Sequence record: ON210137.1 | DNA: 64,000 nt | Source: Escherichia phage EC150 | Strand: one strand, 5' to 3' | Shown here: positions 1 through 64,000 of the stretch, piece after piece | Layout of the letters: the number at the start of each line of letters is the position of its first letter | Position numbering within the stretch: the stretch's first letter is position 1 | Notes under the pieces: generated by a model | Databases searched by the model: none | The model's input: the letters and a program-made list of their open reading frames with translations, nothing else | What the model was told of the DNA's origin: nothing | Made by a program: the position numbers and the translations under genes

Positions 1-38
1 GCACGATGCTGACCAGACTTTAATTCAATGGGTAAGGT

Positions 39-464
39 TTGATAACACTGGCGGCGGCAAGTATCGCTACTATGGCGATGAGCGATTCACCACTAAATTC
101 TATAAGGTACTCGACCATGGCTCATGTTAAAGACGAAGTGTTGTTTGGCGCAGAGATTAAGAAACGTGTCAGAGAAATGGCAGGAGAAGAAATAATGAAG
201 CCGCTGCGAAAAGGTTTTGATCACATCAATGGCGTATCCGGCACGAAGGAGATGGGCGTGTTGGTAAAAGACATCCGCATTGGCGATGTCATGGTCATCG
301 ACCGACAAGCACGAGTCGTTATCCAGGTGCAACCGAACGATGGTGAAGGTTGCGTCCTATTGAAGCTGAAGAAGCTTTCATCCAGCCCAGCAAAGGCCGT
401 CATCAAGAAGGTATGGCCCGAAGGATTACGCAAACTCATTCGTCGACCTGTGGAGAATGTGTGA
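39..464 (+). CDS. hypothetical early protein (141 aa)
   Basis: Long ORF at window edge, first of a tightly packed same-strand array; stop overlaps next start; no recognisable motif. Confidence 0.45.
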   Translation: MITLAAASIATMAMSDSPLNSIRYSTMAHVKDEVLFGAEIKKRVREMAGEEIMKPLRKGFDHINGVSGTKEMGVLVKDIRIGDVMVIDRQARVVIQVQPNDGEGCVLLKLKKLSSSPAKAVIKKVWPEGLRKLIRRPVENV

Positions 465-700
465 TGGAAGATTATATCAACGCCATGTATATGGCATTCT
501 ATGTCGTGCAACTTCCCAATGGCGCGGTATTCTATGGCGAGTATACCTTTGACGTTCAATATGACGTTTCAGAGCGTACAGTGTTAACAAGGGAGTTGAT
601 TGCGGACCTTAAGGACGACATCAAGCGCGTCGCGCGGCAGCAGTTCAATTTGGATGACACCGTCATCGTTCGAATTACCGGAATAACAGAGGTGCAGTGA
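464..700 (+). CDS. hypothetical protein (78 aa)
   Basis: Start adjusted to internal ATG that overlaps the upstream stop (TGATG); same-strand array. Confidence 0.45.
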   Translation: MEDYINAMYMAFYVVQLPNGAVFYGEYTFDVQYDVSERTVLTRELIADLKDDIKRVARQQFNLDDTVIVRITGITEVQ

Positions 701-1029
701 TGACCCGTGATCAGATACTCGCCGCGCATGAGCGTGAAAAGGTTAAAGAGATTTGGAAAAGGCACAACTACTTTGCCGAATCCTATTATTTCTTAAAGAA
801 GTGCATAAAGGAAAATGCAAAGATGGACAGTACAACATTAACATTTCGTTTATCTCCACATATAGCAAAGCTTAATGCGATATGCGCTTGTCGACTAGCA
901 AGTATGAAGTTCGATAGAGGAAATGACGGAGAGTTGACCATCTATCGATTCTCCCACCGGACCGGAGACACGAAGATAACAAGGACGCGTGAAGAGCTGG
1001 AGATTGACCTACTCCACTATGTAAAATGA
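700..1029 (+). CDS. hypothetical protein (109 aa)
   Basis: ATG 7 nt after GAGGTG, overlapping upstream stop; followed by hairpin plus U-tract. Confidence 0.5.
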   Translation: MTRDQILAAHEREKVKEIWKRHNYFAESYYFLKKCIKENAKMDSTTLTFRLSPHIAKLNAICACRLASMKFDRGNDGELTIYRFSHRTGDTKITRTREELEIDLLHYVK

Positions 1030-1038
1030 ATATCAAAA

Positions 1039-1068
1039 AGGTGAGCTAAATGCTTGCCTTTTCTTTTA
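1039..1068 (+). terminator. rho-independent terminator, copy 1 of a duplicated terminator-promoter element
   Basis: 8-bp stem AGGTGAGC/GCTTGCCT (two G-U pairs, so it folds only in plus-strand RNA), 5-nt loop TAAAT, then TTTCTTTTA. Confidence 0.5.
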
Positions 1069-1114
1069 TCAATACTTATACTCTTTTCATCAAGACTAAC
1101 AAGCGAGGTGAATT

Positions 1115-1363
1115 ATGGAACGTTATATAGATGCAGAGTGCTTGATAAGTGCAGGTTTGAATGAGGCTGTAGAAGGAAGTAAATATGCCATCTGTCAATC
1201 TGATTATCCGTACAAAGATACTTTTTGGATTGAATTTGGATCAAAAGGGAGTAAGCACCACGCCACTTATGACGTTTGGAAAGCACCAAGCGGACTTTTT
1301 TACATTTTAAAACGTCATTGCCAGCCAGAGTCAGGCGTATTGGCTGTCTTCAAGGAGGTGTGA
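1115..1363 (+). CDS. hypothetical protein (82 aa)
   Basis: GAGGTG ribosome-binding site a few nt upstream of ATG. Confidence 0.5.
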   Translation: MERYIDAECLISAGLNEAVEGSKYAICQSDYPYKDTFWIEFGSKGSKHHATYDVWKAPSGLFYILKRHCQPESGVLAVFKEV

Positions 1364-1365
1364 TT

Positions 1366-1683
1366 GTGATTTACTTAGGCATCGACCAGGAACAAGACGA
1401 GCGGTTAGGAAGCGTGTTAAACGTAGACTTGAACACAGCTGTACACATCAAGCCTTGGCCAGAGGACCACGGCGACGTAGTTGTACCCGTTGCGCCTTGG
1501 ACGCGTTACGTTGCCATTGACAATAACGGCCTTGTTCATTGTTACTCAGAAAGGCCAACGTATTTCGAGATGTACCGCGAATGGCTGATGACTAGTTGGG
1601 CAAAGGTGCGCTGTTGCGGCGAAGTCGGCCTGGAGGGGTGGAGCTTCGAGGCTAGTGAATCGTGTGTCGAGGTGAAATTATGA
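1366..1683 (+). CDS. hypothetical protein (105 aa, GTG start)
   Basis: GTG 7 nt downstream of AGGAGG, directly after upstream stop; Trp/Cys-rich product. Confidence 0.4.
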   Translation: MIYLGIDQEQDERLGSVLNVDLNTAVHIKPWPEDHGDVVVPVAPWTRYVAIDNNGLVHCYSERPTYFEMYREWLMTSWAKVRCCGEVGLEGWSFEASESCVEVKL

Positions 1684-1898
1684 ATGCCGTGCTGGGTAAG
1701 CTGTCTTTCAACAAGCGCAATGAGTTGCGCATGGTGTCTCGTTTTCAATTTTTATTAAATGCTATGTCAAGCGTTGCCATAGCAATGCTTCGCGCTGATT
1801 GCCCTGCTGAAAAGCGTGAGACTTTATTCAAGCGTCACCAACAATTACGAAATGCTGCTTATAAACTGCAGCAATATGCTATGGAGTATGCAAAATGA
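1680..1898 (+). CDS. hypothetical protein (72 aa)
   Basis: Start adjusted to internal ATG overlapping upstream stop (ATGA). Confidence 0.45.
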   Translation: MNAVLGKLSFNKRNELRMVSRFQFLLNAMSSVAIAMLRADCPAEKRETLFKRHQQLRNAAYKLQQYAMEYAK

Positions 1899-2287
1899 GA
1901 ATGAAGCGTTGCCCTTACTGCCACGATGTAATGCATCTTCCACATGAAGAGTTTGTGCAGCACATGACTAATTGTGATAAGAATCCTAAGAGCGAAAGCC
2001 AGCTTGAAGAAAGAATGTTTCTGGTGTCGTTTAAAGCTTCTGCCTATGGCGTGAAACTGGCTTATGGCGCGAGCGGCGCACCAAGTGCTATCAACTGCCC
2101 AACGACATTGAGAAGTGAAATCGACTCGATGCAGCTTGCGGCTTGGATTAACGTCAAGGAAGGCCTCACGCCGCACTTCATCGCGCGCATCCAGTCCCAG
2201 ATTCTTCAAATCAAGCGCGAATACAACCGCGACGTTACTGAAGTGAAGGTCTTGTCCATCACGCCGATGAATAAGGAGCTGGCTTGA
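1895..2287 (+). CDS. hypothetical protein, possibly zinc-binding (130 aa)
   Basis: CPYCHD...H...C Cys/His cluster near N-terminus; ATGA overlap with upstream gene. Confidence 0.5.
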   Translation: MRMKRCPYCHDVMHLPHEEFVQHMTNCDKNPKSESQLEERMFLVSFKASAYGVKLAYGASGAPSAINCPTTLRSEIDSMQLAAWINVKEGLTPHFIARIQSQILQIKREYNRDVTEVKVLSITPMNKELA

Positions 2288-2544
2288 ATAAGGGACCGAT
2301 GGCGCCACTGGCCCTTGCCGCGCGGAAGCTTCGACAGGCCGTTAATGGGTCGCGGCCCGTGGTGTTAACACTAGACGATGCAAAGGCACTGGTAGAGCTA
2401 CTCGACGAGAACAACCGACGCAAGAATAGAGAGAACACATTAAAGTACCGCGTCACGCCAGCCGGACGCGAGTGTGAAAAGAAAGCTTACTTGCGGCGTA
2501 AGTTAAGGTCAGTCGGTCTACACGAAGAAGCCGACCAGATTTAA
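2284..2544 (+). CDS. hypothetical protein (86 aa)
   Basis: ORF in same-strand array with start overlapping upstream stop; followed by terminator copy 2. Confidence 0.45.
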   Translation: MNKGPMAPLALAARKLRQAVNGSRPVVLTLDDAKALVELLDENNRRKNRENTLKYRVTPAGRECEKKAYLRRKLRSVGLHEEADQI

Positions 2545-2551
2545 TTCGAAA

Positions 2552-2580
2552 AGGTGAGCTAAATGCTTGCCTTTTTATTT
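2552..2580 (+). terminator. rho-independent terminator, copy 2 of the duplicated element
   Basis: Same stem-loop as 1039-1059 (AGGTGAGC TAAAT GCTTGCCT) followed by TTTTTATTT. Confidence 0.5.
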
Positions 2581-2622
2581 GTCTGTATTATACTTACTTC
2601 ATCAAGCAAAGGAGAGGTTATT

Positions 2623-2928
2623 ATGAGTACCGAAGCTATGAAGAGCAAGTTGTTTGAGGTGATGCAGCCCGCTGTCGAGTGCGGAGCTATTCAGGAGTTC
2701 AAAGAGACGCAAGAAGGCGGTGAGCCAGTATTCTTCTTCAAGAACAAGAAAGGTGCGGCGGCTGCGGTGATGCTCTTGAAGAACAGCGACACGACCTTTA
2801 TCCTTTGCGCAGGCGGTTATGACCTTGTTGCCGATGATGCCTACATCACCTGTGCGACGGGTCTTAATCCTATGTTAACGTTTGAGCGTCGCGGCATTCG
2901 TGTTGCGACGTTTGGAGGCGGTTTATGA
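2623..2928 (+). CDS. hypothetical protein (101 aa)
   Basis: Start adjusted to internal ATG 5 nt after AAGGAGAGG. Confidence 0.5.
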   Translation: MSTEAMKSKLFEVMQPAVECGAIQEFKETQEGGEPVFFFKNKKGAAAAVMLLKNSDTTFILCAGGYDLVADDAYITCATGLNPMLTFERRGIRVATFGGGL

Positions 2929-3110
2929 GCACCGAAGTCCATAACGCATCAGCACTGGTAAGCTTTTACCGAAACAAAGGCGTGTCGCTAGTTAAAACGC
3001 CGCAAGGCATGCTGTTCTTTGGCACGCGATTCCTTAAGGCTTCGGAGCGTGAAACGCTGTCTAAATTCGACCAGAAGACATTACACGCAGTTTGGAGAAG
3101 ACAGCAATGA
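2925..3110 (+). CDS. hypothetical protein (61 aa)
   Basis: Short ORF with start/stop overlaps on both sides. Confidence 0.35.
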   Translation: MSTEVHNASALVSFYRNKGVSLVKTPQGMLFFGTRFLKASERETLSKFDQKTLHAVWRRQQ

Positions 3111-3307
3111 CATCAAATCTTAAGGCCCGTTTATTATTCATCAAGCCGCATGTGCCGTATAAGATTAGTAAGCGCACCTGGATTAACATTTACAACCGCA
3201 GCGGCGACCGTTGTTTGTACAAGGCAAAGCGGCGCAAGAAGGTATATTTAAAGGCTGTGATGTCGCAACCCGTCGATGCATTCAACATCGGCGAAAATGA
3301 ACTGTAA
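3107..3307 (+). CDS. hypothetical basic protein (66 aa)
   Basis: Internal ATG overlapping upstream stop (ATGA); track ORF begins with TTG at 3092. Confidence 0.4.
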   Translation: MTSNLKARLLFIKPHVPYKISKRTWINIYNRSGDRCLYKAKRRKKVYLKAVMSQPVDAFNIGENEL

Positions 3308-3339
3308 ATCGGCTATCAAATTGAACTCGGAGTAAAGAA

Positions 3340-3849
3340 ATGAAAATCGAACAACTCGAAGCAGTATTGGAAATGGCTGTAAAGGCAGGCGCAATCAGAA
3401 GCTATAGCCGCGAGAAGTCGGATGACGCTGCGCACTTTTGTCGCAACTTCTATATCGTCGGCAACCTTAATGACCACTACACCATCGAGTGGTATACTAA
3501 TATGATGGCTCTTAAGTCGCGCACCATGGAGCTTTGGTGTGATGATGTCTGCTTATCCAACACCCATCCATCCTACGACGTTGCGTTAGCATTCTATTAC
3601 GGAAGCCGTCAACCTGTCGCCCACATCGGTGAGAAGTATGAGCACCTTAAGGCGCGACCAGAGGAATCAATGGACGGTTGGATTTATTGGGCTGGCGTCA
3701 ACAATCCTGTTCCTGGTAAGAAGGTCATGTTTAAATTGCGCTTCGGCTATGAATCTAAATCACCTGCTCTTTCAGATGATTTGAGATGGGAGATTGTTGA
3801 CGATGCTTATGCAACTGACATCATTGCTTATCGAGTCATGGAGGAATAA
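3340..3849 (+). CDS. hypothetical protein (169 aa) sharing a C-terminal domain with 5004-5429
   Basis: C-terminal ~58 aa (W.G.NPVPGK.V.F.L..GY.SK...SD.L.W...AYRV) is paralogous to the C-terminus of the 5004-5429 product. Confidence 0.55.
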   Translation: MKIEQLEAVLEMAVKAGAIRSYSREKSDDAAHFCRNFYIVGNLNDHYTIEWYTNMMALKSRTMELWCDDVCLSNTHPSYDVALAFYYGSRQPVAHIGEKYEHLKARPEESMDGWIYWAGVNNPVPGKKVMFKLRFGYESKSPALSDDLRWEIVDDAYATDIIAYRVMEE

Positions 3850-4190
3850 TGGAAGAGCAAGAAGGCCGTGAGCTAACGTTCGACGAGCAAATGCAAGAGC
3901 TTCAGCGCACATCGTCGCTGCGCGGTAAGGTTGTTGACATCGAGGCGAGCGAATCCAACCTCACCCAGTGGCGGCTCAAGTGCACCAGCACAAGCAAGGA
4001 TATGTTAAGCTTCAAAGTCGGTCAGACTTATTTGCTTTATGAGGCAAAAGGACTTATTATTGATGGAAGGCAAATTGTCTTCACGGTAGTCAGCGGAATG
4101 CATTGGTTCGTGAAGCGTGATGTCGAGGGCCGTGACATGTTTGTCGCAGGATTTCCAGAAACAAGATTCCAATTGGAGAAGGTTAAATGA
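3849..4190 (+). CDS. hypothetical protein (113 aa)
   Basis: ORF in same-strand array; start abuts upstream stop. Confidence 0.5.
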   Translation: MEEQEGRELTFDEQMQELQRTSSLRGKVVDIEASESNLTQWRLKCTSTSKDMLSFKVGQTYLLYEAKGLIIDGRQIVFTVVSGMHWFVKRDVEGRDMFVAGFPETRFQLEKVK

Positions 4191-4519
4191 AATTGAAATG
4201 GTACGTGGACCCTGAGACGACAGGCTCATACAGGTCATTCCAACGTCGCGGCTGGCCGATTTGTTACAGCGGCAATCCCGATAAAGAAGACTGCGAGATG
4301 CTCGCCGCGATAGTAAGTCTTAATCATGACGGCTATGAAGGCCACTACGCGAGAGCAACCAACCTTCGGCTCAAGGTGCGCATCCATTTCAAGGTCGCAG
4401 GCGAGGACCGCACCGGACTCTCCAAAGAAGAGTTCAGCAGCATTGCCGAAGCAAAGGCATGGCTAAAGGCGTTCTACAAGGCCAATCCTAAATTTTATCC
4501 AACTAAGGGTGCATCATGA
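4187..4519 (+). CDS. hypothetical protein (110 aa)
   Basis: ORF in same-strand array; ATGA overlap. Confidence 0.5.
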   Translation: MKLKWYVDPETTGSYRSFQRRGWPICYSGNPDKEDCEMLAAIVSLNHDGYEGHYARATNLRLKVRIHFKVAGEDRTGLSKEEFSSIAEAKAWLKAFYKANPKFYPTKGAS

Positions 4520-5007
4520 CTAACAAAACGCAACGCATCAATTTTGAAGGTAAAGAATACGAAATAGACGCTCGTGCAAGATTCGTTGCGCGCGATTCTA
4601 ACGGAACCATCTGGGCGTATGAGGGAAAGCCTGCATGGAACGATTGGTGCGGCCAGTGGGGATATGCAATTGGCGATTCACTTTGGTGTAAGCAAATTGG
4701 TGATGGAAAGATGTTCAAAGAGAATAAACCATCATCACGTGATTCATTGAAGGAAGTCGAATCAATCAAAATCCAAGACCAAGCGCCATCGACAGATAAC
4801 CAATACGCAGTCGGGCAACGTGACATCGAGCAACTCGACGAGGGCGGCTATTATACGCGCCACATCTATGCCATGACGCATGAAGGACTTTGCAGCAAGT
4901 CGGACATCGCCGCTGAACTGGCCCATCGTGACTTACAAATCGACCTTCTCAAGATAGAAGTGCAGAACTTACGAAACACCCTGTTAAATACTTGGAGCTT
5001 AAAATGA
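4516..5007 (+). CDS. hypothetical protein (163 aa)
   Basis: ORF in same-strand array; ATGA overlap. Confidence 0.5.
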   Translation: MTNKTQRINFEGKEYEIDARARFVARDSNGTIWAYEGKPAWNDWCGQWGYAIGDSLWCKQIGDGKMFKENKPSSRDSLKEVESIKIQDQAPSTDNQYAVGQRDIEQLDEGGYYTRHIYAMTHEGLCSKSDIAAELAHRDLQIDLLKIEVQNLRNTLLNTWSLK

Positions 5008-5429
5008 TACAACGTTACGACCTGACATATGATGTGGTATCAGAAGATTGCTCCATCACTCCCGTTCCAGAGAGTCATGAAGGACGTTTTGTTGCATATG
5101 AGGACTATGCCGCGCTGGAAGCGAAATACAGTGAAGCGCAACGCGAGTTGGTTGCATTACGCTCACAGGTCCGTGATGCATCGGTGCTTGTTAAGCAGTT
5201 GCACGACGTTGTTGCTACTATAGGCGTGGATGATGATGCGCCGAAGGAGGAAGCGTGGACCGTGTGGCTTGGTGGCGCGAATCCGGTGCCTGGGAAGATG
5301 GTTGAGTTTGAATTACTCAACGGTTATAAATCAAAAGAGGCCGTCCCTTCGGATAATTTGAACTGGGGTGCAGTGGCAAGCCCGACTGGCGCAAAGATTG
5401 TTGCTTATCGGGTCGTTAAGGAGGGGTGA
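5004..5429 (+). CDS. hypothetical protein (141 aa) sharing a C-terminal domain with 3340-3849
   Basis: Internal ATG overlapping upstream stop, GGAG 6 nt upstream; C-terminal ~58 aa paralogous to 3340-3849 product. Confidence 0.55.
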   Translation: MIQRYDLTYDVVSEDCSITPVPESHEGRFVAYEDYAALEAKYSEAQRELVALRSQVRDASVLVKQLHDVVATIGVDDDAPKEEAWTVWLGGANPVPGKMVEFELLNGYKSKEAVPSDNLNWGAVASPTGAKIVAYRVVKEG

Positions 5430-5962
5430 TGGGCGGCTTTTGGCGTAAAGCTAAATACTCTAAAGACTTGCATTACTTCTTGGATAATGAAGGCATAAGT
5501 ATATGTGGTAGGTACAGAAGGGATAATGAATCAGCGTCGCAAAGTAATAAGGCTGAATGGTTACTCAAGGAAGAATGCAAAGTTTGCCGCAAACGTTTTT
5601 GTGACAAAACTAGCATAACTGATTACATAAAGGAGCTTAGAAAAAGATGTAAAAGCCCGCAAGAGTTTGCCATAGCTCTTTGGGATGATCACCCTGAGTT
5701 GAGAAGCGAATGGTTAAAGACTGATGCAATCAATTATATCTTCAAATCGAAATACAGGACGACAGCAAGATATAAAATGGATGAAGCAGTAATTCAGAAG
5801 GTATTTTCTTATTGGAGGGATACAGTCGATATTGTGAAAATAAAGAAATACCAAAACGAAGTGCTGCTGGAATTGGAGAGGATTGGCTATAAAGTCACCA
5901 ATAAAATGATAAAAGAAGAAATAAAAAGGAGAACGGAAAAGGGACTGATGCCTAAGATATAG
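5426..5962 (+). CDS. hypothetical basic Cys-containing protein (178 aa)
   Basis: AT-rich coding region whose composition differs from neighbours; no recognisable domain. Confidence 0.45.
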   Translation: MMGGFWRKAKYSKDLHYFLDNEGISICGRYRRDNESASQSNKAEWLLKEECKVCRKRFCDKTSITDYIKELRKRCKSPQEFAIALWDDHPELRSEWLKTDAINYIFKSKYRTTARYKMDEAVIQKVFSYWRDTVDIVKIKKYQNEVLLELERIGYKVTNKMIKEEIKRRTEKGLMPKI

Positions 5963-6209
5963 TGAATAAACGAACACTGTTTACGTGTTTTGAAGAATGG
6001 AATGTGTGCAATGGGTCGCTTTATGCGGCCTTTTGTCGTTTGGGTCGTGTTTTGCGATGGAATAATTATGATGAGGTGTTTTATTTATTGATTGTGCGGA
6101 AATATTTAGAAATATATTTCATAGGTCGTGTCTATTGGTCCGTGGTGTTTGTTAGATTATATCTATGGATTGAAATTTTAGTGTCGTGAAACGTGGTGTT
6201 TGAACACAT

Positions 6210-6575
6210 TTGATACGCCTAAAATACGGCTAAAAATTAAGCGTATCATGGCTGCAGGCCGCGTCGTTCCTGGATTCTTCTTTTTAAAATTGGTACACCC
6301 TTACGTCATGATACGTCATGGTTTTTTATCCGTATCAGTGTACAGCCCTTGCCGCGCCTGGCTTGTACATTAATCTTACGGATGATACGGATAAAACTGG
6401 GCATCGTTATATATAAAACTCCAAAAATAAATAAACTCCATTTTAAAAACATTTATATTAATTTTTTTCATATCCTCATACTTATGTTAATTTATATATT
6501 TAACGTATCATCCGTAAGATATAAGTAAAAACAAAGACTTGCGGCAATACGGATGATACGTCATGATACGCTTCA
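6210..6575. repeat. repeat-flanked AT-rich element, copy A
   Basis: Multiple copies in both orientations of CGTATCATCCGTA / TACGGATGATACG (9-mer unit TCATCCGTA) flanking a ~100-bp AT-rich core (6400-6500); homologous to 22190-22460. Confidence 0.6.
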
Positions 6576-6717
6576 ACCAGCCAGCAGCGGCTAAGTCATT
6601 GATTTGCATAACAAGCGGCGAAAGGGATGGATTTCTTTTATACGTATCAAACAGTACACCACGCACCACGGTCCGCTATTCATTCAGTACTATGATTTGT
6701 GTACGTTTACAGCCAAT

Positions 6718-6746
6718 TTGAACATCAATCTGCACTTGAATATAAT
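6718..6746 (+). promoter_or_regulatory. sigma70-type promoter, near consensus
   Basis: TTGAAC, 17-bp spacer, TATAAT, about 50 bp upstream of the ATG at 6799. Confidence 0.55.
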
Positions 6747-6774
6747 GTTCATTCATTGTATAATTCACACTATT

Positions 6775-7981
6775 AATTTGCACTATGGGATTTGCACTAT
6801 GAGTCAAGATTATGTAGCAATGCCTGAAGACTTTGAAGACCCGCGATTTGCAGAGCATAATCAGGCATTATTCGATGAGTTCATTGACCTTGTTATTCAG
6901 GGCCATGACATGCGCGCAGCTTTTGCACTAGTATTTGGCATGGAGGTTGCGACCGATAACTACACTGGCCAGCGAGTCCTCTGCACGCAACGCAATCCGT
7001 ACTACAAGATGCGCTACAAAAAGCGTATGGAAGAGATGCCATTGAAGGAATTGTGGAGCGTAAAGAGTTCCATCCACAATTTAGTGAAGCTTGTGCGTGA
7101 TCCAGAAGTCGCGGCGTCAGCCAAGCTTAATGCCATTCGTGAACTGAATATCATCTACGGCATCACGATGATTGATGAGAATGGCAATAGTAAAATGGGC
7201 CGTTCCATGGACGATTTCTACAAGGATTTTGGAGAGGCAGCCAAAGAGGGTGAGCAATTCTCCCGCCACTAGCCAATTTGCACTATAAAACGGCCCTAGA
7301 ACACATTTTCTCCACTTCTAGGGCCATCGGTAATACGACGGGGAAGGTTACAACCATAAACGCGTTAGAAAGTGTATTATTATAAGTCATCTTTTAGTCA
7401 CTTTACGTAACAATTTACGACCTTCCGCCGTCCAGTCGAACGACTCCACCAGCAGATTTGCACTATAACCTAAGACGATGCGCCCTTTCTCGTTATCGAC
7501 CCGCCAACAAGTCTCGAATAGCATTCGATTTGCACTATTAACTATCGCCGCAACGCGCGCTGGGTAAGCGCAATTTGCACTATGGTCGTAAAGGGATAAG
7601 GTGCGACCACTTCCGATGGACAACGTAGCGATGAGAATAAGCGTATTCATAAGCCACCAATTTGCACTATGAAAAGCGACCCCGAAGGGCCGCCATTCGA
7701 TTAGATGATCTGGAATGTGTATGACTTGTTGCCGAACTCGAAGTTCAAGCGCCCAGCTTCCTTAAGCTTCATGCGGAAGCGAATGTGCTTGCTATCCGGT
7801 AATCCCAGCGCGATGAAAGCTACGCGGACCGATTTGAACTCGCCTACACCCTCGACCATAACGCCGTTACGGGTGAGACGCTTTTGCGCCACTTCCTTAT
7901 TATCCCAACTTTTTGCAATGCCTTCGCTATTCGAACGGCGATGGGAAGAAGTTCCATTTTGCACTACGCAATTTGCACTAT
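6775..7981 (+). repeat. array of 9 same-orientation copies of an AATTTGCACTAT-like 11-12-mer
   Basis: Copies at 6775, 6790, 7275, 7456, 7528, 7572, 7659, 7956 and 7970; irregular spacing; two copies overlap the start of the 6799 gene. Confidence 0.6.
6799..7272 (+). CDS. hypothetical protein (157 aa), possible regulatory or DNA-binding protein
   Basis: ATG embedded in a motif copy and downstream of the near-consensus promoter; function is inference only. Confidence 0.5.
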   Translation: MSQDYVAMPEDFEDPRFAEHNQALFDEFIDLVIQGHDMRAAFALVFGMEVATDNYTGQRVLCTQRNPYYKMRYKKRMEEMPLKELWSVKSSIHNLVKLVRDPEVAASAKLNAIRELNIIYGITMIDENGNSKMGRSMDDFYKDFGEAAKEGEQFSRH

Positions 7982-8327
7982 CGTTTAGGCCGCTCTTAAC
8001 GAAGGCTTCATACTCTTCGTCGGTCATCGCGTCGAGTTCTTCCTGAGTCGGCTCAGACTTTTTAACGACCGCACGCGCCTTATGCGTTTTTACATCGCTG
8101 GGCACTTCCTCGCGCGGCTTCGCGTCGGGAATGGGCGATTCGTTGGACGGCTCATCGAGCGCGTTCAAGGACTCGATTAACGCGATTACGCGAGTCTCGG
8201 CGGTCCGGCGGTCCGCGAACTTTTTAATCGGCTTCGAACCGGAATTTGCGTTGTAAAATGCAACGAGGTCGGCGGTCTTAGTTGCGATAACGTCGCCGCT
8301 AGTCGAGAAGCGATTTAAGCTAACCAT
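7701..8327 (-). CDS. hypothetical protein (208 aa)
   Basis: AGGAG 6-7 nt upstream of start at 8327; 5' half CpG-rich like the adjacent island; 3' part overlaps two motif copies so extent is uncertain. Confidence 0.5.
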   Translation of the reverse strand: MVSLNRFSTSGDVIATKTADLVAFYNANSGSKPIKKFADRRTAETRVIALIESLNALDEPSNESPIPDAKPREEVPSDVKTHKARAVVKKSEPTQEELDAMTDEEYEAFVKSGLNDSANCVVQNGTSSHRRSNSEGIAKSWDNKEVAQKRLTRNGVMVEGVGEFKSVRVAFIALGLPDSKHIRFRMKLKEAGRLNFEFGNKSYTFQII

Positions 8328-8407
8328 AATAAACTCCTATTTGTTAGGGCGCTAAGCGCGAAAGAATTTTATTAAAGCGCCGCGCACGACGCTCTTAAAA
8401 TCCTCTC

Positions 8408-8692
8408 TTACGCTTCGACGAGGGAGAAGGTTTCAAATTCTTCTTCGCCCATAACGAGTAAAATATTCCCGATTTCGACCGCTTCGAAGAAGTATCCGTT
8501 AACGTTTACTTCGAAGGCTTCGCGGTCCGATTCCGGTAACGCCGCGTAAAGTTTAAAAGCCTCGGCGACCGTTACCCCACCCGCTTCGATAGTTTGGTCT
8601 ACGTTCGCGGCGTAGACTTCGGATAAATTTTGTTTTACGCCGTAGTTCTCGACGATAGCGTTACGGATAGAAGAAACGTTAAGAATAGCCAT
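8408..8692 (-). CDS. small acidic protein (94 aa), paralog of 9326-9616
   Basis: N-terminus and V.(V/I)NG(Y/F)...(V/I)EIG block align with the 9326-9616 product; conserved leader CTCCCAACTAGGAG upstream. Confidence 0.55.
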   Translation of the reverse strand: MAILNVSSIRNAIVENYGVKQNLSEVYAANVDQTIEAGGVTVAEAFKLYAALPESDREAFEVNVNGYFFEAVEIGNILLVMGEEEFETFSLVEA

Positions 8693-8832
8693 TTTAAACT
8701 CCTAGTTGGGAGAGGCGTTAACGACCTATTCGTTAACTCATCCCGTCCCGATATGAGTACATTATAATATAGTGTAGAAAAAAGTAAAGCACTTTTTCGA
8801 TAAAAATGCGATAAATTATTTTATCTTTTTCC

Positions 8833-8860
8833 TTTACTTCTTCGTACACTCGCGTATACT
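8833..8860 (+). promoter_or_regulatory. sigma70-like promoter, duplicated element copy 1
   Basis: TTTACT, 16-bp spacer, TATACT; whole ~45-bp unit (CTTTACTTCTTCGTACACT ... TTTATATCGAGA) repeated at 9229-9272. Confidence 0.4.
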
Positions 8861-8915
8861 TGTTTATATCGAGACGGGCGATGGCCTTCCTTCTACTAGC
8901 ATCGGGAGTTTTATT

Positions 8916-9218
8916 ATGACTACTTTAATCTCTTCTATCCTTACTTACGACGAAGACCGTTTAACCGTTCGTTCTCTTATCGCCGCCGTTAACGCGGAAC
9001 TAGAATCCACCATCATTAAGGTCCGCGCGGTCGCTTTCGTCGGCCTTTCCTTCGACGATATTAAGTATGCCGAACGTAGCGCCATCCGCTTCGCGAAGAC
9101 CGACGACGAAGCCGTTACCCTTATCGAGACGGTTACGCCGCGCGGCGAAGCGTTAATTATCGTCGAGTATATCGACGTAGAGGGCGATAAGGCTTATAAA
9201 TATTTTATCGCAAAATAA
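8916..9218 (+). CDS. small acidic protein (100 aa)
   Basis: ORF with its own copy of the duplicated promoter; CpG-rich codon usage unlike the rest of the window. Confidence 0.5.
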   Translation: MTTLISSILTYDEDRLTVRSLIAAVNAELESTIIKVRAVAFVGLSFDDIKYAERSAIRFAKTDDEAVTLIETVTPRGEALIIVEYIDVEGDKAYKYFIAK

Positions 9219-9229
9219 CGAAAAAGTGC

Positions 9230-9258
9230 TTTACTTCTTCGTACACTAAGACTATAAT
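9230..9258 (+). promoter_or_regulatory. sigma70-like promoter, duplicated element copy 2
   Basis: TTTACT, 17-bp spacer, TATAAT; same unit as 8832-8874. Confidence 0.4.
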
Positions 9259-9325
9259 GTTTTATATCGAGAGGGGAGAGGAAGCGAATAGGTCGCCTTC
9301 CCGCCCTCCCAACTAGGAGAATATT

Positions 9326-9616
9326 ATGATTACTTTATCCGCTATCCGTTCCGCTCGCGTCGAGACTTCCGAAAACTCTAACGTATTTGGCGAAACCTTA
9401 GAGAGCGTTTATCTCTCTAACGTCGACGCGACTATCGAATCTATTTATGAGCCGATCAACTTCCTCGACCTTTACAAGTATCGCGACGAGGACATCGTAT
9501 CATCCCGCGTAACTATCAACGGCTTCGTCTATACGATTACCGAAATCGGCGGCGAATATATCGCGGTCCCGCAACTCGGCGGCGAAGTAACTTATTTTAA
9601 AATCGTCTCCTTATAA
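9326..9616 (+). CDS. small acidic protein (96 aa), paralog of 8408-8692
   Basis: Aligns with the 8408-8692 product; AGGAG RBS inside conserved leader CTCCCAACTAGGAG. Confidence 0.55.
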   Translation: MITLSAIRSARVETSENSNVFGETLESVYLSNVDATIESIYEPINFLDLYKYRDEDIVSSRVTINGFVYTITEIGGEYIAVPQLGGEVTYFKIVSL

Positions 9617-9781
9617 TACCCTTCCGTTACTAATAGGCCGCGCTTAGTCGCGGCTTTTCTTCGTCCCTATCCCGATGCGCGTCTACGCGAAAACTCCTTT
9701 ATCCTTCCCTTCGTCGTCGCATAATCTTCTTCGAGATGCTCCTTAGTTCGCATAACAGGTATTACGTTAAATGGAGAACAT

Positions 9782-9854
9782 CGCGTAAGTCCTTGTTTTA
9801 TATAGACACCTATATCGGACCGTTAGGGCGGGTCGCGTAAGTCGTTGTTTTATA
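9782..9854. repeat. 21-bp direct repeat, 2 copies
   Basis: CGCGTAAGTCCTTGTTTTATA at 9782 and CGCGTAAGTCGTTGTTTTATA at 9834. Confidence 0.4.
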
Positions 9855-9979
9855 AAGGCGCAAAACTTTCCCTTCGTTCCGAACTAAAACGAGAAATGTG
9901 CCGACCCTTCGCCCGAAAATAGTACGTATGCGAAATTACATGCATCTCGAATAATCCCTCCCGATATTATCCTACACGC

Positions 9980-10042
9980 AATCATTCGCTTTCGAATCAT
10001 TATGCTTCATATTGTTATGCGTCGAATCATTCGCTTTCGAAT
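9980..10042. repeat. 18-bp direct repeat, 2 copies
   Basis: AATCATTCGCTTTCGAAT at 9980 and 10025. Confidence 0.4.
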
Positions 10043-10131
10043 TGTAACGCTGGAAACTGTAACGGCGATTGATTATTGCGTTCGTGTGGTTTTTATGGCA
10101 TGGGTCTTTTGGTGCGTTTTGGTACTTGATG

Positions 10132-10244
10132 AAATTTGCAGTACACTAATCAAAATACGACACATTTGGTCCACTAACTTTTCAAAGAAAAAGTCCTAGA
10201 CAGTACCGTACTATTTTGTACCCACAGGAAATTTGCAGTACACT
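10132..10244 (+). repeat. 16-bp direct repeat, 2 copies, related to the AATTTGCA motif family
   Basis: AAATTTGCAGTACACT at 10132 and 10229. Confidence 0.4.
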
Positions 10245-10314
10245 CCTGCGCGGCAGGCAAAACAAAGGGCCGCACTAAGCGACCCACGATTCACGGTTAA
10301 ATCAGCAACACCCA

Positions 10315-10695
10315 CTATTCGCTCTTATGGGCATCACCAAAGCCATCCGCAATCTGGCTGATCAATGATTCAATGGACACAGTTTTACCAATTGATCGAG
10401 CGGTAATAGCAAGCATATTATCAATCAAACCATGATTGGATGCGTATGGTTCAGGTTTTGAATCATCTTCAGGACAACCAAAAAGCTGGTCGCGCAAACT
10501 TTCGAGAGAACGCTCAACATTTTCCAACTTCTCTTCTAAATCGGATTGGCGACGTAAAACCCATGTCAAGTCACGGTTGCCAACTTCCAATCCATCAGAA
10601 TAGCAAGGTGGAGCGTCAATTTTGTTGCTGGAACCAAAAGCAGTGCCGCTGCCTTTAGTATAAGTATGGCTCATAGAATCATTTTTATTTGACAT
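10315..10695 (-). CDS. hypothetical protein (126 aa)
   Basis: Minus-strand ORF in accessory block; no recognisable domain. Confidence 0.45.
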   Translation of the reverse strand: MSNKNDSMSHTYTKGSGTAFGSSNKIDAPPCYSDGLEVGNRDLTWVLRRQSDLEEKLENVERSLESLRDQLFGCPEDDSKPEPYASNHGLIDNMLAITARSIGKTVSIESLISQIADGFGDAHKSE

Positions 10696-10769
10696 ATCAT
10701 TACCTTTAATATTTGGTGATTAACAATAACTATAATAAAGCCGCATAGCGCGGCATTCAAATCGATTTA

Positions 10770-11018
10770 TTAATTGTGACGATTGGATTCATCAATCGAT
10801 ACCAATTGTGCAGGGTTGCCGGATACCGTTGCGCCGATGATTCCCATTTGAGAGAAAAATTCTGAATAAACCTCTTTCCAGTACTTGCGCGCTGCTTTCT
10901 GGGCTTGACCTTTGCGCTTATAACTTTTGCCTTGAAAGATGAAGCGGTCTTTTGGAGCGTAATACTCCACCACACCTTCCAGCCATTGTAAGAATGCTAC
11001 TGATTCATTTTTATTCAT
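10770..11018 (-). CDS. hypothetical basic protein (82 aa)
   Basis: Minus-strand ORF in accessory block. Confidence 0.4.
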   Translation of the reverse strand: MNKNESVAFLQWLEGVVEYYAPKDRFIFQGKSYKRKGQAQKAARKYWKEVYSEFFSQMGIIGATVSGNPAQLVSIDESNRHN

Positions 11019-11025
11019 GTTAACC

Positions 11026-11481
11026 TCAATATTTTAATAAGAAAGCGCCCAACCAACTTTCCTCAATCTCGCGGCCAGTAGCCACACGGTCGGTCTTTGA
11101 TATGGGTCTGGATTCGCCACAGGGCAACCCGTCCTGTAGTTGTGTACTATTGCCAATCCTCACCAGAACCTTTCCATCAGGGTCGATATAAGCGCGACAA
11201 CCCATGATTTCGAGTCGTTGTAGACACTGGCGAATCGTTTTCAGCTTCTCACCGGACCTGATAGAGCGCGGTCGCGACCGCTGACCGTTCTTATTCACTT
11301 TGCGCTTTGCAACCGGAATATCATTGATGCGCTGCGACTTGGGTCGATAATAGGCTTCTTCGCCAGGAGTTGCACCTGGCGTCAGTTCGCGTTTGAGATC
11401 CTTTTCAATATCGATGATCATGATTATGCCGCTGCAGCGTAAACAATTGCATAAGCAATTCCAAACAGCGCAGCAATACAT
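11026..11481 (-). CDS. hypothetical basic protein (about 151 aa)
   Basis: Start set at first ATG (11481); track ORF begins with TTG at 11493; Cys-rich N-terminus, Arg/Lys-rich middle. Confidence 0.4.
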   Translation of the reverse strand: MYCCAVWNCLCNCLRCSGIIMIIDIEKDLKRELTPGATPGEEAYYRPKSQRINDIPVAKRKVNKNGQRSRPRSIRSGEKLKTIRQCLQRLEIMGCRAYIDPDGKVLVRIGNSTQLQDGLPCGESRPISKTDRVATGREIEESWLGAFLLKY

Positions 11482-11522
11482 ACCGTGCCCCAAAATGCAA
11501 AGCGTCGTGACTCTTTATCCAT

Positions 11523-11768
11523 TTATTTATCCCCCAACGTCCATGAATTAAACACTAATTTTGCCATTTCATCTTGTGAAACCACATTATAGTGCTTAGG
11601 CAAATCGCTTTCTGATAATACCTTCTGGGCTTCTTCTTTTGTCTCAAAGAGAGGGATGAAAAAGACCAAGCGGTTATCTTCAGGATCAATGCCGCAGATG
11701 ACGTATTTTGGCAATGCTTTTGCTTTTTGAGTCTTATCAATATCTTCAAATTTCATAATACACCTCAC
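11523..11768 (-). CDS. hypothetical protein (81 aa)
   Basis: ORF immediately downstream of the tail-fibre gene on the same strand. Confidence 0.45.
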   Translation of the reverse strand: MRCIMKFEDIDKTQKAKALPKYVICGIDPEDNRLVFFIPLFETKEEAQKVLSESDLPKHYNVVSQDEMAKLVFNSWTLGDK

Positions 11769-11810
11769 TTGTTAACGTATAATGAGTATAACTTAATCGA
11801 GCATAAAGTA

Positions 11811-11830
11811 AAGGCGCTTTTCAGCGCCTT
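11811..11830 (-). terminator. putative terminator after tail-fibre gene
   Basis: Hairpin AAGGCGC/GCGCCTT with 5-nt loop, then a T-rich stretch on the minus-strand transcript. Confidence 0.4.
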
Positions 11831-11837
11831 GAGTGAA

Positions 11838-14153
11838 TTATTTTGCTGATTTCAGCACGGCTATCTCTGCCTTGAGTTCATCAATCTGATCCATCAATGC
11901 GAGAATAGCCTCGTGGTGCAATGCCGCTGCAACGCCGTAAGTGTCAACTGACTTGATATCTTCGACAACAGTCCCATCCTTGAGTTCCGTGTTTGAATAT
12001 TTCAAAGTTTTTACTGCGTCAGGAAATACACCTTCTACATCTTGAGCTATAAATCCGATGCCATTCGGTTTCTCTGACTTATCAAGGCGCTCCCAAGTCA
12101 CACCCTTGATCAATCTCATCTTTCCTAACGGGTCGGAAATCCTTTGAATATTTGTTTTGACCCTCTCATCAGACGTGCTGACCCAGTTCCCTGCAGTAGC
12201 AGTACCATCAGGCATAAATTTGAAATCTGCTGCAGCGCCTTGCCCATTGTTTATGGATATTTGCGCGTGCATCAAATCAGTTCCAGTACCTCGAACGCCT
12301 CCGAATGTATAGCTGCCAGCATACCAATCCCCTGAAAAATATGATACATACCCAGGCGTTGACTGGTTGAAGTTTATCATCCTCATACCGTTGCTTTCAT
12401 ACGCTGAAACGCCTACTGAATTCAACGGTTGCACAACAAGGTCTTTTGGTCTGAGATATGCATTAACATTCAGCGCCCCGTCTGTCCTTTCCGTACTAAT
12501 TTGATTTATGGAGTTAGGGAAATAAAATGTGCCATCTTGCGCAAACTTCCATTCTTGCACCCCATTAGATATCACAGCACCTTGTTCAGACGTTAATCCA
12601 TCAATCTTACCGTATGCTTGCAAGAATGCTTGATACGCAATGTTGGTGCCAATTTTATATTCAGATTTTACACTGCCGCCACTGACAAGCGTTCCGGTTG
12701 CAGGTTTTACTGCGTCACCATTAATAACGCTCCAAGTCGTATTCGCAGCAGCAAATCCACCCGATGCACGAATCACCCAAACGCCTACAAAGTTACGACC
12801 CATTATTTCACTGTTTGAACGGCCATAAACCGGACTTACTCGCGAAGCATCAAAACTCACCCTAATAACACCATTACCAGTTACCGGTTCTGGTGACAAT
12901 GGTGTTTCTACCTGACCCGGTACAATAGCACCCGTCTGCCCGTAGGCGACGACGCCACCAATATCCCCGTAAATGTTTGGTGCAGCTGAATCAAACACAA
13001 CACCATCAGCGTTGGAGTTTGCGGTGCCATTTCCTGCGCCGTCACCTCGTCCATAAAGAGCGGCTAATGAACCGACTTGAACGCCGTTTTTGTCGGGCAC
13101 ACGGAAAGTCGTTGAGCCATTACCAAGAGAATACTTTCCGCGCTTTGTTGGGTCCGCAAGCCAATCCGCATCAGCAATAGGAGTCAGCATTTGAGCATAT
13201 GCCCAAAGCTCAGGCCAGTCTGCGCGGTTAAGCAATTGCCCGTCTGCAACAACTTCATATGGCTGGATGTAAGCACGGCTATCACGAAGATGAAAATCAC
13301 CAACACCATAGTTCATTACACCGTTCATGTTCGGTCCAACGGTGCCAGTGTTGATAAGGTTTTCAACCCAACGTTTAGTCGCAGCATCATAATCATTCAC
13401 AGGGTCACCAGCAAGCGGAGTTGGGCCTGTCGGTCGAATATTCAACCAAGCCTGCGCATTATCCCCTGATCCTGTGCCGCCCATGGAAGTGGGCACGATA
13501 TTTTGATCAGCGACTTGTCCGAATCCAAAAGCAGACTTCATGCCCTGAATAGTACTCTGCCCTGTGCCACCGTTTGCCACTGGTACTACATCAAGTTCGC
13601 TATAAACCTTTTTCCAAGGTGACCAAAAGTCGCCATTAAATACCCTGTTGTATTCAGGGCCAACCGTTGCTGTGTATTTTTGTGAACAAGCATTTGCTGA
13701 AATTTGGATTACTTCCAATACTCCAGACGATAAGGTTGGGTAGTTCAAAGCAGGTGATGCTGATAGACTGTTCGGCTGGTAATATTGGCCAAACCATGAA
13801 CCAGTCAAAGCATTGAGATTTATTCCGTTAGGAATCTCTCCAAAGTTTCGGACAGTACCCGTCAAAGTCGCAGCAGTAGTTCGAATGGAAAGCATGTCGC
13901 CAGCCGCCCATGCACGCGCTGCAGTTCCTTCCTGTGCACGCTGCACGGTCAGGACGTTTCCAACAACGGCTGTTACTGTGACGATTTCGAATTGGAGGCC
14001 TGTCGCAGCGTCTACGATTGTCGCCACTACACGCTCGTTTGCAGCCAAGGTCGGAAATCCCGACCCTGAGCGAATTGTGATTGTGGTGTCTGAAGTCGTC
14101 GTTGGCTGAGCGAGCGCGACCTCAAAGTTGTTTTTGAATATTAGCCTTGGCAT
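11838..14153 (-). CDS. tail fibre/tailspike with C-terminal intramolecular chaperone (peptidase S74-like) domain
   Basis: 771 aa; DAATKRWVE collar-like motif; Gly/Ser/Thr-rich body; C-terminal SDERVKTNI...ISDPLGK...GVTW...GFIAQDVEGVFPDAV typical of auto-cleaving chaperone domains. Confidence 0.85.
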   Translation of the reverse strand: MPRLIFKNNFEVALAQPTTTSDTTITIRSGSGFPTLAANERVVATIVDAATGLQFEIVTVTAVVGNVLTVQRAQEGTAARAWAAGDMLSIRTTAATLTGTVRNFGEIPNGINLNALTGSWFGQYYQPNSLSASPALNYPTLSSGVLEVIQISANACSQKYTATVGPEYNRVFNGDFWSPWKKVYSELDVVPVANGGTGQSTIQGMKSAFGFGQVADQNIVPTSMGGTGSGDNAQAWLNIRPTGPTPLAGDPVNDYDAATKRWVENLINTGTVGPNMNGVMNYGVGDFHLRDSRAYIQPYEVVADGQLLNRADWPELWAYAQMLTPIADADWLADPTKRGKYSLGNGSTTFRVPDKNGVQVGSLAALYGRGDGAGNGTANSNADGVVFDSAAPNIYGDIGGVVAYGQTGAIVPGQVETPLSPEPVTGNGVIRVSFDASRVSPVYGRSNSEIMGRNFVGVWVIRASGGFAAANTTWSVINGDAVKPATGTLVSGGSVKSEYKIGTNIAYQAFLQAYGKIDGLTSEQGAVISNGVQEWKFAQDGTFYFPNSINQISTERTDGALNVNAYLRPKDLVVQPLNSVGVSAYESNGMRMINFNQSTPGYVSYFSGDWYAGSYTFGGVRGTGTDLMHAQISINNGQGAAADFKFMPDGTATAGNWVSTSDERVKTNIQRISDPLGKMRLIKGVTWERLDKSEKPNGIGFIAQDVEGVFPDAVKTLKYSNTELKDGTVVEDIKSVDTYGVAAALHHEAILALMDQIDELKAEIAVLKSAK

Positions 14154-14191
14154 TTTACGGTCCTCGTTTTGTCGACAACCGTATTATAACC

Positions 14192-14533
14192 TTAATTTCT
14201 TTTGAGAGGAATATGGCGGTTGCTGTCATTATTTGGTTTAATAATGAGCATAAAAACGATTAGAAAGATGATGGCTGATATACTTAATTCAATCAGCGCG
14301 GCTTGAGATATAGATTGATCTTCATGATACTGCTTTTGCATTTCTGCTTTCTTCTGAGCGCAAACTTCAGGTGATATGTAATCGCCTTTTGAGTTGCCAT
14401 AATAAATCTCGCCATTCTCAGAAATAAGCCTGCCGCAAATATCCGTGTCAGCCTTTGCGCTTGACATCATAATAACGGTGCCGATGATAGCGGCAATTGT
14501 CCAGATTAGCAGTTGTGATAAGGTATTATTCAT
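14192..14533 (-). CDS. membrane protein (113 aa)
   Basis: Hydrophobic segments at N-terminus and near C-terminus. Confidence 0.5.
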   Translation of the reverse strand: MNNTLSQLLIWTIAAIIGTVIMMSSAKADTDICGRLISENGEIYYGNSKGDYISPEVCAQKKAEMQKQYHEDQSISQAALIELSISAIIFLIVFMLIIKPNNDSNRHIPLKRN

Positions 14534-14728
14534 GATAACCTCTTTAATTCCCTTCCCATATCGGGAAGGGTGAATATTATTTTACGCGAAAGAATAGGCG
14601 CGTGCCACACAGCGAGTCCCAACGGCCCTCACCATCCCATATCGACCCAACACCAGCGGTGATTGGGCCAGCAGAATTGGCGGCATTGGCCCAGGCTAGA
14701 CGTTTCAACTTCCAACTGCACCAACGAT

Positions 14729-14962
14729 TCACATTTCATCTCCAGATTGCAAAACAAGTCCCGCATAGATGATTGCTAAAGCTAAAGGCGCACCACTTCC
14801 CGCCTCTCTGTTCTCTTTAATCTGAAGAGCATCCTTAAGGAATTGCAACTGAACGTTGAATTCATTTTCAATTCCAAGCACTCCAGACAATCCTTTTACA
14901 GAATCTGCATATGCCTTGTCTAGCACTTCTTTTGGTACTGTTAAAGTCAATTCATTTGCCAT
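14729..14962 (-). CDS. hypothetical protein (about 77 aa)
   Basis: Start adjusted to internal ATG (MANELTL); overlaps upstream gene by a few nt. Confidence 0.35.
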   Translation of the reverse strand: MANELTLTVPKEVLDKAYADSVKGLSGVLGIENEFNVQLQFLKDALQIKENREAGSGAPLALAIIYAGLVLQSGDEM

Positions 14963-15173
14963 TTTCTTTCCACTCCACGAATGTACTGCCACTTGTTTCT
15001 CTATTTAGCAGGTATCTGCCGCGCATTCCATGAAGGCTGAACTCAACCGTCGATGGATTAGATTTTGAAAGCCACATCACTTGACCGTCGAATGGTCCGC
15101 CGATGCATGTGTATTTGGCCTTTGGCTCACTCCTTTTGGGTCGCTTTGCCCGCTCTTTGATTGATAGTCTCAT
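14952..15173 (-). CDS. hypothetical basic protein (73 aa)
   Basis: ORF abutting the stop of 15173-15388. Confidence 0.4.
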   Translation of the reverse strand: MRLSIKERAKRPKRSEPKAKYTCIGGPFDGQVMWLSKSNPSTVEFSLHGMRGRYLLNRETSGSTFVEWKENGK

Positions 15174-15388
15174 CAGTCTTCACCTTGAGATTCAAGACAA
15201 GTAAGGACAAGCCACGTCATCGGAAGAATCAAAACCAGAGAAATAAGTGACCAAATGGACCAACACAAGATGACAGACTTGAATGTGTGAACGTCGCCAA
15301 ACGTAGCAGTGAAACAAAATCCCATTACGAAAGCAATCGCTGTGGAGTGATTATCAATGGCTTTGATGGCGCGGTCGATGAGTTTCAT
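15173..15388 (-). CDS. small membrane protein with two predicted transmembrane segments (holin-like)
   Basis: 71 aa; hydrophobic stretches TAIAFVMGFCFTATFG and VILCWSIWSLISLVLILPMTWLVLTCL; holin role is inference. Confidence 0.4.
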   Translation of the reverse strand: MKLIDRAIKAIDNHSTAIAFVMGFCFTATFGDVHTFKSVILCWSIWSLISLVLILPMTWLVLTCLESQGED

Positions 15389-15566
15389 ATTACCTCCGGT
15401 TTTGAGTTAATATGATTATAATGCAGAATTTCAGAAAGGCAAACTTTTTGTGAATTTAAATTAAAAAAATGGCCAGAAATAATCTGGCCAAAAAGATCAC
15501 CCTTTATCCACTACTAAGCTGGAATCATAATTTTACTTGATATAGCTGTCTCAAGCAAACTATAAT

Positions 15567-17027
15567 ATGAATAAAATATTAACACATAATTGGAAAGTCA
15601 TGTACCAGTTGAATCCTGCTTTAAGAGAAGTCTGGAAGACGAAAGCGCGATACAAAGTCATATACGGCGGTCGTGCATCTTCCAAATCGCACGATGCCGC
15701 TGGTTTTGCTATTTATTTGGCGGCAAACTTCAAATTAAAATTCCTTTGCGTTCGACAATTCCAGAACAAGATTTCTGAATCAGTATATACGCTATTAAAA
15801 GACAAAATAGAAATTTCTGATTTCAAAGACGAGTTCAACTTATTAAAGAACTCTATTGAACACAAAAGAACAAAATCTGAATTCTTATTTTACGGTATCG
15901 CACGCAACGTTGATGAAATCAAATCAACAGAAGGCGTTGATGTTCTTTGGCTTGAAGAAGCGCATGCGCTGACTGAAGAGCAGTGGGACATCATTGAGCC
16001 GACAATTCGTAAGGAAGGGTCCGAAATATGGATCATATTTAACCCTGATGAAGAGGCTGATTTTGTCTACCAGAACTTTGTCATGCGACCGCCGAAGAAT
16101 GCCATCGTTAAGAAGATTAACTGGCAAGACAACCCATTCTTGTCGCAAACAATGCTGGATGTTATCGCTGGCATGTATGAGCGCGACCCGAAAAAGGCAG
16201 AACACGTTTATGGCGGAGTACCGAAGACTGGCGGCGACAAGTCGGTAATCAACCGTGCATTCGTCAAGGCCGCGCTAAACCTCCACAAACACCCTACGCT
16301 GGGATGGAGCTTGTCAGGGTCTAACCGTATAGGCTTTGACGTGGCGGACGACGGCGACGACTTAAACGCCACAGCATTTGTCACTGGCAACGTATTGCGC
16401 GGCATCAAGACATGGGAAGGTCTGGAGGATGAATTGCTTAAGTCCGCAAGCGGAGTCTGGAAAGACGCATTGACATTCGGCGCATCAATCACCTATGACG
16501 CCATCGGTGTTGGTGCATTTGCTGGTTCAAAATTTGATGAGCTTAATGAGTGTGCAATCCATGAAAATCCAACATTCCCAAGAATCGAATTTAATGCGTT
16601 CAACGCGCAAGGTGCTGTTGATGATCCTGATGACGTTTTCCTTGAGTTACCACACGTTGAAATACTCAATAAAGACCATTTCGCAAACATAAAAGCGCAA
16701 AAATGGACTGAGATTGCCGAACGATTCAGAAAGACATATGAGTATGCGACAGGGCAAGCCGTATATCCGACCGATGAGTTGATTTCCATCGACACAGACG
16801 GCATCCCAGAACTTGGTATTCCCGCTTGGTCTGCGGAAGAGATTGAGACGTTTCTTTTTGAGATGTCAGCGCCGCGCAAAGATACGTCTGTTCTTGGTAA
16901 GTTCAAAGTTGAATCGAAAAAAGATATGGCAAAGCGTGGAGTCAAATCGCCTAACAAAGCGGACGCAGCAATCATGGCATTGATGAAACCAATTGTTGCA
17001 GCATCCGGCTTCTTCTCTAACCTTTAA
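15567..17027 (+). CDS. terL: terminase large subunit
   Basis: 486 aa; Walker A-like GGRASSKS; LWLEEAH Walker B-like; C-terminal nuclease-like region with acidic residues. Confidence 0.9.
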   Translation: MNKILTHNWKVMYQLNPALREVWKTKARYKVIYGGRASSKSHDAAGFAIYLAANFKLKFLCVRQFQNKISESVYTLLKDKIEISDFKDEFNLLKNSIEHKRTKSEFLFYGIARNVDEIKSTEGVDVLWLEEAHALTEEQWDIIEPTIRKEGSEIWIIFNPDEEADFVYQNFVMRPPKNAIVKKINWQDNPFLSQTMLDVIAGMYERDPKKAEHVYGGVPKTGGDKSVINRAFVKAALNLHKHPTLGWSLSGSNRIGFDVADDGDDLNATAFVTGNVLRGIKTWEGLEDELLKSASGVWKDALTFGASITYDAIGVGAFAGSKFDELNECAIHENPTFPRIEFNAFNAQGAVDDPDDVFLELPHVEILNKDHFANIKAQKWTEIAERFRKTYEYATGQAVYPTDELISIDTDGIPELGIPAWSAEEIETFLFEMSAPRKDTSVLGKFKVESKKDMAKRGVKSPNKADAAIMALMKPIVAASGFFSNL

Positions 17028-17030
17028 CAA

Positions 17031-17270
17031 TTAAATCATTCCGTGCTGAAGGTCGAGCTTTCTTGCGGCAAACGACCTGGCACGGAATCGCTTACCCGCC
17101 CTTACTGCCTGTCGAATTTTCTTTTGCAAACACTTACGGTCAAAATCGTTGCGGTCGACGGCTTCGAGTAAATCGCGACGCAGTGCACCCAGTGTCGACT
17201 TTTCGGAGACTTCAACGCCCAGCGCGGCTGCAACATCTTTCAAAACATCGAGTTCGGTTAAAGTTCTCAT
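17031..17270 (-). CDS. small HeH/SAP-like domain protein with basic tail (79 aa)
   Basis: LTELDVLKDVAAALGV...STLGALRRDLLEAV resembles Rho-N/HeH motif; C-terminus Lys/Arg-rich; 4-nt overlap with upstream gene. Confidence 0.45.
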   Translation of the reverse strand: MRTLTELDVLKDVAAALGVEVSEKSTLGALRRDLLEAVDRNDFDRKCLQKKIRQAVRAGKRFRARSFAARKLDLQHGMI

Positions 17271-17683
17271 TTGATAATCCCCTTGATGTCTGATTCTGCC
17301 ATAAAGATTGGAGTGCCGCCGCCAGGAACAATAGAGCGCGTGACCTTGTCAAACATATCGTTTTCTTCAACTTGAATACGATAAAATTTATTTTTGGATG
17401 AAGATGGGCACAATCCCATAAATTTTCCGATGCCGCGAACGCATTCATCTTCAAAGTATACTGTTTCACCTTGAATGGAGTCGATGTCGTCTACTGGATA
17501 GACCTTGCGACCCAATAGCCACTCATCCAAAGTCGCCTGCAAGACGTTGCGCGCATCTAAAATCCACGGGTCAATAGTAGCACCTTCATATCGCGCAGCA
17601 GTGGCCTTTGCCAGTTCTTCATATTCGCATACGTTAACGACTTCGCCGTTGTGCAAGACGACAAATACAATTGTTGTGCTCAT
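17267..17683 (-). CDS. hypothetical protein (138 aa)
   Basis: First gene of a two-gene minus-strand cassette inserted between terminase and portal. Confidence 0.5.
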   Translation of the reverse strand: MSTTIVFVVLHNGEVVNVCEYEELAKATAARYEGATIDPWILDARNVLQATLDEWLLGRKVYPVDDIDSIQGETVYFEDECVRGIGKFMGLCPSSSKNKFYRIQVEENDMFDKVTRSIVPGGGTPIFMAESDIKGIIK

Positions 17684-17778
17684 TTCAATCTCCTTTCGTT
17701 TGGTTAACTAAAATATAACTCAAAATGATACAAAAGCAAAATATTTTATGAACTATTTATGATCACCATACATATCAT

Positions 17779-17807
17779 TTGCTTACAAACACATGAATAT
17801 TTATAAT
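17779..17807 (+). promoter_or_regulatory. sigma70-type promoter upstream of portal gene
   Basis: TTGCTT, 17-bp spacer, TATAAT in the AT-rich divergent intergenic region. Confidence 0.5.
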
Positions 17808-17845
17808 ATAGATTGATTCCCTTTCACTGTCAGGTGGCGTTAACA

Positions 17846-20221
17846 ATGAAAATTCTTGGCATAAAACTCTGGGAGAAGACGCAACCAGAAGCCGAACCAG
17901 CGGAGATGCCGCCAGGCGACCCATTGGCACCGTTTGAACGCCTTGAAAGGCGCGGCAGCGGTCAACGCTGGGAAAAGACTGAAAGCAATCGACCGACCTT
18001 TAAAACGGTTGATGACTTCCCTTTATATGAGCCTGATATTAATGGCGATGGTGTTGCAATCATAAAAGGTCGTTCAGTCGATTCCGCAACAGTATCCAAA
18101 AAGGTTATGGATAATGCCTTAAAGAACATCAGTTCAGAAGGGCAAGTCAACCCATACACAGTACCTATTCAACTTCAAAACTGGTATTTGTCACAGTCAT
18201 TCATCGGCTATCAAGCTTGTGCCATCATCGCACAGCATTGGCTGGTGAACAAGGCATGTTCCATGGTAGGCCGCGATGCGGTCCGTAAAGGTTGGGAAGT
18301 CAAATCCAGTTCTGAGTCAGAATTGTCAGTACAGGCAAGCGAACGCCTAAAGCAAATTGATAAAGAATTTAATATCAAAGAGCACTTAGTTGAAGCCGAA
18401 CGATTCAAAAATATTTTTGGTATCCGCGTCATCATATTTGATGTGCGTAGTGATGACCCAGAATATTACAGCAAGCCTTTTAACATTGATGGTGTGACAA
18501 AGGGGTCTTATAAGGGAATCATTCAGGTTGACCCTTATTGGATGATGCCGTTTCTGACGTCTGAAAACACAGCAGACCCTGCATCACAGCACTTCTATGA
18601 CCCAGAATATTGGGTAATCAGCGGACAACGTTATCATCGCAGCCACCTCATAATCTTGCGCAACGATGAGCCAGCTGATATTCTCAAGCCGACTTATATT
18701 TACGGCGGCATTCCTCTGACTCAGCAGATTTATGAACGCATCTATGCCGCTGAACGTACCGCCAACGAAGCGCCATTGCTGGCGATGTCCAAGCGTACAA
18801 CGACGCTGCGGACCGACGTTGACAAGGCTATTGCCAATGAGCGGTCTTTTGCAGAACGTCTGATGATGTGGATCAAGTACCGCGACAACTATGCAGTCAA
18901 AGTGCTTGGCCAAAAAGAAGAGATGGACCAGTTTGACATCAACTTGTCAGACTTCGACAGCATCATCATGAACCAGTACCAGCTTGTGGCCGCAATCGCA
19001 AAAGTTCCGTCGACCAAACTGCTTGGGACTTCGCCAAAAGGCTTTAACGCCACTGGTGAATTCGAGATGGTCAGCTATCACGAAGAGTTGGAAACGTGCC
19101 AGCAGCATGACCTGACAAAAATTCTCGACCGCCATTACAAAATCCTTCTCAAATCAGAAGGGGTGGATGTCGATGTTAAGGTTGCATGGGAACCAGTTGG
19201 CTCACTTACTGCTACTCAACTTGCAGAAATCAATGATAAGCGAGCCAACACTGGCAAAACTCTTATTGATGCTGGCGTCATTTCTCCTGATGAAGAGCGC
19301 GACCGCATCAAAGACGACAAAAACAGCGGCTACAACCGTCTGCCGGAAGACGCAGCAGAAGAAACCCCAGGGATGTCTCCAGAGAATATGGCATTGCTTG
19401 GCAAGTCTGCTGGTGAAGTCCTGCAAGGTAAGGCCGATATTGAACAGGCGAAAGCTGATGTCGTTAAGATGGGCGGCCAGTTCTATAGCGAAACAGGTAT
19501 TATGCCAGAGGGTGCCGCGCGCGGTGAGTTGGCGGAAAACCCTGACAAAGCGCCTGTCGAAATCAACATGGACGATACCGATGATGAATCGAGCCATCAC
19601 ATTGATGTCCTAACGCAGTTGAAAGAAGGGCTGGAGGGTATTGCGGATTACTACCTGAAAGAAGGTCAGGATGTGGATTTTGACCCTCAAAAAGATTCAC
19701 GGTCGGTGCAACCGTCTACCCTTCCAAGCGTTAAAGGACACGTAGTCAACTTACGCCACAACGTGGGTAAAATGGACGCAGCATCATTACCTAAGATGAA
19801 GTTGCACGGAATGATTCTTGGCATTGAGAATCCGCGAAACAGCATTCGTAGAGGAAACAGCATTGACGGTGAATGGGCCGTGAAGATGCCGCACCACTAC
19901 GGATTCATCAAGGGCACCAAGGGCGCAGACGGTGATGAAGTCGACTGCTTTGTGGGTCCAAATCTGAAGTCGCCGAAAGTCTTTATTGTGAACCAAAACG
20001 ATAACTACTCTGGCGAGTTTGATGAACACAAGTGTATGCTTGGATTCGATTCAGCAGAAGAAGCGAAAGAAGCTTATCAAGCATCATTTGGTAACGGTTG
20101 GAACGGCTTCGACTCAATCCACGAATTAGATGTGAACTCATTCAAGGAGTGGTTGAAGGGTGATTGCTCTCAAGCATACGGAGCACTCAATAATCCTACT
20201 AATTCACCGAAGCAAGGTTGA
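17846..20221 (+). CDS. portal protein with C-terminal inorganic-pyrophosphatase-like extension
   Basis: 791 aa from ATG after AGGTGG; position after terminase; C-terminal ~150 aa contains HYGFIKGTKGADGDEVDCFV, matching the family I pyrophosphatase signature as recalled. Confidence 0.8.
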   Translation: MKILGIKLWEKTQPEAEPAEMPPGDPLAPFERLERRGSGQRWEKTESNRPTFKTVDDFPLYEPDINGDGVAIIKGRSVDSATVSKKVMDNALKNISSEGQVNPYTVPIQLQNWYLSQSFIGYQACAIIAQHWLVNKACSMVGRDAVRKGWEVKSSSESELSVQASERLKQIDKEFNIKEHLVEAERFKNIFGIRVIIFDVRSDDPEYYSKPFNIDGVTKGSYKGIIQVDPYWMMPFLTSENTADPASQHFYDPEYWVISGQRYHRSHLIILRNDEPADILKPTYIYGGIPLTQQIYERIYAAERTANEAPLLAMSKRTTTLRTDVDKAIANERSFAERLMMWIKYRDNYAVKVLGQKEEMDQFDINLSDFDSIIMNQYQLVAAIAKVPSTKLLGTSPKGFNATGEFEMVSYHEELETCQQHDLTKILDRHYKILLKSEGVDVDVKVAWEPVGSLTATQLAEINDKRANTGKTLIDAGVISPDEERDRIKDDKNSGYNRLPEDAAEETPGMSPENMALLGKSAGEVLQGKADIEQAKADVVKMGGQFYSETGIMPEGAARGELAENPDKAPVEINMDDTDDESSHHIDVLTQLKEGLEGIADYYLKEGQDVDFDPQKDSRSVQPSTLPSVKGHVVNLRHNVGKMDAASLPKMKLHGMILGIENPRNSIRRGNSIDGEWAVKMPHHYGFIKGTKGADGDEVDCFVGPNLKSPKVFIVNQNDNYSGEFDEHKCMLGFDSAEEAKEAYQASFGNGWNGFDSIHELDVNSFKEWLKGDCSQAYGALNNPTNSPKQG

Positions 20222-20222
20222 T

Positions 20223-21074
20223 ATGGCTTTTAAAGCTTCGAAAAAACGTGAACGCCGCTCACCCGATAGAGTCGGGCGCGGCAGTCCGATAATCCCATCC
20301 AACGCTATTGCGATGGCCTATCGTCGTGAGATGAAAGGTCTTTGCTATGCGATGATTGACGACTATCAAGCAGGAATTGCTGAGTGGCTTGAAAAGAAGC
20401 AGGTTAAAAAGTTCTTTGCGCAAGACTCTGCTGATTCAACTTTTCAGACCTTGATGAAGCGACTGCAACTGAAATGGGCAAAAGCTTTCGCCCGTGTCGG
20501 GTCAAAGATTGCCGCAGATTTCATCAAGTCAGTTGAAAAGGGCGCCACTTCTGCTACATTTGCAAGTCTTAAATCTGCAGGAATAGAAGCGCCAAAAGCC
20601 ACATATAATAAATTCGTTGAGAACACTCTTAAAACAAGCGAGACGTTCAACACGACTTTAGTGACTAAGGTTGGCGAAGATATTCACAACAGGGTGTACG
20701 AAGCGGTGATGCTTTCGCTGACTTCGCCAGACCCAGCACAACAAGGCACGTCAGGCATTCAGGCGGCATTGCGAAACGTAAAACACTTCTCTGCAAAGAG
20801 AGTCGACTTGATCGCTAAAGACCAGACAAGCAAGTTGTATTGCGTTCTAAGCGATGAAAGGATGCGCCAGAATGGAGTCGAAGAATTTGAGTGGGCGCAC
20901 TCAGGAGCAGGAAAGGAGCCGCGAATCTCTCATGAACACGTCGACGGAATGAGATTCAAACTTGATGACAAGCGCCTATGGGAAGTTGGCGGCGAATTGA
21001 AGTTCAAAAAGGGTGACATCGGTCCTCCTGGATGGGCAATACACTGCAAGTGCAGAAAAATACCAATCATTTGA
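20223..21074 (+). CDS. head morphogenesis protein (MuF/SPP1 gp7-like)
   Basis: Start adjusted to internal ATG right after portal stop; position and length typical of minor head protein. Confidence 0.7.
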   Translation: MAFKASKKRERRSPDRVGRGSPIIPSNAIAMAYRREMKGLCYAMIDDYQAGIAEWLEKKQVKKFFAQDSADSTFQTLMKRLQLKWAKAFARVGSKIAADFIKSVEKGATSATFASLKSAGIEAPKATYNKFVENTLKTSETFNTTLVTKVGEDIHNRVYEAVMLSLTSPDPAQQGTSGIQAALRNVKHFSAKRVDLIAKDQTSKLYCVLSDERMRQNGVEEFEWAHSGAGKEPRISHEHVDGMRFKLDDKRLWEVGGELKFKKGDIGPPGWAIHCKCRKIPII

Positions 21075-21081
21075 GGTCATT

Positions 21082-22002
21082 ATGACGATACCAATCAGCA
21101 CGTTTCCTCTATCTGGACAAACGCCAGTATTGCCTGCTGTATATGCTAACGGTTTGGCGATTGTTTCAGAATTTACATCCGATAAAAACCTGATTGTTCC
21201 ATTGAGTCCGCCATTGGCATCTGGATACAATTCAGTTGGTCAATTCTTTATGATCGGTAATGATGGCGATTCTACCAGCAAGCCGAATCTGACACTTTCA
21301 GTTCCCAAAATGAACATAACAGACGTGCAGACTGGTTTAACTGCATCTACAATCACCATCGCTTTTGGAGAAGCAGTGATTATAGGCATGGAGTCTGGAG
21401 GGTCCAAGAATGCTGTCGCCGTTAAGGTAGTCAAATCCAGCGGCAACCAATACACGTTACCAGCGGCAACGGCTTCTGTTCTCGGCGGCGTCAAGATAGG
21501 AAGTGGCATAAGTGTTGCAGGTGACGGTACAATTAGTGTTACTCAATACTCGTTACCGATTGCATCAGCATCAACCTTGGGTGGCGTAAAAGTAGGAACG
21601 ACACTATCAATTGATGGTTCTGGAGTTCTTAATGCTGCTGCAAGCAATGTGCAAAACACAAGCAATAGTGTAAGCAATCCTCCGACAACTCTGGTGAATC
21701 TGGCAACATTAAACCTGCCTGCAGGGAAATGGCTTGTGACAGCAAGTCAGTTGACTGTCGCAACAGAAGGAGTTCAAGCGAATACCGGAATTACAGTAAA
21801 ATTGTCAACAAGTAATTCAGATATTACGGATGATGCATTCACGATGTCTGCTGGCATTCGGGCTGCAGGTCGTTTCGGCGGCAATATTCCAACAAAGATA
21901 ATTACTCTTGCCGCGCCTGGCAACGTGTATCTAAACTATCAATGCACAGACGCATTGACATCTACCGTTTACGGACAGATCACCGCAATTAAGTTGAACT
22001 AA
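21082..22002 (+). CDS. structural protein with fibre-like repeats (possible head fibre or decoration)
   Basis: Repeated ...A(T/S)AS(V/T)LGGVK(I/V)G... units; Gly/Ser/Thr-rich; GAGG RBS. Confidence 0.55.
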   Translation: MTIPISTFPLSGQTPVLPAVYANGLAIVSEFTSDKNLIVPLSPPLASGYNSVGQFFMIGNDGDSTSKPNLTLSVPKMNITDVQTGLTASTITIAFGEAVIIGMESGGSKNAVAVKVVKSSGNQYTLPAATASVLGGVKIGSGISVAGDGTISVTQYSLPIASASTLGGVKVGTTLSIDGSGVLNAAASNVQNTSNSVSNPPTTLVNLATLNLPAGKWLVTASQLTVATEGVQANTGITVKLSTSNSDITDDAFTMSAGIRAAGRFGGNIPTKIITLAAPGNVYLNYQCTDALTSTVYGQITAIKLN

Positions 22003-22012
22003 AGAGGAAGTT

Positions 22013-22150
22013 ATGCAAAAGATTATGCAGTCACGTTACGTTAAAGTGCGAAATATTAATTGCAACTCTTTGCTTTCTTGGAAATGGGCTGTTTACGACT
22101 CGATGCTGATTGGCGTTTTAGTTGCTGGAGTGCTTTTTAATATTCACTGA
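22013..22150 (+). CDS. small hydrophobic peptide (45 aa)
   Basis: ATG 5 nt after AAGAGGAAG; product has hydrophobic C-terminal half; below the size cut-off of the ORF track. Confidence 0.3.
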   Translation: MQKIMQSRYVKVRNINCNSLLSWKWAVYDSMLIGVLVAGVLFNIH

Positions 22151-22189
22151 ATCGCCTGGCAATGGATTGCCGCAGGATTTCACGCGTAT

Positions 22190-22460
22190 AATGACGTATC
22201 ATCCGTATCAAGTAAGTAGTTGTTTTCAAAAGAATCTTACGGATGATACGGATGATACGCGTTGCCGCGATACTTTATAGGAATTCAAATAAATTAATTT
22301 AAAATTATATATCTAATTTAATTTTATTTTTTTATAAACTCTTATATATGAAAAGTATCCGTATCATCCGTATCATCCGTAGCACACCAGTGATAGCGCG
22401 GCTTATACACCGATACGGATAAAAATACGCCTCATTTTATCCGTATCATCCGTATCACAC
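22190..22460. repeat. repeat-flanked AT-rich element, copy B
   Basis: Tandem and inverted copies of TCATCCGTA / CGTATCATCCGTA around an AT-rich core (22280-22350); homologous to 6210-6575. Confidence 0.6.
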
Positions 22461-22574
22461 TAATTAAGGCGCGCGGCTATATCGGTTGTTATACATATTC
22501 AAACCATAATTATTGTTTGCCTAAGTTTTTTTCATTAGATATAATACACAATACTTATTTGAGGGTGGATGCGA

Positions 22575-23987
22575 ATGCAAACGGCACGCGAAATTGACAA
22601 AAATGGATTCTTGACGATTGTGGGTTGTCCCATTTCGTCATTTGGCATTTTTGATTATTCTGCAGGTCAGGTTGGACTTGATGGTGATCCGAATCGCATC
22701 GTAAAAGTTTATCGCCCAGAGTCAGCGGTGAAAGACCCCGAAGCGATAGATTCATTCAAAAATATCCCTTTCATCGACAATCACGAAATGCTTTCTGGAT
22801 TCGAAGGTGATGAGGATAACACAGCACCCGAAGAGTATGGCGTTGATGGCGTTCTAACTGGCAATGTTTATTATGACAAGCCATGGATGCGCGGCGACCT
22901 TAAAGTTTTTAGCCGTCGTCTGAAGAAAGCCATCGATTCTGGAAAGGTTGACTTGTCTTTGGGCTATGACTGTGAATTCATCATACAGTCTGGAGAGTTT
23001 GACGGGCAGCCGTATGAAGTGGTACAGACAACTCTTCGCGGCAACCACATTGCTCTCGTGGACGTTGGTCGAGTACCAGGTGCACGGGTGCTGGATGGTC
23101 GTTGCTTTGACCATCTTTGTTTGACGACTGTAACACCATCCAACGAGGATTTAGACATGCCAAAACCGTTAAAAGGTAAAGCGCGTGATAATGCTGTTGA
23201 ACAGCTGAAGTCGCTGATCCCTGCGCTCGAACAATTTCTGAATGAAGAGAGCACCGAAGCTGCTCATCAGGACGAAGTTGAAGTGAAAGCAGAAGAGAAG
23301 GATTCAACCGAAGAACGTGAAGAAGTGATGGTTGATCCAGAAGTCAAAGCAGAAGCTGAAGAGACTCCAGAAGGTGAAGAGAAGTTTGAAGTTGAAACTG
23401 AATCTCACGCTGGCGGCGAGCTTCCGCAACTGATCAGCCAAATCGAAGCACTTATTGCAAAACTGAAAGGTGGCGCGGTAGGTGATGAAGAAGAAGTTGA
23501 AGCCGAAGTCAAAGACGAAGAAGTTGAAGTCAAGGCTGAAGATGTATCACCTTGCGACAAAGCTGAAGATGTGGTTAGCGGCCTGCAAAACAGCAACGTA
23601 AAGGGGGCTTCGGTCGAAAAAGATGACAAACCGACAAAAGCGGCGAAAGCGTCGCCAGGTCCAGCAAAAGGGGAACACTCAATGGCATCTGATTCAGCAG
23701 TTGCTGCTTTCTACGCTGATTCTGCTCGTAAGAATAGCCTCTACCAGCGCCTGTCTAAAGTTGTTGGTGCCTTTGATCATGCAACTATGGACTCCAAGTC
23801 CGTAGCGAAATATGGCGCTAAAAAGTTAGGCTTGAAGTGCGTTGATGGTGCTGAGTTTGACGTGGTGGATAATTATCTGCGCGGCGTTGAACACGGTCAA
23901 AAACAGCGTGTAGTCGCAAAACAAAAGGCTGCTGCGGATTCTGCAGCAACTGACGAAGCGTTTGAAGCTTGGTTGAAAGGGGAATAA
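22575..23987 (+). CDS. scaffolding protein (possibly with prohead-protease-like N-terminal domain)
   Basis: Position between head morphogenesis and capsid genes; highly acidic Glu/Val/Lys-rich central region; start adjusted to ATG 6 nt after GAGGGTGG. Confidence 0.55.
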   Translation: MQTAREIDKNGFLTIVGCPISSFGIFDYSAGQVGLDGDPNRIVKVYRPESAVKDPEAIDSFKNIPFIDNHEMLSGFEGDEDNTAPEEYGVDGVLTGNVYYDKPWMRGDLKVFSRRLKKAIDSGKVDLSLGYDCEFIIQSGEFDGQPYEVVQTTLRGNHIALVDVGRVPGARVLDGRCFDHLCLTTVTPSNEDLDMPKPLKGKARDNAVEQLKSLIPALEQFLNEESTEAAHQDEVEVKAEEKDSTEEREEVMVDPEVKAEAEETPEGEEKFEVETESHAGGELPQLISQIEALIAKLKGGAVGDEEEVEAEVKDEEVEVKAEDVSPCDKAEDVVSGLQNSNVKGASVEKDDKPTKAAKASPGPAKGEHSMASDSAVAAFYADSARKNSLYQRLSKVVGAFDHATMDSKSVAKYGAKKLGLKCVDGAEFDVVDNYLRGVEHGQKQRVVAKQKAAADSAATDEAFEAWLKGE

Positions 23988-23989
23988 AC

Positions 23990-24607
23990 ATGACTTTCCA
24001 AACTAGTGTAGGCCGTCAATATACAACTGGCTTTCCTGGCGACATCGTTCGCGACGGCCCACAGCGTGGGAAGCCAGGCCGAATTGCCAACGCTAACGAA
24101 GGCGCAAACGTAAACGCCATCAGCCGTGTGTTCGGTTTTAAGACTGACGTATCCTTAATGGGTACTGGTCAAACCAAAACTTTGGGCGCGCAGGACTTTG
24201 AAGTTGAGCTGGGCGGCACTAACTACTACGGCATCCTCGGCAATAGCAAGCGTTACGCGCTGTATGGCAACTCTACTGGCCCTTTGGGTGCCAGCATGGT
24301 TCTGCCTCAATATAGCGAAGGCGAGTTCTATGATATGTGCACGGGCCTCGTAGTTGAAGTATTCAACCCAAGCACCAGTCCGCAGACGCTTAACTATGGC
24401 GACCTGCTTGCTTATGTACCTAAAGGCATTTCCAGCGGTAACAACCCGAACAACTTGCCTATTGGTGCAATTATCGCCTATACTGGCTCATTGCCAACTG
24501 GCATGGTTGCCATCCCAGGCGGTATTGTGATTGACCCGACGACTATTGCCCTTTCCGGCCCAAGCGTCCAGTCTTCCACTTATACCATTGTACAATTGAC
24601 TCGTTAA
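23990..24607 (+). CDS. head protein (about 205 aa)
   Basis: Gly-rich ORF between scaffold and major capsid genes; start adjusted to internal ATG. Confidence 0.5.
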   Translation: MTFQTSVGRQYTTGFPGDIVRDGPQRGKPGRIANANEGANVNAISRVFGFKTDVSLMGTGQTKTLGAQDFEVELGGTNYYGILGNSKRYALYGNSTGPLGASMVLPQYSEGEFYDMCTGLVVEVFNPSTSPQTLNYGDLLAYVPKGISSGNNPNNLPIGAIIAYTGSLPTGMVAIPGGIVIDPTTIALSGPSVQSSTYTIVQLTR

Positions 24608-24621
24608 TAGGCAGGTGAATA

Positions 24622-25761
24622 ATGACTCGCATTAGCCAAACACACTCTCGCCTCCCAGCGAGCAAGGTGCGCCCTTTTGATATGCAATCCGTGACCGACG
24701 CGGCTGTTTCCCAGCTTGCGCGTATCGGTATTGTGTTTGATTCCGCGATTGTGCGTGATCAGATTGAGCACTTAAACCGTGCAGGCGCTTTCCGCGTAGG
24801 TGACGCCGCATTTACTGCGCCGCAGACCACGCCATCAATCCCGACCCCGCTGCAGTTCCTGCAACAGTGGCTGCCTGGCTTCGTCAAAATCATGACCGCT
24901 GCCCGTAAAATTGACGAGCTGGTTGGTATTGATACTGTTGGTCAGTGGGAAGATGCAGAAATCGTTCAGGGCATCGTTGAACCAGCTGGCACCGCAGTTG
25001 AATATGGTGATTTCACCTCTATTCCTCTGGCAAGCTGGAACGTGAACTTTGAACGCCGTTCCATCGTTCGCGGTGAAATGGGCATGGCAGTCGGCATGCT
25101 GGAAGAAGGCCGCGCGTCTGCGATGCGTCTGAACTCTGCAGAGACCAAGCGCCAGCAGGCTGCTGTATCTCTGGAAATCATGCGTAACGCAATCGGCTTC
25201 TATGGTTGGTATAACGGGAACAACCGCACGTTCGGCTTCCTGAATGATCCAAACCTGCCAGCGGCAATGACTTCAAACACCACTTCCGGCTGGGCTACTG
25301 CGACCTTCCAACAGGTGACTGCAGACATCCGTTTGATGGTTCGTCAAATCCGTGTCAACTCTCAGGACCAGATTGATCCAGAGAAGGTTGATATGACTCT
25401 GGCGCTGCCGACCAACTCTATTGATTGGCTGTCAAACACCACCGACTTCGGTATTTCTGTACGTGACTGGATCACCCAGACTTATCCGAAGATGAAGATC
25501 AAATCTGCACCGGAACTCAACGGCGCACTTGGCAGTGACCCGACTTTCCTGAACGTGGCATATCTGTACGCTGATCACATCGATTCCTCAATTGATGGCT
25601 CAAGCGATGATGGTTCCGTATTCAGTCAACTGGTCCAGACTAAGTTTATGACTCTGGGCGTTGAGAAACGCGCTAAGAGCTACGTTGAAGACTACGCAAA
25701 CGCAACAGCAGGCGTTCTGCTCAAGCGTCCTTTCGCAGTCGTCCGTATGACTGGTATCTAA
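24622..25761 (+). CDS. major capsid protein
   Basis: 379 aa; position after scaffold; followed by a stem-loop (25787-25816). Confidence 0.7.
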
Positions 25762-25876
25762 TTGCTGTGATTACACAGTAAAACACATGGGGCGTGGTCG
25801 AAAGGCTTCGCCCCATATCAATAGACCTCAAGGGCTGTAGGGGCTTATCTGAGGCTTATATAAATAGGACTACAAA

Positions 25877-26341
25877 ATGCCAAAATACATCGTTTCAACT
25901 ATGTCTATGTCAGTCAACTACACTTTCTATACGGAAGTGAAAGAAAACCCGAATGCAAAAGCTGGTTCAGGCGCTCTTCCAAATATTCGCAAACAGATTC
26001 TGATCAAGGGCGGTGCTGGTCTTACTTCGGCAACTTCCGGCTTTGGTGAAATGGCAAAAGGCGCTGATGGTGCACCTTTGTGGACTCCTGAAGGAATCGT
26101 CACCGTTGTAAGCGATGCTGATTTTGAACATTTAAAAGATCATCACGTATTCAAGCAGCACCTTGAAAAAGGTCTGGTTAAAGTGGTTAACCACGACATC
26201 GTTGGCAATCATAAAGCTGTCGCTAAAGAAGCGCGCGGCATGTCAGATGACCCGTTCGCACCTATGACGCGTGAGACGGCTGACAAGCGCATCAAGGTTA
26301 AATTGAGCGGCGAACAAGAAGATGATTTGTTCCGCGTTTAA
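25877..26341 (+). CDS. hypothetical head/neck protein (154 aa)
   Basis: ORF in structural operon. Confidence 0.5.
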   Translation: MPKYIVSTMSMSVNYTFYTEVKENPNAKAGSGALPNIRKQILIKGGAGLTSATSGFGEMAKGADGAPLWTPEGIVTVVSDADFEHLKDHHVFKQHLEKGLVKVVNHDIVGNHKAVAKEARGMSDDPFAPMTRETADKRIKVKLSGEQEDDLFRV

Positions 26342-26346
26342 ATAAG

Positions 26347-26811
26347 GTGAATGCCATGTCATTAGATTACGAAAAGTTCAGAATAAAATTTCCACAGTTT
26401 GCTGATCAGGTAAAATTCCCTGACACAACGCTTCAAGTATTCTATGACATGGCATGTGAATTTATTGAATCACAAGACAGTCCTTGTCGTGTTTTAAATG
26501 GCAGTAAATTGGAGCTGGCATTGGAATATATGACGGCTCATCTTTTATGCATAGCCACAGACCAACAGGTGTCTGTGTCTTCTGGTGACGGAGTTGAACA
26601 AGGCGGCTTCGTGACTGGTGCAACAATCGGTGACATCACCGTGAATAAGGTAGCGCCGCCTGCAAGTGATGGTTGGGAATACTGGCTTTCAAGCACTCCT
26701 TATGGCATGGCGCTTTGGGCGCTTCTGCAAGCACTGGCTGTCGGCGGCTTGTCGTTTGGCGGTCTTCCAGAGCGCGAAGGATTTCGTAAAATTGGTGGGG
26801 TATTCTGGTGA
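26347..26811 (+). CDS. head-tail adaptor-like protein
   Basis: Position between capsid and tail genes; 154 aa. Confidence 0.45.
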   Translation: MNAMSLDYEKFRIKFPQFADQVKFPDTTLQVFYDMACEFIESQDSPCRVLNGSKLELALEYMTAHLLCIATDQQVSVSSGDGVEQGGFVTGATIGDITVNKVAPPASDGWEYWLSSTPYGMALWALLQALAVGGLSFGGLPEREGFRKIGGVFW

Positions 26812-27194
26812 GGATTCCTGGCGTAAACTTATATCGAGTTGCGACAAAGGTCATCGGTCGCCAACCGATTCAATATTACATGTACAAGGGGCGCACTCTT
26901 GATAAAATGCGCAACTACGTTACCACTTATGAAGAACCAATCACGCTACTTGCTTCGGTGCAGGCTGTTCTTCGAAATCAATACGTCGAGCTTGGATTGG
27001 AGCTTCAAAAGAACTATGTCAAAATCTGGGTAGACAAAGACATTGTTGACCTTGACCGCGACGCTTCCGGCGACTATTTTGTGTTTGGTGGGAAAACGTA
27101 TAAAATGGAAGATGAAACGACATGGTTTGACCAAGATGGTTGGACGACTTGCCTTGCCGTGGAAATAAAACAAAGCTTTCCAGTGTCTACTTGA
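26808..27194 (+). CDS. neck/head-completion protein (128 aa)
   Basis: ORF in structural operon with overlapping start. Confidence 0.5.
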   Translation: MRIPGVNLYRVATKVIGRQPIQYYMYKGRTLDKMRNYVTTYEEPITLLASVQAVLRNQYVELGLELQKNYVKIWVDKDIVDLDRDASGDYFVFGGKTYKMEDETTWFDQDGWTTCLAVEIKQSFPVST

Positions 27195-27195
27195 G

Positions 27196-27777
27196 GTGTA
27201 TATGACAGATGTCGACCTGATTGACATGCTGGCAACGCGAATTGAAGAAGGTCTGGCGGCGTATAGTCGTGCAGACCTTTCTGCTGTTCCGGTCCAGAAA
27301 AAGTATCAACCGACTCAACAGGGTATTCCGACTGGTGACCAAATTTGGTTTAACCTTTTATTCTCAGTTCCGTTTGGATGGTCCATGAGGAAAAGTGAAT
27401 TTGTCAATGATGAGTCTCAATTTGTAAACGGAAAATTCAAAGATATTGAAGATCAAATATACGCTACACGTTTTCAAATCAGCGGCTTATTTCCAGAAGT
27501 TCCTGGCAATCCAGAAAAGCCTACTGCTAATGACGTATTGACTTATTTGGCAAGATTCATAACTCATAAAGCGAATTTGAGGGATTGGTTCAAAAAGCAT
27601 CAGGCATCAGTATATCGAATCGACATGAATAATAATGAAAAGTTTTATGATGACATGTCGCAATTTGAATCATTCCCTTCTTTTGATTTGGTAATACTTC
27701 ACAGAAACGCAATTTCAATTGATACTCCTGCTGTTGCAAGAGCTGTTAATAATGATTTGGGTGATATTCCGGTGTAA
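27196..27777 (+). CDS. neck/tail-completion protein (193 aa)
   Basis: ORF in structural operon. Confidence 0.5.
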   Translation: MYMTDVDLIDMLATRIEEGLAAYSRADLSAVPVQKKYQPTQQGIPTGDQIWFNLLFSVPFGWSMRKSEFVNDESQFVNGKFKDIEDQIYATRFQISGLFPEVPGNPEKPTANDVLTYLARFITHKANLRDWFKKHQASVYRIDMNNNEKFYDDMSQFESFPSFDLVILHRNAISIDTPAVARAVNNDLGDIPV

Positions 27778-27778
27778 T

Positions 27779-28264
27779 ATGACAAAATCAAAAATGATAG
27801 AAAAACAGATTAAGGCGCTTCAGTCTATGAAGGGTCTTACTGTTGAGGCAGGATGGTTTGATTCTACCAGATACCCTTCAGAAACTGGTGGAGAAGGAAT
27901 ACTGGTGTCAGAAGTCGCGCGACTTAACGAGTTTGGTCACATAGCTGTTTTGAACTTTGGACAAGGCCCAGTCAGGGTAGAAGTGCCACCCAGACCATTC
28001 ATGAGATATGCCTATGAATTATTCGTTAGTGAGCGCAGTGAAATAGAGAATAAAATTGCTAAAAAGATTTTTTCCGGTAAAATAGACGCTAGACAGGCAT
28101 TGGGTCAAATTGGGCTTGCGATGGAAGCAAAGATTGTCGAATCAATTAAAAACGGACCGTGGCAACCAAATGCCAGATATACTGTACGTGTGAAGGGATT
28201 CGACAAGCCTTTGATTCACACTAGCCTCATGTGGCAATCTGTCAGCAGCCAAGTCATTAAATAA
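27779..28264 (+). CDS. hypothetical structural protein (about 161 aa)
   Basis: Start adjusted to internal ATG just after upstream stop. Confidence 0.5.
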   Translation: MTKSKMIEKQIKALQSMKGLTVEAGWFDSTRYPSETGGEGILVSEVARLNEFGHIAVLNFGQGPVRVEVPPRPFMRYAYELFVSERSEIENKIAKKIFSGKIDARQALGQIGLAMEAKIVESIKNGPWQPNARYTVRVKGFDKPLIHTSLMWQSVSSQVIK

Positions 28265-28276
28265 GAGGACACCGAC

Positions 28277-29815
28277 GTGATCAGTCAATCTCGTTATATT
28301 AAAATTGTATCAGGGGTCGGAGCAGGCGCGGCTGTTGCAGTTCGCAAACTGTCGCTTCGCGTCATGACTTCTAATACAGTTCTGCCGCCGGGCATTGTAG
28401 CAGAATTTTCAACGGCTGATGCTGTTGGATCATATTTCGGTTATTCTTCCGAAGAATATAAGCGCGCAGCATTATATTTTGGATTCATCAGCAAGCAAAT
28501 TAACTCGCCTGATTCAATCAGCTTCTCGCGTATTGTTTCAACTGCGATTCCAGCAATGGTCATCGGTGATACTGAGCCTAAAGTGCTTGCTACGTTTCAA
28601 GCATTCACTGGCGCTATTTTAAGCATCACTTATGATGGCACAGACTACCTGACTGACGCAATTAACCTTTCAGCGGCAACAAGTCTGGCGAATGTGGCTG
28701 AACTTCTGGAAACGGCAATCAATACTAAATTTGCAGCAGAAGGTGGCACGTCGGTGCCTGCACTTGCTGATGCAGAAGTGTATTGGAACGCTAATACTCA
28801 GCAGTTCACGCTGGAAGCAGCGCCGTCGACCGCTGGCGCAGGCAACCTGTCTATCAACGTCACAGGCCAACCGACCGACCCGTCTCAAGCATTGGGTTGG
28901 ACCACCACTGGCACCGTAACCGTTGCAGGCCAGGGCGTTTCAAGTCCGGTAGAAGCAATCGCAGCATCTGTGGAAATCTCCAACAACTTCGGCTCATTCC
29001 TTTTTGCTGGGGCTGACCGAACTCTGGAAGAAATTACCGCTGTGGCAGCGTGGAATCATTCGCAGAATAATATGTACATGTATTTATTCTCGACTTCGTT
29101 TGCTAATATCGGGTCATACTACACCGCTCTGAAAGGGTACTCAGGCGTTGGCATGATGATTCGCGCAACTAACCTTGCCAACGATTACATCGACCAAGCA
29201 CCTGCTGAAATCCTCGCGGCAACAAACTATAATACTGTGAATGCGACTCAAAACTACATGTATTATCAGTTTGATACTCGCAACGTGACTGTTTCAACTG
29301 ACTCTCGCGCAGATACTGCTGATCAAAACCGTGCGAACTACATCGGCGCTACTCAGCAGGCCGGACAAACCTTGGCATTCTTCCAGCGCGGCGTATTGAT
29401 GGGCGGGTCAACAGCAGCAGTTGATATGAACACTTATGCCAACGAAATGTGGCTCAAGTCTGCTATTACATCTCAGCTGTTCAGCATGTTCTTGAATCTT
29501 GGTCGCGTCCCTGCTAACGAAGAAGGGAAAGCGACTGTGCAAGCCATGATTCAGGTTGCTGTGGATAACGCAAAAGTGAACGGCACCATCTCTGTTGGCA
29601 AGGCGCTGACTGAGATTCAGAAACAATACATCACGCAAACTTCCGGTGACAACACTGCTTGGCGGCAGGTTGAAACTATCGGTTACTGGCTGACTGTAGA
29701 TTTTGATACTGAAACCACTTCCGATGGGCGCACCGAATACTATGCAACATACACGCTAATCTACTCTAAAGATGATGCTGTGCGTCGCGTTGAAGGTCGT
29801 GACGTTCTTATCTAA
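28277..29815 (+). CDS. tail sheath protein
   Basis: 512 aa; immediately upstream of tube genes; Gly/Ala/Thr-rich. Confidence 0.7.
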   Translation: MISQSRYIKIVSGVGAGAAVAVRKLSLRVMTSNTVLPPGIVAEFSTADAVGSYFGYSSEEYKRAALYFGFISKQINSPDSISFSRIVSTAIPAMVIGDTEPKVLATFQAFTGAILSITYDGTDYLTDAINLSAATSLANVAELLETAINTKFAAEGGTSVPALADAEVYWNANTQQFTLEAAPSTAGAGNLSINVTGQPTDPSQALGWTTTGTVTVAGQGVSSPVEAIAASVEISNNFGSFLFAGADRTLEEITAVAAWNHSQNNMYMYLFSTSFANIGSYYTALKGYSGVGMMIRATNLANDYIDQAPAEILAATNYNTVNATQNYMYYQFDTRNVTVSTDSRADTADQNRANYIGATQQAGQTLAFFQRGVLMGGSTAAVDMNTYANEMWLKSAITSQLFSMFLNLGRVPANEEGKATVQAMIQVAVDNAKVNGTISVGKALTEIQKQYITQTSGDNTAWRQVETIGYWLTVDFDTETTSDGRTEYYATYTLIYSKDDAVRRVEGRDVLI

Positions 29816-29862
29816 ATAATTGCCGCCGTAACTGGCGGCCATCTCTCTGAGAGGAATCTGTA

Positions 29863-30330
29863 ATGATTAACGTTTCCGGTTTTGGCGCTTCGATTCGTTT
29901 AGTGGCATCAAACACTTTTCCAAATGGTGTAACCCTTTCTGATTTCGCAGATGATGCTGATCCGATTGACGCGCCTGATCTTCAAATCTCTGAAGCCGCA
30001 ATGGGGCTTAACGGTGACCTGGTAGTCTGGAACCGTGCCAACCCTCTTGAAGTAGGCGTCAACATCATCCCTACTTCTGAAAGCGATGTAAACTTAGATG
30101 TTCTGGCAGCGGCTAACCGTGTAGGCAAGCGCAAGAACTCTGCGAAAGACGTGATCACCCTTATTCTGACCTACCCTTCTGGCATGGTCATTACACTGAA
30201 CAAGGGCACTTTGACGACTGGTTCAGTAATTCCTGGCATCCAGTCTCAGGGTCGTGTAAAAACACGTCAATATCGCTTTAAGTTTGAGAACGTAGTCAAA
30301 ACTGGCGTGAGCAACCAAGAGATTTTATAA
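29863..30330 (+). CDS. tail tube protein
   Basis: 155 aa directly after sheath; N-terminus MINVSGFGASIRLVA; paralog at 31281-31778. Confidence 0.65.
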   Translation: MINVSGFGASIRLVASNTFPNGVTLSDFADDADPIDAPDLQISEAAMGLNGDLVVWNRANPLEVGVNIIPTSESDVNLDVLAAANRVGKRKNSAKDVITLILTYPSGMVITLNKGTLTTGSVIPGIQSQGRVKTRQYRFKFENVVKTGVSNQEIL

Positions 30331-30659
30331 TGTATCAAATACCACTTGACAGCGTACCTAACCAGAATATCAGCTTTAACGTTGACGGGGCTTATTGGCA
30401 GCTGCACATATTCGCCGCAATTGAGCACATGTGCGCAGATGTTTACCGCAATGGCGAATTGTTGATTCAAGGGGTGCGCTGTTTTGGTGGTATACCAATG
30501 GTGCCTTATAAATATCTCATGATTGGGTACGGCAATTTTATTTTTGACAGCACGCCCGATTATGAGAACTTTAATTCTGGCGGCTGTAATTTATATTACA
30601 TGTCAGAATCTGAGTTGGCTGAATTCCAGAAAACTGCTGAAGCGGAGTTTGCAATTTGA
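30330..30659 (+). CDS. hypothetical tail protein (109 aa)
   Basis: ORF in tail operon. Confidence 0.45.
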   Translation: MYQIPLDSVPNQNISFNVDGAYWQLHIFAAIEHMCADVYRNGELLIQGVRCFGGIPMVPYKYLMIGYGNFIFDSTPDYENFNSGGCNLYYMSESELAEFQKTAEAEFAI

Positions 30660-31012
30660 CAACTCTAACGATTGAAGTTAATGATAACAACGACCTGTTT
30701 CTGCCTGATGGAAGAAATTTGAATATTCTGTCAGGAGAAAAGGCCATGGTACAAGTTATCAAGGCAGCGCATCAAATGCGACTTGGTGAAGACTTGTACG
30801 ATGTTGAAAACGGAGTCGATTATTTAGGCACTGTTTTCAAATCGCCCGTTGATGAAGACGGTGCGAGAAAGTCGATTGCAGATGCTATTCTGAAGAAAGC
30901 AGACGTTGCCGGAATCGACTCATTGACTGTCACCATCCAAAACGGTATTCTTGGATTCACCGCTGAAGTGGTGACTATTTATGGCGAACGTATAAAGGTG
31001 AGTAATCAATAA
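30656..31012 (+). CDS. hypothetical tail protein (118 aa)
   Basis: ORF in tail operon. Confidence 0.45.
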   Translation: MTTLTIEVNDNNDLFLPDGRNLNILSGEKAMVQVIKAAHQMRLGEDLYDVENGVDYLGTVFKSPVDEDGARKSIADAILKKADVAGIDSLTVTIQNGILGFTAEVVTIYGERIKVSNQ

Positions 31013-31278
31013 TGGCACAAGTAATTCATTTTGCTAATGGCGTCATGAAATTTGGCGAAAAATTTGAAGACGCATCTGAATTATTTAACAAGACTTCAAA
31101 GCCTGTTGTGGAGAAGAAAGAACAGGTTGAAGAGAAGGCAGTAGAATCGAAAGTTGATTTTGATTCGATGAGCGTCTCTGAATTGAAGGCTTATGCAAAG
31201 GAACATGAGATTGACATCAAAGGTCTTTCTTATAAGGATGAAATTCTTGCAGCAGTTAAATCTGCATCTGCGGAGTAA
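31012..31278 (+). CDS. small protein with C-terminal HeH/SAP-like motif (88 aa)
   Basis: MSVSELKAYAKEHEIDIKGLSYKDEILAAV resembles Rho-N/HeH DNA-binding motif. Confidence 0.45.
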   Translation: MAQVIHFANGVMKFGEKFEDASELFNKTSKPVVEKKEQVEEKAVESKVDFDSMSVSELKAYAKEHEIDIKGLSYKDEILAAVKSASAE

Positions 31279-31280
31279 AC

Positions 31281-31778
31281 ATGGTCAATATTAGTGGATT
31301 TGGCACAAGCATTAGAATTGTCGCTCTCCAATCTTTTCCTGTTGGGCTGAATATCAGTTCTTTGTCTGATGACCAGGATTCGCTAATTATTGAGGAAGTT
31401 GAATCAGTAGGCTATCAACTTACTTATGACGGCGGCATTTGTATTTATGACAAGGCCGCCGTCGTTCGCGTATCCATTGCGGTGATCCCAAACACTGAAG
31501 ATGACATAAACCTAAAGCTTTTGCTTTCCGCTCGTAAAGGCGGATTCAAGTGGCTTCCTATACAGGATGTCACGTCAATGCTTATTACATATCCTGATGG
31601 CGGCAGAGTAGCATTTTCGAACGGGACCATAATCAGCGGTCCGCTTGGCGACTCCATTGAGCAATCCGGTCGTCGCAAGACAAACAGATATACATTCGTG
31701 TTTGCCAGCTACGGCGGCGCACAGAGCACATCGCAAATTGCAAAAGGCGTGGTGCAGAGCATATTGGGGTCAATTTAA
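31281..31778 (+). CDS. tail tube protein paralog
   Basis: N-terminus MVNISGFGTSIRIVA and overall pattern align with the 29863-30330 product. Confidence 0.6.
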   Translation: MVNISGFGTSIRIVALQSFPVGLNISSLSDDQDSLIIEEVESVGYQLTYDGGICIYDKAAVVRVSIAVIPNTEDDINLKLLLSARKGGFKWLPIQDVTSMLITYPDGGRVAFSNGTIISGPLGDSIEQSGRRKTNRYTFVFASYGGAQSTSQIAKGVVQSILGSI

Positions 31779-32311
31779 TGGCTATCGATTTATTGTCATA
31801 TAGTCTTTCAAACAGAAGCTTCAAAATAAGAAGCTTCAACCTTGGGGAAGTGTCAACGCTTGGTTGGGCTATTGTTAACGTAAAAATAAGACTCCAAGCA
31901 AAGATATTCAAAAACCAAAGGGAAGACGGAAGCTATATCGTCGATGGCAGAGTCAAAATGCCTAGAATATTGACTGTGACTGTAATAGCACAGACAAAAA
32001 GCGCGTCCGACGCAATCGCAAAGATGTTGCAGAACAGGTCCACGATATACACAATAAATTCTCGTGGGCTAATCTTTGAACGTATGGTACTGCAAAATAA
32101 CAATTTCAGCCAAGATGCTGACAATATAACCTCACAACCCATACAACTAGTCTTCCATGAGATATTAACACAGCAGGATGTGTCTATTCAAACAGCGCAA
32201 GCAGCCGACTCAACTGTCATTGAGCGCGGCATCGCTTACATAAAAGAGACTACTGCCAGCGTCACTGGCGTTGCAACAAAGGTGATGAATGGCATCAAGG
32301 GGATGTTCTGA
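31778..32311 (+). CDS. hypothetical tail protein (177 aa)
   Basis: ORF in tail operon. Confidence 0.45.
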   Translation: MAIDLLSYSLSNRSFKIRSFNLGEVSTLGWAIVNVKIRLQAKIFKNQREDGSYIVDGRVKMPRILTVTVIAQTKSASDAIAKMLQNRSTIYTINSRGLIFERMVLQNNNFSQDADNITSQPIQLVFHEILTQQDVSIQTAQAADSTVIERGIAYIKETTASVTGVATKVMNGIKGMF

Positions 32312-32871
32312 TGGACTTTGTTTCGATTCTGCTTTCTGGTCAATCTCTGACCATAACGAATGAGTCGACAGGGCTTCCTGTCTGGACAAGGCTTTCTCCA
32401 GTGTCTGCAGAAATAACATCACCAGCAGAAACTACTCAATTTCCACTTGCTGGAACGGCGATGCAGGTGGTGGAAGTATCAAGCACATCCTCAGTAAGCA
32501 ATTTACAGGCGGCAAAAGTAATAATGCCAGCGCACATGGCGCTAAACGTAATTTGCAACGACCAATCGACTATTGAAAACATAATTAATACATTCGACAA
32601 TGATGAAGTCACATTTTCAATAGCTTCTCGAAGCATAATTGCAAGTAAAATGTCGATGTCTGATGTCGAAATAACTCAGTCAGAAGAAAACCTGAATGGA
32701 GTCTCAATTGTAATAACATTTGAACAGACGTCATTTAGTATTCAAGGAAGCTTTGACCCTAAACAGTCCGCAGATGAATCGTCAAATGGCGTGGCTATTA
32801 AAGAGCCAGTCAGTTTGACTACAACTGTGAGTTCGTTATATAATAAAATAAAATCAACAGTAGGAATATAA
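32311..32871 (+). CDS. hypothetical tail protein (186 aa)
   Basis: ORF in tail operon upstream of tape measure. Confidence 0.45.
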   Translation: MDFVSILLSGQSLTITNESTGLPVWTRLSPVSAEITSPAETTQFPLAGTAMQVVEVSSTSSVSNLQAAKVIMPAHMALNVICNDQSTIENIINTFDNDEVTFSIASRSIIASKMSMSDVEITQSEENLNGVSIVITFEQTSFSIQGSFDPKQSADESSNGVAIKEPVSLTTTVSSLYNKIKSTVGI

Positions 32872-32872
32872 A

Positions 32873-33289
32873 ATGAAGATCACCAATAAACAAACTGGTC
32901 GTAAAGTAGAAATTAAAATCAGCAAAATGACTGCGATGGAAGGTTGGAACATACAGCGCCGATTTATCGAATTTGCAATGTCAAAAGACCCTGCATTCCG
33001 TTCAGAATACACAATGGAAGTATTAAGCTTTGCAAAGGTTGAACTTGATGTCGGGCAAGAAATTCCGCTGAGCACTGGCGCACTTATTGACAACCATCTT
33101 GGCGACTGGGAAAACTTGAAATTGGTTTTCGAAGCGGTGTTGATGGAAAACGGAATCAACCCAGAGACTCACGCTGAACGTGAAGGATACTGGGAACAAG
33201 CTGGCGGCGAAATGGCTGCAGCATTTATTGGCGAATCGATGCGATTAATCGCGCCATTCCTCAGCGGCGAGACTCCAAACAAGGGGTAA
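32873..33289 (+). CDS. tail assembly chaperone-like protein
   Basis: 138-aa ORF immediately upstream of tape measure gene. Confidence 0.45.
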   Translation: MKITNKQTGRKVEIKISKMTAMEGWNIQRRFIEFAMSKDPAFRSEYTMEVLSFAKVELDVGQEIPLSTGALIDNHLGDWENLKLVFEAVLMENGINPETHAEREGYWEQAGGEMAAAFIGESMRLIAPFLSGETPNKG

Positions 33290-33292
33290 ACT

Positions 33293-35473
33293 GTGTCTGA
33301 CTCATTAGAAAAATTTGTTCTTCAATATACGGTGGACTTGAAAGAGTCCATCAATCGTCTTGAGCAATTGCAAGATAAGGTTGATCGGTTGATCAGACAA
33401 ATAAAGGCCGCTGGTAAGGACTTCACCGGAGCATTCAAAGATGTGTTTGGTGAGCTGAAGCCTCTCACAGCTGAACTGGGGTCCATTGACGGAATCCTTG
33501 CGCGGCTTACTTATCGCTTTGCCGCGCTCGTTCCTGTTGTCGCAGGATTGGCTGTCGTAGTCAAATCCATTGTTGATGTTCGAAAAGAATACGAAGCGCA
33601 AAGGAAGCTGGGTTTTGAAGCAGGACTTTCACCAATTGGCGTGGAGCAACTACAGCGACAATTGAATGAGAGTTCAGGCGGAGTTCTTGGTGCGCAAGGG
33701 TCAAGGGATTTGATCAGCAAGGCTTCTAATCTCGCATTCAACGCATACACCAACCCAGATGTTATGAACAAGGACAACTTGTTACTTAACAAGATGGGAA
33801 CCAGTCCTTTCAACAGTAACGGCGGCATCAAAGACACAAACCGGCTGCTTGATGAAATTGGCACAAAGCTGAGAAGTGTGAATGAGCAAACCGCTCGTGC
33901 TATTGGTGCTCTGGCAGGTTTTACCGCTGATGAAGTCCGTGCGCTTCGTGAGCGAAATCAATCAGTCAAAGAAAGCACCCGTATAAGCGACGAAGAAACC
34001 GCGAAGCTGCAAAGACAGCAGGTCGCACTTGAAACGATACGAAACAGCATGGGCCAAATTCAAGAAGACTGGCGACGCATTGAACTGGTAATCGGCGAGA
34101 ACGTGATGCCGGCATTCTCGACGCTTGTCAGCAAGACTGCCGATACAGTCGAAGGATTCCAGATGATGTTTCAAAGAATGTCTGATGGATGGTCTGAATT
34201 TGTCGACAATTTCATCGCTGACTTGAAACACCCGTTTGATAAACAGGCGGCTGTCAACGAGCGCCACGAGCGTGCCGTTGATAGATGGATCACTCAGATG
34301 GCTGACGGCGATGTGAAACGCCAGAGGAGTCAGGAGCAAAACGCGGCTGAACAACGTTCTGCGCAAGCACTTTTCACTCGCGATATAAACCTGTTTTCAA
34401 GCGCCGTTTCAACCTTTGCTGGTGTTATTGATGAGCGACAAGCGTGGGCTGCATGGGCTGGTGAGATAGGACGAAGCGCAGGCCAATCCGCAATGCCTGG
34501 CACGCCAGCACTAAGCACTGGTGCGACCGTAGGCAACAACTTGGGGTCAGGAAATCCGACTGCATATGACTCAATCTATGAGGAAGCCTCCAAGCGTTAT
34601 GGAATCCCTGTTGCGATGATGAAGGCCGTCACAGAAGTCGAATCTGGATTCAACCCTAATGCCGTAAGCGGAGCAGGCGCGACCGGACTGATGCAAATAA
34701 TGCCTTCCAACTTCAAGGGACTTGGTATCACAGACGGTAATGACCCAAGACAAAACATTATGGGCGGCGCTCAACTTCTCAAGGAATATTTAACTGCTGC
34801 CAATGGCGATTGGAATCTTGCACTGACTATGTATCACGGCGGATATGACCGCAGCGGATGGGGAAAGAACACCCGTGCATACCCTGGCAAGGTGATGGCC
34901 GCTCTCGAACGACAGGCGAATGGAGAATACGCCACGGGAGCGCCGCAAGGTGCACCAGTTACTCCAGTGCTTAGCGGTAGCGGAGTAGAAGCGTCAAAAG
35001 GCAGCTACGCTCCAGTACAGGGCCAATCCCGCCAAACGGTGCAATACAGACAGTTGCAAGAAGCCATTGCAGGATACCTAAACGTGCCAGTTGAGCAGCT
35101 GATGCAAGGACAAGTCAACAAAGGTGATATTGACTTTGCTCAAACTTACCTTAAACTTGGAACGCAAAGGGATTATATTAAAAACATGCAGCTGGCTTCA
35201 ACTCCAGGTGTAAGGCCGAACATTCAGGCCGAAGCCATGAAGAATGCTCGTCTCGCGGCATTCCAGCTTGAAGCATTCCAGAAATACGGCGGCGACCTTT
35301 CCGCGAATAGTCGACCTGGTGGGCGTGATATTACTATGGGTCAGAAAAACGTTGTCATCAACGTCAACGGCGCTCAAGACCCAAGAAGCACGGCGATTGA
35401 GACTAAGCGTGTGCTTGAACAAGATGATATAAACGACATAAACAACCTTACTGCTACACCTTTGAAGTGGTGA
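33293..35473 (+). CDS. tape measure protein with lytic transglycosylase (SLT) domain
   Basis: 726 aa; coiled-coil-rich N-terminus; TEVESGFNPNAVSGAGATGLMQIMPSNF ... YHGG matches SLT catalytic region. Confidence 0.85.
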   Translation: MSDSLEKFVLQYTVDLKESINRLEQLQDKVDRLIRQIKAAGKDFTGAFKDVFGELKPLTAELGSIDGILARLTYRFAALVPVVAGLAVVVKSIVDVRKEYEAQRKLGFEAGLSPIGVEQLQRQLNESSGGVLGAQGSRDLISKASNLAFNAYTNPDVMNKDNLLLNKMGTSPFNSNGGIKDTNRLLDEIGTKLRSVNEQTARAIGALAGFTADEVRALRERNQSVKESTRISDEETAKLQRQQVALETIRNSMGQIQEDWRRIELVIGENVMPAFSTLVSKTADTVEGFQMMFQRMSDGWSEFVDNFIADLKHPFDKQAAVNERHERAVDRWITQMADGDVKRQRSQEQNAAEQRSAQALFTRDINLFSSAVSTFAGVIDERQAWAAWAGEIGRSAGQSAMPGTPALSTGATVGNNLGSGNPTAYDSIYEEASKRYGIPVAMMKAVTEVESGFNPNAVSGAGATGLMQIMPSNFKGLGITDGNDPRQNIMGGAQLLKEYLTAANGDWNLALTMYHGGYDRSGWGKNTRAYPGKVMAALERQANGEYATGAPQGAPVTPVLSGSGVEASKGSYAPVQGQSRQTVQYRQLQEAIAGYLNVPVEQLMQGQVNKGDIDFAQTYLKLGTQRDYIKNMQLASTPGVRPNIQAEAMKNARLAAFQLEAFQKYGGDLSANSRPGGRDITMGQKNVVINVNGAQDPRSTAIETKRVLEQDDINDINNLTATPLKW

Positions 35474-35477
35474 TAAT

Positions 35478-36350
35478 TTGAAAAAGAGAATCCTTAAGGT
35501 CACCTTATCTATGCCGGATGGCACAAGCCAAGTTCTTGATGAAGGATTGATGCTCAGATGCCGAATCAAAAAGGCAGCACTTTCCGTTCAGAATAAGGCC
35601 ACGATTGAAGTCGCAGGATTAACAGGGTACTTGAGAGAGTACCTGCTTTCCAACTTCACGGCATTCAACAAACGTCTGCGTGATCAAGGTCAGTTGGCGG
35701 CGAACTACGTTAATGTGACTATTGAAGCTGGATACAGAGAAGGGAGCGTAATCAGCAGCAACTTGGTATACAAGGGACAGGTGACTACGGTGGAGATAAC
35801 AGCGCCGCCGCCGAATATCGTCATCAGAATCACGTGTTATACAAACCAAATAAACAGAACGAAGTTCATAACTCAAGCCGCGCCATCCAACCCGACTTTC
35901 AAAGAGTTTGTGGAATGGTCTGCAAAGCAAATGGACATTGATACTGTTATTTGCGACACGTCGATTAACAATCAGCGCCTTGTAAACCCAGGAAGAACGA
36001 CATATGTTGCTGCTGCGCTGCTGCTTGAGATCCAGAACTATCAACGCAACTCCATCGCGGCATACATTGATGACGATACGTTAATTGTTAAGGATAAAGA
36101 CAAAATTCTAAATCCAGACCAGATTACGGTCATTGAGGAATTTGTCGGAATACCGATGTGGAACGAGTGGGGTGCAGACTTCACTTGTATGTATAACGCA
36201 GATTTGAAGCTTGCACAAGGTGTTAAATTCAAATCAGTCTTAAACCCAAGCTTGAACGACACCACATTTGTCATCATGCAACTTGAATATGATTTAGCGA
36301 GTCGTGATGACATATTTACGGTGACGGGCGGCGTTGCACCATCGGCATAA
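35478..36350 (+). CDS. baseplate hub-like protein
   Basis: 290 aa directly after tape measure. Confidence 0.45.
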   Translation: MKKRILKVTLSMPDGTSQVLDEGLMLRCRIKKAALSVQNKATIEVAGLTGYLREYLLSNFTAFNKRLRDQGQLAANYVNVTIEAGYREGSVISSNLVYKGQVTTVEITAPPPNIVIRITCYTNQINRTKFITQAAPSNPTFKEFVEWSAKQMDIDTVICDTSINNQRLVNPGRTTYVAAALLLEIQNYQRNSIAAYIDDDTLIVKDKDKILNPDQITVIEEFVGIPMWNEWGADFTCMYNADLKLAQGVKFKSVLNPSLNDTTFVIMQLEYDLASRDDIFTVTGGVAPSA

Positions 36351-36352
36351 AT

Positions 36353-36874
36353 ATGAGAAAGAATAAAATAATCGACTTGTTTGGCGTAACTTATGAAATT
36401 CATCAATTCAGCGCAATAGATGCATTTGAAATGGTCGATGACATAAGTATATTAACCCCACTTGAATTATTGAGTGAATGTTATGTAATAAAATACGACG
36501 GGTCCAAAGTAAGGCTTAATTCTGAAAAAGTAATTAGTGAAGAAGTGAAAAGTATTCCTAATCACTTGCCGCCTAATCTTGTGTTGAAAGTGTTAATGGA
36601 AGCCGTTAAAAAGCACAACTTTGGATTCCTTAGCGATTGGAAAAGCACCAAAATTCCAAATAGATTCTTGGCGGATGCACCGACAGTAGAGCCTAATTAT
36701 CTTGAGCCAATGGTTGCAAGTCTAATAAATAACGGCCTTGCATCTTTAAAGGAGTTGGAAGAATACTATTCACTGCGTGATGCATTTGCTATGTTTGATG
36801 GTTTAATAGCAAAATCACTTAATGAAGCCTACTCAAACGAAGCTGCCATTAAAGAATCAAAGTCAAATCGCTAA
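36353..36874 (+). CDS. hypothetical protein (173 aa)
   Basis: AT-rich ORF inserted between baseplate genes. Confidence 0.45.
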   Translation: MRKNKIIDLFGVTYEIHQFSAIDAFEMVDDISILTPLELLSECYVIKYDGSKVRLNSEKVISEEVKSIPNHLPPNLVLKVLMEAVKKHNFGFLSDWKSTKIPNRFLADAPTVEPNYLEPMVASLINNGLASLKELEEYYSLRDAFAMFDGLIAKSLNEAYSNEAAIKESKSNR

Positions 36875-36934
36875 AATATTGCTTATAGACTCCTTATAGA
36901 TTATAATTTGTTGATCAGATATAAGGAGTCTATG

Positions 36935-37660
36935 ATGGCAGAAAAGTTAACCCAACTTACAAGCCCCAACCAAACTGACAAATCAAGTATGTTTGCCGCG
37001 CTTCAGGGAATGCTGGACCGTGGCAAGTATACCACTGATGGCATGATTCCTGCGCAAGTAATATCTTATGACCGCAAGAAAAATTTAGCAGTCATAAAAC
37101 CTGTTATTCATTTCGTAAGTCTTGATGATAAGCCAGTGGAGCGTCAACCTTTGGTGTCAATTCCGGTACTGGCAATCGGCGGCGGCGGATTCGTGATCAA
37201 CTTCCCTTTGAAGGAAGGCGACTTGGGCTGGATATTCGCTGGCGACCGCGAGTTGTCGACATTCCTTGAAGAATTGAAGCCGGCCGCGCCTACCAATGGC
37301 CGTGTAAAAACTTTCGCTGATGGACTGTTCATACCGGATGTATTCCGAAAATACACCATAAGCGGAGAGGATGCAGGGTCAATGGTAATTCAATCCCTCA
37401 GCGGCGCTGTGAGAATTGCACTAAGCGATGACTCAATAAACATAATTGCGTCTGCTGGAGTAAACGTCAAGACCCCGATAACCACTATCGATCAACAATT
37501 GATAGTAAATGGAAAGGCAACATTCAATGGTGGGATAGAAGGCAAAGAAGGAACGACGGCAACGCTTCCGACTGGCACAACGGTCGGTGGCATTGATGTA
37601 TCCACTCACGGGCATATCGGTAACGGGCCTGGAAACAGAACTGGGAATATGATAGAATGA
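36935..37660 (+). CDS. baseplate spike/central-spike-like protein
   Basis: ATG 6 nt after AAGGAG; Gly-rich VLAIGGGGFVINFPLKEGDLGWIFAGDRE segment. Confidence 0.45.
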   Translation: MAEKLTQLTSPNQTDKSSMFAALQGMLDRGKYTTDGMIPAQVISYDRKKNLAVIKPVIHFVSLDDKPVERQPLVSIPVLAIGGGGFVINFPLKEGDLGWIFAGDRELSTFLEELKPAAPTNGRVKTFADGLFIPDVFRKYTISGEDAGSMVIQSLSGAVRIALSDDSINIIASAGVNVKTPITTIDQQLIVNGKATFNGGIEGKEGTTATLPTGTTVGGIDVSTHGHIGNGPGNRTGNMIE

Positions 37661-38928
37661 GTGCACAATATTCTTACATAGTAAGCACTGGTGTGATCAC
37701 CATTGACACGGCAGATTTATTGGCTGATATTCAAGGTGAATGGATTGAGTCTTTAGGGGTCGGGCTTGATGTTGATGCTTCGACGCCGCAAGGCACGCTA
37801 ATCGCAACAGAGACGTTGGCAAGAACTTCAGTGATGAAGAATAATGCCGAATTGGGAAGTCTCATCAACCCTAACTACTCATATGGAGTATACCTTGATG
37901 CAATAGCGGCGCTTCTTGGCATCGAGCGCACAAAGAATGTAAGCACAATGTTGAAAGGTGTGACTGCAGAGGGAACGCCGCTGCTGGAAATTCCTGCTGG
38001 AAGTCTTCTTACTGATTCAAATGGTACATACTGGTATGTGCTGGAAGACGTTCAAATCACTTCGACTGGCAAGACAAGCAATATGACTCTTGCTTCAAAA
38101 GAGTATGGCTCATTCACTGTTGCGCCTGATGAAGAGTTTACAGTTGTGCAAGGTTATGACGTCATCGGATGGTCAAGAACTTATTCAACATCATCAACGA
38201 CGACCGTGCCAGGCACGCAATACATGGGCGACGGAGCATTAAAGGCCGCTCGCGTTAAGCGTCTTTACCAGCAGGGAATCGCATCGCTTGGTGCCATTCG
38301 CGCTCGCGCCATGTCGGTCGACGGTGTAGAATCTGTGATGGTCGTGGAGAATGACACGGGAGTCCCTGGAACGGTGCGCGGCATTACGTTCTCAACGCCT
38401 AACGGTGTTTGGGTATGTGCAAGCGGAACATTTGACAAGCAGGTGTTTGCGGAGACGATATTCAAGGCGAAGATGGGCGGTCAACCTTGGGACTTTGGTG
38501 CTACTAATCAAGGGAATCCGGTAAACTCGCCTGATGGAATCGAAGTGGTCGATGCAGAATCACAGTTGTCTTATTTCGTCAAATTTAACACTGCAGTGAT
38601 ATATGATTTGTATGTTGACATAACCGTTTCAAGAGGAACGGCGACCGCTGATGCAGAGTCCATTATTGCCGCTGTACTAAATTACGGAAATGGCAATTTT
38701 AACGGTGAGCAGGGATATACAGTAGGCCAATCTCAATCTTCTTTTGAAATTGCTTCGGCAGTATCCTGCGAATATCCAGGACTTTATATCAAAGATTGCA
38801 AAATTGCAGCAGTTAAAAGCGGACAGGCAGCGCCAACTTATCCTTCCGATTATGGCAGCGAGTGGATTGCCAATCCTTGGGACAAGGCCAATACTATGCG
38901 CGGCTTCATCAACGTTAAATTTGTGTGA
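37657..38928 (+). CDS. baseplate J-like protein
   Basis: 423 aa; position after spike and before wedge/fibre genes. Confidence 0.5.
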   Translation: MSAQYSYIVSTGVITIDTADLLADIQGEWIESLGVGLDVDASTPQGTLIATETLARTSVMKNNAELGSLINPNYSYGVYLDAIAALLGIERTKNVSTMLKGVTAEGTPLLEIPAGSLLTDSNGTYWYVLEDVQITSTGKTSNMTLASKEYGSFTVAPDEEFTVVQGYDVIGWSRTYSTSSTTTVPGTQYMGDGALKAARVKRLYQQGIASLGAIRARAMSVDGVESVMVVENDTGVPGTVRGITFSTPNGVWVCASGTFDKQVFAETIFKAKMGGQPWDFGATNQGNPVNSPDGIEVVDAESQLSYFVKFNTAVIYDLYVDITVSRGTATADAESIIAAVLNYGNGNFNGEQGYTVGQSQSSFEIASAVSCEYPGLYIKDCKIAAVKSGQAAPTYPSDYGSEWIANPWDKANTMRGFINVKFV

Positions 38929-38934
38929 GGAACT

Positions 38935-41673
38935 ATGCAAAAGTTTGACACAAACCTGTTGCAAAACCTTAAGTGGATGCAGAACAACGCGCCAAACATC
39001 ACATCTTTGGTTCAGAAGAAGAGTGATTGGTATGAGCGATATCAAGATCAGTTTTGGATTGACTGGTACAAAAACATATTCAACATTGATACTTGTGATG
39101 CAATGGGCATCTATATTTGGTGCGACATCCTATGCATACCAAGAGACTTTGTTGACTTAAGTAACTATGAGCACAACTGGGCATTCGGGCCAACACGCGA
39201 CAACTTTGAAGGGCCGGACAATATCGGCGGCAACTTCTTTGGTGCTGGCGGAAAGGTTGTGAAAAACATTGAAGAAGCGCGCATCCTTCTGAAGCTTCGT
39301 TATCTGACGCTTACAAGTGATGGCCGCATCGAAAGCATCAACCGTATGCTTAAGTGGATTTTTAACCGTGGGGAAGCTTGGGATTACTCTTCATCCCGAT
39401 ACGCATATGTGACAGACAATACTCAAGGCGCGGTGTCTTCTTCTGAATCAACAAACGGTTCATTCCTTCTGTATGACTGGCAGGGGTCGACTGAGATTCA
39501 GCACGATTATAAACAAATTCTTTTGAGTCACGGCAACAACGCAGGACTTACCATAAGTGGGGTGGCAGGGACTGTTTCGCGAATGGCACACCCAGACTGG
39601 TATTCATGGGGTAATGGGTCCGGCGCTGGTATTGTCGGCGGTGATACACGCCAATATGGCGGCCCTGACTATTACGGCCAACTGTGCGGTGATTACCCAG
39701 GAGAGGCCATAGAGAATTTCGCCAACGCAGTACGGGTCATCAAGACTGCTTCCAGCGGCGAGCCTGTGTATTCTTTGGCCAGTAATCCAAGTGCCCAATC
39801 TATTGCGCTTCCTTCTCAGGCTGGTGTCAACGTTTGCTATAGCTTCTACATAAAAGTGCTTTCTGAAAACGTGGCTTCTGTTTCCGTAACAGAGAACAGT
39901 GATGCATCGAGTAATGGAAAACTTTTCGACCCAGTGACTGGGCAGTTCAACCTTGACTCTTCTTTGAGTTATTTCATCACAGGCAAGTTCGACGGTGTGA
40001 GAAGGGAATCAAACCGTGGTGGCATCAAGGCAATCGGCGGCGATTGGTACAGAATCTGGATTGTAGAACAAACTGCGAACGCGACAGCTGGGGTAAACAC
40101 AAGCTTTTCAATTGAGTTGAAAGCAACTGCCGCTGGATCAACCCAGACTCGCGAATTGCCTGAAGGGTCTGATGCACTTCTTTTTGGATACTCCATTTGC
40201 GTTTGCGACCCTGTTCAGAATCCTAATGGGCCTGAGCCTTATTTCTATGGGACTCAAAATCCGCCTGCAGATGGAACAGCAATTTTGTCTGTCACGGCAG
40301 GAACGCTCAACAGCATTTCTTGCGCAAACGGTCCGTTGACGACAAGAAATGGCGTGGTGGGCGAGTCATTTATGCAGCCTGGGTCATCACTTGCGTACTC
40401 TGGTTCAATCGGCGGCTACCCGTACCCAGGAAACGCCACTCTAATCGCAGAAACAGACGGAATCAGACGCTCATGGAACGTTAGCCGATTGGACGGAGTA
40501 CCGCCGCCGCCGACCGCTGACTATTACATGGAATACGTCATCGGGCCTTATTTCGCCAACAACTTGTCTGATAACTTTAAGACGCTAGTTGGTGACAGGA
40601 ATGAAGGATTCTTGCCAGCAAATGCCGGAATACGTTGGCAGCTTTACCAAGAAGTCGCAGACTTATCTGATATTGATTTGACTGTCAGCAACATAACAGA
40701 CACGCGAGTAGGATTCGAAACGGAAGGTGTCGCATGGATTAACACTGACGGCATCATCAGAGTTGGCGGCATTAACGAGTGGCCGTTGAACAACTTCAAA
40801 GGTGTTATACGACAGCTTGAGTCTTTGAAAGGTGTGAACCAAGTTATCGACGGCGCACTTGTCAACGACTATTCAATCTCAAAAGCATCAAGAGATGACT
40901 TTGGTCGTGAAATCCCACGTGCCGCGATCACAAACTACTGGCGATACACACAGCCCAATGACGGCACATCTTTTGGCAACATCGTCAAGGACGGAGACAA
41001 CACGGTAACGGCAACGCCAATAAGCGGTGTGCCCAACCAGTTTCCATCATTCAAGCTTTCCGCTACAATAGGGACTGTGCCAGCGTCCGGCTATGCACGC
41101 GCTGTACTTGCTACTAAATACACTGGCAGCCTGACTGGTCCTTTGTCATTTATCGCAATAGTTAAAAACAACACGGTAAACGGTCAAAAACTTTTCGTAA
41201 CCGTACCGGATGGTATGGGCGGCTATATCCCTAAATTCTACAGCATAGGCGCAGGTGATTTGCAACGTATCGAAATTGACCTTGCCGCTGAGATTGTTGC
41301 AGGAACGACTTGGGATGGTTCGACGGGTGGAGTCAGTATTGGTTTGATATCAGGGAAAGACTTGCCGACCGAAGTTGGTACGACTCTTGAACTTGATATT
41401 TTAAGCTTGATGCTTGTTTCTGGTAATACGATGAATGCGCTTGCGATTTCAACAAGCGAAGATTTTGCAAAGAAAACTGCAACTTCTATATACATCAAAA
41501 ACCCAGGGTCACTGGCGACTGGAGTGCAATTGATAGCTTCGAATGGGGATGTTGTAGCGACAGTAAACTTTCCAAGAAGTGCTGCTGGCGGTTATGTTTC
41601 AAGCATGAATATAACTGACTTAACTGGTGATTGGGCATCAACCCTTTTATCAAAAATTAAATACATCGTGTAG
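38935..41673 (+). CDS. baseplate wedge / tail-fibre-associated structural protein (912 aa)
   Basis: Large Gly/Ser/Thr/Asn-rich protein downstream of baseplate J-like gene. Confidence 0.55.
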   Translation: MQKFDTNLLQNLKWMQNNAPNITSLVQKKSDWYERYQDQFWIDWYKNIFNIDTCDAMGIYIWCDILCIPRDFVDLSNYEHNWAFGPTRDNFEGPDNIGGNFFGAGGKVVKNIEEARILLKLRYLTLTSDGRIESINRMLKWIFNRGEAWDYSSSRYAYVTDNTQGAVSSSESTNGSFLLYDWQGSTEIQHDYKQILLSHGNNAGLTISGVAGTVSRMAHPDWYSWGNGSGAGIVGGDTRQYGGPDYYGQLCGDYPGEAIENFANAVRVIKTASSGEPVYSLASNPSAQSIALPSQAGVNVCYSFYIKVLSENVASVSVTENSDASSNGKLFDPVTGQFNLDSSLSYFITGKFDGVRRESNRGGIKAIGGDWYRIWIVEQTANATAGVNTSFSIELKATAAGSTQTRELPEGSDALLFGYSICVCDPVQNPNGPEPYFYGTQNPPADGTAILSVTAGTLNSISCANGPLTTRNGVVGESFMQPGSSLAYSGSIGGYPYPGNATLIAETDGIRRSWNVSRLDGVPPPPTADYYMEYVIGPYFANNLSDNFKTLVGDRNEGFLPANAGIRWQLYQEVADLSDIDLTVSNITDTRVGFETEGVAWINTDGIIRVGGINEWPLNNFKGVIRQLESLKGVNQVIDGALVNDYSISKASRDDFGREIPRAAITNYWRYTQPNDGTSFGNIVKDGDNTVTATPISGVPNQFPSFKLSATIGTVPASGYARAVLATKYTGSLTGPLSFIAIVKNNTVNGQKLFVTVPDGMGGYIPKFYSIGAGDLQRIEIDLAAEIVAGTTWDGSTGGVSIGLISGKDLPTEVGTTLELDILSLMLVSGNTMNALAISTSEDFAKKTATSIYIKNPGSLATGVQLIASNGDVVATVNFPRSAAGGYVSSMNITDLTGDWASTLLSKIKYIV

Positions 41674-41683
41674 AGGAACGGCA

Positions 41684-43471
41684 ATGCCAACACTTATTAA
41701 CAGACCTTTCGCGCAAAGCGGTGATGTATCCGTGGTGCCGGATGCAAGCCCAAGCGGTTATGTGAACTTCCAGCGCGGCTACACCCCTGACTATGCACTT
41801 GCCCTGGAGGCTGGAAACGTCGCCGCGAAAGCTGTTGAGCGCGAATCAATGAACTGGTTGCTGAATTTGATTACAGACAACCTTATGTTTATTCAAGATC
41901 ATGGCGCTCAACAATATTTCTCTTCTGACTTGAAGCCGGATGGATACCCGAAAAACGCCATCGTAGTAAGCAACTCTGGAACGCCTTCAGCGCCTGAGTG
42001 GCGCATCTTTCAAAGCGTGGTCGACGGCAACACAAGCGCCGTACCAGCTAACGGAGAAACGGAATCTTGGCAGGAATTAACGTTGCCCAGCGAAGCGCGA
42101 AAATACATTCCGATGCCTGCTGGCGGCGATGCGCAAAACCCGTACTTTGTTCGCGGATTGATTTCAAGTTTTGTGGACTTCGATAATATTACGACTTCCA
42201 CCACTATTGTAATTCAATCCGATTCCGTCGCTGCTCTGTGCTCTAACATCCCGAATGCGGTTGGCGCAACGAAGGTTGCAGGTCGGCTGCAGGTCTGCGC
42301 TTGGCAGGTCGATGCACAAACATTTGCCTTGCAGCAATATACATCAATGAATGGCTATTTGTTTACTCGCTCTTACACTTCTGGTGCTTGGAGTGCTTGG
42401 ATTCAAAATGCCACTGTTCAAGACGTGCAAATCGGAACTCCAAACCTTGCATCTGGTAAAGGCGCGCAAGATATAATCCTCACCGTTCCAGCAGGGTATT
42501 CATGGCCACCTTCTGCGGGTAGTCGTTTGACCATCGTCAATGACGTGACTACTACCGGACCTGTCACCGTGACCATTGGTGTAAACAAAGTTGCCGTTCT
42601 TGGATTCGACGGCGGCGAGTTACCAGCTGGCGCTATCGTAGGCTTGTTGCCATTCACCATCATTTATGACGGCGCTGTTTGGCGTCTCCTTCAGGCATTT
42701 GGCGCGGCGCAAATCGGCGTTGATGCTACTGAGCCGCAACAGTTTGTTACAAAGCGCCAACTCGATGCTTTGGCTGCGAAGTTGATCACTATGGGTGATG
42801 TATTCGAAGTAGGTGAGACTCGATTCCTCACCAACGGGACCAACCCAAACACTAAACTGGGCGCTTACGGTCAGGTATGGACACGACTTCCTGATAACAT
42901 GGTCATCAGAACATCTGGCACGGCGCGAAACGGTCTTGCCACTGGCGGCGCGGACTCTGTTACTCTTACCGCCGCCATGCTTCCTCTCCACAATCACAGC
43001 GTCAACATAACAACGCGCCAGAGCGGACCATGGTCCAATACAACTGGAGACGCAGGTAACCATAACCACACAGGCGATACAAGCCAAAACGGCGCTCACG
43101 TCCACGGTATGGATGCAGCAGGGAATCACCATCACGACAGCGGTTGGGGAGAGTCAAACGTTCAAGATGCAAGGTACGGCGTTTATGATGGAACGCAAAA
43201 CAACTTCGGAAGTCGAAAGGGCGGCGACTGGGATAACTACAAATACAATACTTCAACTAATGGCAACCATGTCCATAATATTCAATCTTCTGGATCACAC
43301 ACCCATGGTTTGAATATAAATTACGCTGGTAATCATAGCCATGGCTATACACTTCCCGCTCACACTCACGATGTGGTCGGGAATACTGGCGATGCAGGAC
43401 AGTTGGTGCCAACGGCTGTTGCGACTTTGCCGCGATACGTTGTTTTGAATGGCTGGTACAGAAGCGCATAA
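41684..43471 (+). CDS. tail fibre with His-rich repeated C-terminal region
   Basis: 595 aa from ATG after GAGGAA; C-terminal HNH...NHNHTGD...HVHG...NHHHD...NHVHN...SHTHG...NHSHG...HTHD repeats. Confidence 0.7.
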   Translation: MPTLINRPFAQSGDVSVVPDASPSGYVNFQRGYTPDYALALEAGNVAAKAVERESMNWLLNLITDNLMFIQDHGAQQYFSSDLKPDGYPKNAIVVSNSGTPSAPEWRIFQSVVDGNTSAVPANGETESWQELTLPSEARKYIPMPAGGDAQNPYFVRGLISSFVDFDNITTSTTIVIQSDSVAALCSNIPNAVGATKVAGRLQVCAWQVDAQTFALQQYTSMNGYLFTRSYTSGAWSAWIQNATVQDVQIGTPNLASGKGAQDIILTVPAGYSWPPSAGSRLTIVNDVTTTGPVTVTIGVNKVAVLGFDGGELPAGAIVGLLPFTIIYDGAVWRLLQAFGAAQIGVDATEPQQFVTKRQLDALAAKLITMGDVFEVGETRFLTNGTNPNTKLGAYGQVWTRLPDNMVIRTSGTARNGLATGGADSVTLTAAMLPLHNHSVNITTRQSGPWSNTTGDAGNHNHTGDTSQNGAHVHGMDAAGNHHHDSGWGESNVQDARYGVYDGTQNNFGSRKGGDWDNYKYNTSTNGNHVHNIQSSGSHTHGLNINYAGNHSHGYTLPAHTHDVVGNTGDAGQLVPTAVATLPRYVVLNGWYRSA

Positions 43472-43479
43472 GGTGATTT

Positions 43480-44124
43480 ATGATTAATGCAAACGTAATA
43501 TCTAAAGGGACCGGATGCAGCATGGATGTTGCAGAGAAATGGGTGGACCCTTTCAAGCAGGCTTGTGAGCACTACGGAATCAAAAGCAAGAATGCCATCG
43601 CGGCATTCCTTGCAAACGTAGGAGTAGAGACGGGCAGCTTGAAGACCTTTGTGGAAAATCTCAACTACTCTGCTCAAGGTCTTGCCAATACATGGCCTAG
43701 TCGTTACAGCGTCAGCGGTCGCTCTGGAAGTGCCCCGAACTCATTGGCCCTGTCGATTGCCCGTAAACCTGTGGAAATCGCCAATAATACATATGCAAAC
43801 CGCATGGGCAACGGTTCAGTAGCATCTGGCGACGGTTGGAAGTACCGTGGCCGTGGTGCCATTCAGCTGACTGGAAAGGCCAACTATGCGGAATATACGC
43901 GTCAATCAGGCTATGATGCATTGAACAATCCTGATATTCTGACTGAACCAAAATACATTGCTGACAGCGCGGCATGGTTCTTTAAGAATAGCGGCTGTAT
44001 TCCTCTTGCGGATGCAGGAAATTTTGATTCAACCGTTAAGCGGATTAACGGGGCCGCGCCGAACGCAGCAAACCACGGTGAGTTGCGAAGAAAGCGTTAC
44101 AAAGATGCACTAGCAGTTATGTAA
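43480..44124 (+). CDS. endolysin, glycoside hydrolase family 19-like
   Basis: AIAAFLANVGVETG and GDGWKYRGRGAIQLTGKANY motifs typical of GH19 lysins; no signal peptide. Confidence 0.8.
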   Translation: MINANVISKGTGCSMDVAEKWVDPFKQACEHYGIKSKNAIAAFLANVGVETGSLKTFVENLNYSAQGLANTWPSRYSVSGRSGSAPNSLALSIARKPVEIANNTYANRMGNGSVASGDGWKYRGRGAIQLTGKANYAEYTRQSGYDALNNPDILTEPKYIADSAAWFFKNSGCIPLADAGNFDSTVKRINGAAPNAANHGELRRKRYKDALAVM

Positions 44125-44150
44125 GAAAAAGGCCCATATGGGCCTTTGTT
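44125..44150. terminator. bidirectional rho-independent terminator
   Basis: Palindrome GGCCCATATGGGCC flanked by an A-run upstream and T-run downstream, between convergent endolysin and minus-strand genes. Confidence 0.6.
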
Positions 44151-44380
44151 TATTTTACGGCTTCAACTTGGACGGGCGGAGCGGAACTTGTATCAATGTC
44201 TGGTAAGTCGAAATAATACCCCGCCATACCAATTGCACCCACAATCGCGGCCCGTGCCACCTTGCTGCTAATTGACTCCCCAATAAGCTTTACCAACAGG
44301 GATAAGATTTGAGACATCAAAGCCTTTTTCAGCCTTTTGTTTTCTTCCAAATCTTTCTGCATAACTACCACCCATGTCAA
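44150..44380 (-). CDS. hypothetical protein (76 aa)
   Basis: Last gene of the minus-strand block; contains hydrophobic AAIVGAIGMAGYYF segment. Confidence 0.35.
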   Translation of the reverse strand: MTWVVVMQKDLEENKRLKKALMSQILSLLVKLIGESISSKVARAAIVGAIGMAGYYFDLPDIDTSSAPPVQVEAVK

Positions 44381-44919
44381 CGCACTTCCTGTGTCTTAAC
44401 ATTACCTGAAGCATCTCTCAAGGGCAGTGGATAGTAGGCCATTTGGTAGTCTGATACGCCTTCAATGTGATAAAACACGATTACGTCTTTGCTGTTGATG
44501 AGCATGTTAACGATATCTGATTTATCTTCTGGAGTGAGTATTAGTGCGCCGCCTGTCCTGCTGTCTACTGCAACAGGGTATGTCTTGTCGACAAGGCCGC
44601 TGTCCAATGTATTATACCTGACAACGATTTCAGGGGCATCAACTTTTTCCATTGACATTCCGAACACAAACGACACGACCTGCCGACCGCGATCATTCAT
44701 TACGCACATCTTTTCTTTGTCAAATCTTTCTTTTATTGCGTCGTATTTATTCCAGCAAAACTCAAATGACTGCCCATTGTTGAAATATCTTGTCAAAACT
44801 TTTGCACTTCCATTCGGCGGCGTAAACATATTTTCAGCCGATGCAGTCTTGGTGAAGAATATAACTGTCAGCACAGCCATGATGATGATCAAAACAATCT
44901 TTAACTTGTTCGCTTTCAT
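44377..44919 (-). CDS. secreted/periplasmic protein (180 aa)
   Basis: N-terminal signal-peptide-like sequence MKANKLKIVLIIIMAVLTVIFFTKTASA. Confidence 0.5.
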   Translation of the reverse strand: MKANKLKIVLIIIMAVLTVIFFTKTASAENMFTPPNGSAKVLTRYFNNGQSFEFCWNKYDAIKERFDKEKMCVMNDRGRQVVSFVFGMSMEKVDAPEIVVRYNTLDSGLVDKTYPVAVDSRTGGALILTPEDKSDIVNMLINSKDVIVFYHIEGVSDYQMAYYPLPLRDASGNVKTQEVR

Positions 44920-45003
44920 TATAATTCACCTTTTGATTATGAATATTAATAGTATAGGCTCAAGGTTTTGAAAGTAAATACGCCGAAAGTAAATAAAAGA
45001 AAA

Positions 45004-45022
45004 GCCGGAAATTTCCGGCTTT
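45004..45022 (-). terminator. rho-independent terminator after ligase gene
   Basis: Palindrome GCCGGAAATTTCCGGC flanked by A- and T-runs. Confidence 0.55.
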
Positions 45023-45094
45023 ATGTATACACTGTATATTAAATTCTAGAAAACGGCGCGATAGATTATACGCACCAATTATTTATCCAGTGTG

Positions 45095-46072
45095 TTAAAA
45101 ATACTCCATATCGGTAATATCACGGAAGCATTTATACAAGGCAGAGCGCGGCACGTCAACGATGCCAAAGTTGAAGAATTTATATGTCAGATACTTGTTG
45201 CGATAATTCTCGCGATTCTCCCAAAGCATTTTTCTCTCTGCCATAGGCATTGAACCAGCGGATACGCGGAAAGGAATCATTTCACCTTTCTCATCAACAT
45301 ATTTTGGATTGACAACCACAAATGATCCAAGGTATCCTTTTGCAACTAAGCCTTCAGCCTCTTTCGAACGCTTAGTGCGACCCAACTCATCAATGAATGC
45401 TTCGTTGTTATTCTCCATCATCTCAACGAAGTCTATGATCAGACCTTCTTCATCGGTCCACGGCTTGTCCTTCCACACATCACGTGACTTTGGCGTCGCG
45501 CGGCCATGCTTGTATTTGCCCGTCCAAGACTTGCCATACAAGCCTTCATAGCCAAGCTGGTCTGCTTCGATTTGCATCGCCGCGTACTGTTCCATATTTT
45601 CGATGTTTCGATATTCGAGAGCGCGAAGGAATGGGCGTCGACCATGGTTGAGGAGGTGCTGATTGACTTCAGCAACTCTAGCGCGATAGTTTGCATAACG
45701 CTTTTCAAAAGGCAAATCAGGGTCGCTGAAGTCATCAAACACCCACCATGTAAAGTTAGTGATTGCATCAGTGTTCATGCATGCAGTATAGGCCTGTTGC
45801 ATGACGTTCTTGTCGTTCGGATTACCGTCAATTAGCTCTCCATCAAGTCCGTGAATCAATTCACCCAAGAATAGGAACTCTTTTTTGATTTGAATATTGC
45901 GCAGCGCCATGCCGGACGTGCCCATTGGCAAGTTGTCATACGCCATCGCGCGTATGCCATCGACCTTGAAGGATAATCCGCAAGGCAGCGGCACATCTTC
46001 GCCGCGCTCGATGATTTGTTTACGCTGACAGCCTTTCATTGGTTTTAATGCTTTGATTTCTCCTGCCATCAC
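45095..46072 (-). CDS. ATP-dependent DNA ligase (nucleotidyltransferase superfamily)
   Basis: 325 aa; adenylation motif I KxDGxR present as SFKVDGIRA. Confidence 0.65.
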   Translation of the reverse strand: MMAGEIKALKPMKGCQRKQIIERGEDVPLPCGLSFKVDGIRAMAYDNLPMGTSGMALRNIQIKKEFLFLGELIHGLDGELIDGNPNDKNVMQQAYTACMNTDAITNFTWWVFDDFSDPDLPFEKRYANYRARVAEVNQHLLNHGRRPFLRALEYRNIENMEQYAAMQIEADQLGYEGLYGKSWTGKYKHGRATPKSRDVWKDKPWTDEEGLIIDFVEMMENNNEAFIDELGRTKRSKEAEGLVAKGYLGSFVVVNPKYVDEKGEMIPFRVSAGSMPMAERKMLWENRENYRNKYLTYKFFNFGIVDVPRSALYKCFRDITDMEYF

Positions 46073-46662
46073 TCAAACTCCTTATTCATCACTTGTTCCA
46101 GCGCATAGGCATAAGCCTGATCAGTCGATTTGATAAACGTTCCGTTGTACATCACACCTTTACGGTCCTTGATGTCTTCATAGGCGGCTTGAGCGCAATC
46201 AGACAGTCGAAGTCCATAATCATGTGCTACGCCGGAAAGATAATCGACTGCGCCCATGATGGTGACATCAATATCCATACTTTGATTTTTAGCAATGGCG
46301 TCACCAAGCCGTCCAAGAGTCTTTGCCAAGCGAAGGATAAACGAGTGAGGGTGAGCGCCTTTGTCAGCGCAACCGCCGCCGTTGATGTCTTCGATTTTTG
46401 CACCGTTTTGCGCGGCAAGAATAGTTAACACAACAAGGCAATCGCCGATGTCATCCTTGATTGCGGATTGTAAATCACAGATGGCCTGCTCTGTATATCC
46501 GATTTCAGGGTCAAAGAACACAAGGTCATGTAATTGATCAACGTGGTCGGTCAACTCCCCAAACTCGCTAATAAGCTTCGGGTATTGGTCCTTAAGGTCG
46601 CAGCCTTGGATGATGTTACGTTCAGAAGCCCACTGGCGAATGTTTGCATAAATCTGGTTCAT
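46069..46662 (-). CDS. mazG: MazG-like nucleoside triphosphate pyrophosphohydrolase
   Basis: KLISEFGELTDHV and DIGDCLVVL motifs of the all-alpha NTP-PPase fold. Confidence 0.7.
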   Translation of the reverse strand: MNQIYANIRQWASERNIIQGCDLKDQYPKLISEFGELTDHVDQLHDLVFFDPEIGYTEQAICDLQSAIKDDIGDCLVVLTILAAQNGAKIEDINGGGCADKGAHPHSFILRLAKTLGRLGDAIAKNQSMDIDVTIMGAVDYLSGVAHDYGLRLSDCAQAAYEDIKDRKGVMYNGTFIKSTDQAYAYALEQVMNKEFE

Positions 46663-47177
46663 TTATTTTCCTTTGATGCGTTGAATTGATCGATTTTAAT
46701 TTTAGCCTGATTATAAGTATCAATCAAGCTATTAACCTTCTCTTTTAATCGGTTTGTTTCTGCGGCGAACTGAACAAGAAATCTGACATCGTCTTCTGAT
46801 AGTCCACAGTTTCCTTCTGGGATAGAGAGGCGTCCAGTGGTCGCAGAGTCGGGCACACTCCTGAGTAACTCACGGGAGCAGCTGAGTTGCTCGCGCAGCT
46901 TGATATTCCCAGACTTGTAACGAGCAATAGTGTCATCAGCAACCAGTTGCGCTTCCTGGCGACCCTTCTCATATGCCGATGCCGATTCAACCTGTAAAGA
47001 TGCAATTTGCTCTTCGAGTGCATTTATCTTGTCCTTACGCTCATTAAGCGATGTCAGATATTGATTATCCTTTGCCAGTGATGCGTTGGTTTGCTGCAGG
47101 TCTTCAACGTATGATCCAGCGGCAAACGCGCCAACAAGGGCAAGAATCTTCAGGAGCGGTACAATTCTTTCTATCAT
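46659..47177 (-). CDS. Rz-like inner-membrane spanin (i-spanin) candidate
   Basis: 172 aa; N-terminal transmembrane segment IVPLLKILALVGAFAAGSYV then coiled-coil-like domain with Cys residues; o-spanin-like ORF embedded in +1 frame. Confidence 0.45.
   Translation of the reverse strand: MIERIVPLLKILALVGAFAAGSYVEDLQQTNASLAKDNQYLTSLNERKDKINALEEQIASLQVESASAYEKGRQEAQLVADDTIARYKSGNIKLREQLSCSRELLRSVPDSATTGRLSIPEGNCGLSEDDVRFLVQFAAETNRLKEKVNSLIDTYNQAKIKIDQFNASKENK
46745..46972 (-). CDS. embedded Rz1-like outer-membrane lipoprotein spanin (o-spanin) candidate
   Basis: Alternative frame inside 46659-47177; MRRVARKRNWLLMTLLLVTSLGISSC gives basic n-region, hydrophobic core and lipobox-like ISSC; short Pro/Cys-containing mature part. 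Confidence 0.35.
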   Translation of the reverse strand: MRRVARKRNWLLMTLLLVTSLGISSCASNSAAPVSYSGVCPTLRPLDASLSQKETVDYQKTMSDFLFSSPQKQTD

Positions 47178-47234
47178 GATGCACCAGATAAATAAAAGGC
47201 CGCCAATCGGCAGCCTTGTTGATTTGATTGTCGA

Positions 47235-48095
47235 TTAAAACTCTTCTGCGTCGGTCGGAGTTTCATTGACAGGACCAGCGGCACCGCTTGCTTCTTCCTG
47301 CTTGCTGCGGTCAATGTTAACGTTGCCGCCAACTACGTCGTTGTGGAATGCTTTGGCGACTTCGTACAAACCTTTGTCCTGCACCAGACCTTCCAGCTCA
47401 AACTTCAGAACTGACCATGTGTTGCCGTCTTTGGACTGGGATGCAGTACCCATGCGAACGATGTTCATAAAGGTCGGCGGCGTTTTCAGACCCTGCGGAG
47501 TCTGAACTTTCTTCTGCTGCAGAGCGGTCATCAGCATGCGAGACGGCTTGATCATGGAAGAAGTCAGAGACAGCATTGCGCTACCAAATTCACCAGTTTC
47601 TTCGTTCAACAGAATCACAAAGTGGTTGCGTGTATCTGCGTAGTAAGGCGATTTCTTCTCGTGCACCTTGCCGTTTTCGTCCGGCACGAATACCTTACCG
47701 TTGATCTCAACAGCGCGGCCTGCCGCGACTTCTGCATCAACGTGCTCTTTGGTGAATTCACCTTTAAAGCCTTTATCGTCGGACTCGCGACCGCCCCAAA
47801 GGATGAAGGTGCGTTTGAATGCGCAAGGGATGATCTGCACGCCTTTCTTACCGTCATACAACTCACCAGTAACGGTGTTGTAAAGCATTCCGGCTTTTGC
47901 GCCAGGAACGTGTTTTGGATCATCTTCGTCGACCATAGGAGACATCTTCTGCAGGACGACGATAAAAGGAATGGCATACGCATCGGCATCGGCACCTTCA
48001 AAACCAGCGCCAAAATCGGTCATGTCGACAAAATCAGCCATAGCGGACATCTGGGTGTTTTTCACTGCAACTTCGGTAGTTTCTTTCTTAGACAT
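47235..48095 (-). CDS. hypothetical protein with acidic C-terminal tail, possible ssDNA-binding protein
   Basis: 286-aa ORF is solid; C-terminus ...TDAEEF is an acidic tail ending in Phe as in some phage SSBs; function is inference. Confidence 0.35.
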   Translation of the reverse strand: MSKKETTEVAVKNTQMSAMADFVDMTDFGAGFEGADADAYAIPFIVVLQKMSPMVDEDDPKHVPGAKAGMLYNTVTGELYDGKKGVQIIPCAFKRTFILWGGRESDDKGFKGEFTKEHVDAEVAAGRAVEINGKVFVPDENGKVHEKKSPYYADTRNHFVILLNEETGEFGSAMLSLTSSMIKPSRMLMTALQQKKVQTPQGLKTPPTFMNIVRMGTASQSKDGNTWSVLKFELEGLVQDKGLYEVAKAFHNDVVGGNVNIDRSKQEEASGAAGPVNETPTDAEEF

Positions 48096-48154
48096 TTGAT
48101 ATTTTCCTATAGTATCAAGTTTCGTGGCAACCTGATTTCAAGATAAAGGTTAAA

Positions 48155-48712
48155 TTACTTTTTGCTTTTAGGCAAGGTTATTTTAGCTTCTTTGTATTCA
48201 AAAACGCTAATATCTTCACTAACTGGATTGCCTGCTTCCAGCTGTTCTTTTACAAATGACTTCAGTGTAGCAGAATGAACGCCTTGTTTCAAGGTGGCTT
48301 CAACACCATCTTCACGCAGCGCGGCAACAATCTCTTGCGCCTGTTCGATTTCTTCGCGACCAAACTCAGCCGTGACGCTGGACTTGATCAGGCCGCCGTA
48401 ACCGTTGTTTACAAGCCAATCGAAAACTTTTAATTCGTTTTCTTTCTTGATTGAAGCGTTCACCTTGGACTCGACCTTGATTTTGGTCTTGTCCTCAAGC
48501 TTGATTTCGGACACGCCAAGCTCATCCATAACGCCAGGAAGCAAAACAGTTTTGATTTCACTGATACGCTGCTTTTGCATATCAGCTTCATCTTCAAGCT
48601 CTGTCAAAGCTTCTTGGCGTTCTGCCAGTTCAGATACTAAGCGCGCAAGGCGCTCTTGAATGCTCTCAGGAGCAACCTGCGGCAAATCATCTTCCCAATT
48701 AATATTGCTCAT
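48155..48712 (-). CDS. hypothetical acidic protein (185 aa)
   Basis: ORF in replication block; coiled-coil-like N-terminus. Confidence 0.5.
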   Translation of the reverse strand: MSNINWEDDLPQVAPESIQERLARLVSELAERQEALTELEDEADMQKQRISEIKTVLLPGVMDELGVSEIKLEDKTKIKVESKVNASIKKENELKVFDWLVNNGYGGLIKSSVTAEFGREEIEQAQEIVAALREDGVEATLKQGVHSATLKSFVKEQLEAGNPVSEDISVFEYKEAKITLPKSKK

Positions 48713-48972
48713 ATTTTACCTTCTTGCATTAGCCCTTCAACACGGGTCATTTGATAACGTTCAGGTTTCCAAGCCGCCAAAGCCTTCTCAGCGCCTTTTA
48801 AGGTTTTATACGCCTTGATGCCAGGCGTGATAACAGTATTCACCCCAGCACCGTTGCCATAATCAAACTCTTTAACAACGCGAAACATTCCGTCAATTTC
48901 TTTGACCAAAAGACGTTTGAAAGCGATTGCGCCAGTAGCTTCATTTTTGTAACGTTCAAGGATGCGTACCAT
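48709..48972 (-). CDS. hypothetical protein (87 aa)
   Basis: ORF with 4-nt overlap to downstream gene. Confidence 0.45.
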   Translation of the reverse strand: MVRILERYKNEATGAIAFKRLLVKEIDGMFRVVKEFDYGNGAGVNTVITPGIKAYKTLKGAEKALAAWKPERYQMTRVEGLMQEGKI

Positions 48973-49046
48973 TTTGTATTCCTCTGTTTCGTTTCGATGA
49001 AGTAATTATGACTCATCTTCCATGACAAGTCAAATTATTTTTGATA

Positions 49047-50570
49047 TTAATTCATCTTTTTGCCGTCGAGGATGTGATCAGCAAGCATAGATTTCATGCT
49101 CAGTGAACGCTGAATTTCTTCGTCGATGGTATCAACGCCAATAAAATCAACATACAACACGCTTGATTTGGTGCCGATGCGGTGATTTCGGTCTTCGGAT
49201 TGTTTGCGCAGCTCGTTGTCGTAGTTGCAAGAATAATAAATTGCCAAGTCAGCGGCGGTAAGCGTGATTCCGATGCCTGCCGCTGCAGCGTGACAAACCA
49301 AGACTTGCGTTCCACCGTTCTCGACTGTGTTTTTCTGGAAGTCATCAATCAAGAACTCGCGCTGCTCTTTTGACGTCTCACCGTTATATACACCAGTGAC
49401 CACGCCTTCAGACTCAAGCCAATCCTTAATCTGGTTCATCTCTTCCTTAAAGATGGCCCAAACGATGAATTTGCGCTCTGGGTCGTCTTCCAGCACCCCT
49501 TCCACATAATCCTTAAAGGCCGTGAATCGTGGGTTGTCTTCCATGTAAACCATCTCATCATACACCTTAACAAAGCCTGATGTCACCTGCTTCATCTTAG
49601 TGCGCGACGCGATCATCTCAAACTTGACGTTTTCTTCTTCGCCCTTGTATTCCATCAAATAGTTGTACTCATTCTTGAGTTCATCGTAAACATCACGTTG
49701 TTTAGGCGACAACTCGAAGTCAATAAACTTGTACACCTTCTCTGGAAGGTCAGGCAAGTATTCTGCTTTTGTTGCACGAAAATAGTGCGGTTCCATCAGC
49801 CGGATAAGCTTGTCAAGGTTTTTGTACATCGGTCGGCCAAACTGGTCTTTGCGCGGCACTTGCGGAATCCCATAGCCATTGCCGCCGATTTTCTTGAGGA
49901 TGGCTTGCATCTCTGGGTCGTGCGCTTCAAGCAGCACTGTAAATTCAGAGTTAAAGGCACGGAATGATTTAGTGCCGAGCAATCCTGCTTCAAGGAAGTG
50001 GTATTGCATGTAAATATCCGCAGGCGAGCGCGGCAACGGCGTGCCAGAAAGGATTCGACGGGCCTTTGCCAGCCGTCCCAATTCCACAACCTTGATGGAG
50101 CGTTTGGCTGTGTTATTCTTGATGCGCGTTGATTCGTCGATGATCATCAGGCAGCGGTACTTCTTCAAGACCGACTCGATGTGTTGATAACCGACTGGTG
50201 TGTTGACAGTGTCGATGTTGAATGAGAAGATGCGCGCAGGCACTTCGCCTTCGGGGTAGTGATCAGCAAACATCTTCTCCCAAAGCGCCTTGCCCTTTTT
50301 AGTTTTCATCTTATCGTTGCCGCGCCAGTAGTGTCCAATCCACTTGATGGAAAGGTGCTCTGGTGCTTCACGACGAATCCAGTTTGAGTGGACACCGTTT
50401 GGAGCGATGACGACCATGGCATCGAACGCGCCAGCGGCGAAGTGCTTTTCAAACTCTGCCAAAGCGGTCCAAGTTTTACCAAGACCCTGTTCCATGAAAT
50501 AGGCAAAGTATTTTCTGCGGCCTGCTTTATCAAGCGCCAGAAGCTGGTGGCGCATCCCTTGTGTTTTCAT
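49047..50570 (-). CDS. SNF2/RAD54-family helicase
   Basis: Walker A GLGKT, DExx box IIDESTRIKN, C-terminal helicase domain. Confidence 0.8.
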   Translation of the reverse strand: MKTQGMRHQLLALDKAGRRKYFAYFMEQGLGKTWTALAEFEKHFAAGAFDAMVVIAPNGVHSNWIRREAPEHLSIKWIGHYWRGNDKMKTKKGKALWEKMFADHYPEGEVPARIFSFNIDTVNTPVGYQHIESVLKKYRCLMIIDESTRIKNNTAKRSIKVVELGRLAKARRILSGTPLPRSPADIYMQYHFLEAGLLGTKSFRAFNSEFTVLLEAHDPEMQAILKKIGGNGYGIPQVPRKDQFGRPMYKNLDKLIRLMEPHYFRATKAEYLPDLPEKVYKFIDFELSPKQRDVYDELKNEYNYLMEYKGEEENVKFEMIASRTKMKQVTSGFVKVYDEMVYMEDNPRFTAFKDYVEGVLEDDPERKFIVWAIFKEEMNQIKDWLESEGVVTGVYNGETSKEQREFLIDDFQKNTVENGGTQVLVCHAAAAGIGITLTAADLAIYYSCNYDNELRKQSEDRNHRIGTKSSVLYVDFIGVDTIDEEIQRSLSMKSMLADHILDGKKMN

Positions 50571-50989
50571 GACAATTCCTCTAAATACTTGATGATGTGG
50601 TGAATAGTTCCCTTCACGATTATCTCACGTTGAACGTCTGCAATATTATAACGCTTTAATTCAATCGAAGGGTGGACTAAATAAAACATCTTCTCAGAAT
50701 CGACTTTAAGCAAAACAAATGATGGGTATTTCCAATCATTCCACGAAGAAAGAAAGCTGCACTGACCTTTCTCAAATGCATTTCTGAAAGGTGCAGTGGT
50801 GGCCCTTGCAGGCCACGATTCAAAGAACTTCATTTCAAGCCAAAAGCCGCGCCCTTTCCGGTTGGTGCCGATTACATCCGGCACACCATCACCCGTCATG
50901 GATTCGATTCTTTGAAGCTTCAATGCTGATTCTGAATGCTTCTTCAGGGGCACAAAAATGTATTTTTGTTCACGGTTGTTTGTTGCCAT
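50567..50989 (-). CDS. VRR-NUC domain nuclease
   Basis: GVPDVIG...GFWLEMK matches PD-(D/E)xK VRR-NUC pattern; start adjusted to internal ATG (MATNN). Confidence 0.6.
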   Translation of the reverse strand: MATNNREQKYIFVPLKKHSESALKLQRIESMTGDGVPDVIGTNRKGRGFWLEMKFFESWPARATTAPFRNAFEKGQCSFLSSWNDWKYPSFVLLKVDSEKMFYLVHPSIELKRYNIADVQREIIVKGTIHHIIKYLEELS

Positions 50990-53873
50990 CTGGATACACC
51001 TGTTTGATAACGTCGACGATGAACATATCAATGCCTTCAAGCTTGCGGCCTTTCATCAGGAAGAATGCACCGTTCCCGACGTACTCTGCAATGTACTTCC
51101 CGTATTTCTGGAACTTCTCTGGGCGAATCCTGAAGCGCATTGGCGAGTCGGTCGAATCGTCCTTGCACATAAGGTCGATGAATTGAGTTTCAAGCTTGTT
51201 TCCATACTGGTCAAATTCTGCGTAGCGGCCATCGGCCTGAAGACCCTTTTTAAGCTTGCCGTGCTTTGTATAAATGCCGCGCTCAAGACGTTTACGGATG
51301 CGTGTTGCTTCGTTCTCGTCTGCCAGCACTTTCTTGGTCAGCTTGCCGATTACTATTGCACGCTCATCATCGCCTACTTCCTTCATCTGGCGTATTGAAG
51401 CGCCGGAAGTGACGCCAATCAGATATGGGTCATTATATGCCCAGCCGAACTTGGTGTGCATCTCTGTAAGGTCGCCGTATTTAACTTCAGCATTGGCCAA
51501 TGCATCCTTCTGCTTTTGCGTTAAGGTTCCGGCTTCACGTGCTTCGATGTACTTCATCGCCTTCACCATTCCGTACCCTTTAGCGTTCATGATGCCGCCG
51601 ATTAGCTTTCCGTTAGCGATGGTCCAGTTCATTGAAGAGTGATCAGGGTCGATTGGCACATAATCCACGCCTTCCTTCGCAAGTTCACGTAATATCGCAA
51701 TCGTCTGGTCTTCGTCCTTAGCAGCGCGTAAGCAAGCAGCGGCAAATTCCAACGGGTAGTGTCGTTTAAGCCACAAGGTCCAGTAGGTTACGACCGCGTA
51801 TGACACGGAGTGTGACTTGTTAAAGCCCCATGACCCGAACGTCGCCATCGCCTGCCAAAGCTTTCTTGCATCCGCTTCCGGTACGCCGTTATTTATTGCG
51901 CCTGCAACGAAGTCTTCGCCAAGCTTGTTAAAGTATTCCTCGCCCTTACGACCTGACATCGCCTTACGCACGGCTGATGTTTTCGCCCAGTCGAATGAAC
52001 CAATCTCTTTAACCACGGCCATGATTTGCTCTTGGTAAAGAAACACGCCGTAAGTCTCTTTTAAGTACGGCTCAAGCTGCGGCACGTCGTACTCAATCGG
52101 CGCACGCCCTGCCGCGCGTTCAATGTATTTCTGGGCCATACCGGATGACAACGGGCCAGGTCGACCAAGTGCTGTCAGGTTATCGATTTTGTTGAAGTTG
52201 TCAACGTGCACAAAGTTGGTTACTGAGCGCACAGCGTCACCTTCAAACTGAAAGATTCCTGACATCTTGTTTTCGTTAAGGATATCAAGGACGCTTTGGT
52301 CATCAAGCTTGATTCCGTATAGCGTTTCAGCATCTATCACGCCAGTATCAGAAATGATTCCGAGGGTGCGAAGACCCAACGCATCAAGCTTCAAAAGGTT
52401 AAGGTATTCGCTGTCAGGCTTATCAATTTGCGCAATCCCTTCCGCCGTTACCGTACAGTAATCAGAGATTGGGTCATTACACACGATGATTCCCGCTGCG
52501 TGAACGCCAGTGTGGGAAGGGTGAATCTCAAGGTCACCCATGCATCGCGCGGCGTCAGGATATTTCGCCACGAACTCTTGGCCCGTGGTCGTTGTTGCAA
52601 AAGTATCCTCCAGGCCGTGACCATAACGGGCGTCACCGGATGAGTATTCAAGCAATGCGTTTTTAATGTTGGCCGTTTCGTGATATCCAATGTTGAACTT
52701 CTTACCAACCTGAGCCATTACTGAGTTGGCCTTAAGCGTGTTGATGTTGCCAAGCTTTGCAACGTTCATTTCGCCATATTTTTCTTTAAGGTAATCAAAC
52801 ACCATATAACGTTTGGTGTCCTCAAAGTCAATATCAATATCAGGGAGGTCGGCGCGGCTTACGTCGATGAATCGGGCAAATAGCAGCTTATACGGGATTG
52901 GGTCAACTTCCGTGATGCCGAGGCAATAACAAACCAGTGAACCAGCCGATGAGCCGCGTGCAGGACCGACAAGCATTTTTGTTTTTGCGAATCGTACAAG
53001 GTCCGCTACTACCAGAAAGTATGAGTCGAAATCTTTCAACTGAATCTGGTGAATTTCTTCGTTGAAGCGGTCCTCATATTCCTGAGTCCATTCTTTGATG
53101 TGACCTGCTTTGAGACGGTACTCCATCCCCTCACGCGCAAGCTTTACCATATCACCAGCAAGGTGAATAATCGGTGCCTTGCGTAATTTCAGGTCAAGTC
53201 CGACTATGCCGTTTGCTATGTCAACAGCATTGGCCGTTGCCTGATTCAGCTCATCTTCCGTCAAGATGCCTTTAAGCTGTTTGCGCAAGTCTTCCGCGTC
53301 AACGATGCAGTGCGGCTTGACCGTGTCGCGCACTTCCCAAGCATAAGCAAAGTCAACGTGCTCAGGTGAAGGCATGTGGTTGTATCCGGTTAAAACCAGC
53401 GGCCTTCCGTTGCTGCGGTGAGCCAACACCTGGCGCTTAGCCAAAAGGAACGATGATGGGTTGACGTCTATATAATCGTAGTCCTCTGGCCGCAGCAGCT
53501 CAACGGCACCGCCACAGAATTTAACGACGCCATCAAGCGCACCGAACTCTTCACGGGTAAGCCCACCGCGCTGCGTTGAAAGTGTTGTAGCGTTGTAAAA
53601 AGATTTTAAGTCAAGGGACAGTATCCAAGCCTTCGGTTTGAATCCCTTTTTCGGGTCCGCATCAGGGTCGATGATTGGAATCTCCATCCCAAACATAGGC
53701 TTAATATCATTTTTCTGGCATTCCTTTTCCCAGCGGACGTGACCCCATGTGTTGTTATCAACTAATGCCGCGACTTCGCAGCCCAACTCTTTGAGCCGTG
53801 CTATAATTTCAGGATGCCGTCCATAAACTTCTTTGAACGTGTAACCGCTGCGAACTCTCAATTGTGGAAACAT
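50970..53873 (-). CDS. dnaE: DNA polymerase III alpha-type (DnaE-like) replicative polymerase
   Basis: 967 aa; GPARGSSAGSLVCYCLGIT, PDIDIDF and YQEQIM motifs; N-terminal PHP-like region lacks the usual His pairs (LRVRS). Confidence 0.9.
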   Translation of the reverse strand: MFPQLRVRSGYTFKEVYGRHPEIIARLKELGCEVAALVDNNTWGHVRWEKECQKNDIKPMFGMEIPIIDPDADPKKGFKPKAWILSLDLKSFYNATTLSTQRGGLTREEFGALDGVVKFCGGAVELLRPEDYDYIDVNPSSFLLAKRQVLAHRSNGRPLVLTGYNHMPSPEHVDFAYAWEVRDTVKPHCIVDAEDLRKQLKGILTEDELNQATANAVDIANGIVGLDLKLRKAPIIHLAGDMVKLAREGMEYRLKAGHIKEWTQEYEDRFNEEIHQIQLKDFDSYFLVVADLVRFAKTKMLVGPARGSSAGSLVCYCLGITEVDPIPYKLLFARFIDVSRADLPDIDIDFEDTKRYMVFDYLKEKYGEMNVAKLGNINTLKANSVMAQVGKKFNIGYHETANIKNALLEYSSGDARYGHGLEDTFATTTTGQEFVAKYPDAARCMGDLEIHPSHTGVHAAGIIVCNDPISDYCTVTAEGIAQIDKPDSEYLNLLKLDALGLRTLGIISDTGVIDAETLYGIKLDDQSVLDILNENKMSGIFQFEGDAVRSVTNFVHVDNFNKIDNLTALGRPGPLSSGMAQKYIERAAGRAPIEYDVPQLEPYLKETYGVFLYQEQIMAVVKEIGSFDWAKTSAVRKAMSGRKGEEYFNKLGEDFVAGAINNGVPEADARKLWQAMATFGSWGFNKSHSVSYAVVTYWTLWLKRHYPLEFAAACLRAAKDEDQTIAILRELAKEGVDYVPIDPDHSSMNWTIANGKLIGGIMNAKGYGMVKAMKYIEAREAGTLTQKQKDALANAEVKYGDLTEMHTKFGWAYNDPYLIGVTSGASIRQMKEVGDDERAIVIGKLTKKVLADENEATRIRKRLERGIYTKHGKLKKGLQADGRYAEFDQYGNKLETQFIDLMCKDDSTDSPMRFRIRPEKFQKYGKYIAEYVGNGAFFLMKGRKLEGIDMFIVDVIKQVYPDGNKQP

Positions 53874-54415
53874 TATTTACTCCAGATGTCATATACGCCA
53901 ATTTGTTGGCAGACTTTGTGCAGTAATATTACGTCGTCTAATGCACGGTGCTTCTGTTCATATTTTCCGAAATATAATTCATACAGCTCTTGAAGCTTAA
54001 CTCTTCGGCCAAAAATAGGCAAGGTTTGCTCAACTGTACATATGTTTATTTCTGGAAAATTAACATCATCAAGCGTAAGTCCTTCGCGCTGTAGTGCATA
54101 ATCAAGAATGTTTTTATCGAACGCATGGTTGTGCGCGATAGTTGCATCAGTCTTCTTGAAGATTTCTTTTAGCTGCGGGACGAAATTGATGAACGGTGGA
54201 TTGCACTCAAGGTCTTCATTAGTTAATCCGGTAATCTTTGTGATGATTTCTTCAATCACAATTTCAGGATTAATTATGAATTCAAACGTTTCAAGAATCT
54301 CTTTGCCGTCTGTCAACAGACCTGCAAATTCAATAGGACGCGGCTGCATCCCAAGCGGCGCTTTCGGGTGCACGGTCAATCCGGTTGTTTCGAAGTCATA
54401 AGGGAGAAATAACAC
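53873..54415 (-). CDS. DnaQ-like 3'-5' exonuclease (DEDDh)
   Basis: Exo motifs YDFETTGL, AHNHAFD and HRALDD. Confidence 0.8.
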   Translation of the reverse strand: MLFLPYDFETTGLTVHPKAPLGMQPRPIEFAGLLTDGKEILETFEFIINPEIVIEEIITKITGLTNEDLECNPPFINFVPQLKEIFKKTDATIAHNHAFDKNILDYALQREGLTLDDVNFPEINICTVEQTLPIFGRRVKLQELYELYFGKYEQKHRALDDVILLHKVCQQIGVYDIWSK

Positions 54416-54426
54416 ATTAGCCTCCT

Positions 54427-54453
54427 ACAAAAAGGCCGCCCATTAGGACGGCC
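54427..54453 (-). terminator. putative terminator after accessory operon
   Basis: Imperfect hairpin GGCCGCC/GGACGGCC preceded on the plus strand by an A-run (U-run in the minus transcript). Confidence 0.35.
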
Positions 54454-54469
54454 ACAGATTCACGATTCG

Positions 54470-55021
54470 TTATACGGTGTACGGAGTACCGTCTTGATTC
54501 AAGCGCACGATAAACTTAAGGTCGACGCCAATAATATCACGCGTGTCAAAGATCACATAGTTGTAGCGACGTTGACCAGCAATGTTAGGATTGGTGTGGG
54601 AGTCGGTGATGACTTCCTGCGCAACCTGAATATGTTCGTTCTTAAAGAACTCACGCCATTCGGCAAGTTCTGCGGCAGTCACGTGCATGCCAAGGTGGCT
54701 AACCTGATTATCGTGCGCATCGATGTATTCAATGTTTTCGTTAATCCAGTTGCAGCCCTTTGTGTAGTCAAGGATTTCAAGCTCAAGAGGCTTACCAGCG
54801 CTGCCATCAGTTCCGTTTCCAGCTTGATAGTTGAAGCGTAAATCAGCTTCGTTGGTGCAATCGCCGCGCTGGCCTTTAAAGTCATCAGATTCAAATACGC
54901 GACCAGTAGCAACAACGTGATCATGGAACCATTCTGTCAGGCCGATTTTAGCCAGGAAATTCTGTGCGCGCTGAGCACCTGGGATTGACAGGGCGATTTG
55001 TTCAATTTTAAAATGTGGCAT
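54470..55021 (-). CDS. VOC/glyoxalase-fold protein
   Basis: FKIEQIALSIPGAQRAQNFLAKIGL and VSHLGMHV fit the two-module pattern of glyoxalase-like proteins. Confidence 0.4.
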   Translation of the reverse strand: MPHFKIEQIALSIPGAQRAQNFLAKIGLTEWFHDHVVATGRVFESDDFKGQRGDCTNEADLRFNYQAGNGTDGSAGKPLELEILDYTKGCNWINENIEYIDAHDNQVSHLGMHVTAAELAEWREFFKNEHIQVAQEVITDSHTNPNIAGQRRYNYVIFDTRDIIGVDLKFIVRLNQDGTPYTV

Positions 55022-55117
55022 TTTGTTTCCTTAATTAAATATTATTGATTAATTACTGTGTTATCTTCGTCCTGTTTCTTTTCAGGAGCGGGTGTGACAA
55101 CTTCAAATGTTCGTGAT

Positions 55118-55801
55118 TTATTTCCCAAATGGAATATCAGTACCAGACATAAAGCGCCATGCGCCCGTAATTAAGATATGGCGAATGAAGTCAGCAATTA
55201 CTTGCGGCTCAGTCTCCAATCCATTCATCAGTGCCTTTTTCTGGTATTCAGCAGCATACTCAGGAGTCCAGCCGCGAGTCGCGCAAACAGCATCTTCAAT
55301 CTGTTTGGACATGCCAGTACCACGTAGCTTGTTAGGACTAATAGAGAATACCGTGATGCCGTATTTAGGCGTAAGCTCGTGAGCCATCTGCTTGCTAATC
55401 ATAAGCGCAGCAGCCTTGGATGCATTATAACACAAGCTGGACGTCATAGGAATGTGCGCAGCGTTAGAAACGATATTGATCACAAAACCTTTGTTGTCGA
55501 TAAGACTTTTCAGCGCGGCTTGAGTCGTGTTAACGAAAGAGAATGCGTTGGTGTGCATAACGCGATTGAACTCTTCGTAGTTAACATCTTCGAACCAGTT
55601 GTTGGAGTTGACGCCAGCGCAGTTGATCAAGCCTTCTACATCATATGGGCTTAAAATTTCTTTCATCTGTTTAGCGTCGCGGACGTCATATCCGTATGCT
55701 GAATCGATGCCAAGCACGTTATGACCGTAAGCGCCAAGGGTGTCAAAAATAGATTTACCAAGACCGGAATTGGAACCTGTTACAACAATTACTTTTTTCA
55801 T
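55118..55801 (-). CDS. short-chain dehydrogenase/reductase (classical SDR)
   Basis: TGSNSGLGK cofactor-binding motif, NCAG, catalytic YNASK. Confidence 0.8.
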   Translation of the reverse strand: MKKVIVVTGSNSGLGKSIFDTLGAYGHNVLGIDSAYGYDVRDAKQMKEILSPYDVEGLINCAGVNSNNWFEDVNYEEFNRVMHTNAFSFVNTTQAALKSLIDNKGFVINIVSNAAHIPMTSSLCYNASKAAALMISKQMAHELTPKYGITVFSISPNKLRGTGMSKQIEDAVCATRGWTPEYAAEYQKKALMNGLETEPQVIADFIRHILITGAWRFMSGTDIPFGK

Positions 55802-55866
55802 TTATTTATCCTTTTTGGACTTCGTTTCGATGAGATAAATATAACTCATCGAAACGCACAAGTAAA

Positions 55867-56739
55867 CTATTTATTGAAATTAATATTATGGGTGTTGACA
55901 AGACGTTCACACATGGCGCTGTAAACACCATCGTCGTGTATTGAGTCTTCGTGCTTCAGGCCGCTGATTGCGAAGCGTGTAAGCTTGACAATCTTAAGCT
56001 CGAACAGATGCCACATGTGGTAGTCTTCCGGCGTTTTCAACGTTACGCCATTAGGGAAAAGCACCTGCATAACCTGGCCTACCATCACAGCGTTATCGCC
56101 ATAGACAGCGTTGCGCTCACGAAAGGTTGCTGCCATTGCATCAAGAATATCGGCGGCAGTTGCCGGAGATTGTTCAACTTCCACAGCCTTAGTCTCTTCT
56201 TGCCCTGTTGCGCTTGGATCAATTGCTAATTGTTGCACCACTTCACCTGCCTTGCAAAGATTAAATGTAAAAGCGATTTTATTTTGAGCAACGGAATTAT
56301 AATACAATGCTTCATCTTGCATCCGCGCGAGTACGTCTTGTCGGTCGTCGAATACGTTGATGATTCGATAATCGCCGTGGCGCAATGCGTGCGATAGCCA
56401 TGCAGATTTCATAATAGTTGATGGACGTTTGTCGCCATAGTCTCTCATCTTGATTGTAAATTCATCAAAAGGAAAAACATTGTCCAGACGTTCAAAAGTC
56501 ACTTGTCTGTATTTTTCTGGCCTTGCAGTCCAATATTCAACCGCCTCACCGCGAAGAGATGCCGACTCTACTGCTGATGCAATGTGAGGATAGAACTGAT
56601 CATAACCAATACCGCTATGATAGTCATCATAGTCTGACAACGGACCTGCCACCTTGATGCGGTCTAAGCGCCAACGGTCATCAAACAGCGTTCCGTCAAG
56701 GTCGAATACGTTTAAGATTTCGCTGTTTTTAATGCTCAT
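55867..56739 (-). CDS. HAD-superfamily phosphatase (T4 Pnk phosphatase-like) fused to an uncharacterised C-terminal domain
   Basis: VFDLDGTLF motif I; later DDRQDVLARM resembles the Pnk phosphatase domain; C-terminal ~140 aa unassigned; 4-nt overlap with upstream ThyX-like gene. Confidence 0.65.
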   Translation of the reverse strand: MSIKNSEILNVFDLDGTLFDDRWRLDRIKVAGPLSDYDDYHSGIGYDQFYPHIASAVESASLRGEAVEYWTARPEKYRQVTFERLDNVFPFDEFTIKMRDYGDKRPSTIMKSAWLSHALRHGDYRIINVFDDRQDVLARMQDEALYYNSVAQNKIAFTFNLCKAGEVVQQLAIDPSATGQEETKAVEVEQSPATAADILDAMAATFRERNAVYGDNAVMVGQVMQVLFPNGVTLKTPEDYHMWHLFELKIVKLTRFAISGLKHEDSIHDDGVYSAMCERLVNTHNINFNK

Positions 56740-57539
56740 CCTTTTGATACTCCATCTTTAGCAACTGGATTGTTGGTGATTGGCATCGCACTCCAAAACT
56801 GGATGCGCAACTCTTCTTGCTGTGACGTGGTATCCATCCAATCACGATACCAAGGGCAATGGGCTTTGCCATGACGAGGAAACGCGCATTTACCCATACC
56901 GATGCATTGCGGCTGTAATAATGGATTTGCCCACGGGTGCACCTTGAGGACTTCCGCAACCATTGCGCGGAATACTTCTTGATACTCGCCTTGAGTGCGC
57001 GTGCACAAGCGGTTTGACGCCATCTGCTGCAGCGTGCGCAAGTTGAACTTTGCCATGATATGCGTTTGCATATTAGAAGGCAACACGGCACGTGCATCTT
57101 GAATCTCTGCGCCAGCCGCGCGAAGCTCTTGATACAAAGCATCGATAGTCGCCATCGCATCATCCCACTTCTCTGCCAGTTCAGCGGCCTTCTCGTCATG
57201 ACGAGTCCATCCCTTTGGATCATCCTCTGGGTAAGTGAATTTAGCAGGACGAATCGCATCAAATGCAGACGACTCCTGAGCGCGGCTGGTGCGTTCTTGA
57301 TATGCGCCTGTGCGTGTGCGTACCATCTGATGGGTCATGTTCTTTGATACATCTGTGATATCAAAGATATAGTCCACAAAGTCAAAAGGCGACTTGATTG
57401 TATCAAGCATGTAGCGCCAATGCTCTTGCTTCTCTGATTCCGTCATCTCAGAGACAGGCTTACCAGTCATGCGCGTGTTCTTTGTTTCCAGCAAAAGGTC
57501 AAGTGCATCTTGGGTGTATCGAATTAATTCAACTTTCAT
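56736..57539 (-). CDS. thyX: flavin-dependent thymidylate synthase (ThyX)-like protein, divergent
   Basis: 267 aa; QMVRTRTGAYQERTSR aligns with the ThyX signature region but His of RHR is Thr; C-terminal TRTQGEYQ...HPW resembles the ThyX SHAQ.E...CPW region. Confidence 0.65.
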   Translation of the reverse strand: MKVELIRYTQDALDLLLETKNTRMTGKPVSEMTESEKQEHWRYMLDTIKSPFDFVDYIFDITDVSKNMTHQMVRTRTGAYQERTSRAQESSAFDAIRPAKFTYPEDDPKGWTRHDEKAAELAEKWDDAMATIDALYQELRAAGAEIQDARAVLPSNMQTHIMAKFNLRTLQQMASNRLCTRTQGEYQEVFRAMVAEVLKVHPWANPLLQPQCIGMGKCAFPRHGKAHCPWYRDWMDTTSQQEELRIQFWSAMPITNNPVAKDGVSKG

Positions 57540-57552
57540 TTTAATTATCCTA

Positions 57553-57999
57553 TTAACGGTAATTCACTAGTTGCTGATCACCAGAGAAGGTGCAATGATA
57601 AACGAATTGTGCGTTATAAAGCAACTGAAAACTTTTCTTTGGTTCATTATTAGAACTCATCGATGTAAAGATTTCTGCACCAGAACGGTTTTCACCAATC
57701 AGATTAATAAAGCCGCCAGTTGAACGAGGCTGGACGAAAGTGAAACGTTGCATCCACGGAGTACGGTTGGCACCTTTCCCTGTGAATCCCTGAATCTGAA
57801 TATTCAGACCTTCTTGCTCGTTCACACCGATGTAAGTGGTAATCTTCGCACCAGTCGTTGCTGCGGTCTTACCGTCCATCGCTTCGCAATCGTAAACAGC
57901 GATTGAATCGGAAGTACGGATGGCAGCTTCAGTCGCTTCCATATACATGGTGCCGAGAATAGCAGTTGCGGCAAGCGCGATTCCAGTGATTCGTTTCAT
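57553..57999 (-). CDS. secreted protein of unknown function (148 aa)
   Basis: Signal-peptide-like N-terminus MKRITGIALAATAILGTMYMEATEA; two Cys in mature part. Confidence 0.5.
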   Translation of the reverse strand: MKRITGIALAATAILGTMYMEATEAAIRTSDSIAVYDCEAMDGKTAATTGAKITTYIGVNEQEGLNIQIQGFTGKGANRTPWMQRFTFVQPRSTGGFINLIGENRSGAEIFTSMSSNNEPKKSFQLLYNAQFVYHCTFSGDQQLVNYR

Positions 58000-58064
58000 T
58001 TCCGTTTCCTCTATGAGTTCTGCTTCAATGATTAAAGTATACGCCCATTGAAGCAGAAAGCAAA

Positions 58065-59060
58065 TTATTTATTAGCAATATAAGCAAATTTTTGATAGTT
58101 ATTTGCTTTGATGAGTTTTTCAACTTCAACAAGGTCATGAGCGACGTCATCAAGCAAAATGTTGCGCCAGGTAGCAAATCGACCGACACTAAACACGTTC
58201 AAATCCATGGTCAGCTGCAGGAGTAGGGCGTGTCGCAAGTCTTTCGGAATGTCGACAATCTTGCCATATTTCTGGTCGACCTTTTCAACTTCTTCAAGAG
58301 CAATGTCACTCCATGAGAGGCCAAAAGCTGTCAACACTTCGTCGACTTCTGCGCGCAGCTTGATGTCACGGTAACGAGTGATGCCGCCAGCGGCTTCAAC
58401 TGCAGCTTCACTCACGCTGACCAAAGGAATTGTTTCAATGATCAGTGTGTCGCCAGTGATTGATGCGCGGTAAGTTCTGACGGAGTAGTCAGGGAAGTAA
58501 ATTGTTTGATACAAATCACACTTACGTTTAATCTTAAAGCGGTAAACGCGAATGTTTGCTTTATCAAATGAGAAATCAAGCTTTTGATCAATCCCAGCCA
58601 GCTTCATCATGACTGGCAGCGGCGACGTGTTGATGATTGGCGTCTCGCTATAGCCGCAAAGAGTATCAACCGGAGTATTAAAGAATATGCGGTCACCCAG
58701 TTTGTCGACAAGCTGATCATAAAAGTCATCAGGCGCAATATAACGTGTTGCAGTCTTAAGCTTCATGATTGAACGGCTGCCAAACTGATTGGTGACCTTC
58801 ATGGAATACATATTGGCAAGGTTGATTGGGCAATGGTCGTGGTAGTAGTTGCCGCGAAAATACACAGCCTTGTCAACTGTCACGGCCTTGAAAGGGATTC
58901 CGGTAATACGGCTTACTTCTTCGCCGCGAAAGCGTAGAAGCGCCTTGTGCTGTTGCGCTCGTTCCCCTGCTTCGTACACAATAGAGTTCGGGAAGTGACA
59001 CGCTGTGATAAGTCCTGCCAGTCCGCCGCCGATAATCATTACAGGTTGTTTCATGTTCAT
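58065..59060 (-). CDS. FAD/NAD(P)-binding oxidoreductase
   Basis: N-terminal Rossmann dinucleotide-binding motif VMIIGGGLAGL; 331 aa. Confidence 0.65.
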   Translation of the reverse strand: MNMKQPVMIIGGGLAGLITACHFPNSIVYEAGERAQQHKALLRFRGEEVSRITGIPFKAVTVDKAVYFRGNYYHDHCPINLANMYSMKVTNQFGSRSIMKLKTATRYIAPDDFYDQLVDKLGDRIFFNTPVDTLCGYSETPIINTSPLPVMMKLAGIDQKLDFSFDKANIRVYRFKIKRKCDLYQTIYFPDYSVRTYRASITGDTLIIETIPLVSVSEAAVEAAGGITRYRDIKLRAEVDEVLTAFGLSWSDIALEEVEKVDQKYGKIVDIPKDLRHALLLQLTMDLNVFSVGRFATWRNILLDDVAHDLVEVEKLIKANNYQKFAYIANK

Positions 59061-59137
59061 TTGTCCTTTGTGGGTGATATGAGAAGTATAATAGCTAAAT
59101 TATTTTACAGCAACAAGTCATTTTATTTAGTACAGAT

Positions 59138-59165
59138 GAAAAAAGACCCACAACAAGTGTGGGTC
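59138..59165 (-). terminator. rho-independent terminator after Lys/Ala/Glu-rich gene
   Basis: 8-bp stem GACCCACA/TGTGGGTC, 5-nt loop, U-run in the minus-strand transcript. Confidence 0.5.
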
Positions 59166-59192
59166 AATTACCGCTGCATAACCGTCCTAAGG

Positions 59193-60038
59193 TTATTCCG
59201 CTTGATCACCGTCTTCGGCATCTTCGTTGGATTCAACATCGACAAACTCGATGTGACCCATCTCTTCCAGCTTGCTCAGGTAGGAGCGAACTGAAGCGCC
59301 AAACAGTTGATCTTTAACTTTTTCGCCCAGCTCATCGATAGACTGTGCCACGCCAACTTCGCCTTCTTTGATCGCCGCCAGAACGCGTCCACGGGTGGAA
59401 TGCTCTTGCGGCTGACTCAGGCCATTGCCAGTGTAGATGAAGTGAGTAGCTTTTGCACGACGCTGACCATTGGCCTTTTTGGCAGCCTTACGTTCTGCGA
59501 TGGCTTTGCGACGTTCTTCAGCTTCTTGCTTACGCTGTTCTTTCTGCTGTTCTGCAGCTTCTTTCGCCGCAATCTTAGCAGCTTCACGCTCTGCCTTGCG
59601 TTTCGCTTTGGCTTCTTCTTTGGCCTTCTCTTTTTCGGCCTTCGCTGCAGCACGGGCTTGATCACGCTCTGCTTTCTTAGCAGCAGCTTGTTCAGCTTTC
59701 AGGCGCTTGGCTTCTTCTTTAGCCTTTGCCTTTTCGATTTCTTTCGCTGCTTTAGCGGCTTCACGCTCTGCTTTCTTAGCAGCAGCCTTTTCTGCACGCT
59801 CTTTGGCCTTCTTGGCTGCTTCTTCAGCACGCTTCTGAGCCTTCTCATCAGCAGCCTGCTTGCGTTTCAGGGCAGCTTCTTCACGCTTGGCTTGTTTTTC
59901 CTGCTCACGCTTCTGGCGTTTTTCTTCGGCTTCTTTCTTTTTAGCCAGACGTTTTTCTTCAGCCACGCGACGACGTTCTGCTGCAGCTGCTTGTTTTTCT
60001 TCTTTAGATAATACTTTGATTGCTTCGGCCATGTTCAC
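59193..60038 (-). CDS. Lys/Ala/Glu-rich low-complexity protein with acidic C-terminal domain
   Basis: About 190 aa of charged helical repeat (EEKR..KAK.EA...) then a ~90-aa C-terminal domain ending in an acidic tail. Confidence 0.6.
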   Translation of the reverse strand: MNMAEAIKVLSKEEKQAAAAERRRVAEEKRLAKKKEAEEKRQKREQEKQAKREEAALKRKQAADEKAQKRAEEAAKKAKERAEKAAAKKAEREAAKAAKEIEKAKAKEEAKRLKAEQAAAKKAERDQARAAAKAEKEKAKEEAKAKRKAEREAAKIAAKEAAEQQKEQRKQEAEERRKAIAERKAAKKANGQRRAKATHFIYTGNGLSQPQEHSTRGRVLAAIKEGEVGVAQSIDELGEKVKDQLFGASVRSYLSKLEEMGHIEFVDVESNEDAEDGDQAE

Positions 60039-60191
60039 AGTCCTTAAATAAATTAGTTTATTTTATATTCCCCGTTTGGGATAACTTAATTATGCCTTCA
60101 GTCGCCGCCAGTAGCAACTAAAAACTCTGGCAGCAATGCCACTTTAATTAAACTGATTTTCAGTTTTATTTTTCGTAAATTTACGTCAACA

Positions 60192-61376
60192 TTAACGCGC
60201 TTTCAAATCACGGTACACGGTCAGATTCTTTTTAGCGCGGGTAATAGCGGTGTACATCATCTTTGCATACGGAACGCCGCGCAGGATTTCTTCCAACACG
60301 CACACATTGTCCCACTCGCTGCCTTGCGATTTGTGCACCGTTATGACATAGCCATAGTCCATGCCTCCAACGGCTCGTTGGGCCTCTTTGCGCACTTCCT
60401 GATCAGTAGAGAAGGAAAGAGGATTTATCTTCACCTTTATATCTTTGCCATCGGTAAGCGAGCGCAAGTTGACATACATGATTTCATTAGACTCGTCTTC
60501 ATCCCTTTCAAAGTCCGGCACTGGCTCATAACTAATAACAATCCCTTGCTCGCCATTACAGAATCCTGGACCGTGTTGGTTGAATGTGCAAATAACTTTC
60601 TCTCCGATTCCTGGCATCGGCGTTATACGTCCGCTCACTTGCCGCAATAATGAATTCCATTTATCTTTGGTGCTATTATATGAGCAAATAATTTGATCAT
60701 CTTCGCCCATGAATTTCTTCAACGCAGTAACGCGCGGCGATTCAGCCAACACCTTGACATCATCGTATTCACGCGGAGGAAGTCGGTTGCCCTGTCGCAC
60801 GAAGAAGGAAGCGCGGATGATGTTGGACTCTTTCCCTTGCCGCATGATTTCGGTTAACAGTACGTCAACGGCATCTTCAGTAAAGTAGGCGGCGGCTTTT
60901 ACCGGAGGGACTTGTCCAATGTCGCCTAATGCCAGAACAGGGATGCGGTGATCAAGAAGGCGCTCTGCGTCCCACTCGCCAACCATTGAAGCTTCATCAA
61001 GGACGACAAGATGCGGCCTTTCATCAAGCGTTGACTTCCTTGCAAAGATTGGTTCATTGTCATCGTTAACGCCGCGCACGTTATAGATGAACTGGTGAAG
61101 GGTCTTAGCGCCACGACACCCTTTCTGCTTCAATCGGCTGGCGGCCTTTCCGGTCGGCGCAATATAAATGGCACCGTACTCACCGACACAACGGCGCACA
61201 ATCTCACGCGCAATAGAGGTTTTACCTGTTCCTGCATAGCCAGCGATGAAAAACACGCGCTTCGTTGTTTTGCCGTCCTGCAATCGCTTGTACCATGCAA
61301 CGGCCTTTTCGATGGCGTCAATCTGTTGCGCGTTAAACTGAATCACTGGCTCATCATTAAATTCTGGAATGTTCAT
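60192..61376 (-). CDS. SF1 helicase (Dda/RecD-like)
   Basis: Walker A GYAGTGKTS, Walker B VVLDEASMV, C-terminal HKSQGSEWD motif. Confidence 0.8.
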   Translation of the reverse strand: MNIPEFNDEPVIQFNAQQIDAIEKAVAWYKRLQDGKTTKRVFFIAGYAGTGKTSIAREIVRRCVGEYGAIYIAPTGKAASRLKQKGCRGAKTLHQFIYNVRGVNDDNEPIFARKSTLDERPHLVVLDEASMVGEWDAERLLDHRIPVLALGDIGQVPPVKAAAYFTEDAVDVLLTEIMRQGKESNIIRASFFVRQGNRLPPREYDDVKVLAESPRVTALKKFMGEDDQIICSYNSTKDKWNSLLRQVSGRITPMPGIGEKVICTFNQHGPGFCNGEQGIVISYEPVPDFERDEDESNEIMYVNLRSLTDGKDIKVKINPLSFSTDQEVRKEAQRAVGGMDYGYVITVHKSQGSEWDNVCVLEEILRGVPYAKMMYTAITRAKKNLTVYRDLKAR

Positions 61377-61702
61377 TATAACTCCACTACGCTTTCAAGG
61401 TCCAGATATACTGGAATAAAATGGCAATCTTCTTTTCGTTCAAACATCTCACCGTCAACATGACTGAAGAAAACAGTTGTGTTTGGTATCTTCCACCCTT
61501 GCTCGCCGCGCACTAGGTATGCCATGGATTCAACAGGGATGTAAAGCGATACCGGATTTGCGGCAAAGATGAATTTGATTCTGTCTGGTTGACCAAGGAA
61601 TCGCATAATTGTAAGACTTGAATTCAGTCTTGTATTAAGGAAGGACTCAACGATGCCGACGTGTGTTGCACGTTCGCGTTGCTTCGTATCTTTTTCGTTC
61701 AT
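61376..61702 (-). CDS. hypothetical protein (108 aa)
   Basis: First gene of the minus-strand replication block. Confidence 0.45.
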   Translation of the reverse strand: MNEKDTKQRERATHVGIVESFLNTRLNSSLTIMRFLGQPDRIKFIFAANPVSLYIPVESMAYLVRGEQGWKIPNTTVFFSHVDGEMFERKEDCHFIPVYLDLESVVEL

Positions 61703-61862
61703 TTCAGGCGACCTTTGTTAGTGCGGAAATATTTTCTGATAGTATAATTGCAGATATAGTATAAAGCAAAGTAAATCGAAATTGTGAACTAAATGGTAAA
61801 TATTGTTGACTTTGTATCACTCAATATTATACTGCAGGTATTGATCACCGAAGGAAAGAAAG

Positions 61863-62945
61863 ATGGCTAGTTTAAGAGAAGAAGCAAAAATAATCGAAGA
61901 GTTTTTGACAGAACTCCAAAGAGGCATTCCAGAAGATGAACGCGTCATGACCGTGTTTGCGCCTGAAGCAACGGTGCAGACCGACGAGCGCGGCAAAAAG
62001 ATTAACAGCAGCTTCTGGCCTAAGCCTTGGAAGCTTGGCAAGCCGCTGATGCAACATCAGAACGGTTACGCCTGCATAAGTTCAATGCGTAAGTCTCCCA
62101 ACCCAAAGACAGGCGAGATGCGATACTGGCGCACGGAATCGGCTTTCGGTCATGGCATGGCGATGATGGTCGACGACATCGGTCACGGTAAAGGGTCCAA
62201 AGGCGATTTAGATTTAGAGTTCTTTTTCGAGCGTCTGAAGCCAACCGTCATTGTTGAGACTTCACCGAACAACCACCAGCTGTGGTATTTCTTTAAAGAC
62301 CCGATTGACCATCTTATCCAGTTCAAAGCATTCCTTGGGTCTTTCGTAAACATGGTACTCAAGAAGGGCGGCGACAACACGATTAAAGACGTGACGCGCG
62401 TGGGCCGTGTTCCTGGTTGCATCAACAACAAGCGTGTGACTCACGACGGCCCTTACAAATATGTCGATGAGAACGGCGACCCGTTCCGCTGCCGACTTGT
62501 CCATGCAGACTATTCTTTGCGATACACAATCGAAGAGATTTGCCAAGCCTTCGGTTTCCACGTCGTTATGCCGCAAAAGCGTGAAATTCAAATTGACGTT
62601 GACGAATACAAATATGATGCTGTTTGGTATAAAATAGCCCAGCAAATCCTTTCGCGCAATAAGATGGGTGAAGGGTCCGATGGCGATGTTGTTGAAAACA
62701 TGTCAGGTAAATGCCGCATCATCTGCCCTTGGGGTGAAGAGCACACCAACGGCGACCCATATGGCGCTTACTTTCGCGGCCCAATCCCTGGCGCTGAACA
62801 TGAATTCGTTTTCGGTTGCGCTCACGACTGTCACCGGAAAGGTGAAGGTAAGAAAGGCTGGACAGCTTTTGTTGAAGCAGTAGTCATGCCTTATATTGAG
62901 AATCAACTTGATATGATAAATCGTCGCGCAGGTGGCATAAAATAG
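61863..62945 (+). CDS. primase-like / replication initiation protein with zinc-binding region
   Basis: 360 aa; MMVDDIGHG acidic motif; Cys/His cluster CRIICPWGEEH...FGCAHDCH; assignment is tentative. Confidence 0.4.
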   Translation: MASLREEAKIIEEFLTELQRGIPEDERVMTVFAPEATVQTDERGKKINSSFWPKPWKLGKPLMQHQNGYACISSMRKSPNPKTGEMRYWRTESAFGHGMAMMVDDIGHGKGSKGDLDLEFFFERLKPTVIVETSPNNHQLWYFFKDPIDHLIQFKAFLGSFVNMVLKKGGDNTIKDVTRVGRVPGCINNKRVTHDGPYKYVDENGDPFRCRLVHADYSLRYTIEEICQAFGFHVVMPQKREIQIDVDEYKYDAVWYKIAQQILSRNKMGEGSDGDVVENMSGKCRIICPWGEEHTNGDPYGAYFRGPIPGAEHEFVFGCAHDCHRKGEGKKGWTAFVEAVVMPYIENQLDMINRRAGGIK

Positions 62946-63003
62946 TTTGCTTTTATTTTTCTAGCAACTATAATCATTTTATGAACTGAAGCAGAGGTGA
63001 TTT

Positions 63004-63150
63004 ATGAAAAGCGAAGAATTGAATATCGAGCTTGAAGGTCTGTTAAAGTCGTTAGAACCTAAGCCCGTAGAGCTTCCCACCCTTGAAGGTGTCATGGCTC
63101 ACCACCAATCGGCTGCGGCCAAACACTACTATGAATTTATTAAGGAATAA
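63004..63150 (+). CDS. small protein (48 aa)
   Basis: ATG after GAGGTGA; stop 2 nt before the next gene; below ORF-track size cut-off. Confidence 0.3.
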   Translation: MKSEELNIELEGLLKSLEPKPVELPTLEGVMAHHQSAAAKHYYEFIKE

Positions 63151-63152
63151 AA

Positions 63153-63443
63153 ATGAACGAACCAAAAATGATGACTGTTGAAGAAGCGCAAAAGCTTCGT
63201 GTTGAAAACGAGCTTAAGCTTGTCAACCAGATTCTTCCCTTGTTTGCAGGCTACGCAGTTGAGGAAGTTGTTGGTGCAATCCTTAACGTATCCACGCACG
63301 TAGCGATGAATCTTCAGGCCGAGCGATTCAACACGCTGCTGACTATTAAAAATCTTACGGTCAGTGCAACGTTCACCGTTGAGCCAGTCAATTTTGACGA
63401 AGCTTCAGCCGCGATTCAACAGCAAAGAGATCAAGAGGTGTAG
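63153..63443 (+). CDS. hypothetical protein (96 aa)
   Basis: ORF with AAGGAATAA upstream. Confidence 0.45.
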   Translation: MNEPKMMTVEEAQKLRVENELKLVNQILPLFAGYAVEEVVGAILNVSTHVAMNLQAERFNTLLTIKNLTVSATFTVEPVNFDEASAAIQQQRDQEV

Positions 63444-63444
63444 C

Positions 63445-63708
63445 ATGGGCGCTTTCCGTAACGAGTTCATCTGGAACGTTACTAGCAATCTCTCGACTTG
63501 TCCTAACTGTGCGAGCGATGTGATCAAGGTGCGGCAGCATCGCAACGCAGAGGAAGGTGCCTGGGAGGACGGCGACCTTGTAGAGTGCCAGTGCTGCTCT
63601 CACGAAGGCGTGGTGGAGCTTTACGCAGGAGAAGGTTGTCCACCAGCAGAACGTTCAGCACGCGTTGAATGGGATGCGACAGACTCCATCGGTGATCCTC
63701 AACAGTAA
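63445..63708 (+). CDS. small zinc-ribbon protein (87 aa)
   Basis: CPNC...CQCC Cys pairs; start adjusted to internal ATG right after upstream stop. Confidence 0.45.
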   Translation: MGAFRNEFIWNVTSNLSTCPNCASDVIKVRQHRNAEEGAWEDGDLVECQCCSHEGVVELYAGEGCPPAERSARVEWDATDSIGDPQQ

Positions 63709-63726
63709 ATTTAGGTATAGATACAT

Positions 63727-63831
63727 ATGAAAGCCGTAAAGAAATACACATTAATCATTTCCCTTGTTATCATCCTGGGGCTATTATATGTATTGGATAT
63801 GGCATATTATTTGGCAGGGGTGAGTAAGTGA
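63727..63831 (+). CDS. small hydrophobic peptide (34 aa)
   Basis: Single hydrophobic segment; overlaps the start of the next ORF. Confidence 0.25.
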   Translation: MKAVKKYTLIISLVIILGLLYVLDMAYYLAGVSK

Positions 63832-64000
63832 ATATTGTAATTCTTTATGGTGAGAATATCAGCGATGACGACATCGAAGTTGCCGTTGATGTTTACGGTA
63901 TCGATGAGGTGAAACGTGTTGAAGAAATTAATGGCGCAAATCTTAACGAGATTGTCAAAGAAGCTGGTTGCCCTTCGGAAGAGATTCTGGTGGTTACTAA
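63828..64000 (+). CDS. hypothetical protein, 5' part only (runs off window)
   Basis: Open frame from GTG 63828 to window end. Confidence 0.3.
   Translation, partial: MNIVILYGENISDDDIEVAVDVYGIDEVKRVEEINGANLNEIVKEAGCPSEEILVVT

What the first reader, a model, noticed from the sequence alone, without database searches (positions are those of the whole stretch)
7701..9620. CpG-rich island of small acidic genes in divergent orientation with duplicated promoters
From about 8000 to 9650 the sequence is visibly enriched in CG dinucleotides (TTCG, CGTC, GCGC) and uses codons unlike the rest of the window. It holds two leftward genes (7701-8327, 8408-8692) and two rightward genes (8916-9218, 9326-9616). 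The 8408-8692 and 9326-9616 products are paralogs on opposite strands, each behind the conserved leader CTCCCAACTAGGAG. A ~45-bp promoter-like unit (CTTTACTTCTTCGTACACT ... TATAAT/TATACT ... TTTATATCGAGA) recurs before each plus-strand gene and, inverted, before the minus-strand paralog. Small acidic early proteins with strong promoters and foreign composition are typical of anti-restriction or other anti-defence factors; that role is hypothesis only.
Basis: partly seen in the sequence, partly recalled or inferred. Interest (0 to 1): 0.7.

Follow-up and report, generated by a model that had tools for sequence, protein, structure and literature searches.

The report
Early phage genes stripped of TG/CA
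A 2-kb block of strongly promoted early genes in the terminal repeat of an E. coli phage has lost almost every TG and CA dinucleotide, in genes and spacers alike and in three related phage lineages, which points to an unknown agent that reads these dinucleotides early in infection.

Summary
The window is a Wifcevirus, an E. coli myophage about 96% identical to Bas100. CpG o/e is 2.0-2.4 at 7750-10000, against 1.13±0.25 window-wide.

The CpG excess is secondary. The primary signal is near-elimination of TG/CA (o/e 0.34/0.40 vs 1.18; 3-8 per 200 bp vs 28.4±5.4). It affects all codon positions, codon junctions and spacers.

With each protein sequence held fixed, the genes sit near the theoretical minimum (6-9 TG/CA vs 33-36 expected, z about -6 to -7). 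Cys, Trp and His are absent from the three small proteins.

The island lies in the right half of the 3.7-kb direct terminal repeat. It holds three copies of a conserved sigma70-type promoter. Equivalent purged islands occur in Serratia phage Hera and in a metagenomic relative, but not in a Pbunavirus or in T5.

Every gene in the island is purged, whatever its ancestry, so this is a positional constraint and not foreign DNA.

The best reading is a T5-like pre-early module hidden from sequence-reading nucleases. The repeat lacks sites for the five restriction systems these phages resist and carries 5-7 sites for EcoP1_I, the one that restricts them.

The proteins' function remains unknown.

The parts
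6440..10190 (.). Direct terminal repeat (DTR) of the phage genome. The island occupies its right half.
   Evidence: The WFC record carries an identical 3784-bp repeat at both ends, and its ends map to window 6440 and 10190. PhageTerm gives a DTR of 3673 bp in Mansfield. Korf et al. report 'terminal repeat of about 3.7 kb'.
8000..9960 (.). TG/CA-purged island, which appears as CpG- and TpA-rich.
   Evidence: TG+CA is 3-13 per 200 bp here, against a window mean of 28.4 (sd 5.4). This is the only stretch of the 64-kb window with (TG+CA) o/e below 0.6. There are 62 TG/CA in 8200-9960 against about 250 expected.
7701..8327 (-). 208-aa basic protein (pI 8.9), PHROG 4730. It is a core gene of PB1-like myophages. 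Its N-terminal half is purged and its conserved C-terminal domain is not.
   Evidence: ORF. PHROG match, E 1.8e-88. Homologs in 355 phage records, including Pbunavirus and Serratia, Pantoea and Aeromonas phages. Resampling gives z -4.9 for the N-terminal half and -1.2 for the C-terminal half.
8408..8692 (-). 94-aa acidic protein (pI 4.05), paralog of 9326-9616. It sits in a variable accessory slot.
   Evidence: It is absent in ECML-117 and replaced by an unrelated 104-aa allele in WFC that is equally purged. It has 6 TG/CA against 34.2 expected and a minimum of 4.
8708..8749 (-). 5'-UTR hairpin of the leftward transcript, with apical CGAAUAGGUCG, followed by the leader and SD CTCCCAACUAGGAG (8699-8712).
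   Evidence: Fold of -17.1 kcal/mol. The inverted repeat matches the P3 leader (I5 and I6).
8761..8788 (-). Promoter P1: TTTACT, 16 nt, TATAAT.
8833..8860 (+). Promoter P2: TTTACT, 16 nt, TATACT, followed by TTTATATCGAGA.
   Evidence: (D7, D11).
8916..9218 (+). 100-aa acidic protein (pI 4.67). It is the conserved small gene (87-99% aa identity across the genus) and has a 125-aa ortholog in the metagenomic relative L012.
   Evidence: It has 7 TG/CA against 36.1 expected and a minimum of 1.
9230..9258 (+). Promoter P3: TTTACT, 17 nt, TATAAT, followed by TTTATATCGAGA.
9271..9308 (+). 5'-UTR hairpin of the P3 transcript, with apical CGAAUAGGUCG, followed by the leader CTCCCAACTAGGAG (9306-9319).
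   Evidence: -18.7 kcal/mol. The same apical sequence with a different lower stem occurs in Hera (L006 about 9928-9950).
9326..9616 (+). 96-aa acidic protein (pI 4.23), paralog of 8408-8692. It diverges fast between clades.
   Evidence: dN/dS against WFC is 0.47. It has 9 TG/CA against 33.2 expected and a minimum of 2.
9635..9656 (+). Intrinsic terminator of the rightward unit.
   Evidence: It is annotated as a terminator in Mansfield and WFC.
7672..7700 (-). Intrinsic terminator-like hairpin plus T-run, just after the stop of the 208-aa gene.
   Evidence: Read from the sequence. The corresponding position in WFC is annotated as a terminator (1238-1255, minus strand).
9660..9960 (.). Non-coding tail of the island. 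It is nearly invariant among four Wifcevirus genomes, is still TG/CA-poor, and holds a 25-nt repeat at 9781 and 9833.
   Evidence: (D3).

Best explanation
The region is the immediate-early ('pre-early') module of a Wifcevirus. It lies in the direct terminal repeat, so a copy sits close to whichever genome end enters the cell first.

Three copies of one conserved sigma70-type promoter drive two divergent units, each with a structured 5' leader. The promoter is TTTACT, a spacer containing TCGTACACT, TATAAT/TATACT, then an initial transcribed TTATATCGAGA. One unit runs leftward (94-aa protein, then 208-aa protein). The other runs rightward (100-aa, then 96-aa).

The DNA of this module is under a strong, position-specific constraint against the dinucleotide step TG/CA, which overrides codon choice, protein composition and even the promoter consensus (the -35 element is TTTACT, i.e. 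TTGACA with its TG and CA removed). The most likely purpose is concealment. The first DNA exposed and expressed carries almost none of the motifs that an early-acting, sequence-reading nuclease needs. That nuclease could be a host restriction-type system or another TG/CA-reading agent. The concealment lasts until the module's products protect the rest of the genome, which has normal TG/CA content, as in the first-step-transfer region of T5.

Shown: the location, the promoters, the purge and its conservation.
Inferred: early expression, injection order, the identity of the agent, and the anti-defence role of the three acidic proteins.
For: 1. Location in the DTR, 150-2200 bp from the right physical end.
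2. Three near-identical promoter units, also conserved in Hera and in the metagenomic contig L012, where the 19-mer CTTTACTTCTTCGTACACT is identical although the proteins are only about 30-35% identical.
3. The purge: TG/CA o/e is 0.34/0.40 vs 1.18. All eight TG/CA-containing trinucleotide pairs are depleted, to 0.06-0.48 of the rest of the window. Depletion is seen at codon junctions as well as within codons.
4. With the protein sequence fixed, observed counts are 6-9 against 33-36 expected (z -6.3 to -7.3) and close to the theoretical minimum. In L012, two genes sit exactly at the minimum (the ATG only), and 1127 bp contain just 5 TG/CA.
5. Positional, not ancestral: unrelated alleles and accessory genes inside the island are purged (WFC 104-aa allele 9 vs 39; ECML-117 extra gene 13 vs 29.9). 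Hera's in-island paralog gp23 is purged (16 vs 62) while its out-of-island paralog gp15 is not (137 vs 135). The adjacent TerS-like gene is not purged.
6. Phenotype fit: Bas98-101 resist EcoKI, EcoCFT_I, EcoRI, EcoRV and EcoCFT_II but are very sensitive to EcoP1_I. The DTRs of Bas98 and Bas100 contain none of the first four sites. They contain 0-1 of the EcoCFT_II candidates and 5-7 AGACC sites. The EcoCFT_II site was inferred from the published site counts as CACAG or GACAG, both of which contain CA/TG. Genome-wide, EcoCFT_II and EcoP1_I sites are equally common (87-93 vs 82-90).
7. Precedent: T5 and BF23 resist type I/II/III restriction only if sites are absent from the terminal-repeat FST region. 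Their pre-early genes also form two inversely oriented units (PMC10644984).
Against: - No expression, injection or restriction experiment exists for this region.
- Removing TG/CA abolishes only a minority to about half of possible restriction specificities (my estimate: about 23% of 6-bp palindromes and about 40-50% of type I/III sites). Purging AG/CT would cost fewer amino acids. General 'stealth' therefore does not explain why TG/CA was chosen, or why nearly every copy is removed.
- For four of the six restriction systems, the expected number of sites in 3.7 kb is 1 or fewer, so the phenotype fit rests mainly on EcoCFT_II versus EcoP1_I.
- The window's own genome carries one EcoKI site inside the island, at 9217.
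- T5's FST region shows no comparable purge.
- The purge is strongest in the transcribed segments, which would also fit an RNA-level or transcription-coupled agent.
- The proteins match no known anti-defence family or fold.
Confidence: 0.45

Rival explanations
1. Self-immunity to the phage's own host-shutoff weapon. An early phage product (a DNase, an RNase or a transcription-arrest factor) attacks nucleic acid at very short TG/CA- or UG/CA-containing sites to destroy host DNA or mRNA. The early module, which must keep working during that time, is immune because it lacks the sites. The rest of the genome is protected by timing (delayed entry) or by switching the weapon off.
For: - Near-total removal of every TG/CA, down to the theoretical minimum, implies that each single occurrence is harmful. 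That fits a 2-3-nt specificity better than 5-7-bp restriction sites.
- In L012 and Hera the purge coincides with the promoter-to-terminator units and stops abruptly at the terminator.
- From my own knowledge, not checked here: T4 endonuclease IV prefers TCA, and chlorella-virus nicking enzymes have 3-nt sites.
Against: - No nuclease domain was found in the island's proteins.
- The rest of the phage genome has normal TG/CA content and would need another form of protection.
- Two-step injection is not known for these phages.
Confidence: 0.2
2. A local, context-specific mutational bias removes TG/CA by transitions to CG or TA, without selection for concealment. Candidate sources are transcription-associated events, or repair or deamination acting on this hyper-transcribed DNA.
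For: - All compensation is through transition-linked dinucleotides: CG rises by 0.95 and TA by 0.5, while the other dinucleotides are unchanged.
- Spacers are depleted as well.
- The depletion fades gradually along the 208-aa gene and the 87-aa gene (z -4.9, -1.2, -2.4).
Against: - I know of no process that drives both T>C and G>A at TG.
- The transitions seen are also exactly the synonymous routes available under selection.
- The TG/CA that remain are the functionally required ones: ATG starts, the promoter's TACACT, and conserved Trp and His codons.
- Loss of Cys, Trp, His and Gln from the proteins, and a -35 element rewritten to TTTACT, are costly outcomes.
- The left half of the same DTR is not purged.
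Confidence: 0.12
3. Foreign origin. The block was acquired horizontally from an unknown donor whose whole genome has this dinucleotide signature.
For: - The compositional contrast with the rest of the genome is sharp.
- The small proteins have almost no relatives in 1.84 billion representative proteins.
Against: - The 208-aa gene is a vertically inherited core gene, and its promoter-proximal half is purged.
- Hera holds two paralogs, one purged inside the island and one normal outside it.
- Unrelated alleles and accessory genes in the same slots are all purged.
- The purge persists through divergence to 44-64% nucleotide identity.
- No donor lineage was found.
- There are no mobility genes.
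Confidence: 0.05
4. Modification-free zone. Virion DNA carries an undiscovered base modification placed in a TG/CA context, which would also explain the broad restriction resistance. The early module avoids that context so that unmodified host RNA polymerase can read it immediately.
For: [quoted passage not shown]
- The promoters themselves avoid TG/CA except for one conserved CA.
Against: - No methyltransferase, transglycosylase or hypermodification genes are annotated.
- Candidate nucleotide-metabolism genes (thymidylate synthase, kinase, MazG) are shared with Pbunavirus, which has no island.
- vB_Eco4M-7 was rebooted from PCR-derived, unmodified DNA (PMC11074155).
- EcoRI and EcoRV sites contain no TG/CA, yet these enzymes are resisted.
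Confidence: 0.08

Closest known systems
First-step-transfer (pre-early) region of phage T5/BF23
   Same: - It lies in a long direct terminal repeat.
- It has two inversely oriented units of small genes behind strong host-type promoters.
- The phage resists restriction unless recognition sites lie in this region (PMC10644984). The Wifcevirus phenotypes fit the same rule.
- A repeat-rich non-coding stretch lies at the inner or outer border.
   Different: - No protein similarity to T5's FST genes.
- The module is 2 kb with 4 genes, against 10 kb with about 17.
- Two-step injection is not known for these phages.
- T5's FST has raised CpG (1.3-1.5 vs 0.5-0.9) but no TG/CA purge (TG/CA o/e 0.7-1.2). 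Here the purge is almost complete.
Restriction-site (palindrome) avoidance in phage genomes, e.g. T7 lacking EcoRI/EcoRV and having few GATC and CCWGG sites
   Same: Sequence-level evasion of host nucleases by not carrying their motifs. The DTR lacks the sites of five tested systems and all 124 Dcm/EcoRII-type sites of the window fall outside it.
   Different: Classical avoidance removes specific 4-8-bp sites genome-wide. Here one dinucleotide step is removed wholesale from one 2-kb module. This reshapes codon junctions, amino-acid content and the -35 hexamer, while the rest of the genome is normal.
Early acidic anti-restriction proteins (Ocr of T7; ArdA)
   Same: They are small, acidic and first expressed from strong early promoters near the leading genome end. 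The phages resist type I restriction.
   Different: No Pfam match and no fold match in the PDB or BFVD to Ocr or ArdA, though with a model of only moderate confidence (pLDDT 68.9). The net charge (-5 to -12) is much lower than that of a DNA mimic such as Ocr. The function is untested.
Host-takeover module in the terminal redundancy of Bacillus phage SPO1 (from my own knowledge, not checked here)
   Same: A cluster of small early genes with strong promoters located in a terminal repeat.
   Different: The host, the proteins and the scale are different. I know of no reported dinucleotide purge there.

Membership tests
T5-type pre-early (first-step-transfer) module | Located inside a long direct terminal repeat | tested here: met
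   The DTR is 6440-10190 and the island 8000-9960.
T5-type pre-early (first-step-transfer) module | Divergent transcription units driven by strong host sigma70 promoters | tested here: met
   Three consensus-like promoters are arranged divergently, by sequence only. Expression timing was not measured.
T5-type pre-early (first-step-transfer) module | Two-step DNA entry with an injection stop signal | not testable with these tools
   The only evidence is repeat-rich, conserved non-coding DNA at 9660-10190.
T5-type pre-early (first-step-transfer) module | Homologs of A1, A2, dmp or other T5 FST proteins | tested here: not met
   tblastn of the five DTR proteins against T5 1-20000 gave nothing below E 0.27.
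T5-type pre-early (first-step-transfer) module | Restriction sensitivity determined by sites in the repeat only | tested here: inconclusive
   The site maps fit the published EOP pattern for 6 systems, but no site-swap experiment exists.
DNA-mimic anti-restriction proteins (Ocr/ArdA) | Sequence family membership | tested here: not met
   No Pfam, NCBIfam or PHROG hit for the three acidic proteins.
DNA-mimic anti-restriction proteins (Ocr/ArdA) | Fold resembling Ocr or ArdA with a DNA-like array of surface carboxylates | tested here: inconclusive
   The AF2 model has pLDDT 68.9 and is mostly beta. No PDB match reached E<=0.001, and the BFVD matches were only uncharacterised phage proteins.
DNA-mimic anti-restriction proteins (Ocr/ArdA) | Inhibition of type I restriction in vivo or in vitro | not testable with these tools
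   An expression and challenge assay is needed.
Horizontally acquired genomic island | Atypical composition | tested here: met
Horizontally acquired genomic island | Patchy distribution, mobility genes, or an identifiable donor | tested here: not met
   The island is present in all 28 Wifcevirus records. It has no integrase or transposase. No donor was found. A core gene and its in-island paralog are purged.
Classical restriction-site avoidance | Depletion of defined recognition sequences relative to k-mer expectation | tested here: inconclusive
   The depletion is at dinucleotide level. All eight TG/CA trinucleotide pairs are depleted, CAG/CTG most of all (0.06). Sites lacking TG/CA, such as AGACC, are not depleted.

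The most novel reading that the evidence does not exclude
Enterobacteria, or these phages themselves, possess an early-acting agent that recognises nucleic acid at the level of the TG/CA step (or a 3-nt motif such as CWG or TCA). Each single occurrence in the first-expressed DNA or its transcripts is harmful. This phage group has answered by rewriting a whole gene module, including its promoters and protein alphabet, without that dinucleotide. That would be a new principle of self/non-self discrimination by dinucleotide content in bacteria-phage conflict, loosely comparable to CpG sensing in vertebrate antiviral defence.
Probability: 0.25. Interest if true: 0.92.

Novelty: new variant of a known kind. 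Interest (0 to 1): 0.8.

Why it matters
First, a near-complete purge of one dinucleotide step from a functional 2-kb gene module is, as far as I could find, undescribed. Full-text searches returned nothing relevant. It reaches the theoretical minimum in some genes and is kept across at least three phage lineages. It implies a strong selective or mutational agent that has not been identified.

Second, it offers a concrete, testable answer to a puzzle in the BASEL collection paper: why Wifcevirus phages, with no known genome protection, resist every tested restriction system except EcoP1_I, although EcoCFT_II sites are just as frequent. The terminal repeat carries 5-7 EcoP1_I sites and essentially none for the others.

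Third, it marks four genes as prime candidates for new host-takeover or anti-defence functions. Two of them are fast-evolving paralogs in a variable slot. The phage group can now be handled on E. coli K-12 and rebooted from synthetic DNA.

Fourth, the signature, (TG+CA) o/e below 0.3 over at least 1 kb, is a simple screen for similar modules in other phages.

Tried and rejected
- Codon-usage/tRNA explanation: rejected. TG/CA are equally missing at codon junctions (1-2 TG and 0-4 CA per gene, against 13.2 and 9.1 per 300 nt in reference genes) and in spacers.
- Amino-acid-composition artefact: rejected by synonymous resampling (z -6 to -10) with controls at z +0.3 to +2.3.
- Avoidance of start codons (NTG): rejected as the sole cause. 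CAG/CTG is the most depleted trinucleotide pair. CA is as depleted as TG on the sense strand where all genes share one strand (Hera, L012).
- mRNA-only agents such as MazF (ACA): they do not explain the symmetric loss of UG and CA on the sense strand.
- Homology and function searches gave nothing informative: Pfam, PHROGs (only 'unknown function' families), NCBIfam, PADLOC, a PDB profile search and Rfam.
- The three word-indexed protein searches returned only close Wifcevirus relatives. The exhaustive HMM search added one subfamily (P0140) plus two repeat proteins that look like compositional matches.
- AF2 of the 208-aa protein as a single sequence was unusable (pLDDT 37.3) and was not searched. 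The model of the 96-aa family is of moderate confidence only, so the lack of fold hits is weak evidence.
- The exact-match scan for the promoter 18-mer in IMG/VR found only Wifcevirus contigs plus one chance match inside a coding region (L018).
- Pbunavirus Ab27 (whole genome) and the region examined in Aeromonas phage Gekk3-15 have no island. T5's FST has none either.
- The Davison 2015 T5 review could not be opened.

Full report
**What the window is.**
The 4 kb around the finding is 93-96% identical to 28 Wifcevirus records. These are E. coli and Shigella myophages of 66-72 kb, including WFC, WFH, ECML-117, Mansfield and BASEL Bas98-101. The 208-aa protein is 100% identical to that of phage EC150. 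In all records the four genes of the finding are annotated as hypothetical proteins.

**Where the finding sits.**
In phage Mansfield the region lies inside a 3673-bp direct terminal repeat predicted by PhageTerm. Korf et al. report a terminal repeat of about 3.7 kb for WFC and WFH. The WFC record carries an identical 3784-bp copy at both ends, and its boundaries map to window 6440 and 10190. The finding therefore occupies the right half of the terminal repeat, and its right edge is 150-230 bp from the repeat boundary. The left half holds a small-terminase-like gene (6799-7272), an 87-aa gene, and an array of ATTTGCACTA motifs.

**Checking the observation.**
- CpG o/e is 1.7-2.4 in every 500-bp window from 7751 to 9751. 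The window-wide mean is 1.13 (sd 0.25).
- The ORFs are as described.
- The 94-aa and 96-aa products are paralogs: 33% identity over 82 residues, pairwise E 2e-6. The 100-aa product is unrelated by BLASTP.
- The leader CTCCCAACTAGGAG precedes both paralogs.
- The promoter unit is present three times: P1 at 8761-8788 (minus strand), P2 at 8833-8860 and P3 at 9230-9258. TTTACT-N15-19-TATAAT occurs twice against 0.01 expected by chance.
- The three small proteins are acidic (pI 4.05, 4.67 and 4.23). The 208-aa protein is basic (pI 8.9).

**What the composition signal really is.**
A full dinucleotide table shows that the CpG excess is secondary. In the island TG is at o/e 0.34 and CA at 0.40, against 1.18 elsewhere. 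Only CG (2.03 vs 1.08) and TA (1.17 vs 0.66) rise. All other dinucleotides are unchanged.

TG+CA per 200 bp falls to 3-8 across 8200-9700, against a window mean of 28.4 (sd 5.4). This is the only such stretch in the 64 kb. There are 62 occurrences in 8200-9960, where about 250 are expected.

All eight TG/CA-containing trinucleotide pairs are depleted, to 0.06-0.48 of the rest of the window. CAG/CTG is the most depleted. ATG/CAT is the least, because the start codons must stay.

The depletion is present at codon positions 1-2 and 2-3 and at codon junctions. At junctions there are 1-2 TG and 0-4 CA per gene, against 13.2 and 9.1 per 300 nt in reference genes. Codon-junction CG rises from 9.6 to 25-29. 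Both TG and CA are missing on the sense strand.

Codons containing TG or CA are almost unused: CTG 0/28, TTG 1/28, GTG 1/39, TCA 1/31, CCA 0/11 and ACA 0/28.

The three small proteins contain no Cys, Trp or His, 3 Gln, and one internal Met in 290 residues. These are exactly the amino acids whose codons all contain TG or CA.

I resampled synonymous codons with the genome's own usage while holding each protein sequence fixed. Expected counts are 33-36 TG/CA per small gene. Observed counts are 6, 7 and 9 (z -7.3, -6.9 and -6.3). The theoretical minima are 4, 1 and 2.

Even the -35 hexamer reads TTTACT, which is the consensus TTGACA with its TG and CA removed.

**Is it inherited, foreign or positional?**
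The purge is present in Mansfield, WFC, ECML-117, Bas98 and Bas100. It holds where WFC has diverged to 44-49% (the 8408-8692 slot) and 63-64% (9326-9616) nucleotide identity, while the promoters and leaders stay 92-100% identical.

- WFC's unrelated 104-aa allele in the first slot has 9 TG/CA against 39 expected.
- WFC's 96-aa allele has 6 against 30.4.
- ECML-117 lacks the 94-aa gene altogether and carries an extra 70-aa gene after the 96-aa gene. That gene has 13 against 29.9 expected and a minimum of 10.

The 208-aa protein belongs to a family found in 355 phage records, including Pbunavirus and Serratia, Pantoea, Xanthomonas and Aeromonas phages. It is therefore a vertically inherited core gene. 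Its promoter-proximal half is purged (z -4.9) and its conserved C-terminal domain is not (z -1.2).

Serratia phage Hera (Myosmarvirus) has an equivalent island at L006 9200-10800 (TG o/e 0.17-0.30, CA 0.05-0.30, CG 1.7-2.4). It shares several features with the window:
- the same promoter architecture: TTTACT, 17 nt, TATAAT, then TTTATATCGAAA;
- the same 5'-leader hairpin apex, GCGAATAGGTCGC;
- two small acidic genes;
- a second copy of the 208-aa family, gp23, 37% identical to the window's protein (E 2e-28).

Hera's gp23 is purged (16 TG/CA vs 62 expected). Its paralog gp15, 3 kb away and outside the island, is normal (137 vs 135).

A profile search of 1.84 billion representative proteins found one further subfamily of the paralogs. 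Its metagenomic contig, L012, has the same gene order: a TerS-like gene, an 87-aa-like gene, a 208-aa-like gene, then the island. It also carries the identical 19-mer promoter core CTTTACTTCTTCGTACACT.

L012 shows the most extreme purge. Between positions 5927 and 7053 (1127 bp) there are five TG/CA in all. Three are ATG start codons and two lie in one TGCA inside the second promoter. Two of its genes sit exactly at the theoretical minimum. In both L012 and Hera, TG/CA density returns to normal immediately after the terminator.

A complete Pbunavirus genome (Ab27), the region examined in an Aeromonas relative, and the T5 FST region have no such island.

The constraint therefore belongs to the position, namely the early module next to the TerS gene and genome terminus in the enterobacterial branch. 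It does not come from the ancestry of the genes. This rules out simple horizontal acquisition.

**What the module is.**
Seven promoters from three lineages align to one unit: a -35 of TTTACT or TAGACT, a conserved spacer (TCGTACACT), a -10 of TATAAT or TATACT, and a conserved initial transcribed sequence TTATATCGAGACGGG.

The leaders fold into hairpins. In three cases these share the apex CGAAUAGGUCG over different lower stems. No Rfam family matches.

Terminators close both units, at 9635-9656 and at 7672-7700 (annotated in WFC).

The closest known arrangement is the pre-early first-step-transfer region of T5/BF23. That region also has divergent units of small genes behind strong host-type promoters, inside a terminal repeat. 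Those phages resist restriction provided that no recognition sites lie in the region.

**Link to published phenotypes.**
[quoted passage not shown] Their site counts are 87-93 for EcoCFT_II and 82-90 for EcoP1_I.

I reproduced the tabulated counts for AGACC, GAATTC and GATATC on the Bas100 genome and for AGACC and GAATTC on the Bas98 genome. I then asked which 5-mers give 87 sites in Bas100 and 93 in Bas98. Only CACAG and GACAG do, and both contain CA/TG.

In the terminal repeats of Bas98 and Bas100 there are no EcoKI, EcoAI-type, EcoRI or EcoRV sites. There are 0-1 CACAG sites, no GACAG sites, and 5-7 AGACC sites in both orientations.

So the only system that restricts these phages is the only one with several sites in the repeat, as the T5 rule predicts.

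This is a correlation over six systems. For four of them, at most one site is expected in 3.7 kb. The window's own genome has one EcoKI site in the island, at 9217.

**The proteins.**
No Pfam, NCBIfam or PADLOC family matches any of them. PHROGs gives only an unknown-function family for the 208-aa protein. A profile of the 208-aa family finds nothing in the PDB.

AlphaFold2 on the paralog family gave a moderate model, mostly beta (pLDDT 68.9, pTM 0.59). It matches only uncharacterised phage proteins (the WFH ortholog, Pantoea phage Kyle, Shigella phage MK-13) and nothing significant in the PDB. The single-sequence model of the 208-aa protein was unusable.

Between the two Wifcevirus clades, the 96-aa paralog has dN/dS 0.47 at 64% amino-acid identity, and the 100-aa gene 0.34. 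The neighbouring genes are at 0.05-0.08. Together with the presence/absence/replacement polymorphism of the 94-aa slot, this fits genes engaged in a host-phage conflict. It does not show what they do.

**Mechanism and its limits.**
I favour the following reading. The module is the first DNA to be exposed and expressed, and it is written so as to lack what an early-acting sequence reader needs. Its products then protect, or prepare the cell for, the rest of the genome.

- Removing TG/CA abolishes only about a quarter of 6-bp palindromes and about 40-50% of type I/III specificities (my estimate). Another dinucleotide pair, AG/CT, could be removed without losing any amino acid.
- The purge approaches the theoretical minimum, which implies that single occurrences matter.

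These points suggest an agent with a 2-3-nt specificity for the TG/CA step. It could belong to the host or to the phage itself, for example a host-shutoff nuclease, RNase or transcription-arrest factor from which the early module must be immune. A context-specific mutational process and a modification-free zone are less likely but are not excluded. The experiments listed under next steps would separate these readings.

Noticed in passing
window 6776-7980 (+), and 10131-10147 and 10228-10244: Ten copies of ATTTGCACTA (8 exact, 2 with one mismatch) lie on the + strand around the TerS-like gene in the left half of the terminal repeat. A related 17-mer, GAAATTTGCAGTACACT, occurs twice, flanking the right repeat boundary (about 10190). 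This is a candidate recognition array for the small terminase or a regulator. The whole-window count (13 with up to 1 mismatch vs 6.4 expected) understates the clustering.
   Followed up: partly
window 6300-6570 and 22160-22470: Two AT-rich intergenic regions are packed with direct and inverted copies of GATACGGAT/ATCCGTATC (e.g. ACGTATCATCCGTA). One spans the left boundary of the terminal repeat (6440). The other lies upstream of a structural-gene block. They are also locally CpG-high and TG/CA-low. They could be an origin, a packaging site or regulator-binding sites.
   Followed up: no
window 9660-9960: The non-coding stretch after the rightward terminator is almost invariant among four Wifcevirus genomes. 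It contains a 25-nt repeat, TCGCGTAAGTCNTTGTTTTATAWAG, at 9781 and 9833. TCGAAT...ATTGT repeats follow at 9992-10050, and similar TCGAAT-rich repeats follow the island in contig L012 (7229-7409). The function is unknown (injection stop, replication or packaging signal?).
   Followed up: partly
window 8708-8749 (-), 9271-9308 (+); L006 about 9928-9950: The 5'-leader hairpins share the apical sequence CGAAUAGGUCG over different lower stems in two window leaders and one Hera leader. This suggests a conserved RNA element, such as an mRNA stabiliser or a protein-binding site. No Rfam match.
   Followed up: partly
T5 genome, L022 1-20000: T5's first-step-transfer repeat (1-10 kb) has CpG o/e of 1.0-1.5 (above 1.25 in eight of ten 1-kb windows), against 0.5-0.9 in the next 10 kb. 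TG/CA is only slightly lowered. This may be a much weaker relative of the same phenomenon.
   Followed up: no
L002 (ECML-117) 2320-2560 and 3266-3475; L003 (WFC) 1970-2284: The island has variable gene content. ECML-117 lacks the 94-aa gene, so the P1 leader joins the 208-aa gene directly. It also has an extra 70-aa gene annotated 'transcriptional regulator'. WFC has an unrelated 104-aa gene in the 94-aa slot. All are TG/CA-purged at synonymous sites.
   Followed up: yes
Bas98/Bas100 whole genomes (L009+L005, L010+L011): The recognition site of the type III system EcoCFT_II is not given in the text of the BASEL papers. The published site counts narrow it to CACAG or GACAG.
   Followed up: yes
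window 9217-9229: This genome has one EcoKI site (AACGAAAAAGTGC) just upstream of promoter P3. It is absent from the repeats of Bas98 and Bas100.
   Followed up: partly

Follow-up and report, generated by a model that had tools for sequence, protein, structure and literature searches.

The window, by which we mean the whole 64,000-nucleotide (64-kb) stretch analysed, belongs to a Wifcevirus, an E. coli myophage, and includes the direct terminal repeat (DTR) of its genome. The Mansfield and WFC records both begin at window position 6440, which places the left physical end there, and an AT-rich palindrome at 6423-6466 coincides with this end. The DTR of phage Mansfield is 1-3673 by PhageTerm. 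On the right, the SP13 record ends at window position 10109 and the WFC record at 10190. Around the palindrome, TGATACG boxes hug the left cut site; they form a repeat family different from the one described below, and vary between genera. The main features of the repeat are the following.

6440 to 10109, no strand: DTR, about 3.7 kb, with the left physical end at 6440; contains the array of boxes
6736 to 6764, plus strand: putative sigma-70-like promoter for terS, TTGAAT-17-TATAAT (consensus scan, 10/12 matches)
6799 to 7272, plus strand: terS, small terminase (phmmer E = 1.3e-32 to PDB 7UXE)
7387 to 7650, minus strand: orf87, a small protein with a signal-peptide-like N-terminus; a real gene, with three boxes inside
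7446 to 7453, minus strand: Chi site GCTGGTGG, in the orientation read by RecBCD coming from the left genome end
7701 to 8327, minus strand: conserved gene of the phrog_4730 family; holds the box pair at 7956 and 7970

The product of 6799-7272, treated in the preliminary description as an unnamed early protein, is the small terminase, TerS. Its match, PDB 7UXE, is a small terminase solved as 10 chains, the TerS of phage E217 (review PMC9611059), and its counterpart in phage Mansfield is annotated as TerS. Of the 56 variable sites within terS, 47 are third codon positions, as are 30 of 39 in orf87, whose frame is open in 14/14 Wifcevirus genomes and which is homologous to ORFs of the Pantoea phages PA1 and Kyle; the stretch said to have no convincing gene is thus occupied by a conserved minus-strand gene, with the copies at 7455, 7527 and 7572 inside it. 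For the phrog_4730 protein, a profile search against PDB sequences gave no significant match, and the best 120 hits of a homologue search were all at least 97% identical. Pfam gave no significant match for nine neighbouring proteins, PHROGs assigned neighbouring proteins to families of unassigned function only, and Rfam found no match, and so no RNA gene, in 5900-10500. AlphaFold2 single-sequence models were too poor to use (pLDDT 44.5 for TerS, 37 for the phrog_4730 protein), and a helix-turn-helix could not be placed in TerS from its model.

An array of short boxes surrounds terS. The consensus form is (A/G)ATTTGCACTAT, with eight matches at no more than one mismatch, all on the plus strand within 6775-7981; the 12-mer AATTTGCACTAT, at the same tolerance, is found at 6775, 6789, 7275, 7455, 7527, 7572, 7659 and 7970. 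The chance expectation for such boxes is 0.67 (100 shuffles), and eight were reached in 0/100. A ninth copy, ATTTTGCACTAC at 7956, is degenerate. The exact 9-mer TTTGCACTA has 10 copies, all on the plus strand and all inside 6777-7980, including an additional one at 6922 within terS. The claim of multiple same-orientation copies therefore stands, as does that of a related motif, AAATTTGCAGTACACT, at 10132 and 10229. The coordinates 6790, 7456 and 7528 given for three copies are correct as starts of the 11-mer, the 12-mer beginning one base earlier in each case; and of the two copies said to overlap the terS start codon, the one at 6789 does so, whereas the one at 6775 sits in the 5' leader.

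Scanning both strands of the window with a 14-nt weight matrix (cut-off at least 10 bits) gave 17 plus-strand matches in the 64 kb: 14 in 6682-7981, a pair at 10133 and 10230, and a single match outside these places; the minus strand had four scattered matches. Five weaker boxes, from 6682 to 6994, are added by the matrix. A whole-genome matrix scan of the relative Bas100 gives the same picture. The array is real, strictly polar, and confined to the terminal repeat next to terS. Since the motif is confined to the region, in the window as in the complete genome of Bas100, the even genome-wide density by which it was to have been refuted was not seen. Boxes lie 240-1540 bp from the left physical end, the first strong one at 335 bp; relative to terS, they reach 117 bp upstream and 709 bp downstream. 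Their spacing is irregular (13, 14, 131, 74, 281, 180, 72, 45, 87, 297 and 14 bp). Five successive spacings (486, 180, 72, 45 and 87 bp) are all divisible by 3, partly because three copies share the orf87 frame; we treat the remainder as coincidence. A literature search with the motif string returned unrelated papers only. The individual boxes are listed below.

6682 to 7007, plus strand: five weaker boxes (matrix windows at 6682, 6727, 6762, 6920 and 6994; 10.8-15.2 bits)
6775 to 6786, plus strand: strong box AATTTGCACTAT in the terS 5' leader; 19.8 bits; invariant in 14/14 Wifcevirus genomes
6789 to 6800, plus strand: strong box GATTTGCACTAT; it ends on the A and T of the terS start codon
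7275 to 7286, plus strand: strong box, beginning 3 nt past the terS stop codon
7455 to 7466, plus strand: strong box inside orf87, read on the minus strand as H-S-A-N-C; abuts the co-oriented Chi site
7527 to 7538, plus strand: strong box inside orf87, read as N-S-A-N-R
7572 to 7583, plus strand: strong box inside orf87, read as Y-S-A-N-L; invariant in 14/14 genomes
7659 to 7670, plus strand: strong box in the short spacer from a terminator-like hairpin to the orf87 start; invariant in 14/14 genomes
7956 to 7981, plus strand: box pair ATTTTGCACTAC and AATTTGCACTAT, 14 bp apart, inside the gene at 7701-8327
10132 to 10152, plus strand: related box AAATTTGCAGTACACTAATCA; 12.7 bits; 23 bp past the right DTR boundary
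10229 to 10244, plus strand: second, partial copy of the related box

The putative terS promoter lies upstream of the strong boxes; weaker boxes cover its -35 (6727) and its -10/start region (6762), and those at 6920 and 6994 both lie inside terS. Among the 14 Wifcevirus genomes, five have one additional T in the box at 6789-6800, six carry a T>C variant (ATTCGCACTAT) of the box at 7455, and three are missing the 7956/7970 pair, which falls in 16 aa that the PA1 homologue lacks. Within the genus, where divergence is shallow, conservation is no higher in box columns than around them (19% vs 16% of columns variable); because the genomes are 93-97% identical, within-genus footprinting is uninformative.

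Comparison with a second genus, Kylevirus, reaches further. The TerS proteins of its members PA1 and Kyle are 41-43% identical to Wifcevirus TerS, and their loci carry 17 (PA1) and 16 (Kyle) plus-strand G[CT]ACTA boxes in a stretch that begins within terS and reaches about 700 bp downstream of the gene, compared with one and four minus-strand boxes, respectively, in the 7-kb loci. These boxes (GCACTAY) occupy the same place as the Wifcevirus array. The position equivalent to the 7275 box is also filled in Kyle (803) and PA1 (3943), the distance from the terS start to the left end is 359 bp in Wifcevirus and 356 bp in Kyle, and a related box stands outside the right DTR boundary in both, at 23 bp in Wifcevirus (10132) and 24 bp in Kyle (AATTTCACAGTACACTAATCA). 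The embedded gene that bears the boxes has a third-codon-position identity of only 0.36-0.37, and at homologous positions the box is read in different frames, as FNLVQNG in PA1 (CTA GTG CAA AAT) and FNLSAKG in Kyle (CTT AGT GCG AAA). Because the box is read in two different frames of homologous genes, the comparison demonstrates, at the level of sequence, that the array is under selection as DNA across the two genera, and not as peptide. One might instead suppose that the box merely reflects a peptide, x-S-A-N-x, that recurs in small minus-strand proteins, and that it has no function as DNA, and three copies in the window and several in PA1 and Kyle do read S-A-N in real genes. We find this scarcely credible: within the same gene family the box is read as V-V-Q in the second frame; serine is always AGT and asparagine always AAT, though third codon positions are otherwise near saturation; the codon preceding AGT is always NAT while the encoded amino acid varies (H/N/Y/D); and copies are also found outside translated DNA, over the terS start and, on the opposite strand, within terS itself.

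Beyond these two genera, the locus carries other repeats. Myosmarvirus has a 20-mer in three copies just downstream of terS, and one metagenomic relative has a different 9-mer in five copies upstream of terS; among genera with a homologous TerS, the GCACTAY box occurs at the locus only in Wifcevirus and Kylevirus. We also scanned sequence collections for two boxes 30-60 bp apart (viral contigs) or 24-54 bp apart (metagenomes). Among the matches listed, and after filtering, real arrays were found in Wifcevirus contigs only, and the remainder of those listed were tandem satellites, coding repeats and chance matches. Lineage-specific repeats at the same place would be expected for a site that co-evolves with its binder, though the pattern is confounded with phylogeny. 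The TerS proteins of box-bearing lineages have [Q/R/K]-R-N where others have E-x-N/T, a weak correlation confounded with shared ancestry.

The general idea that the boxes are binding sites for a phage protein still appears the best reading of the sequence. We tentatively propose, with a probability of about 0.4, that they form a packaging recognition or loading zone with TerS as prime candidate binder, and that they also act as an operator on the terS promoter. The boxes would be cis-acting sites in double-stranded DNA for one sequence-specific protein encoded by the phage, and together would make up a polar loading zone in the DTR that lets the phage identify its own DNA when ends are formed and genomes packaged. 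With the array placed around its gene, TerS would be the most likely binder. The 14 boxes, from about 240 bp inside the left cut, may be occupied by several TerS rings or by a different protein encoded in the DTR; so occupied, the boxes would mark the repeat and orient the large terminase toward its cuts, and the other cut would have its mark in the related box 23 bp beyond the right boundary. Five Wifcevirus boxes extend across the promoter, leader and start codon of terS, so the same binding would probably throttle its expression as well; Kyle and PA1 have terS promoters free of boxes, so this operator role is not general. That a protein binds the boxes, that this protein is TerS, and that packaging is the purpose are all steps that we infer.

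Several observations bear on this proposal. In P22, SPP1, P1 and lambda, the small-terminase gene contains or adjoins the pac or cosB site; likewise, the array adjoins and overlaps terS and is near a physical end of the genome. With 6799-7272 recognised as TerS, the gel-shift experiment suggested for its product becomes a specific packaging-site hypothesis. Counting against packaging, 14-17 sites spread irregularly over about 1 kb are unlike known pac or cosB sites, and the 7956/7970 pair is dispensable in 3/14 genomes. The box is unchanged though TerS is only about 42% identical between the genera and the TGATACG repeats at the cut site vary, so a more conserved binder or a host factor fits at least as well as TerS. 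The TerS of E217 showed no appreciable DNA binding in vitro (PMC9611059).

Other readings share some of this evidence. The boxes may be operator sites at which a phage regulator, TerS or another DTR protein, shuts off or tunes convergent DTR transcription, with no role in packaging. This is unlikely, if the least so of the alternatives: the Wifcevirus terS promoter is overlaid between about -80 and +30 by five boxes, which take in its -35, its -10 and the start codon, the array lies where plus-strand terS transcription meets a minus-strand operon running from a promoter at 8788-8761, and two minus-strand terminator-like hairpins, recognised by eye, are each followed by a box. Against it stand not only the box-free terS promoters of Kylevirus but also three other strong DTR promoters of Kyle (GCTTTACT-N16/17-TATAAT) that lack a box, the distance of most copies, hundreds of base pairs from any promoter and within coding DNA, and the lack of a regulator with a recognisable DNA-binding domain among the DTR genes (Pfam, PHROGs). 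Less probable again, we think, is a one-strand polar signal of the Chi or anti-nuclease type, read together with the Chi sites by a moving enzyme (a nuclease-helicase, or the packaging or ejection machinery) that controls the exposed left end, for its protection or for recombination between the repeats. All copies point in the same direction relative to the nearby physical end (14 boxes in the window, 33 in Kylevirus), and they are interleaved and co-oriented with Chi sites active for RecBCD from the left end; the first 2 kb hold nine such sites in Kyle and seven in PA1, and Wifcevirus has one conserved site, abutting the 7455 box and present in 11/11 loci checked. Signals of this type are typically spaced irregularly and placed without regard to the genes beneath them, and no recombinase is annotated in the Bas100 genome. 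Terminal Chi clusters occur in P1 and in lambdoid phages lacking recombination modules (PMC12315714). The 11-bp AT-rich box is nevertheless unlike known Chi sequences, the hosts of both genera use canonical Chi, which would leave a second signal with no obvious reader, and the argument is from geometry only. We know of no enzyme that recognises the box sequence.

Two readings offered in the preliminary description, replication iterons and polymerase promoters, fare badly. If a phage initiator bound the boxes as replication-origin iterons, this would explain the many same-orientation copies of one short sequence and the AT-rich palindrome about 300 bp away, at 6423-6466, which is otherwise accounted for because it coincides with the physical end. 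The anatomy makes this improbable: the spacing varies between 13 and about 300 bp and shows no helical phasing, where regular tandems of about 20-22 bp are expected; the copies extend over 1.3 kb of coding DNA on both strands; and no initiator-like gene was recognised next to them, the replication genes being more than 35 kb away. Promoters, for a phage single-subunit RNA polymerase of the SP6/K11 type or for the host RNA polymerase, seem very improbable. All copies point inward from the genome end, and CACTAT resembles positions -7 to -2 of T7/SP6/K11 promoters, yet the likeness is limited to these six bases: the conserved stretch is only 11-12 nt long, against about 19-23 bp (-17 to +5) in such promoters, stops short of the presumed start site, and leaves the bases after TAT variable. 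The copies share no consistent -35, and if the -10 is taken to begin at TAT, positions -9 to -7 show no conservation; in a test for sigma-70 hexamers 16-18 bp apart, no promoter-like site scanned used the box as a hexamer, and no common -35 lay upstream. No plus-strand gene follows the copies from 7275 to 7981, nor does Rfam supply an RNA gene. The remark that no phage RNA polymerase is visible agrees with our results: Pfam found no such domain in the seven ORFs of at least 450 aa that were scanned (a portal, a transglycosylase-domain protein, a DUF2612 protein, a tail fibre, a Pol III alpha-like polymerase and TerL, with one giving no match), and none is annotated in the complete genome of Bas100. 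With no phage RNA polymerase found in these ORFs or annotated in Bas100, no plus-strand gene downstream of most copies and irregular spacing, polymerase promoters and classical iterons are unsupported. We also compared the box with known consensus sequences, and dropped each candidate. For a sigma-54 promoter a TTGCA element is present with no -24 element at the right spacing; the T4 MotA box matches at 7/9 positions with no -10 at 11-13 bp downstream; and the DnaA box matches at 7/9 in Wifcevirus and worse in Kyle. EcoKI sites, the RfaH ops element and the marbox were likewise compared and dropped.

A conserved, strictly oriented 11-bp box around terS, with a related box just outside the right boundary, is a concrete candidate target of TerS. 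To our knowledge the E217-type TerS family, whose structure is solved, has no known DNA target, and the recognition and cutting of genome ends in long-DTR phages (T5-like, SPO1-like, PB1/Wifcevirus) is poorly understood. The array also cleanly illustrates a DNA signal that is maintained within genes, on either strand and in two frames. Synonymous recoding of the region could break a cis function, which is relevant to the synthetic recoding and rebooting of these phages; the PB1/Wifcevirus group includes therapy phages. Were the boxes instead a Chi-like signal, they would represent a phage-borne code for end management that can overlie genes whatever their reading frame.

The array shares features with several known systems. 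Like the terminal Chi clusters of P1 and lambdoid phages (PMC12315714), it consists of strictly oriented short sequences near one end. In Kylevirus true Chi sites are interleaved with the boxes, and the box itself is not Chi. Iterons, such as those of lambda ori, P1 oriR and R1 parC, are regular, tight tandem copies beside an initiator or partition gene; the array also has multiple direct copies, without the regular tight spacing. The SRL and SRR arrays of short repeats in T7 and T3 reportedly lie next to the terminal repetition (Dunn and Studier 1983), and a role in concatemer processing has been proposed for them. There too a DTR phage carries about a dozen short, same-orientation copies, irregularly spaced near a genome end; the T7 units are 7 bp long and flank a 160-bp repeat at both ends in non-coding DNA, whereas the boxes here are 11 bp, lie inside a long repeat and within genes, and are unrelated in sequence. 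Among the sites used by small terminases are the lambda cosB R sites, the hexamer clusters of P1 pac, SPP1 pacL and pacR, and the P22 pac inside gene 3. These, like the array, are short boxes repeated in or near the small-terminase gene and near the end cut, and the gene may overlap the site. They comprise 1-7 boxes over about 20-200 bp, against 14-17 boxes over 1-1.3 kb here; and unlike them, the array keeps a single orientation, lies inside a 3.7-kb DTR, and overlaps genes on both strands, as a candidate site of this kind.

A short box recurs on one strand around the small terminase gene. AATTTGCACTAT matches eight times in the window at no more than one mismatch (6775, 6789, 7275, 7455, 7527, 7572, 7659, and 7970), always on the plus strand, where 0.67 matches are expected by chance and none of 100 shuffles gave eight. 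With the ninth copy, ATTTTGCACTAC at 7956, this bears out the nine same-orientation copies of the preliminary description. The exact 9-mer TTTGCACTA occurs ten times, on the plus strand only and entirely within 6777–7980, its copy at 6922 being additional to those nine. A 14-nt weight matrix made from box copies of three phages (cut-off at least 10 bits) finds 17 plus-strand sites in the 64-kb window, of which 14 lie in 6682–7981 and one each at 10133 and 10230, with a single further site elsewhere; its four minus-strand sites are scattered. The complete genome of the related phage Bas100 gives the same pattern, so that the motif is restricted to the array region and does not occur at similar density genome-wide.

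The phage belongs to Wifcevirus, a group of E. coli and Shigella myophages with genomes of ~68 kb, and the window is 93–96% identical to WFC, WFH, ECML-117, Mansfield, and Bas98–101. Window position 6440 corresponds to position 1 of both the Mansfield and WFC records, and the PhageTerm-predicted direct terminal repeat of Mansfield (3,673 bp) begins at this point; the repeats of WFC and WFH were reported as ~3.7 kb (PMC6563267). Public records conflict over the right end, which lies at ~10109 according to Mansfield (PhageTerm) and the end of the SP13 record, and at 10190 according to the WFC record. The mapped left end and either right boundary place the array inside the terminal repeat, 240–1540 bp from the left physical end. 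On the right, a related box, AAATTTGCAGTACACTAATCA, begins 23 bp past the ~10109 boundary, and Pantoea phage Kyle (Kylevirus) has AATTTCACAGTACACTAATCA 24 bp past the right end of its own repeat. Thus, according to two independent terminus determinations in two genera, a related box on the same strand lies shortly beyond the right cut.

Other repeats occur at both ends. In both genera, the plus-strand heptamer AGTACAC (6653, 10140, and 10237 in the window; 183, 205, and 3635 in the Kyle locus) recurs ~200 bp in from the left end and shortly beyond the right boundary of the repeat. A non-coding stretch of ~600 bp between convergent terminators (9660–10260) includes the right boundary and has repeat families such as GGGTCGCGTAAGTC..TTGTTTTATA (two copies) and GAATCATTCGCTTTCGAAT (two copies), with AATCATT/TAATCA-type boxes at the matching place in Kyle (3440–3600). 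Laid out unlike the right boundary, the left cut falls within an AT-rich palindrome (6423–6466; physical end 6440), with a 27-nt inverted repeat (6363–6389 / 6504–6530) to either side and some twelve TGATACG/CGTATCA boxes, distributed over the two strands, around it (6211–6650); the Kyle left end has other boxes, AATATCCGAA and GGTTATT. The palindrome and its flanking repeats are a second candidate terminase recognition element.

Features of the window at and beyond the array:
6736–6764: sigma-70-like promoter of terS, TTGAAT-17-TATAAT, upstream of the gene
6799–7272, plus strand: terS, small terminase (match to PDB 7UXE, E = 1.3e-32)
7446–7453, minus strand: single Chi site of Wifcevirus, abutting box 7455, kept in 11/11 loci checked
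8761–8788, minus strand: strong sigma-70-like promoter
8833–8860, plus strand: strong sigma-70-like promoter
9230–9258, plus strand: strong sigma-70-like promoter
15567–17027: large terminase

The PDB match, 7UXE, is the decameric TerS of Pseudomonas phage E217 (reviewed in PMC9611059). Five boxes cover the terS promoter, leader, and start codon in Wifcevirus, three lie in orf87 (7387–7650, minus strand), and two in the minus-strand gene at 7701–8327. Part of this stretch had been described as lacking a convincing gene, which we correct: orf87 is open in 14/14 Wifcevirus genomes, and third codon positions account for 30 of the 39 variable sites in it (47/56 in terS, 98/131 in gene 7701–8327). 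No such bias was seen in the annotated 35-codon ORF at 7283–7390. The orf87 product is small, its N-terminus resembles a signal peptide, and the Pantoea phages PA1 and Kyle encode homologues. This family, antisense to the array, has two conserved Cys; Kyleviruses carry two such genes (PA1 4099–4383 and 4380–4649; Kyle 938–1225 and 1222–1431) and Wifcevirus one.

TerS homologues occur in Pbunavirus, Kylevirus, Myosmarvirus, Carpasinavirus, and others; among the TerS-profile loci retrieved, only Wifcevirus and Kylevirus have the box array. PA1, whose TerS is 43% identical to that of the window, has 17 plus-strand copies of G[CT]ACTA, from within terS to ~700 bp downstream, against a single minus-strand copy in the 7.4-kb locus. 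Kyle has 16 plus-strand boxes at 477–1478 and four on the minus strand in the 7 kb examined. The consensus is A-T-T-Y-G-C-A-C-T-A-Y, with an invariant GCACTA core. The Kyle terminal repeat is 3,603 bp, and its terS starts 356 bp from the genome end, compared with 359 bp in the window. Third-codon-position identity of the orf87 homologues is only 0.36–0.37, so lack of divergence alone does not explain the boxes. The box is translated in two frames, as x-S-A-N-x (NAT AGT GCR AAT) or V/L-V-Q (NTA GTG CAA), and one homologous position reads FNLVQNG in PA1 and FNLSAKG in Kyle, from a common DNA core shifted by one base. Every Ser is AGT and every Asn AAT, and the codon preceding AGT is always NAT, although the amino acid encoded there differs. 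The two frames, the shift between PA1 and Kyle, and these codons show that constraint tracks the box DNA and not the peptide, and that the array is kept as DNA in two genera.

Footprinting within Wifcevirus fails because the genomes are too similar (variable columns 19% in boxes vs 16% around); the 7956/7970 pair is absent in 3/14 genomes, so some copies are non-essential. Myosmarvirus has its own 20-mer in three copies directly downstream of terS, and another TerS lineage a different 9-mer in five copies upstream. Among the matches listed in box-pair scans of viral and metagenomic contigs, arrays occur in Wifcevirus only, the other multi-copy matches being satellites or coding repeats.

We tentatively propose (probability about 0.4) that the boxes are a cis-acting protein-binding array for genome-end recognition and packaging, with TerS as the candidate binder. 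The proposal draws on four features: the array surrounds terS near a cut site, two genera retain it as DNA, a related box lies at the opposite repeat boundary, and related genera have lineage-specific repeats of their own at this locus. TerS, the obvious candidate, would bind the boxes to recognise the genome end, and in Wifcevirus this binding would also repress terS. PMC9611059 reports E217 to be dose-sensitive to TerS, which such repression would fit, and its TerS to bind DNA poorly in vitro, which counts against TerS. So does the box being identical across lineages whose TerS are only 42% identical, yet whose left-cut boxes have changed. A [Q/R/K]-R-N signature common to TerS of box-bearing lineages is suggestive but confounded with ancestry. 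We go no higher in confidence because the binder is only a candidate and these facts oppose it.

Purely transcriptional operators, a doubtful alternative, would suit the terS promoter in Wifcevirus, but this reading is unsuited to Kylevirus and leaves the intragenic copies unexplained. Rather unlikely is a Chi-like polar signal, for which the setting speaks: Chi sites (GCTGGTGG, minus strand) are strongly concentrated in the left portion of the terminal repeat, with nine in the first 2 kb of Kyle (255–1972), seven in PA1 (3361–4933), four in the Myosmarvirus loci, and one, at 7446–7453, in Wifcevirus. In their orientation they would act on RecBCD coming in from the left genome end, and all boxes are co-oriented with them. 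P1 and some lambdoid phages are known to have terminal Chi clusters (PMC12315714); no report of them in this phage group was found in the literature searched. In Kylevirus, a box directly followed by Chi, TTGCACTAC CCACCAGCA (PA1 3940–3965; Kyle 800–822), encodes the C-terminal tail of TerS (…L/S-H-Y-P-P-A…), so that two DNA signals dictate the last residues of the protein.

Replication-origin iterons and promoters for a non-host polymerase, both raised in the preliminary description, fared poorly. Iterons are unlikely with spacing of 13 to ~300 bp and no phasing. Promoters are very unlikely: the likeness to SP6/K11-type promoters is CACTAT alone, conservation stops before any start site, and the copies at 7275–7981 have no plus-strand gene ahead. 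In line with the preliminary description, in which no phage RNA polymerase was visible, Pfam found no such domain in the seven large ORFs scanned, and the Bas100 annotation lists none. Sigma-70 promoters were rejected (no common −35 or workable −10 register), as was a known RNA (no Rfam match). A coding by-product or artefact is scarcely credible for a box read in two frames, copies of which also occur outside translated DNA and, on the opposite strand, within terS.

No mention of the motif was found in the literature searched, the Wifcevirus papers being silent on it as well. As a terminase recognition zone, if it is one, the array would stand out for its unusually large size, its strict polarity, its place within a long terminal repeat, and its overlap with genes of both strands, and would be the first candidate DNA target for the structurally solved E217-type TerS family. 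Known pac and cosB sites are much smaller and tighter than the array, which counts against a packaging role.

Elsewhere, the portal protein (17813–20221; Phage_portal_3, E = 3.5e-88) has an inorganic-pyrophosphatase-like C-terminal domain (PF18823, E = 3e-46). By eye, CG-containing tetramers (TCGA, CGCG, TTCGAA) are unusually frequent in 7700–9620 relative to the adjoining sequence, a hint that codon or dinucleotide usage differs there. In ECML-117 and vB_Eco4M-7, the 96-codon gene is followed by a further gene of 70 codons (3099–3308 in locus L144), absent from the window (~9606–9611); RefSeq calls the ECML-117 copy a transcriptional regulator. The three strong promoters of the repeat have a common extended form, (GC)TTTACT-N16/17-TATAAT, kept in Kyle (2400–2500, 2870–2905), and drive small terminal-repeat genes; much as in T5, these promoters and genes together look like a module for early or pre-early expression carried within the repeat.

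Follow-up and report, generated by a model that had tools for sequence, protein, structure and literature searches.

What is the function of a gene-free stretch of about 700 bp that carries three unrelated pairs of direct repeats in the genome of Escherichia phage EC150? The original prediction, made from the 64,000 nucleotides analysed here (referred to as the window), suggested that such a region may encode small RNAs or act as a regulatory or recombination hotspot. By homology to the genome ends of related phages, the stretch is the non-coding junction of a direct terminal repeat (DTR) of ~3.67 kb with the unique DNA of a Wifcevirus genome. We consider it a candidate cos/pac-like region of terminase recognition and cleavage, a reading to which we assign a probability of roughly 0.55. 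The conserved repeats, to judge from their sequence and position, are most likely signals used by the packaging enzyme for cutting at the DTR end.

Genomic setting of the stretch

The nearest relatives of positions 9000-11000 of the window are represented by 28 near-full-length blastn matches with 85-96% identity, all of which belong to Wifcevirus. The window itself comes from a Wifcevirus, one of the PB1-related myophages of E. coli. Wifcevirus is distantly related to Pbunavirus, the PB1-like genus of Pseudomonas phages (bioRxiv 10.1101/2024.09.12.612763). The matched genomes, including those of Bas101, WFC, WFH, Mansfield, and ECML-117, are those of myophages infecting E. coli or Shigella. 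When the stretch was compared by blastn with 5,426 complete E. coli genomes, no match was obtained, which indicates that it is not host-derived. A search for related loci with the 126-aa neighbour protein returned nothing beyond four known genomes.

The stretch is bounded by the stops of two convergent genes, located at 9326..9616 on the plus strand (stop at 9616) and at 10315..10695 on the minus strand (stop at 10315). The plus-strand genes of the terminal repeat are closed by an intrinsic terminator at 9635..9665 (stem 9635-9656, with 8 pairs, 6 of them G-C, followed by a T-rich tail), and at the homologous position the Mansfield, WFC, and WFH records also have a terminator annotated. The minus-strand accessory/tail-fibre block is closed by an intrinsic terminator at 10258..10285 on the minus strand (stem 10285-10267, with 7 pairs, 6 of them G-C, followed by TTTGTTTTG), which is also annotated in WFC and WFH.

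No conserved open reading frame (ORF) was found between 9616 and 10315, and the description of the stretch as gene-free was thereby borne out. The ORF at 10002-10199, which had been suspected to be spurious, lacks third-position bias and, of 20 related genomes, only 12 have it unbroken; we therefore share that view. The remaining small ORFs, on either strand, are disrupted in several genomes and display no third-position excess of substitutions. Since conservation and codon-position bias are absent from these small ORFs, the stretch can be regarded as truly non-coding. It also divides two blocks of different composition, as had been proposed, with a CpG observed/expected ratio of 2.0-2.3 over 7900-10000 and of ~1 past 10100.

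Location of the right DTR end

The DTR of this genus is already known. The Mansfield record (MK903282) contains a repeat_region at 1..3673, described as a PhageTerm-predicted DTR (PMC6753283), and terminal repeats of ~3.7 kb were reported for WFC and WFH by Korf et al. (PMC6563267). These are the same element as the one described here, and their boundary maps within the stretch. The Mansfield, WFC, and WFH records and papers give the repeat length and coordinates only; the boundary array, the motifs, and their cross-genus conservation are not mentioned in these records and papers or in bioRxiv 10.1101/2024.09.12.612763. The original prediction overlooked that the right DTR boundary, and with it a physical end of the genome, lies inside the stretch.

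The window carries a single copy of the repeat, and its ends were placed by homology to the records of relatives. The left end is located at 6439/6440, where AACTCC is followed by ATTTT, the first bases of ATTTTAAAAAC, and this position is common to the five records in which ends are mapped or duplicated. Position 6440 is the exact counterpart of the first base of the WFC record, and the start of the Mansfield record is near-identical; the SP13, Ro157lw, and WFH records begin at this junction, and a homologous junction is present in Pantoea phage Kyle. The right end, which by homology is the right physical end of the virion DNA, is located at 10109/10110, between GGGTCTTT and TGGTGCG. This position is agreed by four independently determined Wifcevirus records: Mansfield (DTR of 3673 bp, determined with PhageTerm, single copy in the record), SP13 (3899 bp, with one ambiguous base at the right end), Ro157lw (3533 bp), and WFH (3701 bp), the two copies being identical in each of the last three. 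The sole disagreement comes from the WFC record (3784 bp, copies identical), in which the right end lies 81 bp farther right, at 10190/10191. The boundary in the window is thus homologous to ends known from reads or from two-copy records (Mansfield, SP13, Ro157lw, and WFH, as well as Kyle). With the right end at 10109/10110, positions 9617-10109 form the last ~490 non-coding bp of the repeat and positions 10110-10314 the first ~200 bp of unique DNA, so that the stretch is split into 493 bp inside and 205 bp outside the DTR.

The gene for the small terminase (TerS) is located within the terminal repeat, at 6799..7272 on the plus strand. Its product matches PDB entry 7UXE, ‘Small terminase’, in a phmmer search (E = 1.3e-32), and the Mansfield orthologue is annotated as terminase small subunit. 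The 7UXE structure is that of the decameric TerS of Pbunavirus E217 (PMC9611059). Another protein encoded in the DTR, of 208 aa, has homologues across the PB1-like group.

Repeats at the boundary and their conservation

All three direct-repeat pairs reported from the sequence were confirmed, and the 64-kb window contains no further copies of them; the chance expectation for exact repeats of 17-18 nt in 700 bp is estimated at ~1e-5 or fewer. Their description as separate elements did not hold for the 18-mer pair, which belongs to a period-15 array, or for the 17-mer pair, which is part of a longer unit.

The first pair consists of the 21-mer CGCGTAAGTCSTTGTTTTATA at 9782-9802 and 9834-9854, with one mismatch, and can be extended to two 25-nt units, TCGCGTAAGTCSTTGTTTTATAWAG, at 9781-9805 and 9833-9857 (9781..9857 overall), located 52 bp apart and 92% identical. 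Two copies are found in each of the 20 aligned Wifcevirus genomes, with a nucleotide diversity (pi) of 0.029. A profile of this segment gave no match in Kylevirus, and a scan of IMG/VR for the 21-mer returned pairs in Wifcevirus contigs only.

The second pair, an exact 18-mer (AATCATTCGCTTTCGAAT) at 9980-9997 and 10025-10042, belongs to a degenerate array with a period of 15 bp, in which its copies are the best two units and lie at a distance of three periods. This array occupies 9978..10109, reaches the DTR end, and comprises 8-13 units in the last ~130 bp of the DTR; its core, AAT[C/G][A/G]TT, is a 7-bp palindrome about its central base. TRF detects a period of 15 with 4.2 copies at 9980-10042, and the autocorrelation of 9960-10109 peaks at lag 15 (z = 5.3) and lag 45 (z = 6.2). 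According to a score that corrects for coding periodicity, the segment 9941-10090 has the highest 15-bp periodicity in the 64-kb window, ~6 SD over the mean. Within the 20-genome Wifcevirus alignment, the pair drifts by point changes, and Bas100 lacks exactly 45 bp (9980-10024), which corresponds to one repeat-to-repeat interval, or three units.

The third pair is an exact 17-mer (GAAATTTGCAGTACACT) at 10131-10147 and 10228-10244, each copy being part of a longer conserved unit, TTTTG(G)TAC-N-GAAATTTGCAGTACACT. The first copy falls within a conserved boundary motif, TTGGTAC-N-GAAATTTGCAGTACACTAATCA, located just outside the repeat at 10119..10152 on the plus strand, for which profile matches were obtained in Pantoea phage PA1 (E = 8.5e-7) and in Kyle (E = 1e-4). 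Among the 20 Wifcevirus genomes the pair is kept with point variants, and as a ~20-nt motif, GAAATTYRC(N)GTACACT, it occurs in two copies each in the window, Kyle, and PA1. Copy 1 is found at a fixed offset past the DTR end in both genera, and copy 2 (10228..10244 on the plus strand in the window; 3964 in Kyle; 6464 in the reverse complement of the PA1 locus, L155) lies beyond copy 1 by 97, ~340, or ~460 bp in these three genomes. Between the two motif copies, Kyle has a small annotated gene on the minus strand, and PA1 appears to carry ORFs. An IMG/VR scan for the 17-mer gave pairs in Wifcevirus contigs only. The 14-mer CAGTACACTAATCA has >120 matches in IMG/VR, known Wifcevirus contigs among them, and, among those of the matching loci that were compared, flanks resembling the window were found, besides those contigs, in Kyle only.

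The 17-mer pair carries the short sequence CAGTACAC. The 64 kb contain it three times, each time on the plus strand and just to the right of a DTR end: at 6652 (+213 relative to the left end) and at 10139 and 10236 (+30 and +127 relative to the right end). The occurrence at 6652..6659, 213 bp inside the left end, is the only one outside the third pair. At the left end of Kyle, AGTACACT is present at +184 and CAGTACAC at +204. The tetranucleotide GTAC is rare overall (123 observed vs ~247 expected); its densest cluster in the window covers 10121-10270, and those ranking second and third lie on either side of the left end. These statistics for CAGTACAC and for the GTAC counts are post hoc. Only the shorter GTAC/CAGTACAC motif is common to the left and right boundary regions, which share no more k-mers of at least 9 nt than shuffled sequences do. 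An 11-bp perfect inverted repeat (AAAATAGTACG at 9916-9926 and CGTACTATTTT at 10207-10217) has the array, the cut, and motif copy 1 between its arms, both of which are invariant in the 20-genome alignment; this inverted repeat could be due to chance, since an estimated ~0.2 such repeats are expected in the 1.4 kb scanned.

In the alignment of 20 Wifcevirus genomes used for comparison within the genus, pi is 0.042 across the stretch and reaches its minimum, 0.017, in the 67 bp just inside the DTR end. At third codon positions of ten neighbouring genes, pi ranges from 0.05 to 0.37, with most values at 0.09-0.20. The stretch thus diverges ~3x slower than the neighbouring third codon positions and is therefore under purifying selection. 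The comparison with related phages, proposed earlier as a check, found the repeats conserved and an indel boundary at a repeat, namely the 45-bp loss in Bas100. Other changes include an extra 69-aa gene at 9605/9606 in six Wifcevirus genomes, a heptamer, (ACCCACG)n, at 10282 beside the minus-strand terminator, expanded to x6 in Mansfield, and a mosaic allele of the 96-aa gene among relatives. The Bas100 loss, the 69-aa gene in six relatives, and the Mansfield expansion lend limited support to the suggestion of a recombination hotspot. The expectation that the stretch has a function and is not filler proved sound, as pi is low and the array and motif are kept across genera.

Within the stretch, conservation between genera is confined to the region around the boundary. 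Kyle, a member of Kylevirus, has the same gene order and a DTR of 3603 bp, both copies of which are present in the record. Its right end, with GTGTGCCCTT before and GACCGCGATTTAGTACCTGGTCCAATTTCACAGTACACTAATCAG after the junction, aligns base for base with ATGGGTCTTT and TGGTGCGTTTTGGTACTTGATGAAATTTGCAGTACACTAATCAA in the window, and past the DTR end the two phages are 79.5% identical over 44 nt at an equal offset. Their TerS proteins share only 43% identity, and no alignment could be made of the adjacent 96-aa gene. A three-way alignment with the window and Kyle revealed the same boundary block in PA1. In searches with the 20-sequence Wifcevirus profile, Kylevirus matches were limited to ~9917-10160 of the window (PA1, E = 9e-12; Kyle, E = 1.4e-8), and no Kylevirus counterpart of 10148-10314 was obtained. 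Arrays of the same period and with the same core adjoin the homologous boundary in Kyle and PA1, where they have the top periodicity score of their loci; in the 200 bp inside the DTR end, the autocorrelation peaks at lags 15, 30, and 45 in both phages, and the nine cores of PA1 are separated mostly by exact multiples of 15.

Neither the array nor the motif is present in the syntenic regions compared in Pbunavirus E217 and Serratia phage KKP 3709. JG024, a member of the same genus as E217, is reported to be circularly permuted (PMC10913387). In this comparison, conservation follows the packaging mode, the elements being present in Kyle and PA1 and absent from E217, the sole headful relative compared. 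To the extent that sequence comparison with one such relative can indicate, the absence from E217 fits a link to fixed-end packaging.

A candidate packaging signal and its alternatives

The packaging-signal explanation has its direct basis in where, by homology, the DTR ends, in the anatomy of the boundary, and in its conservation within and between genera; from these we infer the identity of the binding protein and that its binding directs cleavage. The 15-bp-phased palindromic sites of the AATSATT type in the last ~130 bp of the DTR would act as cis-acting packaging signals, and the GTAC...CAGTACACTAA motif, 12-40 bp past the DTR end, would constitute the second part of the signal. By analogy with the R sites of lambda cosB and with pacB of T7/T3, the array may serve as a docking platform for terminase, most simply for the ring-shaped TerS encoded in the same DTR, and GTAC/CAGTACAC, found on the right-hand side of each DTR end, may help position the cuts at 10109/10110 and 6439/6440. 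The convergent terminators would screen the ~600 bp between them from transcription entering on both sides. As in cos/pac regions, repeated short sites are found beside the cleavage position, with the 15-bp-period array ending at the cut. To our knowledge, this period matches no established TerS spacing.

In phage lambda, cos is composed of cosQ, cosN, and cosB, and the repeated R1-R3 sites dock TerS (gpNu1). It is likewise a non-coding region at a genome end, with repeated short sites by the cut and an element across it. Lambda differs in having 12-nt cohesive ends, three 16-bp R sites, and an IHF site, whereas the stretch is associated with a 3.7-kb repeat and 8-13 units of 15-bp period, contains no IHF consensus, and has no sequence similarity to lambda. 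The concatemer junction of T7/T3 contains pacB, the cut sites, and short repeat arrays flanking a terminal repeat of 160-230 bp. The likeness to this system includes exact fixed-end direct repeats, recognition sequences and short arrays at the boundary, and a repeat that is duplicated during packaging. In contrast to T7/T3, the Wifcevirus repeat is ~20x longer and gene-bearing, with terS among its genes, the motifs are unrelated, and neither an encoded RNA polymerase nor a promoter requirement is known for this phage.

A more specific form of this mechanism, which we put forward tentatively and with considerable doubt, is that the array of 8-13 AATSATT sites forms a wrapping track for the decameric TerS ring, with CAGTACAC acting as a ‘ruler’ for both cuts. 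If true, a small terminase homologous to that of E217 would have a natural DNA substrate of defined sequence, and the track and ruler would account for the way in which the length of a long terminal repeat with genes in it is set. The TerS of E217 displayed no appreciable DNA binding in vitro (PMC9611059). The packaging-signal reading accounts for neither the 21-bp pair nor the 9666-9960 segment; as a genus-specific conserved element, the 21-bp pair may bind a different protein.

The layout of the stretch also resembles that of a region in phage T5. Repeat Region 3 of T5 comprises 1.2 kb of untranslated repeats, located mostly in the left terminal repeat and extending 270 bp into unique DNA (bioRxiv 10.1101/866236). 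It exceeds the ORFs of the repeat in conservation, and paired DnaA boxes were proposed as its hallmark (Davison, bioRxiv 10.1101/866236). With 493 bp inside and 205 bp outside the DTR, and with conservation beyond that of the neighbouring genes, the stretch has a parallel arrangement, and conserved untranslated repeats do lie at the inner end of a long repeat. It might thus be a T5-like cis element of early infection, serving to halt or regulate DNA entry (an injection stop signal) or in early end-processing and not in packaging, but we consider this unlikely. Only five DnaA boxes (TTWTNCACA) occur in the 64 kb and none between 9600 and 10320, so the proposed hallmark is missing; the large inverted repeats of the T5 region have no equivalent in the stretch either. 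Among the DTR proteins, no Pfam family was detected (two of them match PHROGs of unknown function), nor any protein like A1/A2, the pre-early proteins on which two-step DNA transfer depends in T5, and the DTR carries TerS, a late function. T5 has no sequence similarity to the stretch, and an entry signal would leave unaccounted for that the array stops exactly at the cut. We know of no report of two-step injection for Wifcevirus-type phages. There is also a possibility that the region doubles as a packaging signal and a T5-like DNA-entry checkpoint in a myovirus. Transcriptional elements, that is promoters, operators, or small RNAs, would be another source of the constraint under which the stretch evolves. 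Each pair-3 copy could be taken for a weak sigma-70 promoter, in which TTGGTA or TTGTAC is separated by 17 bp from TACACT; the latter hexamer is retained in six of six motif copies across three genomes. The fold of the minus strand of 10145-10294 has a z value of -3.5. The two pair-3 copies (TTGGTA-17-TACACT) could, for example, represent tandem plus-strand promoters, and the pair-1 units activator-dependent ones. However, a consensus promoter scan found none at the pair-3 sites, the -35-like hexamer is not conserved in copy 2 of Kyle or of PA1, and transcripts from pair 3 would run antisense into the minus-strand genes without a terminator. As the pair motifs occur nowhere else in the genome, they do not represent a general promoter class. 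In the proposed check of RNA structure, 17 of 18 folding windows had absolute z values of at most 1.6, the lone outlier (10145-10294) includes the terminator hairpin, and the relatives are too similar for covariation. An Rfam search of 9400-10500 at a permissive E-value gave a best hit of chance level (E = 0.49), located on the terminator, and no good promoter-terminator pair was found. The suggested small RNAs are thus left unsupported, and a transcriptional role as a whole appears improbable. Other candidates in this part of the analysis were rejected: a long stem, 9727-9754/9927-9954, as a conserved structure (the substitutions at 9730, 9942, and 9948 are uncompensated in relatives), sigma-70 readings of pair 1 on both strands (no -35 element), and sigma-70 readings of pair 3 on the minus strand, which were unconvincing.

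Replication origins are often conserved and gene-free, and 8-13 short phased direct repeats in non-coding DNA might be iterons bound by an initiator. Of the features of an iteron-type origin, only the repeats were found: a DnaA box and an IHF consensus are absent from the stretch, there is no initiator gene next door and no adjacent AT-rich unwinding element (GC ~0.42-0.44), and a period of 15 bp is atypical of iterons. Such an origin, which we regard as quite improbable, would also leave unaccounted for that the end of the array coincides with the DTR end in two genera. It could finally be argued that the repeats have no dedicated function and are the debris of slippage and duplication in a recombination-prone spacer between modules, given the repeat-mediated 45-bp deletion in Bas100, the variable (ACCCACG)n, the presence or absence of the 69-aa gene, and the mosaic allele of the 96-aa gene. 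This is very improbable in our estimation: pi is ~3x below that of neighbouring third codon positions, and the array and motif occupy a fixed place with respect to the end of the DTR even in a second genus, with proteins that are only 43% identical or unalignable.

As a plausible and testable packaging signal, the boundary architecture seen in these sequences bears on a broader problem. The recognition of viral DNA by small terminases is still unsettled (PMC9611059); the decameric structure of the E217 TerS has been solved, and its DNA site is not known. A conserved phased array ending at a mapped genome end offers a concrete substrate for binding, footprinting, and cryo-EM, and the boundary also opens the question of how fixed 3.7-kb repeats arise. 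Wifcevirus phages are candidates for use against pathogenic E. coli, and knowledge of their ends is needed for assembly, rebooting, and engineering. Most deposited Wifcevirus genomes are opened elsewhere and have the repeat unannotated.

Right boundary of the terminal repeat

The sole unusually stable RNA fold predicted for the gene-free region at 9620-10315 lies on the minus strand at 10145-10294 (-50 kcal/mol, z = -3.5), and it comprises the terminator hairpin together with two more hairpins, one of which includes the second copy of the 17-mer (10228-10244). In the record of the relative WFC (L002), the repeat end corresponds to window position 10190|10191, which is 81 bp to the right of the end in four other relatives; this shift may represent either real variation or an assembly choice. 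A small hairpin, AACTTTTCAAAGAAAAAGTCC, spans the repeat end given in that record (window 10176-10196; about 3770-3790 in L002). In the Pantoea phage Kyle (L037), the annotated gene gp008 (3438-3641) overlaps the 15-bp array and spans the repeat boundary. Because its annotation is limited to the left repeat copy, gp008 is probably a spurious ORF call.

Left boundary and genes inside the terminal repeat

A gene-free, AT-rich stretch of about 760 bp (window 6040-6798) likewise surrounds the opposite, left end of the repeat at 6439|6440. Copies of TGATACG/CGTATCA crowd this stretch and form inverted repeats whose centre roughly coincides with the left end; in one such pair, the arm at 6363-6389 shows 85% complementarity to the arm at 6504-6530. 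The stretch also contains a match to the IHF consensus at 6592-6604.

The small terminase gene (6799-7272) is found inside the terminal repeat and should therefore be present in two copies in virion DNA. It is distant from the large terminase gene, and the same arrangement has been reported for E217. The terminal repeat also carries two paralogous small genes, 8408-8692 on the minus strand and 9326-9616 on the plus strand (33% identity, E = 2e-6). The latter, a 96-aa gene, occurs as two strongly divergent alleles across relatives, a sequence pattern that indicates mosaic exchange with a limit near 9600.

Insertions and expansions in relatives

Six relatives (FEC19, ECML-117, Eco4M-7, SP13, Ro157lw, and F13) carry an extra 69-aa gene, absent from the window, at the position corresponding to 9605/9606, just ahead of the plus-strand terminator; it is found, for example, at 4129-4338 in the relative locus L010 and at 3191-3400 in L011, and is labelled 'transcriptional regulator' in some records. 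The heptamer ACCCACG (window 10282-10288), which adjoins the minus-strand terminator, is present in six tandem copies in Mansfield (L001), while SP13, F13, and Bas99 each have one additional near-identical copy.

Nucleotide composition

The CpG observed/expected ratio reaches 2.0-2.3 over the right 2 kb or so of the terminal repeat (window 7900-10100), affecting genes and non-coding DNA alike, and drops to about 1 just past the right end, the window average being 1.12. The tetranucleotide GTAC is about twofold rarer than expected genome-wide (123 observed vs. approximately 247 expected in the whole window); despite this deficit, it clusters at both terminal-repeat boundaries.
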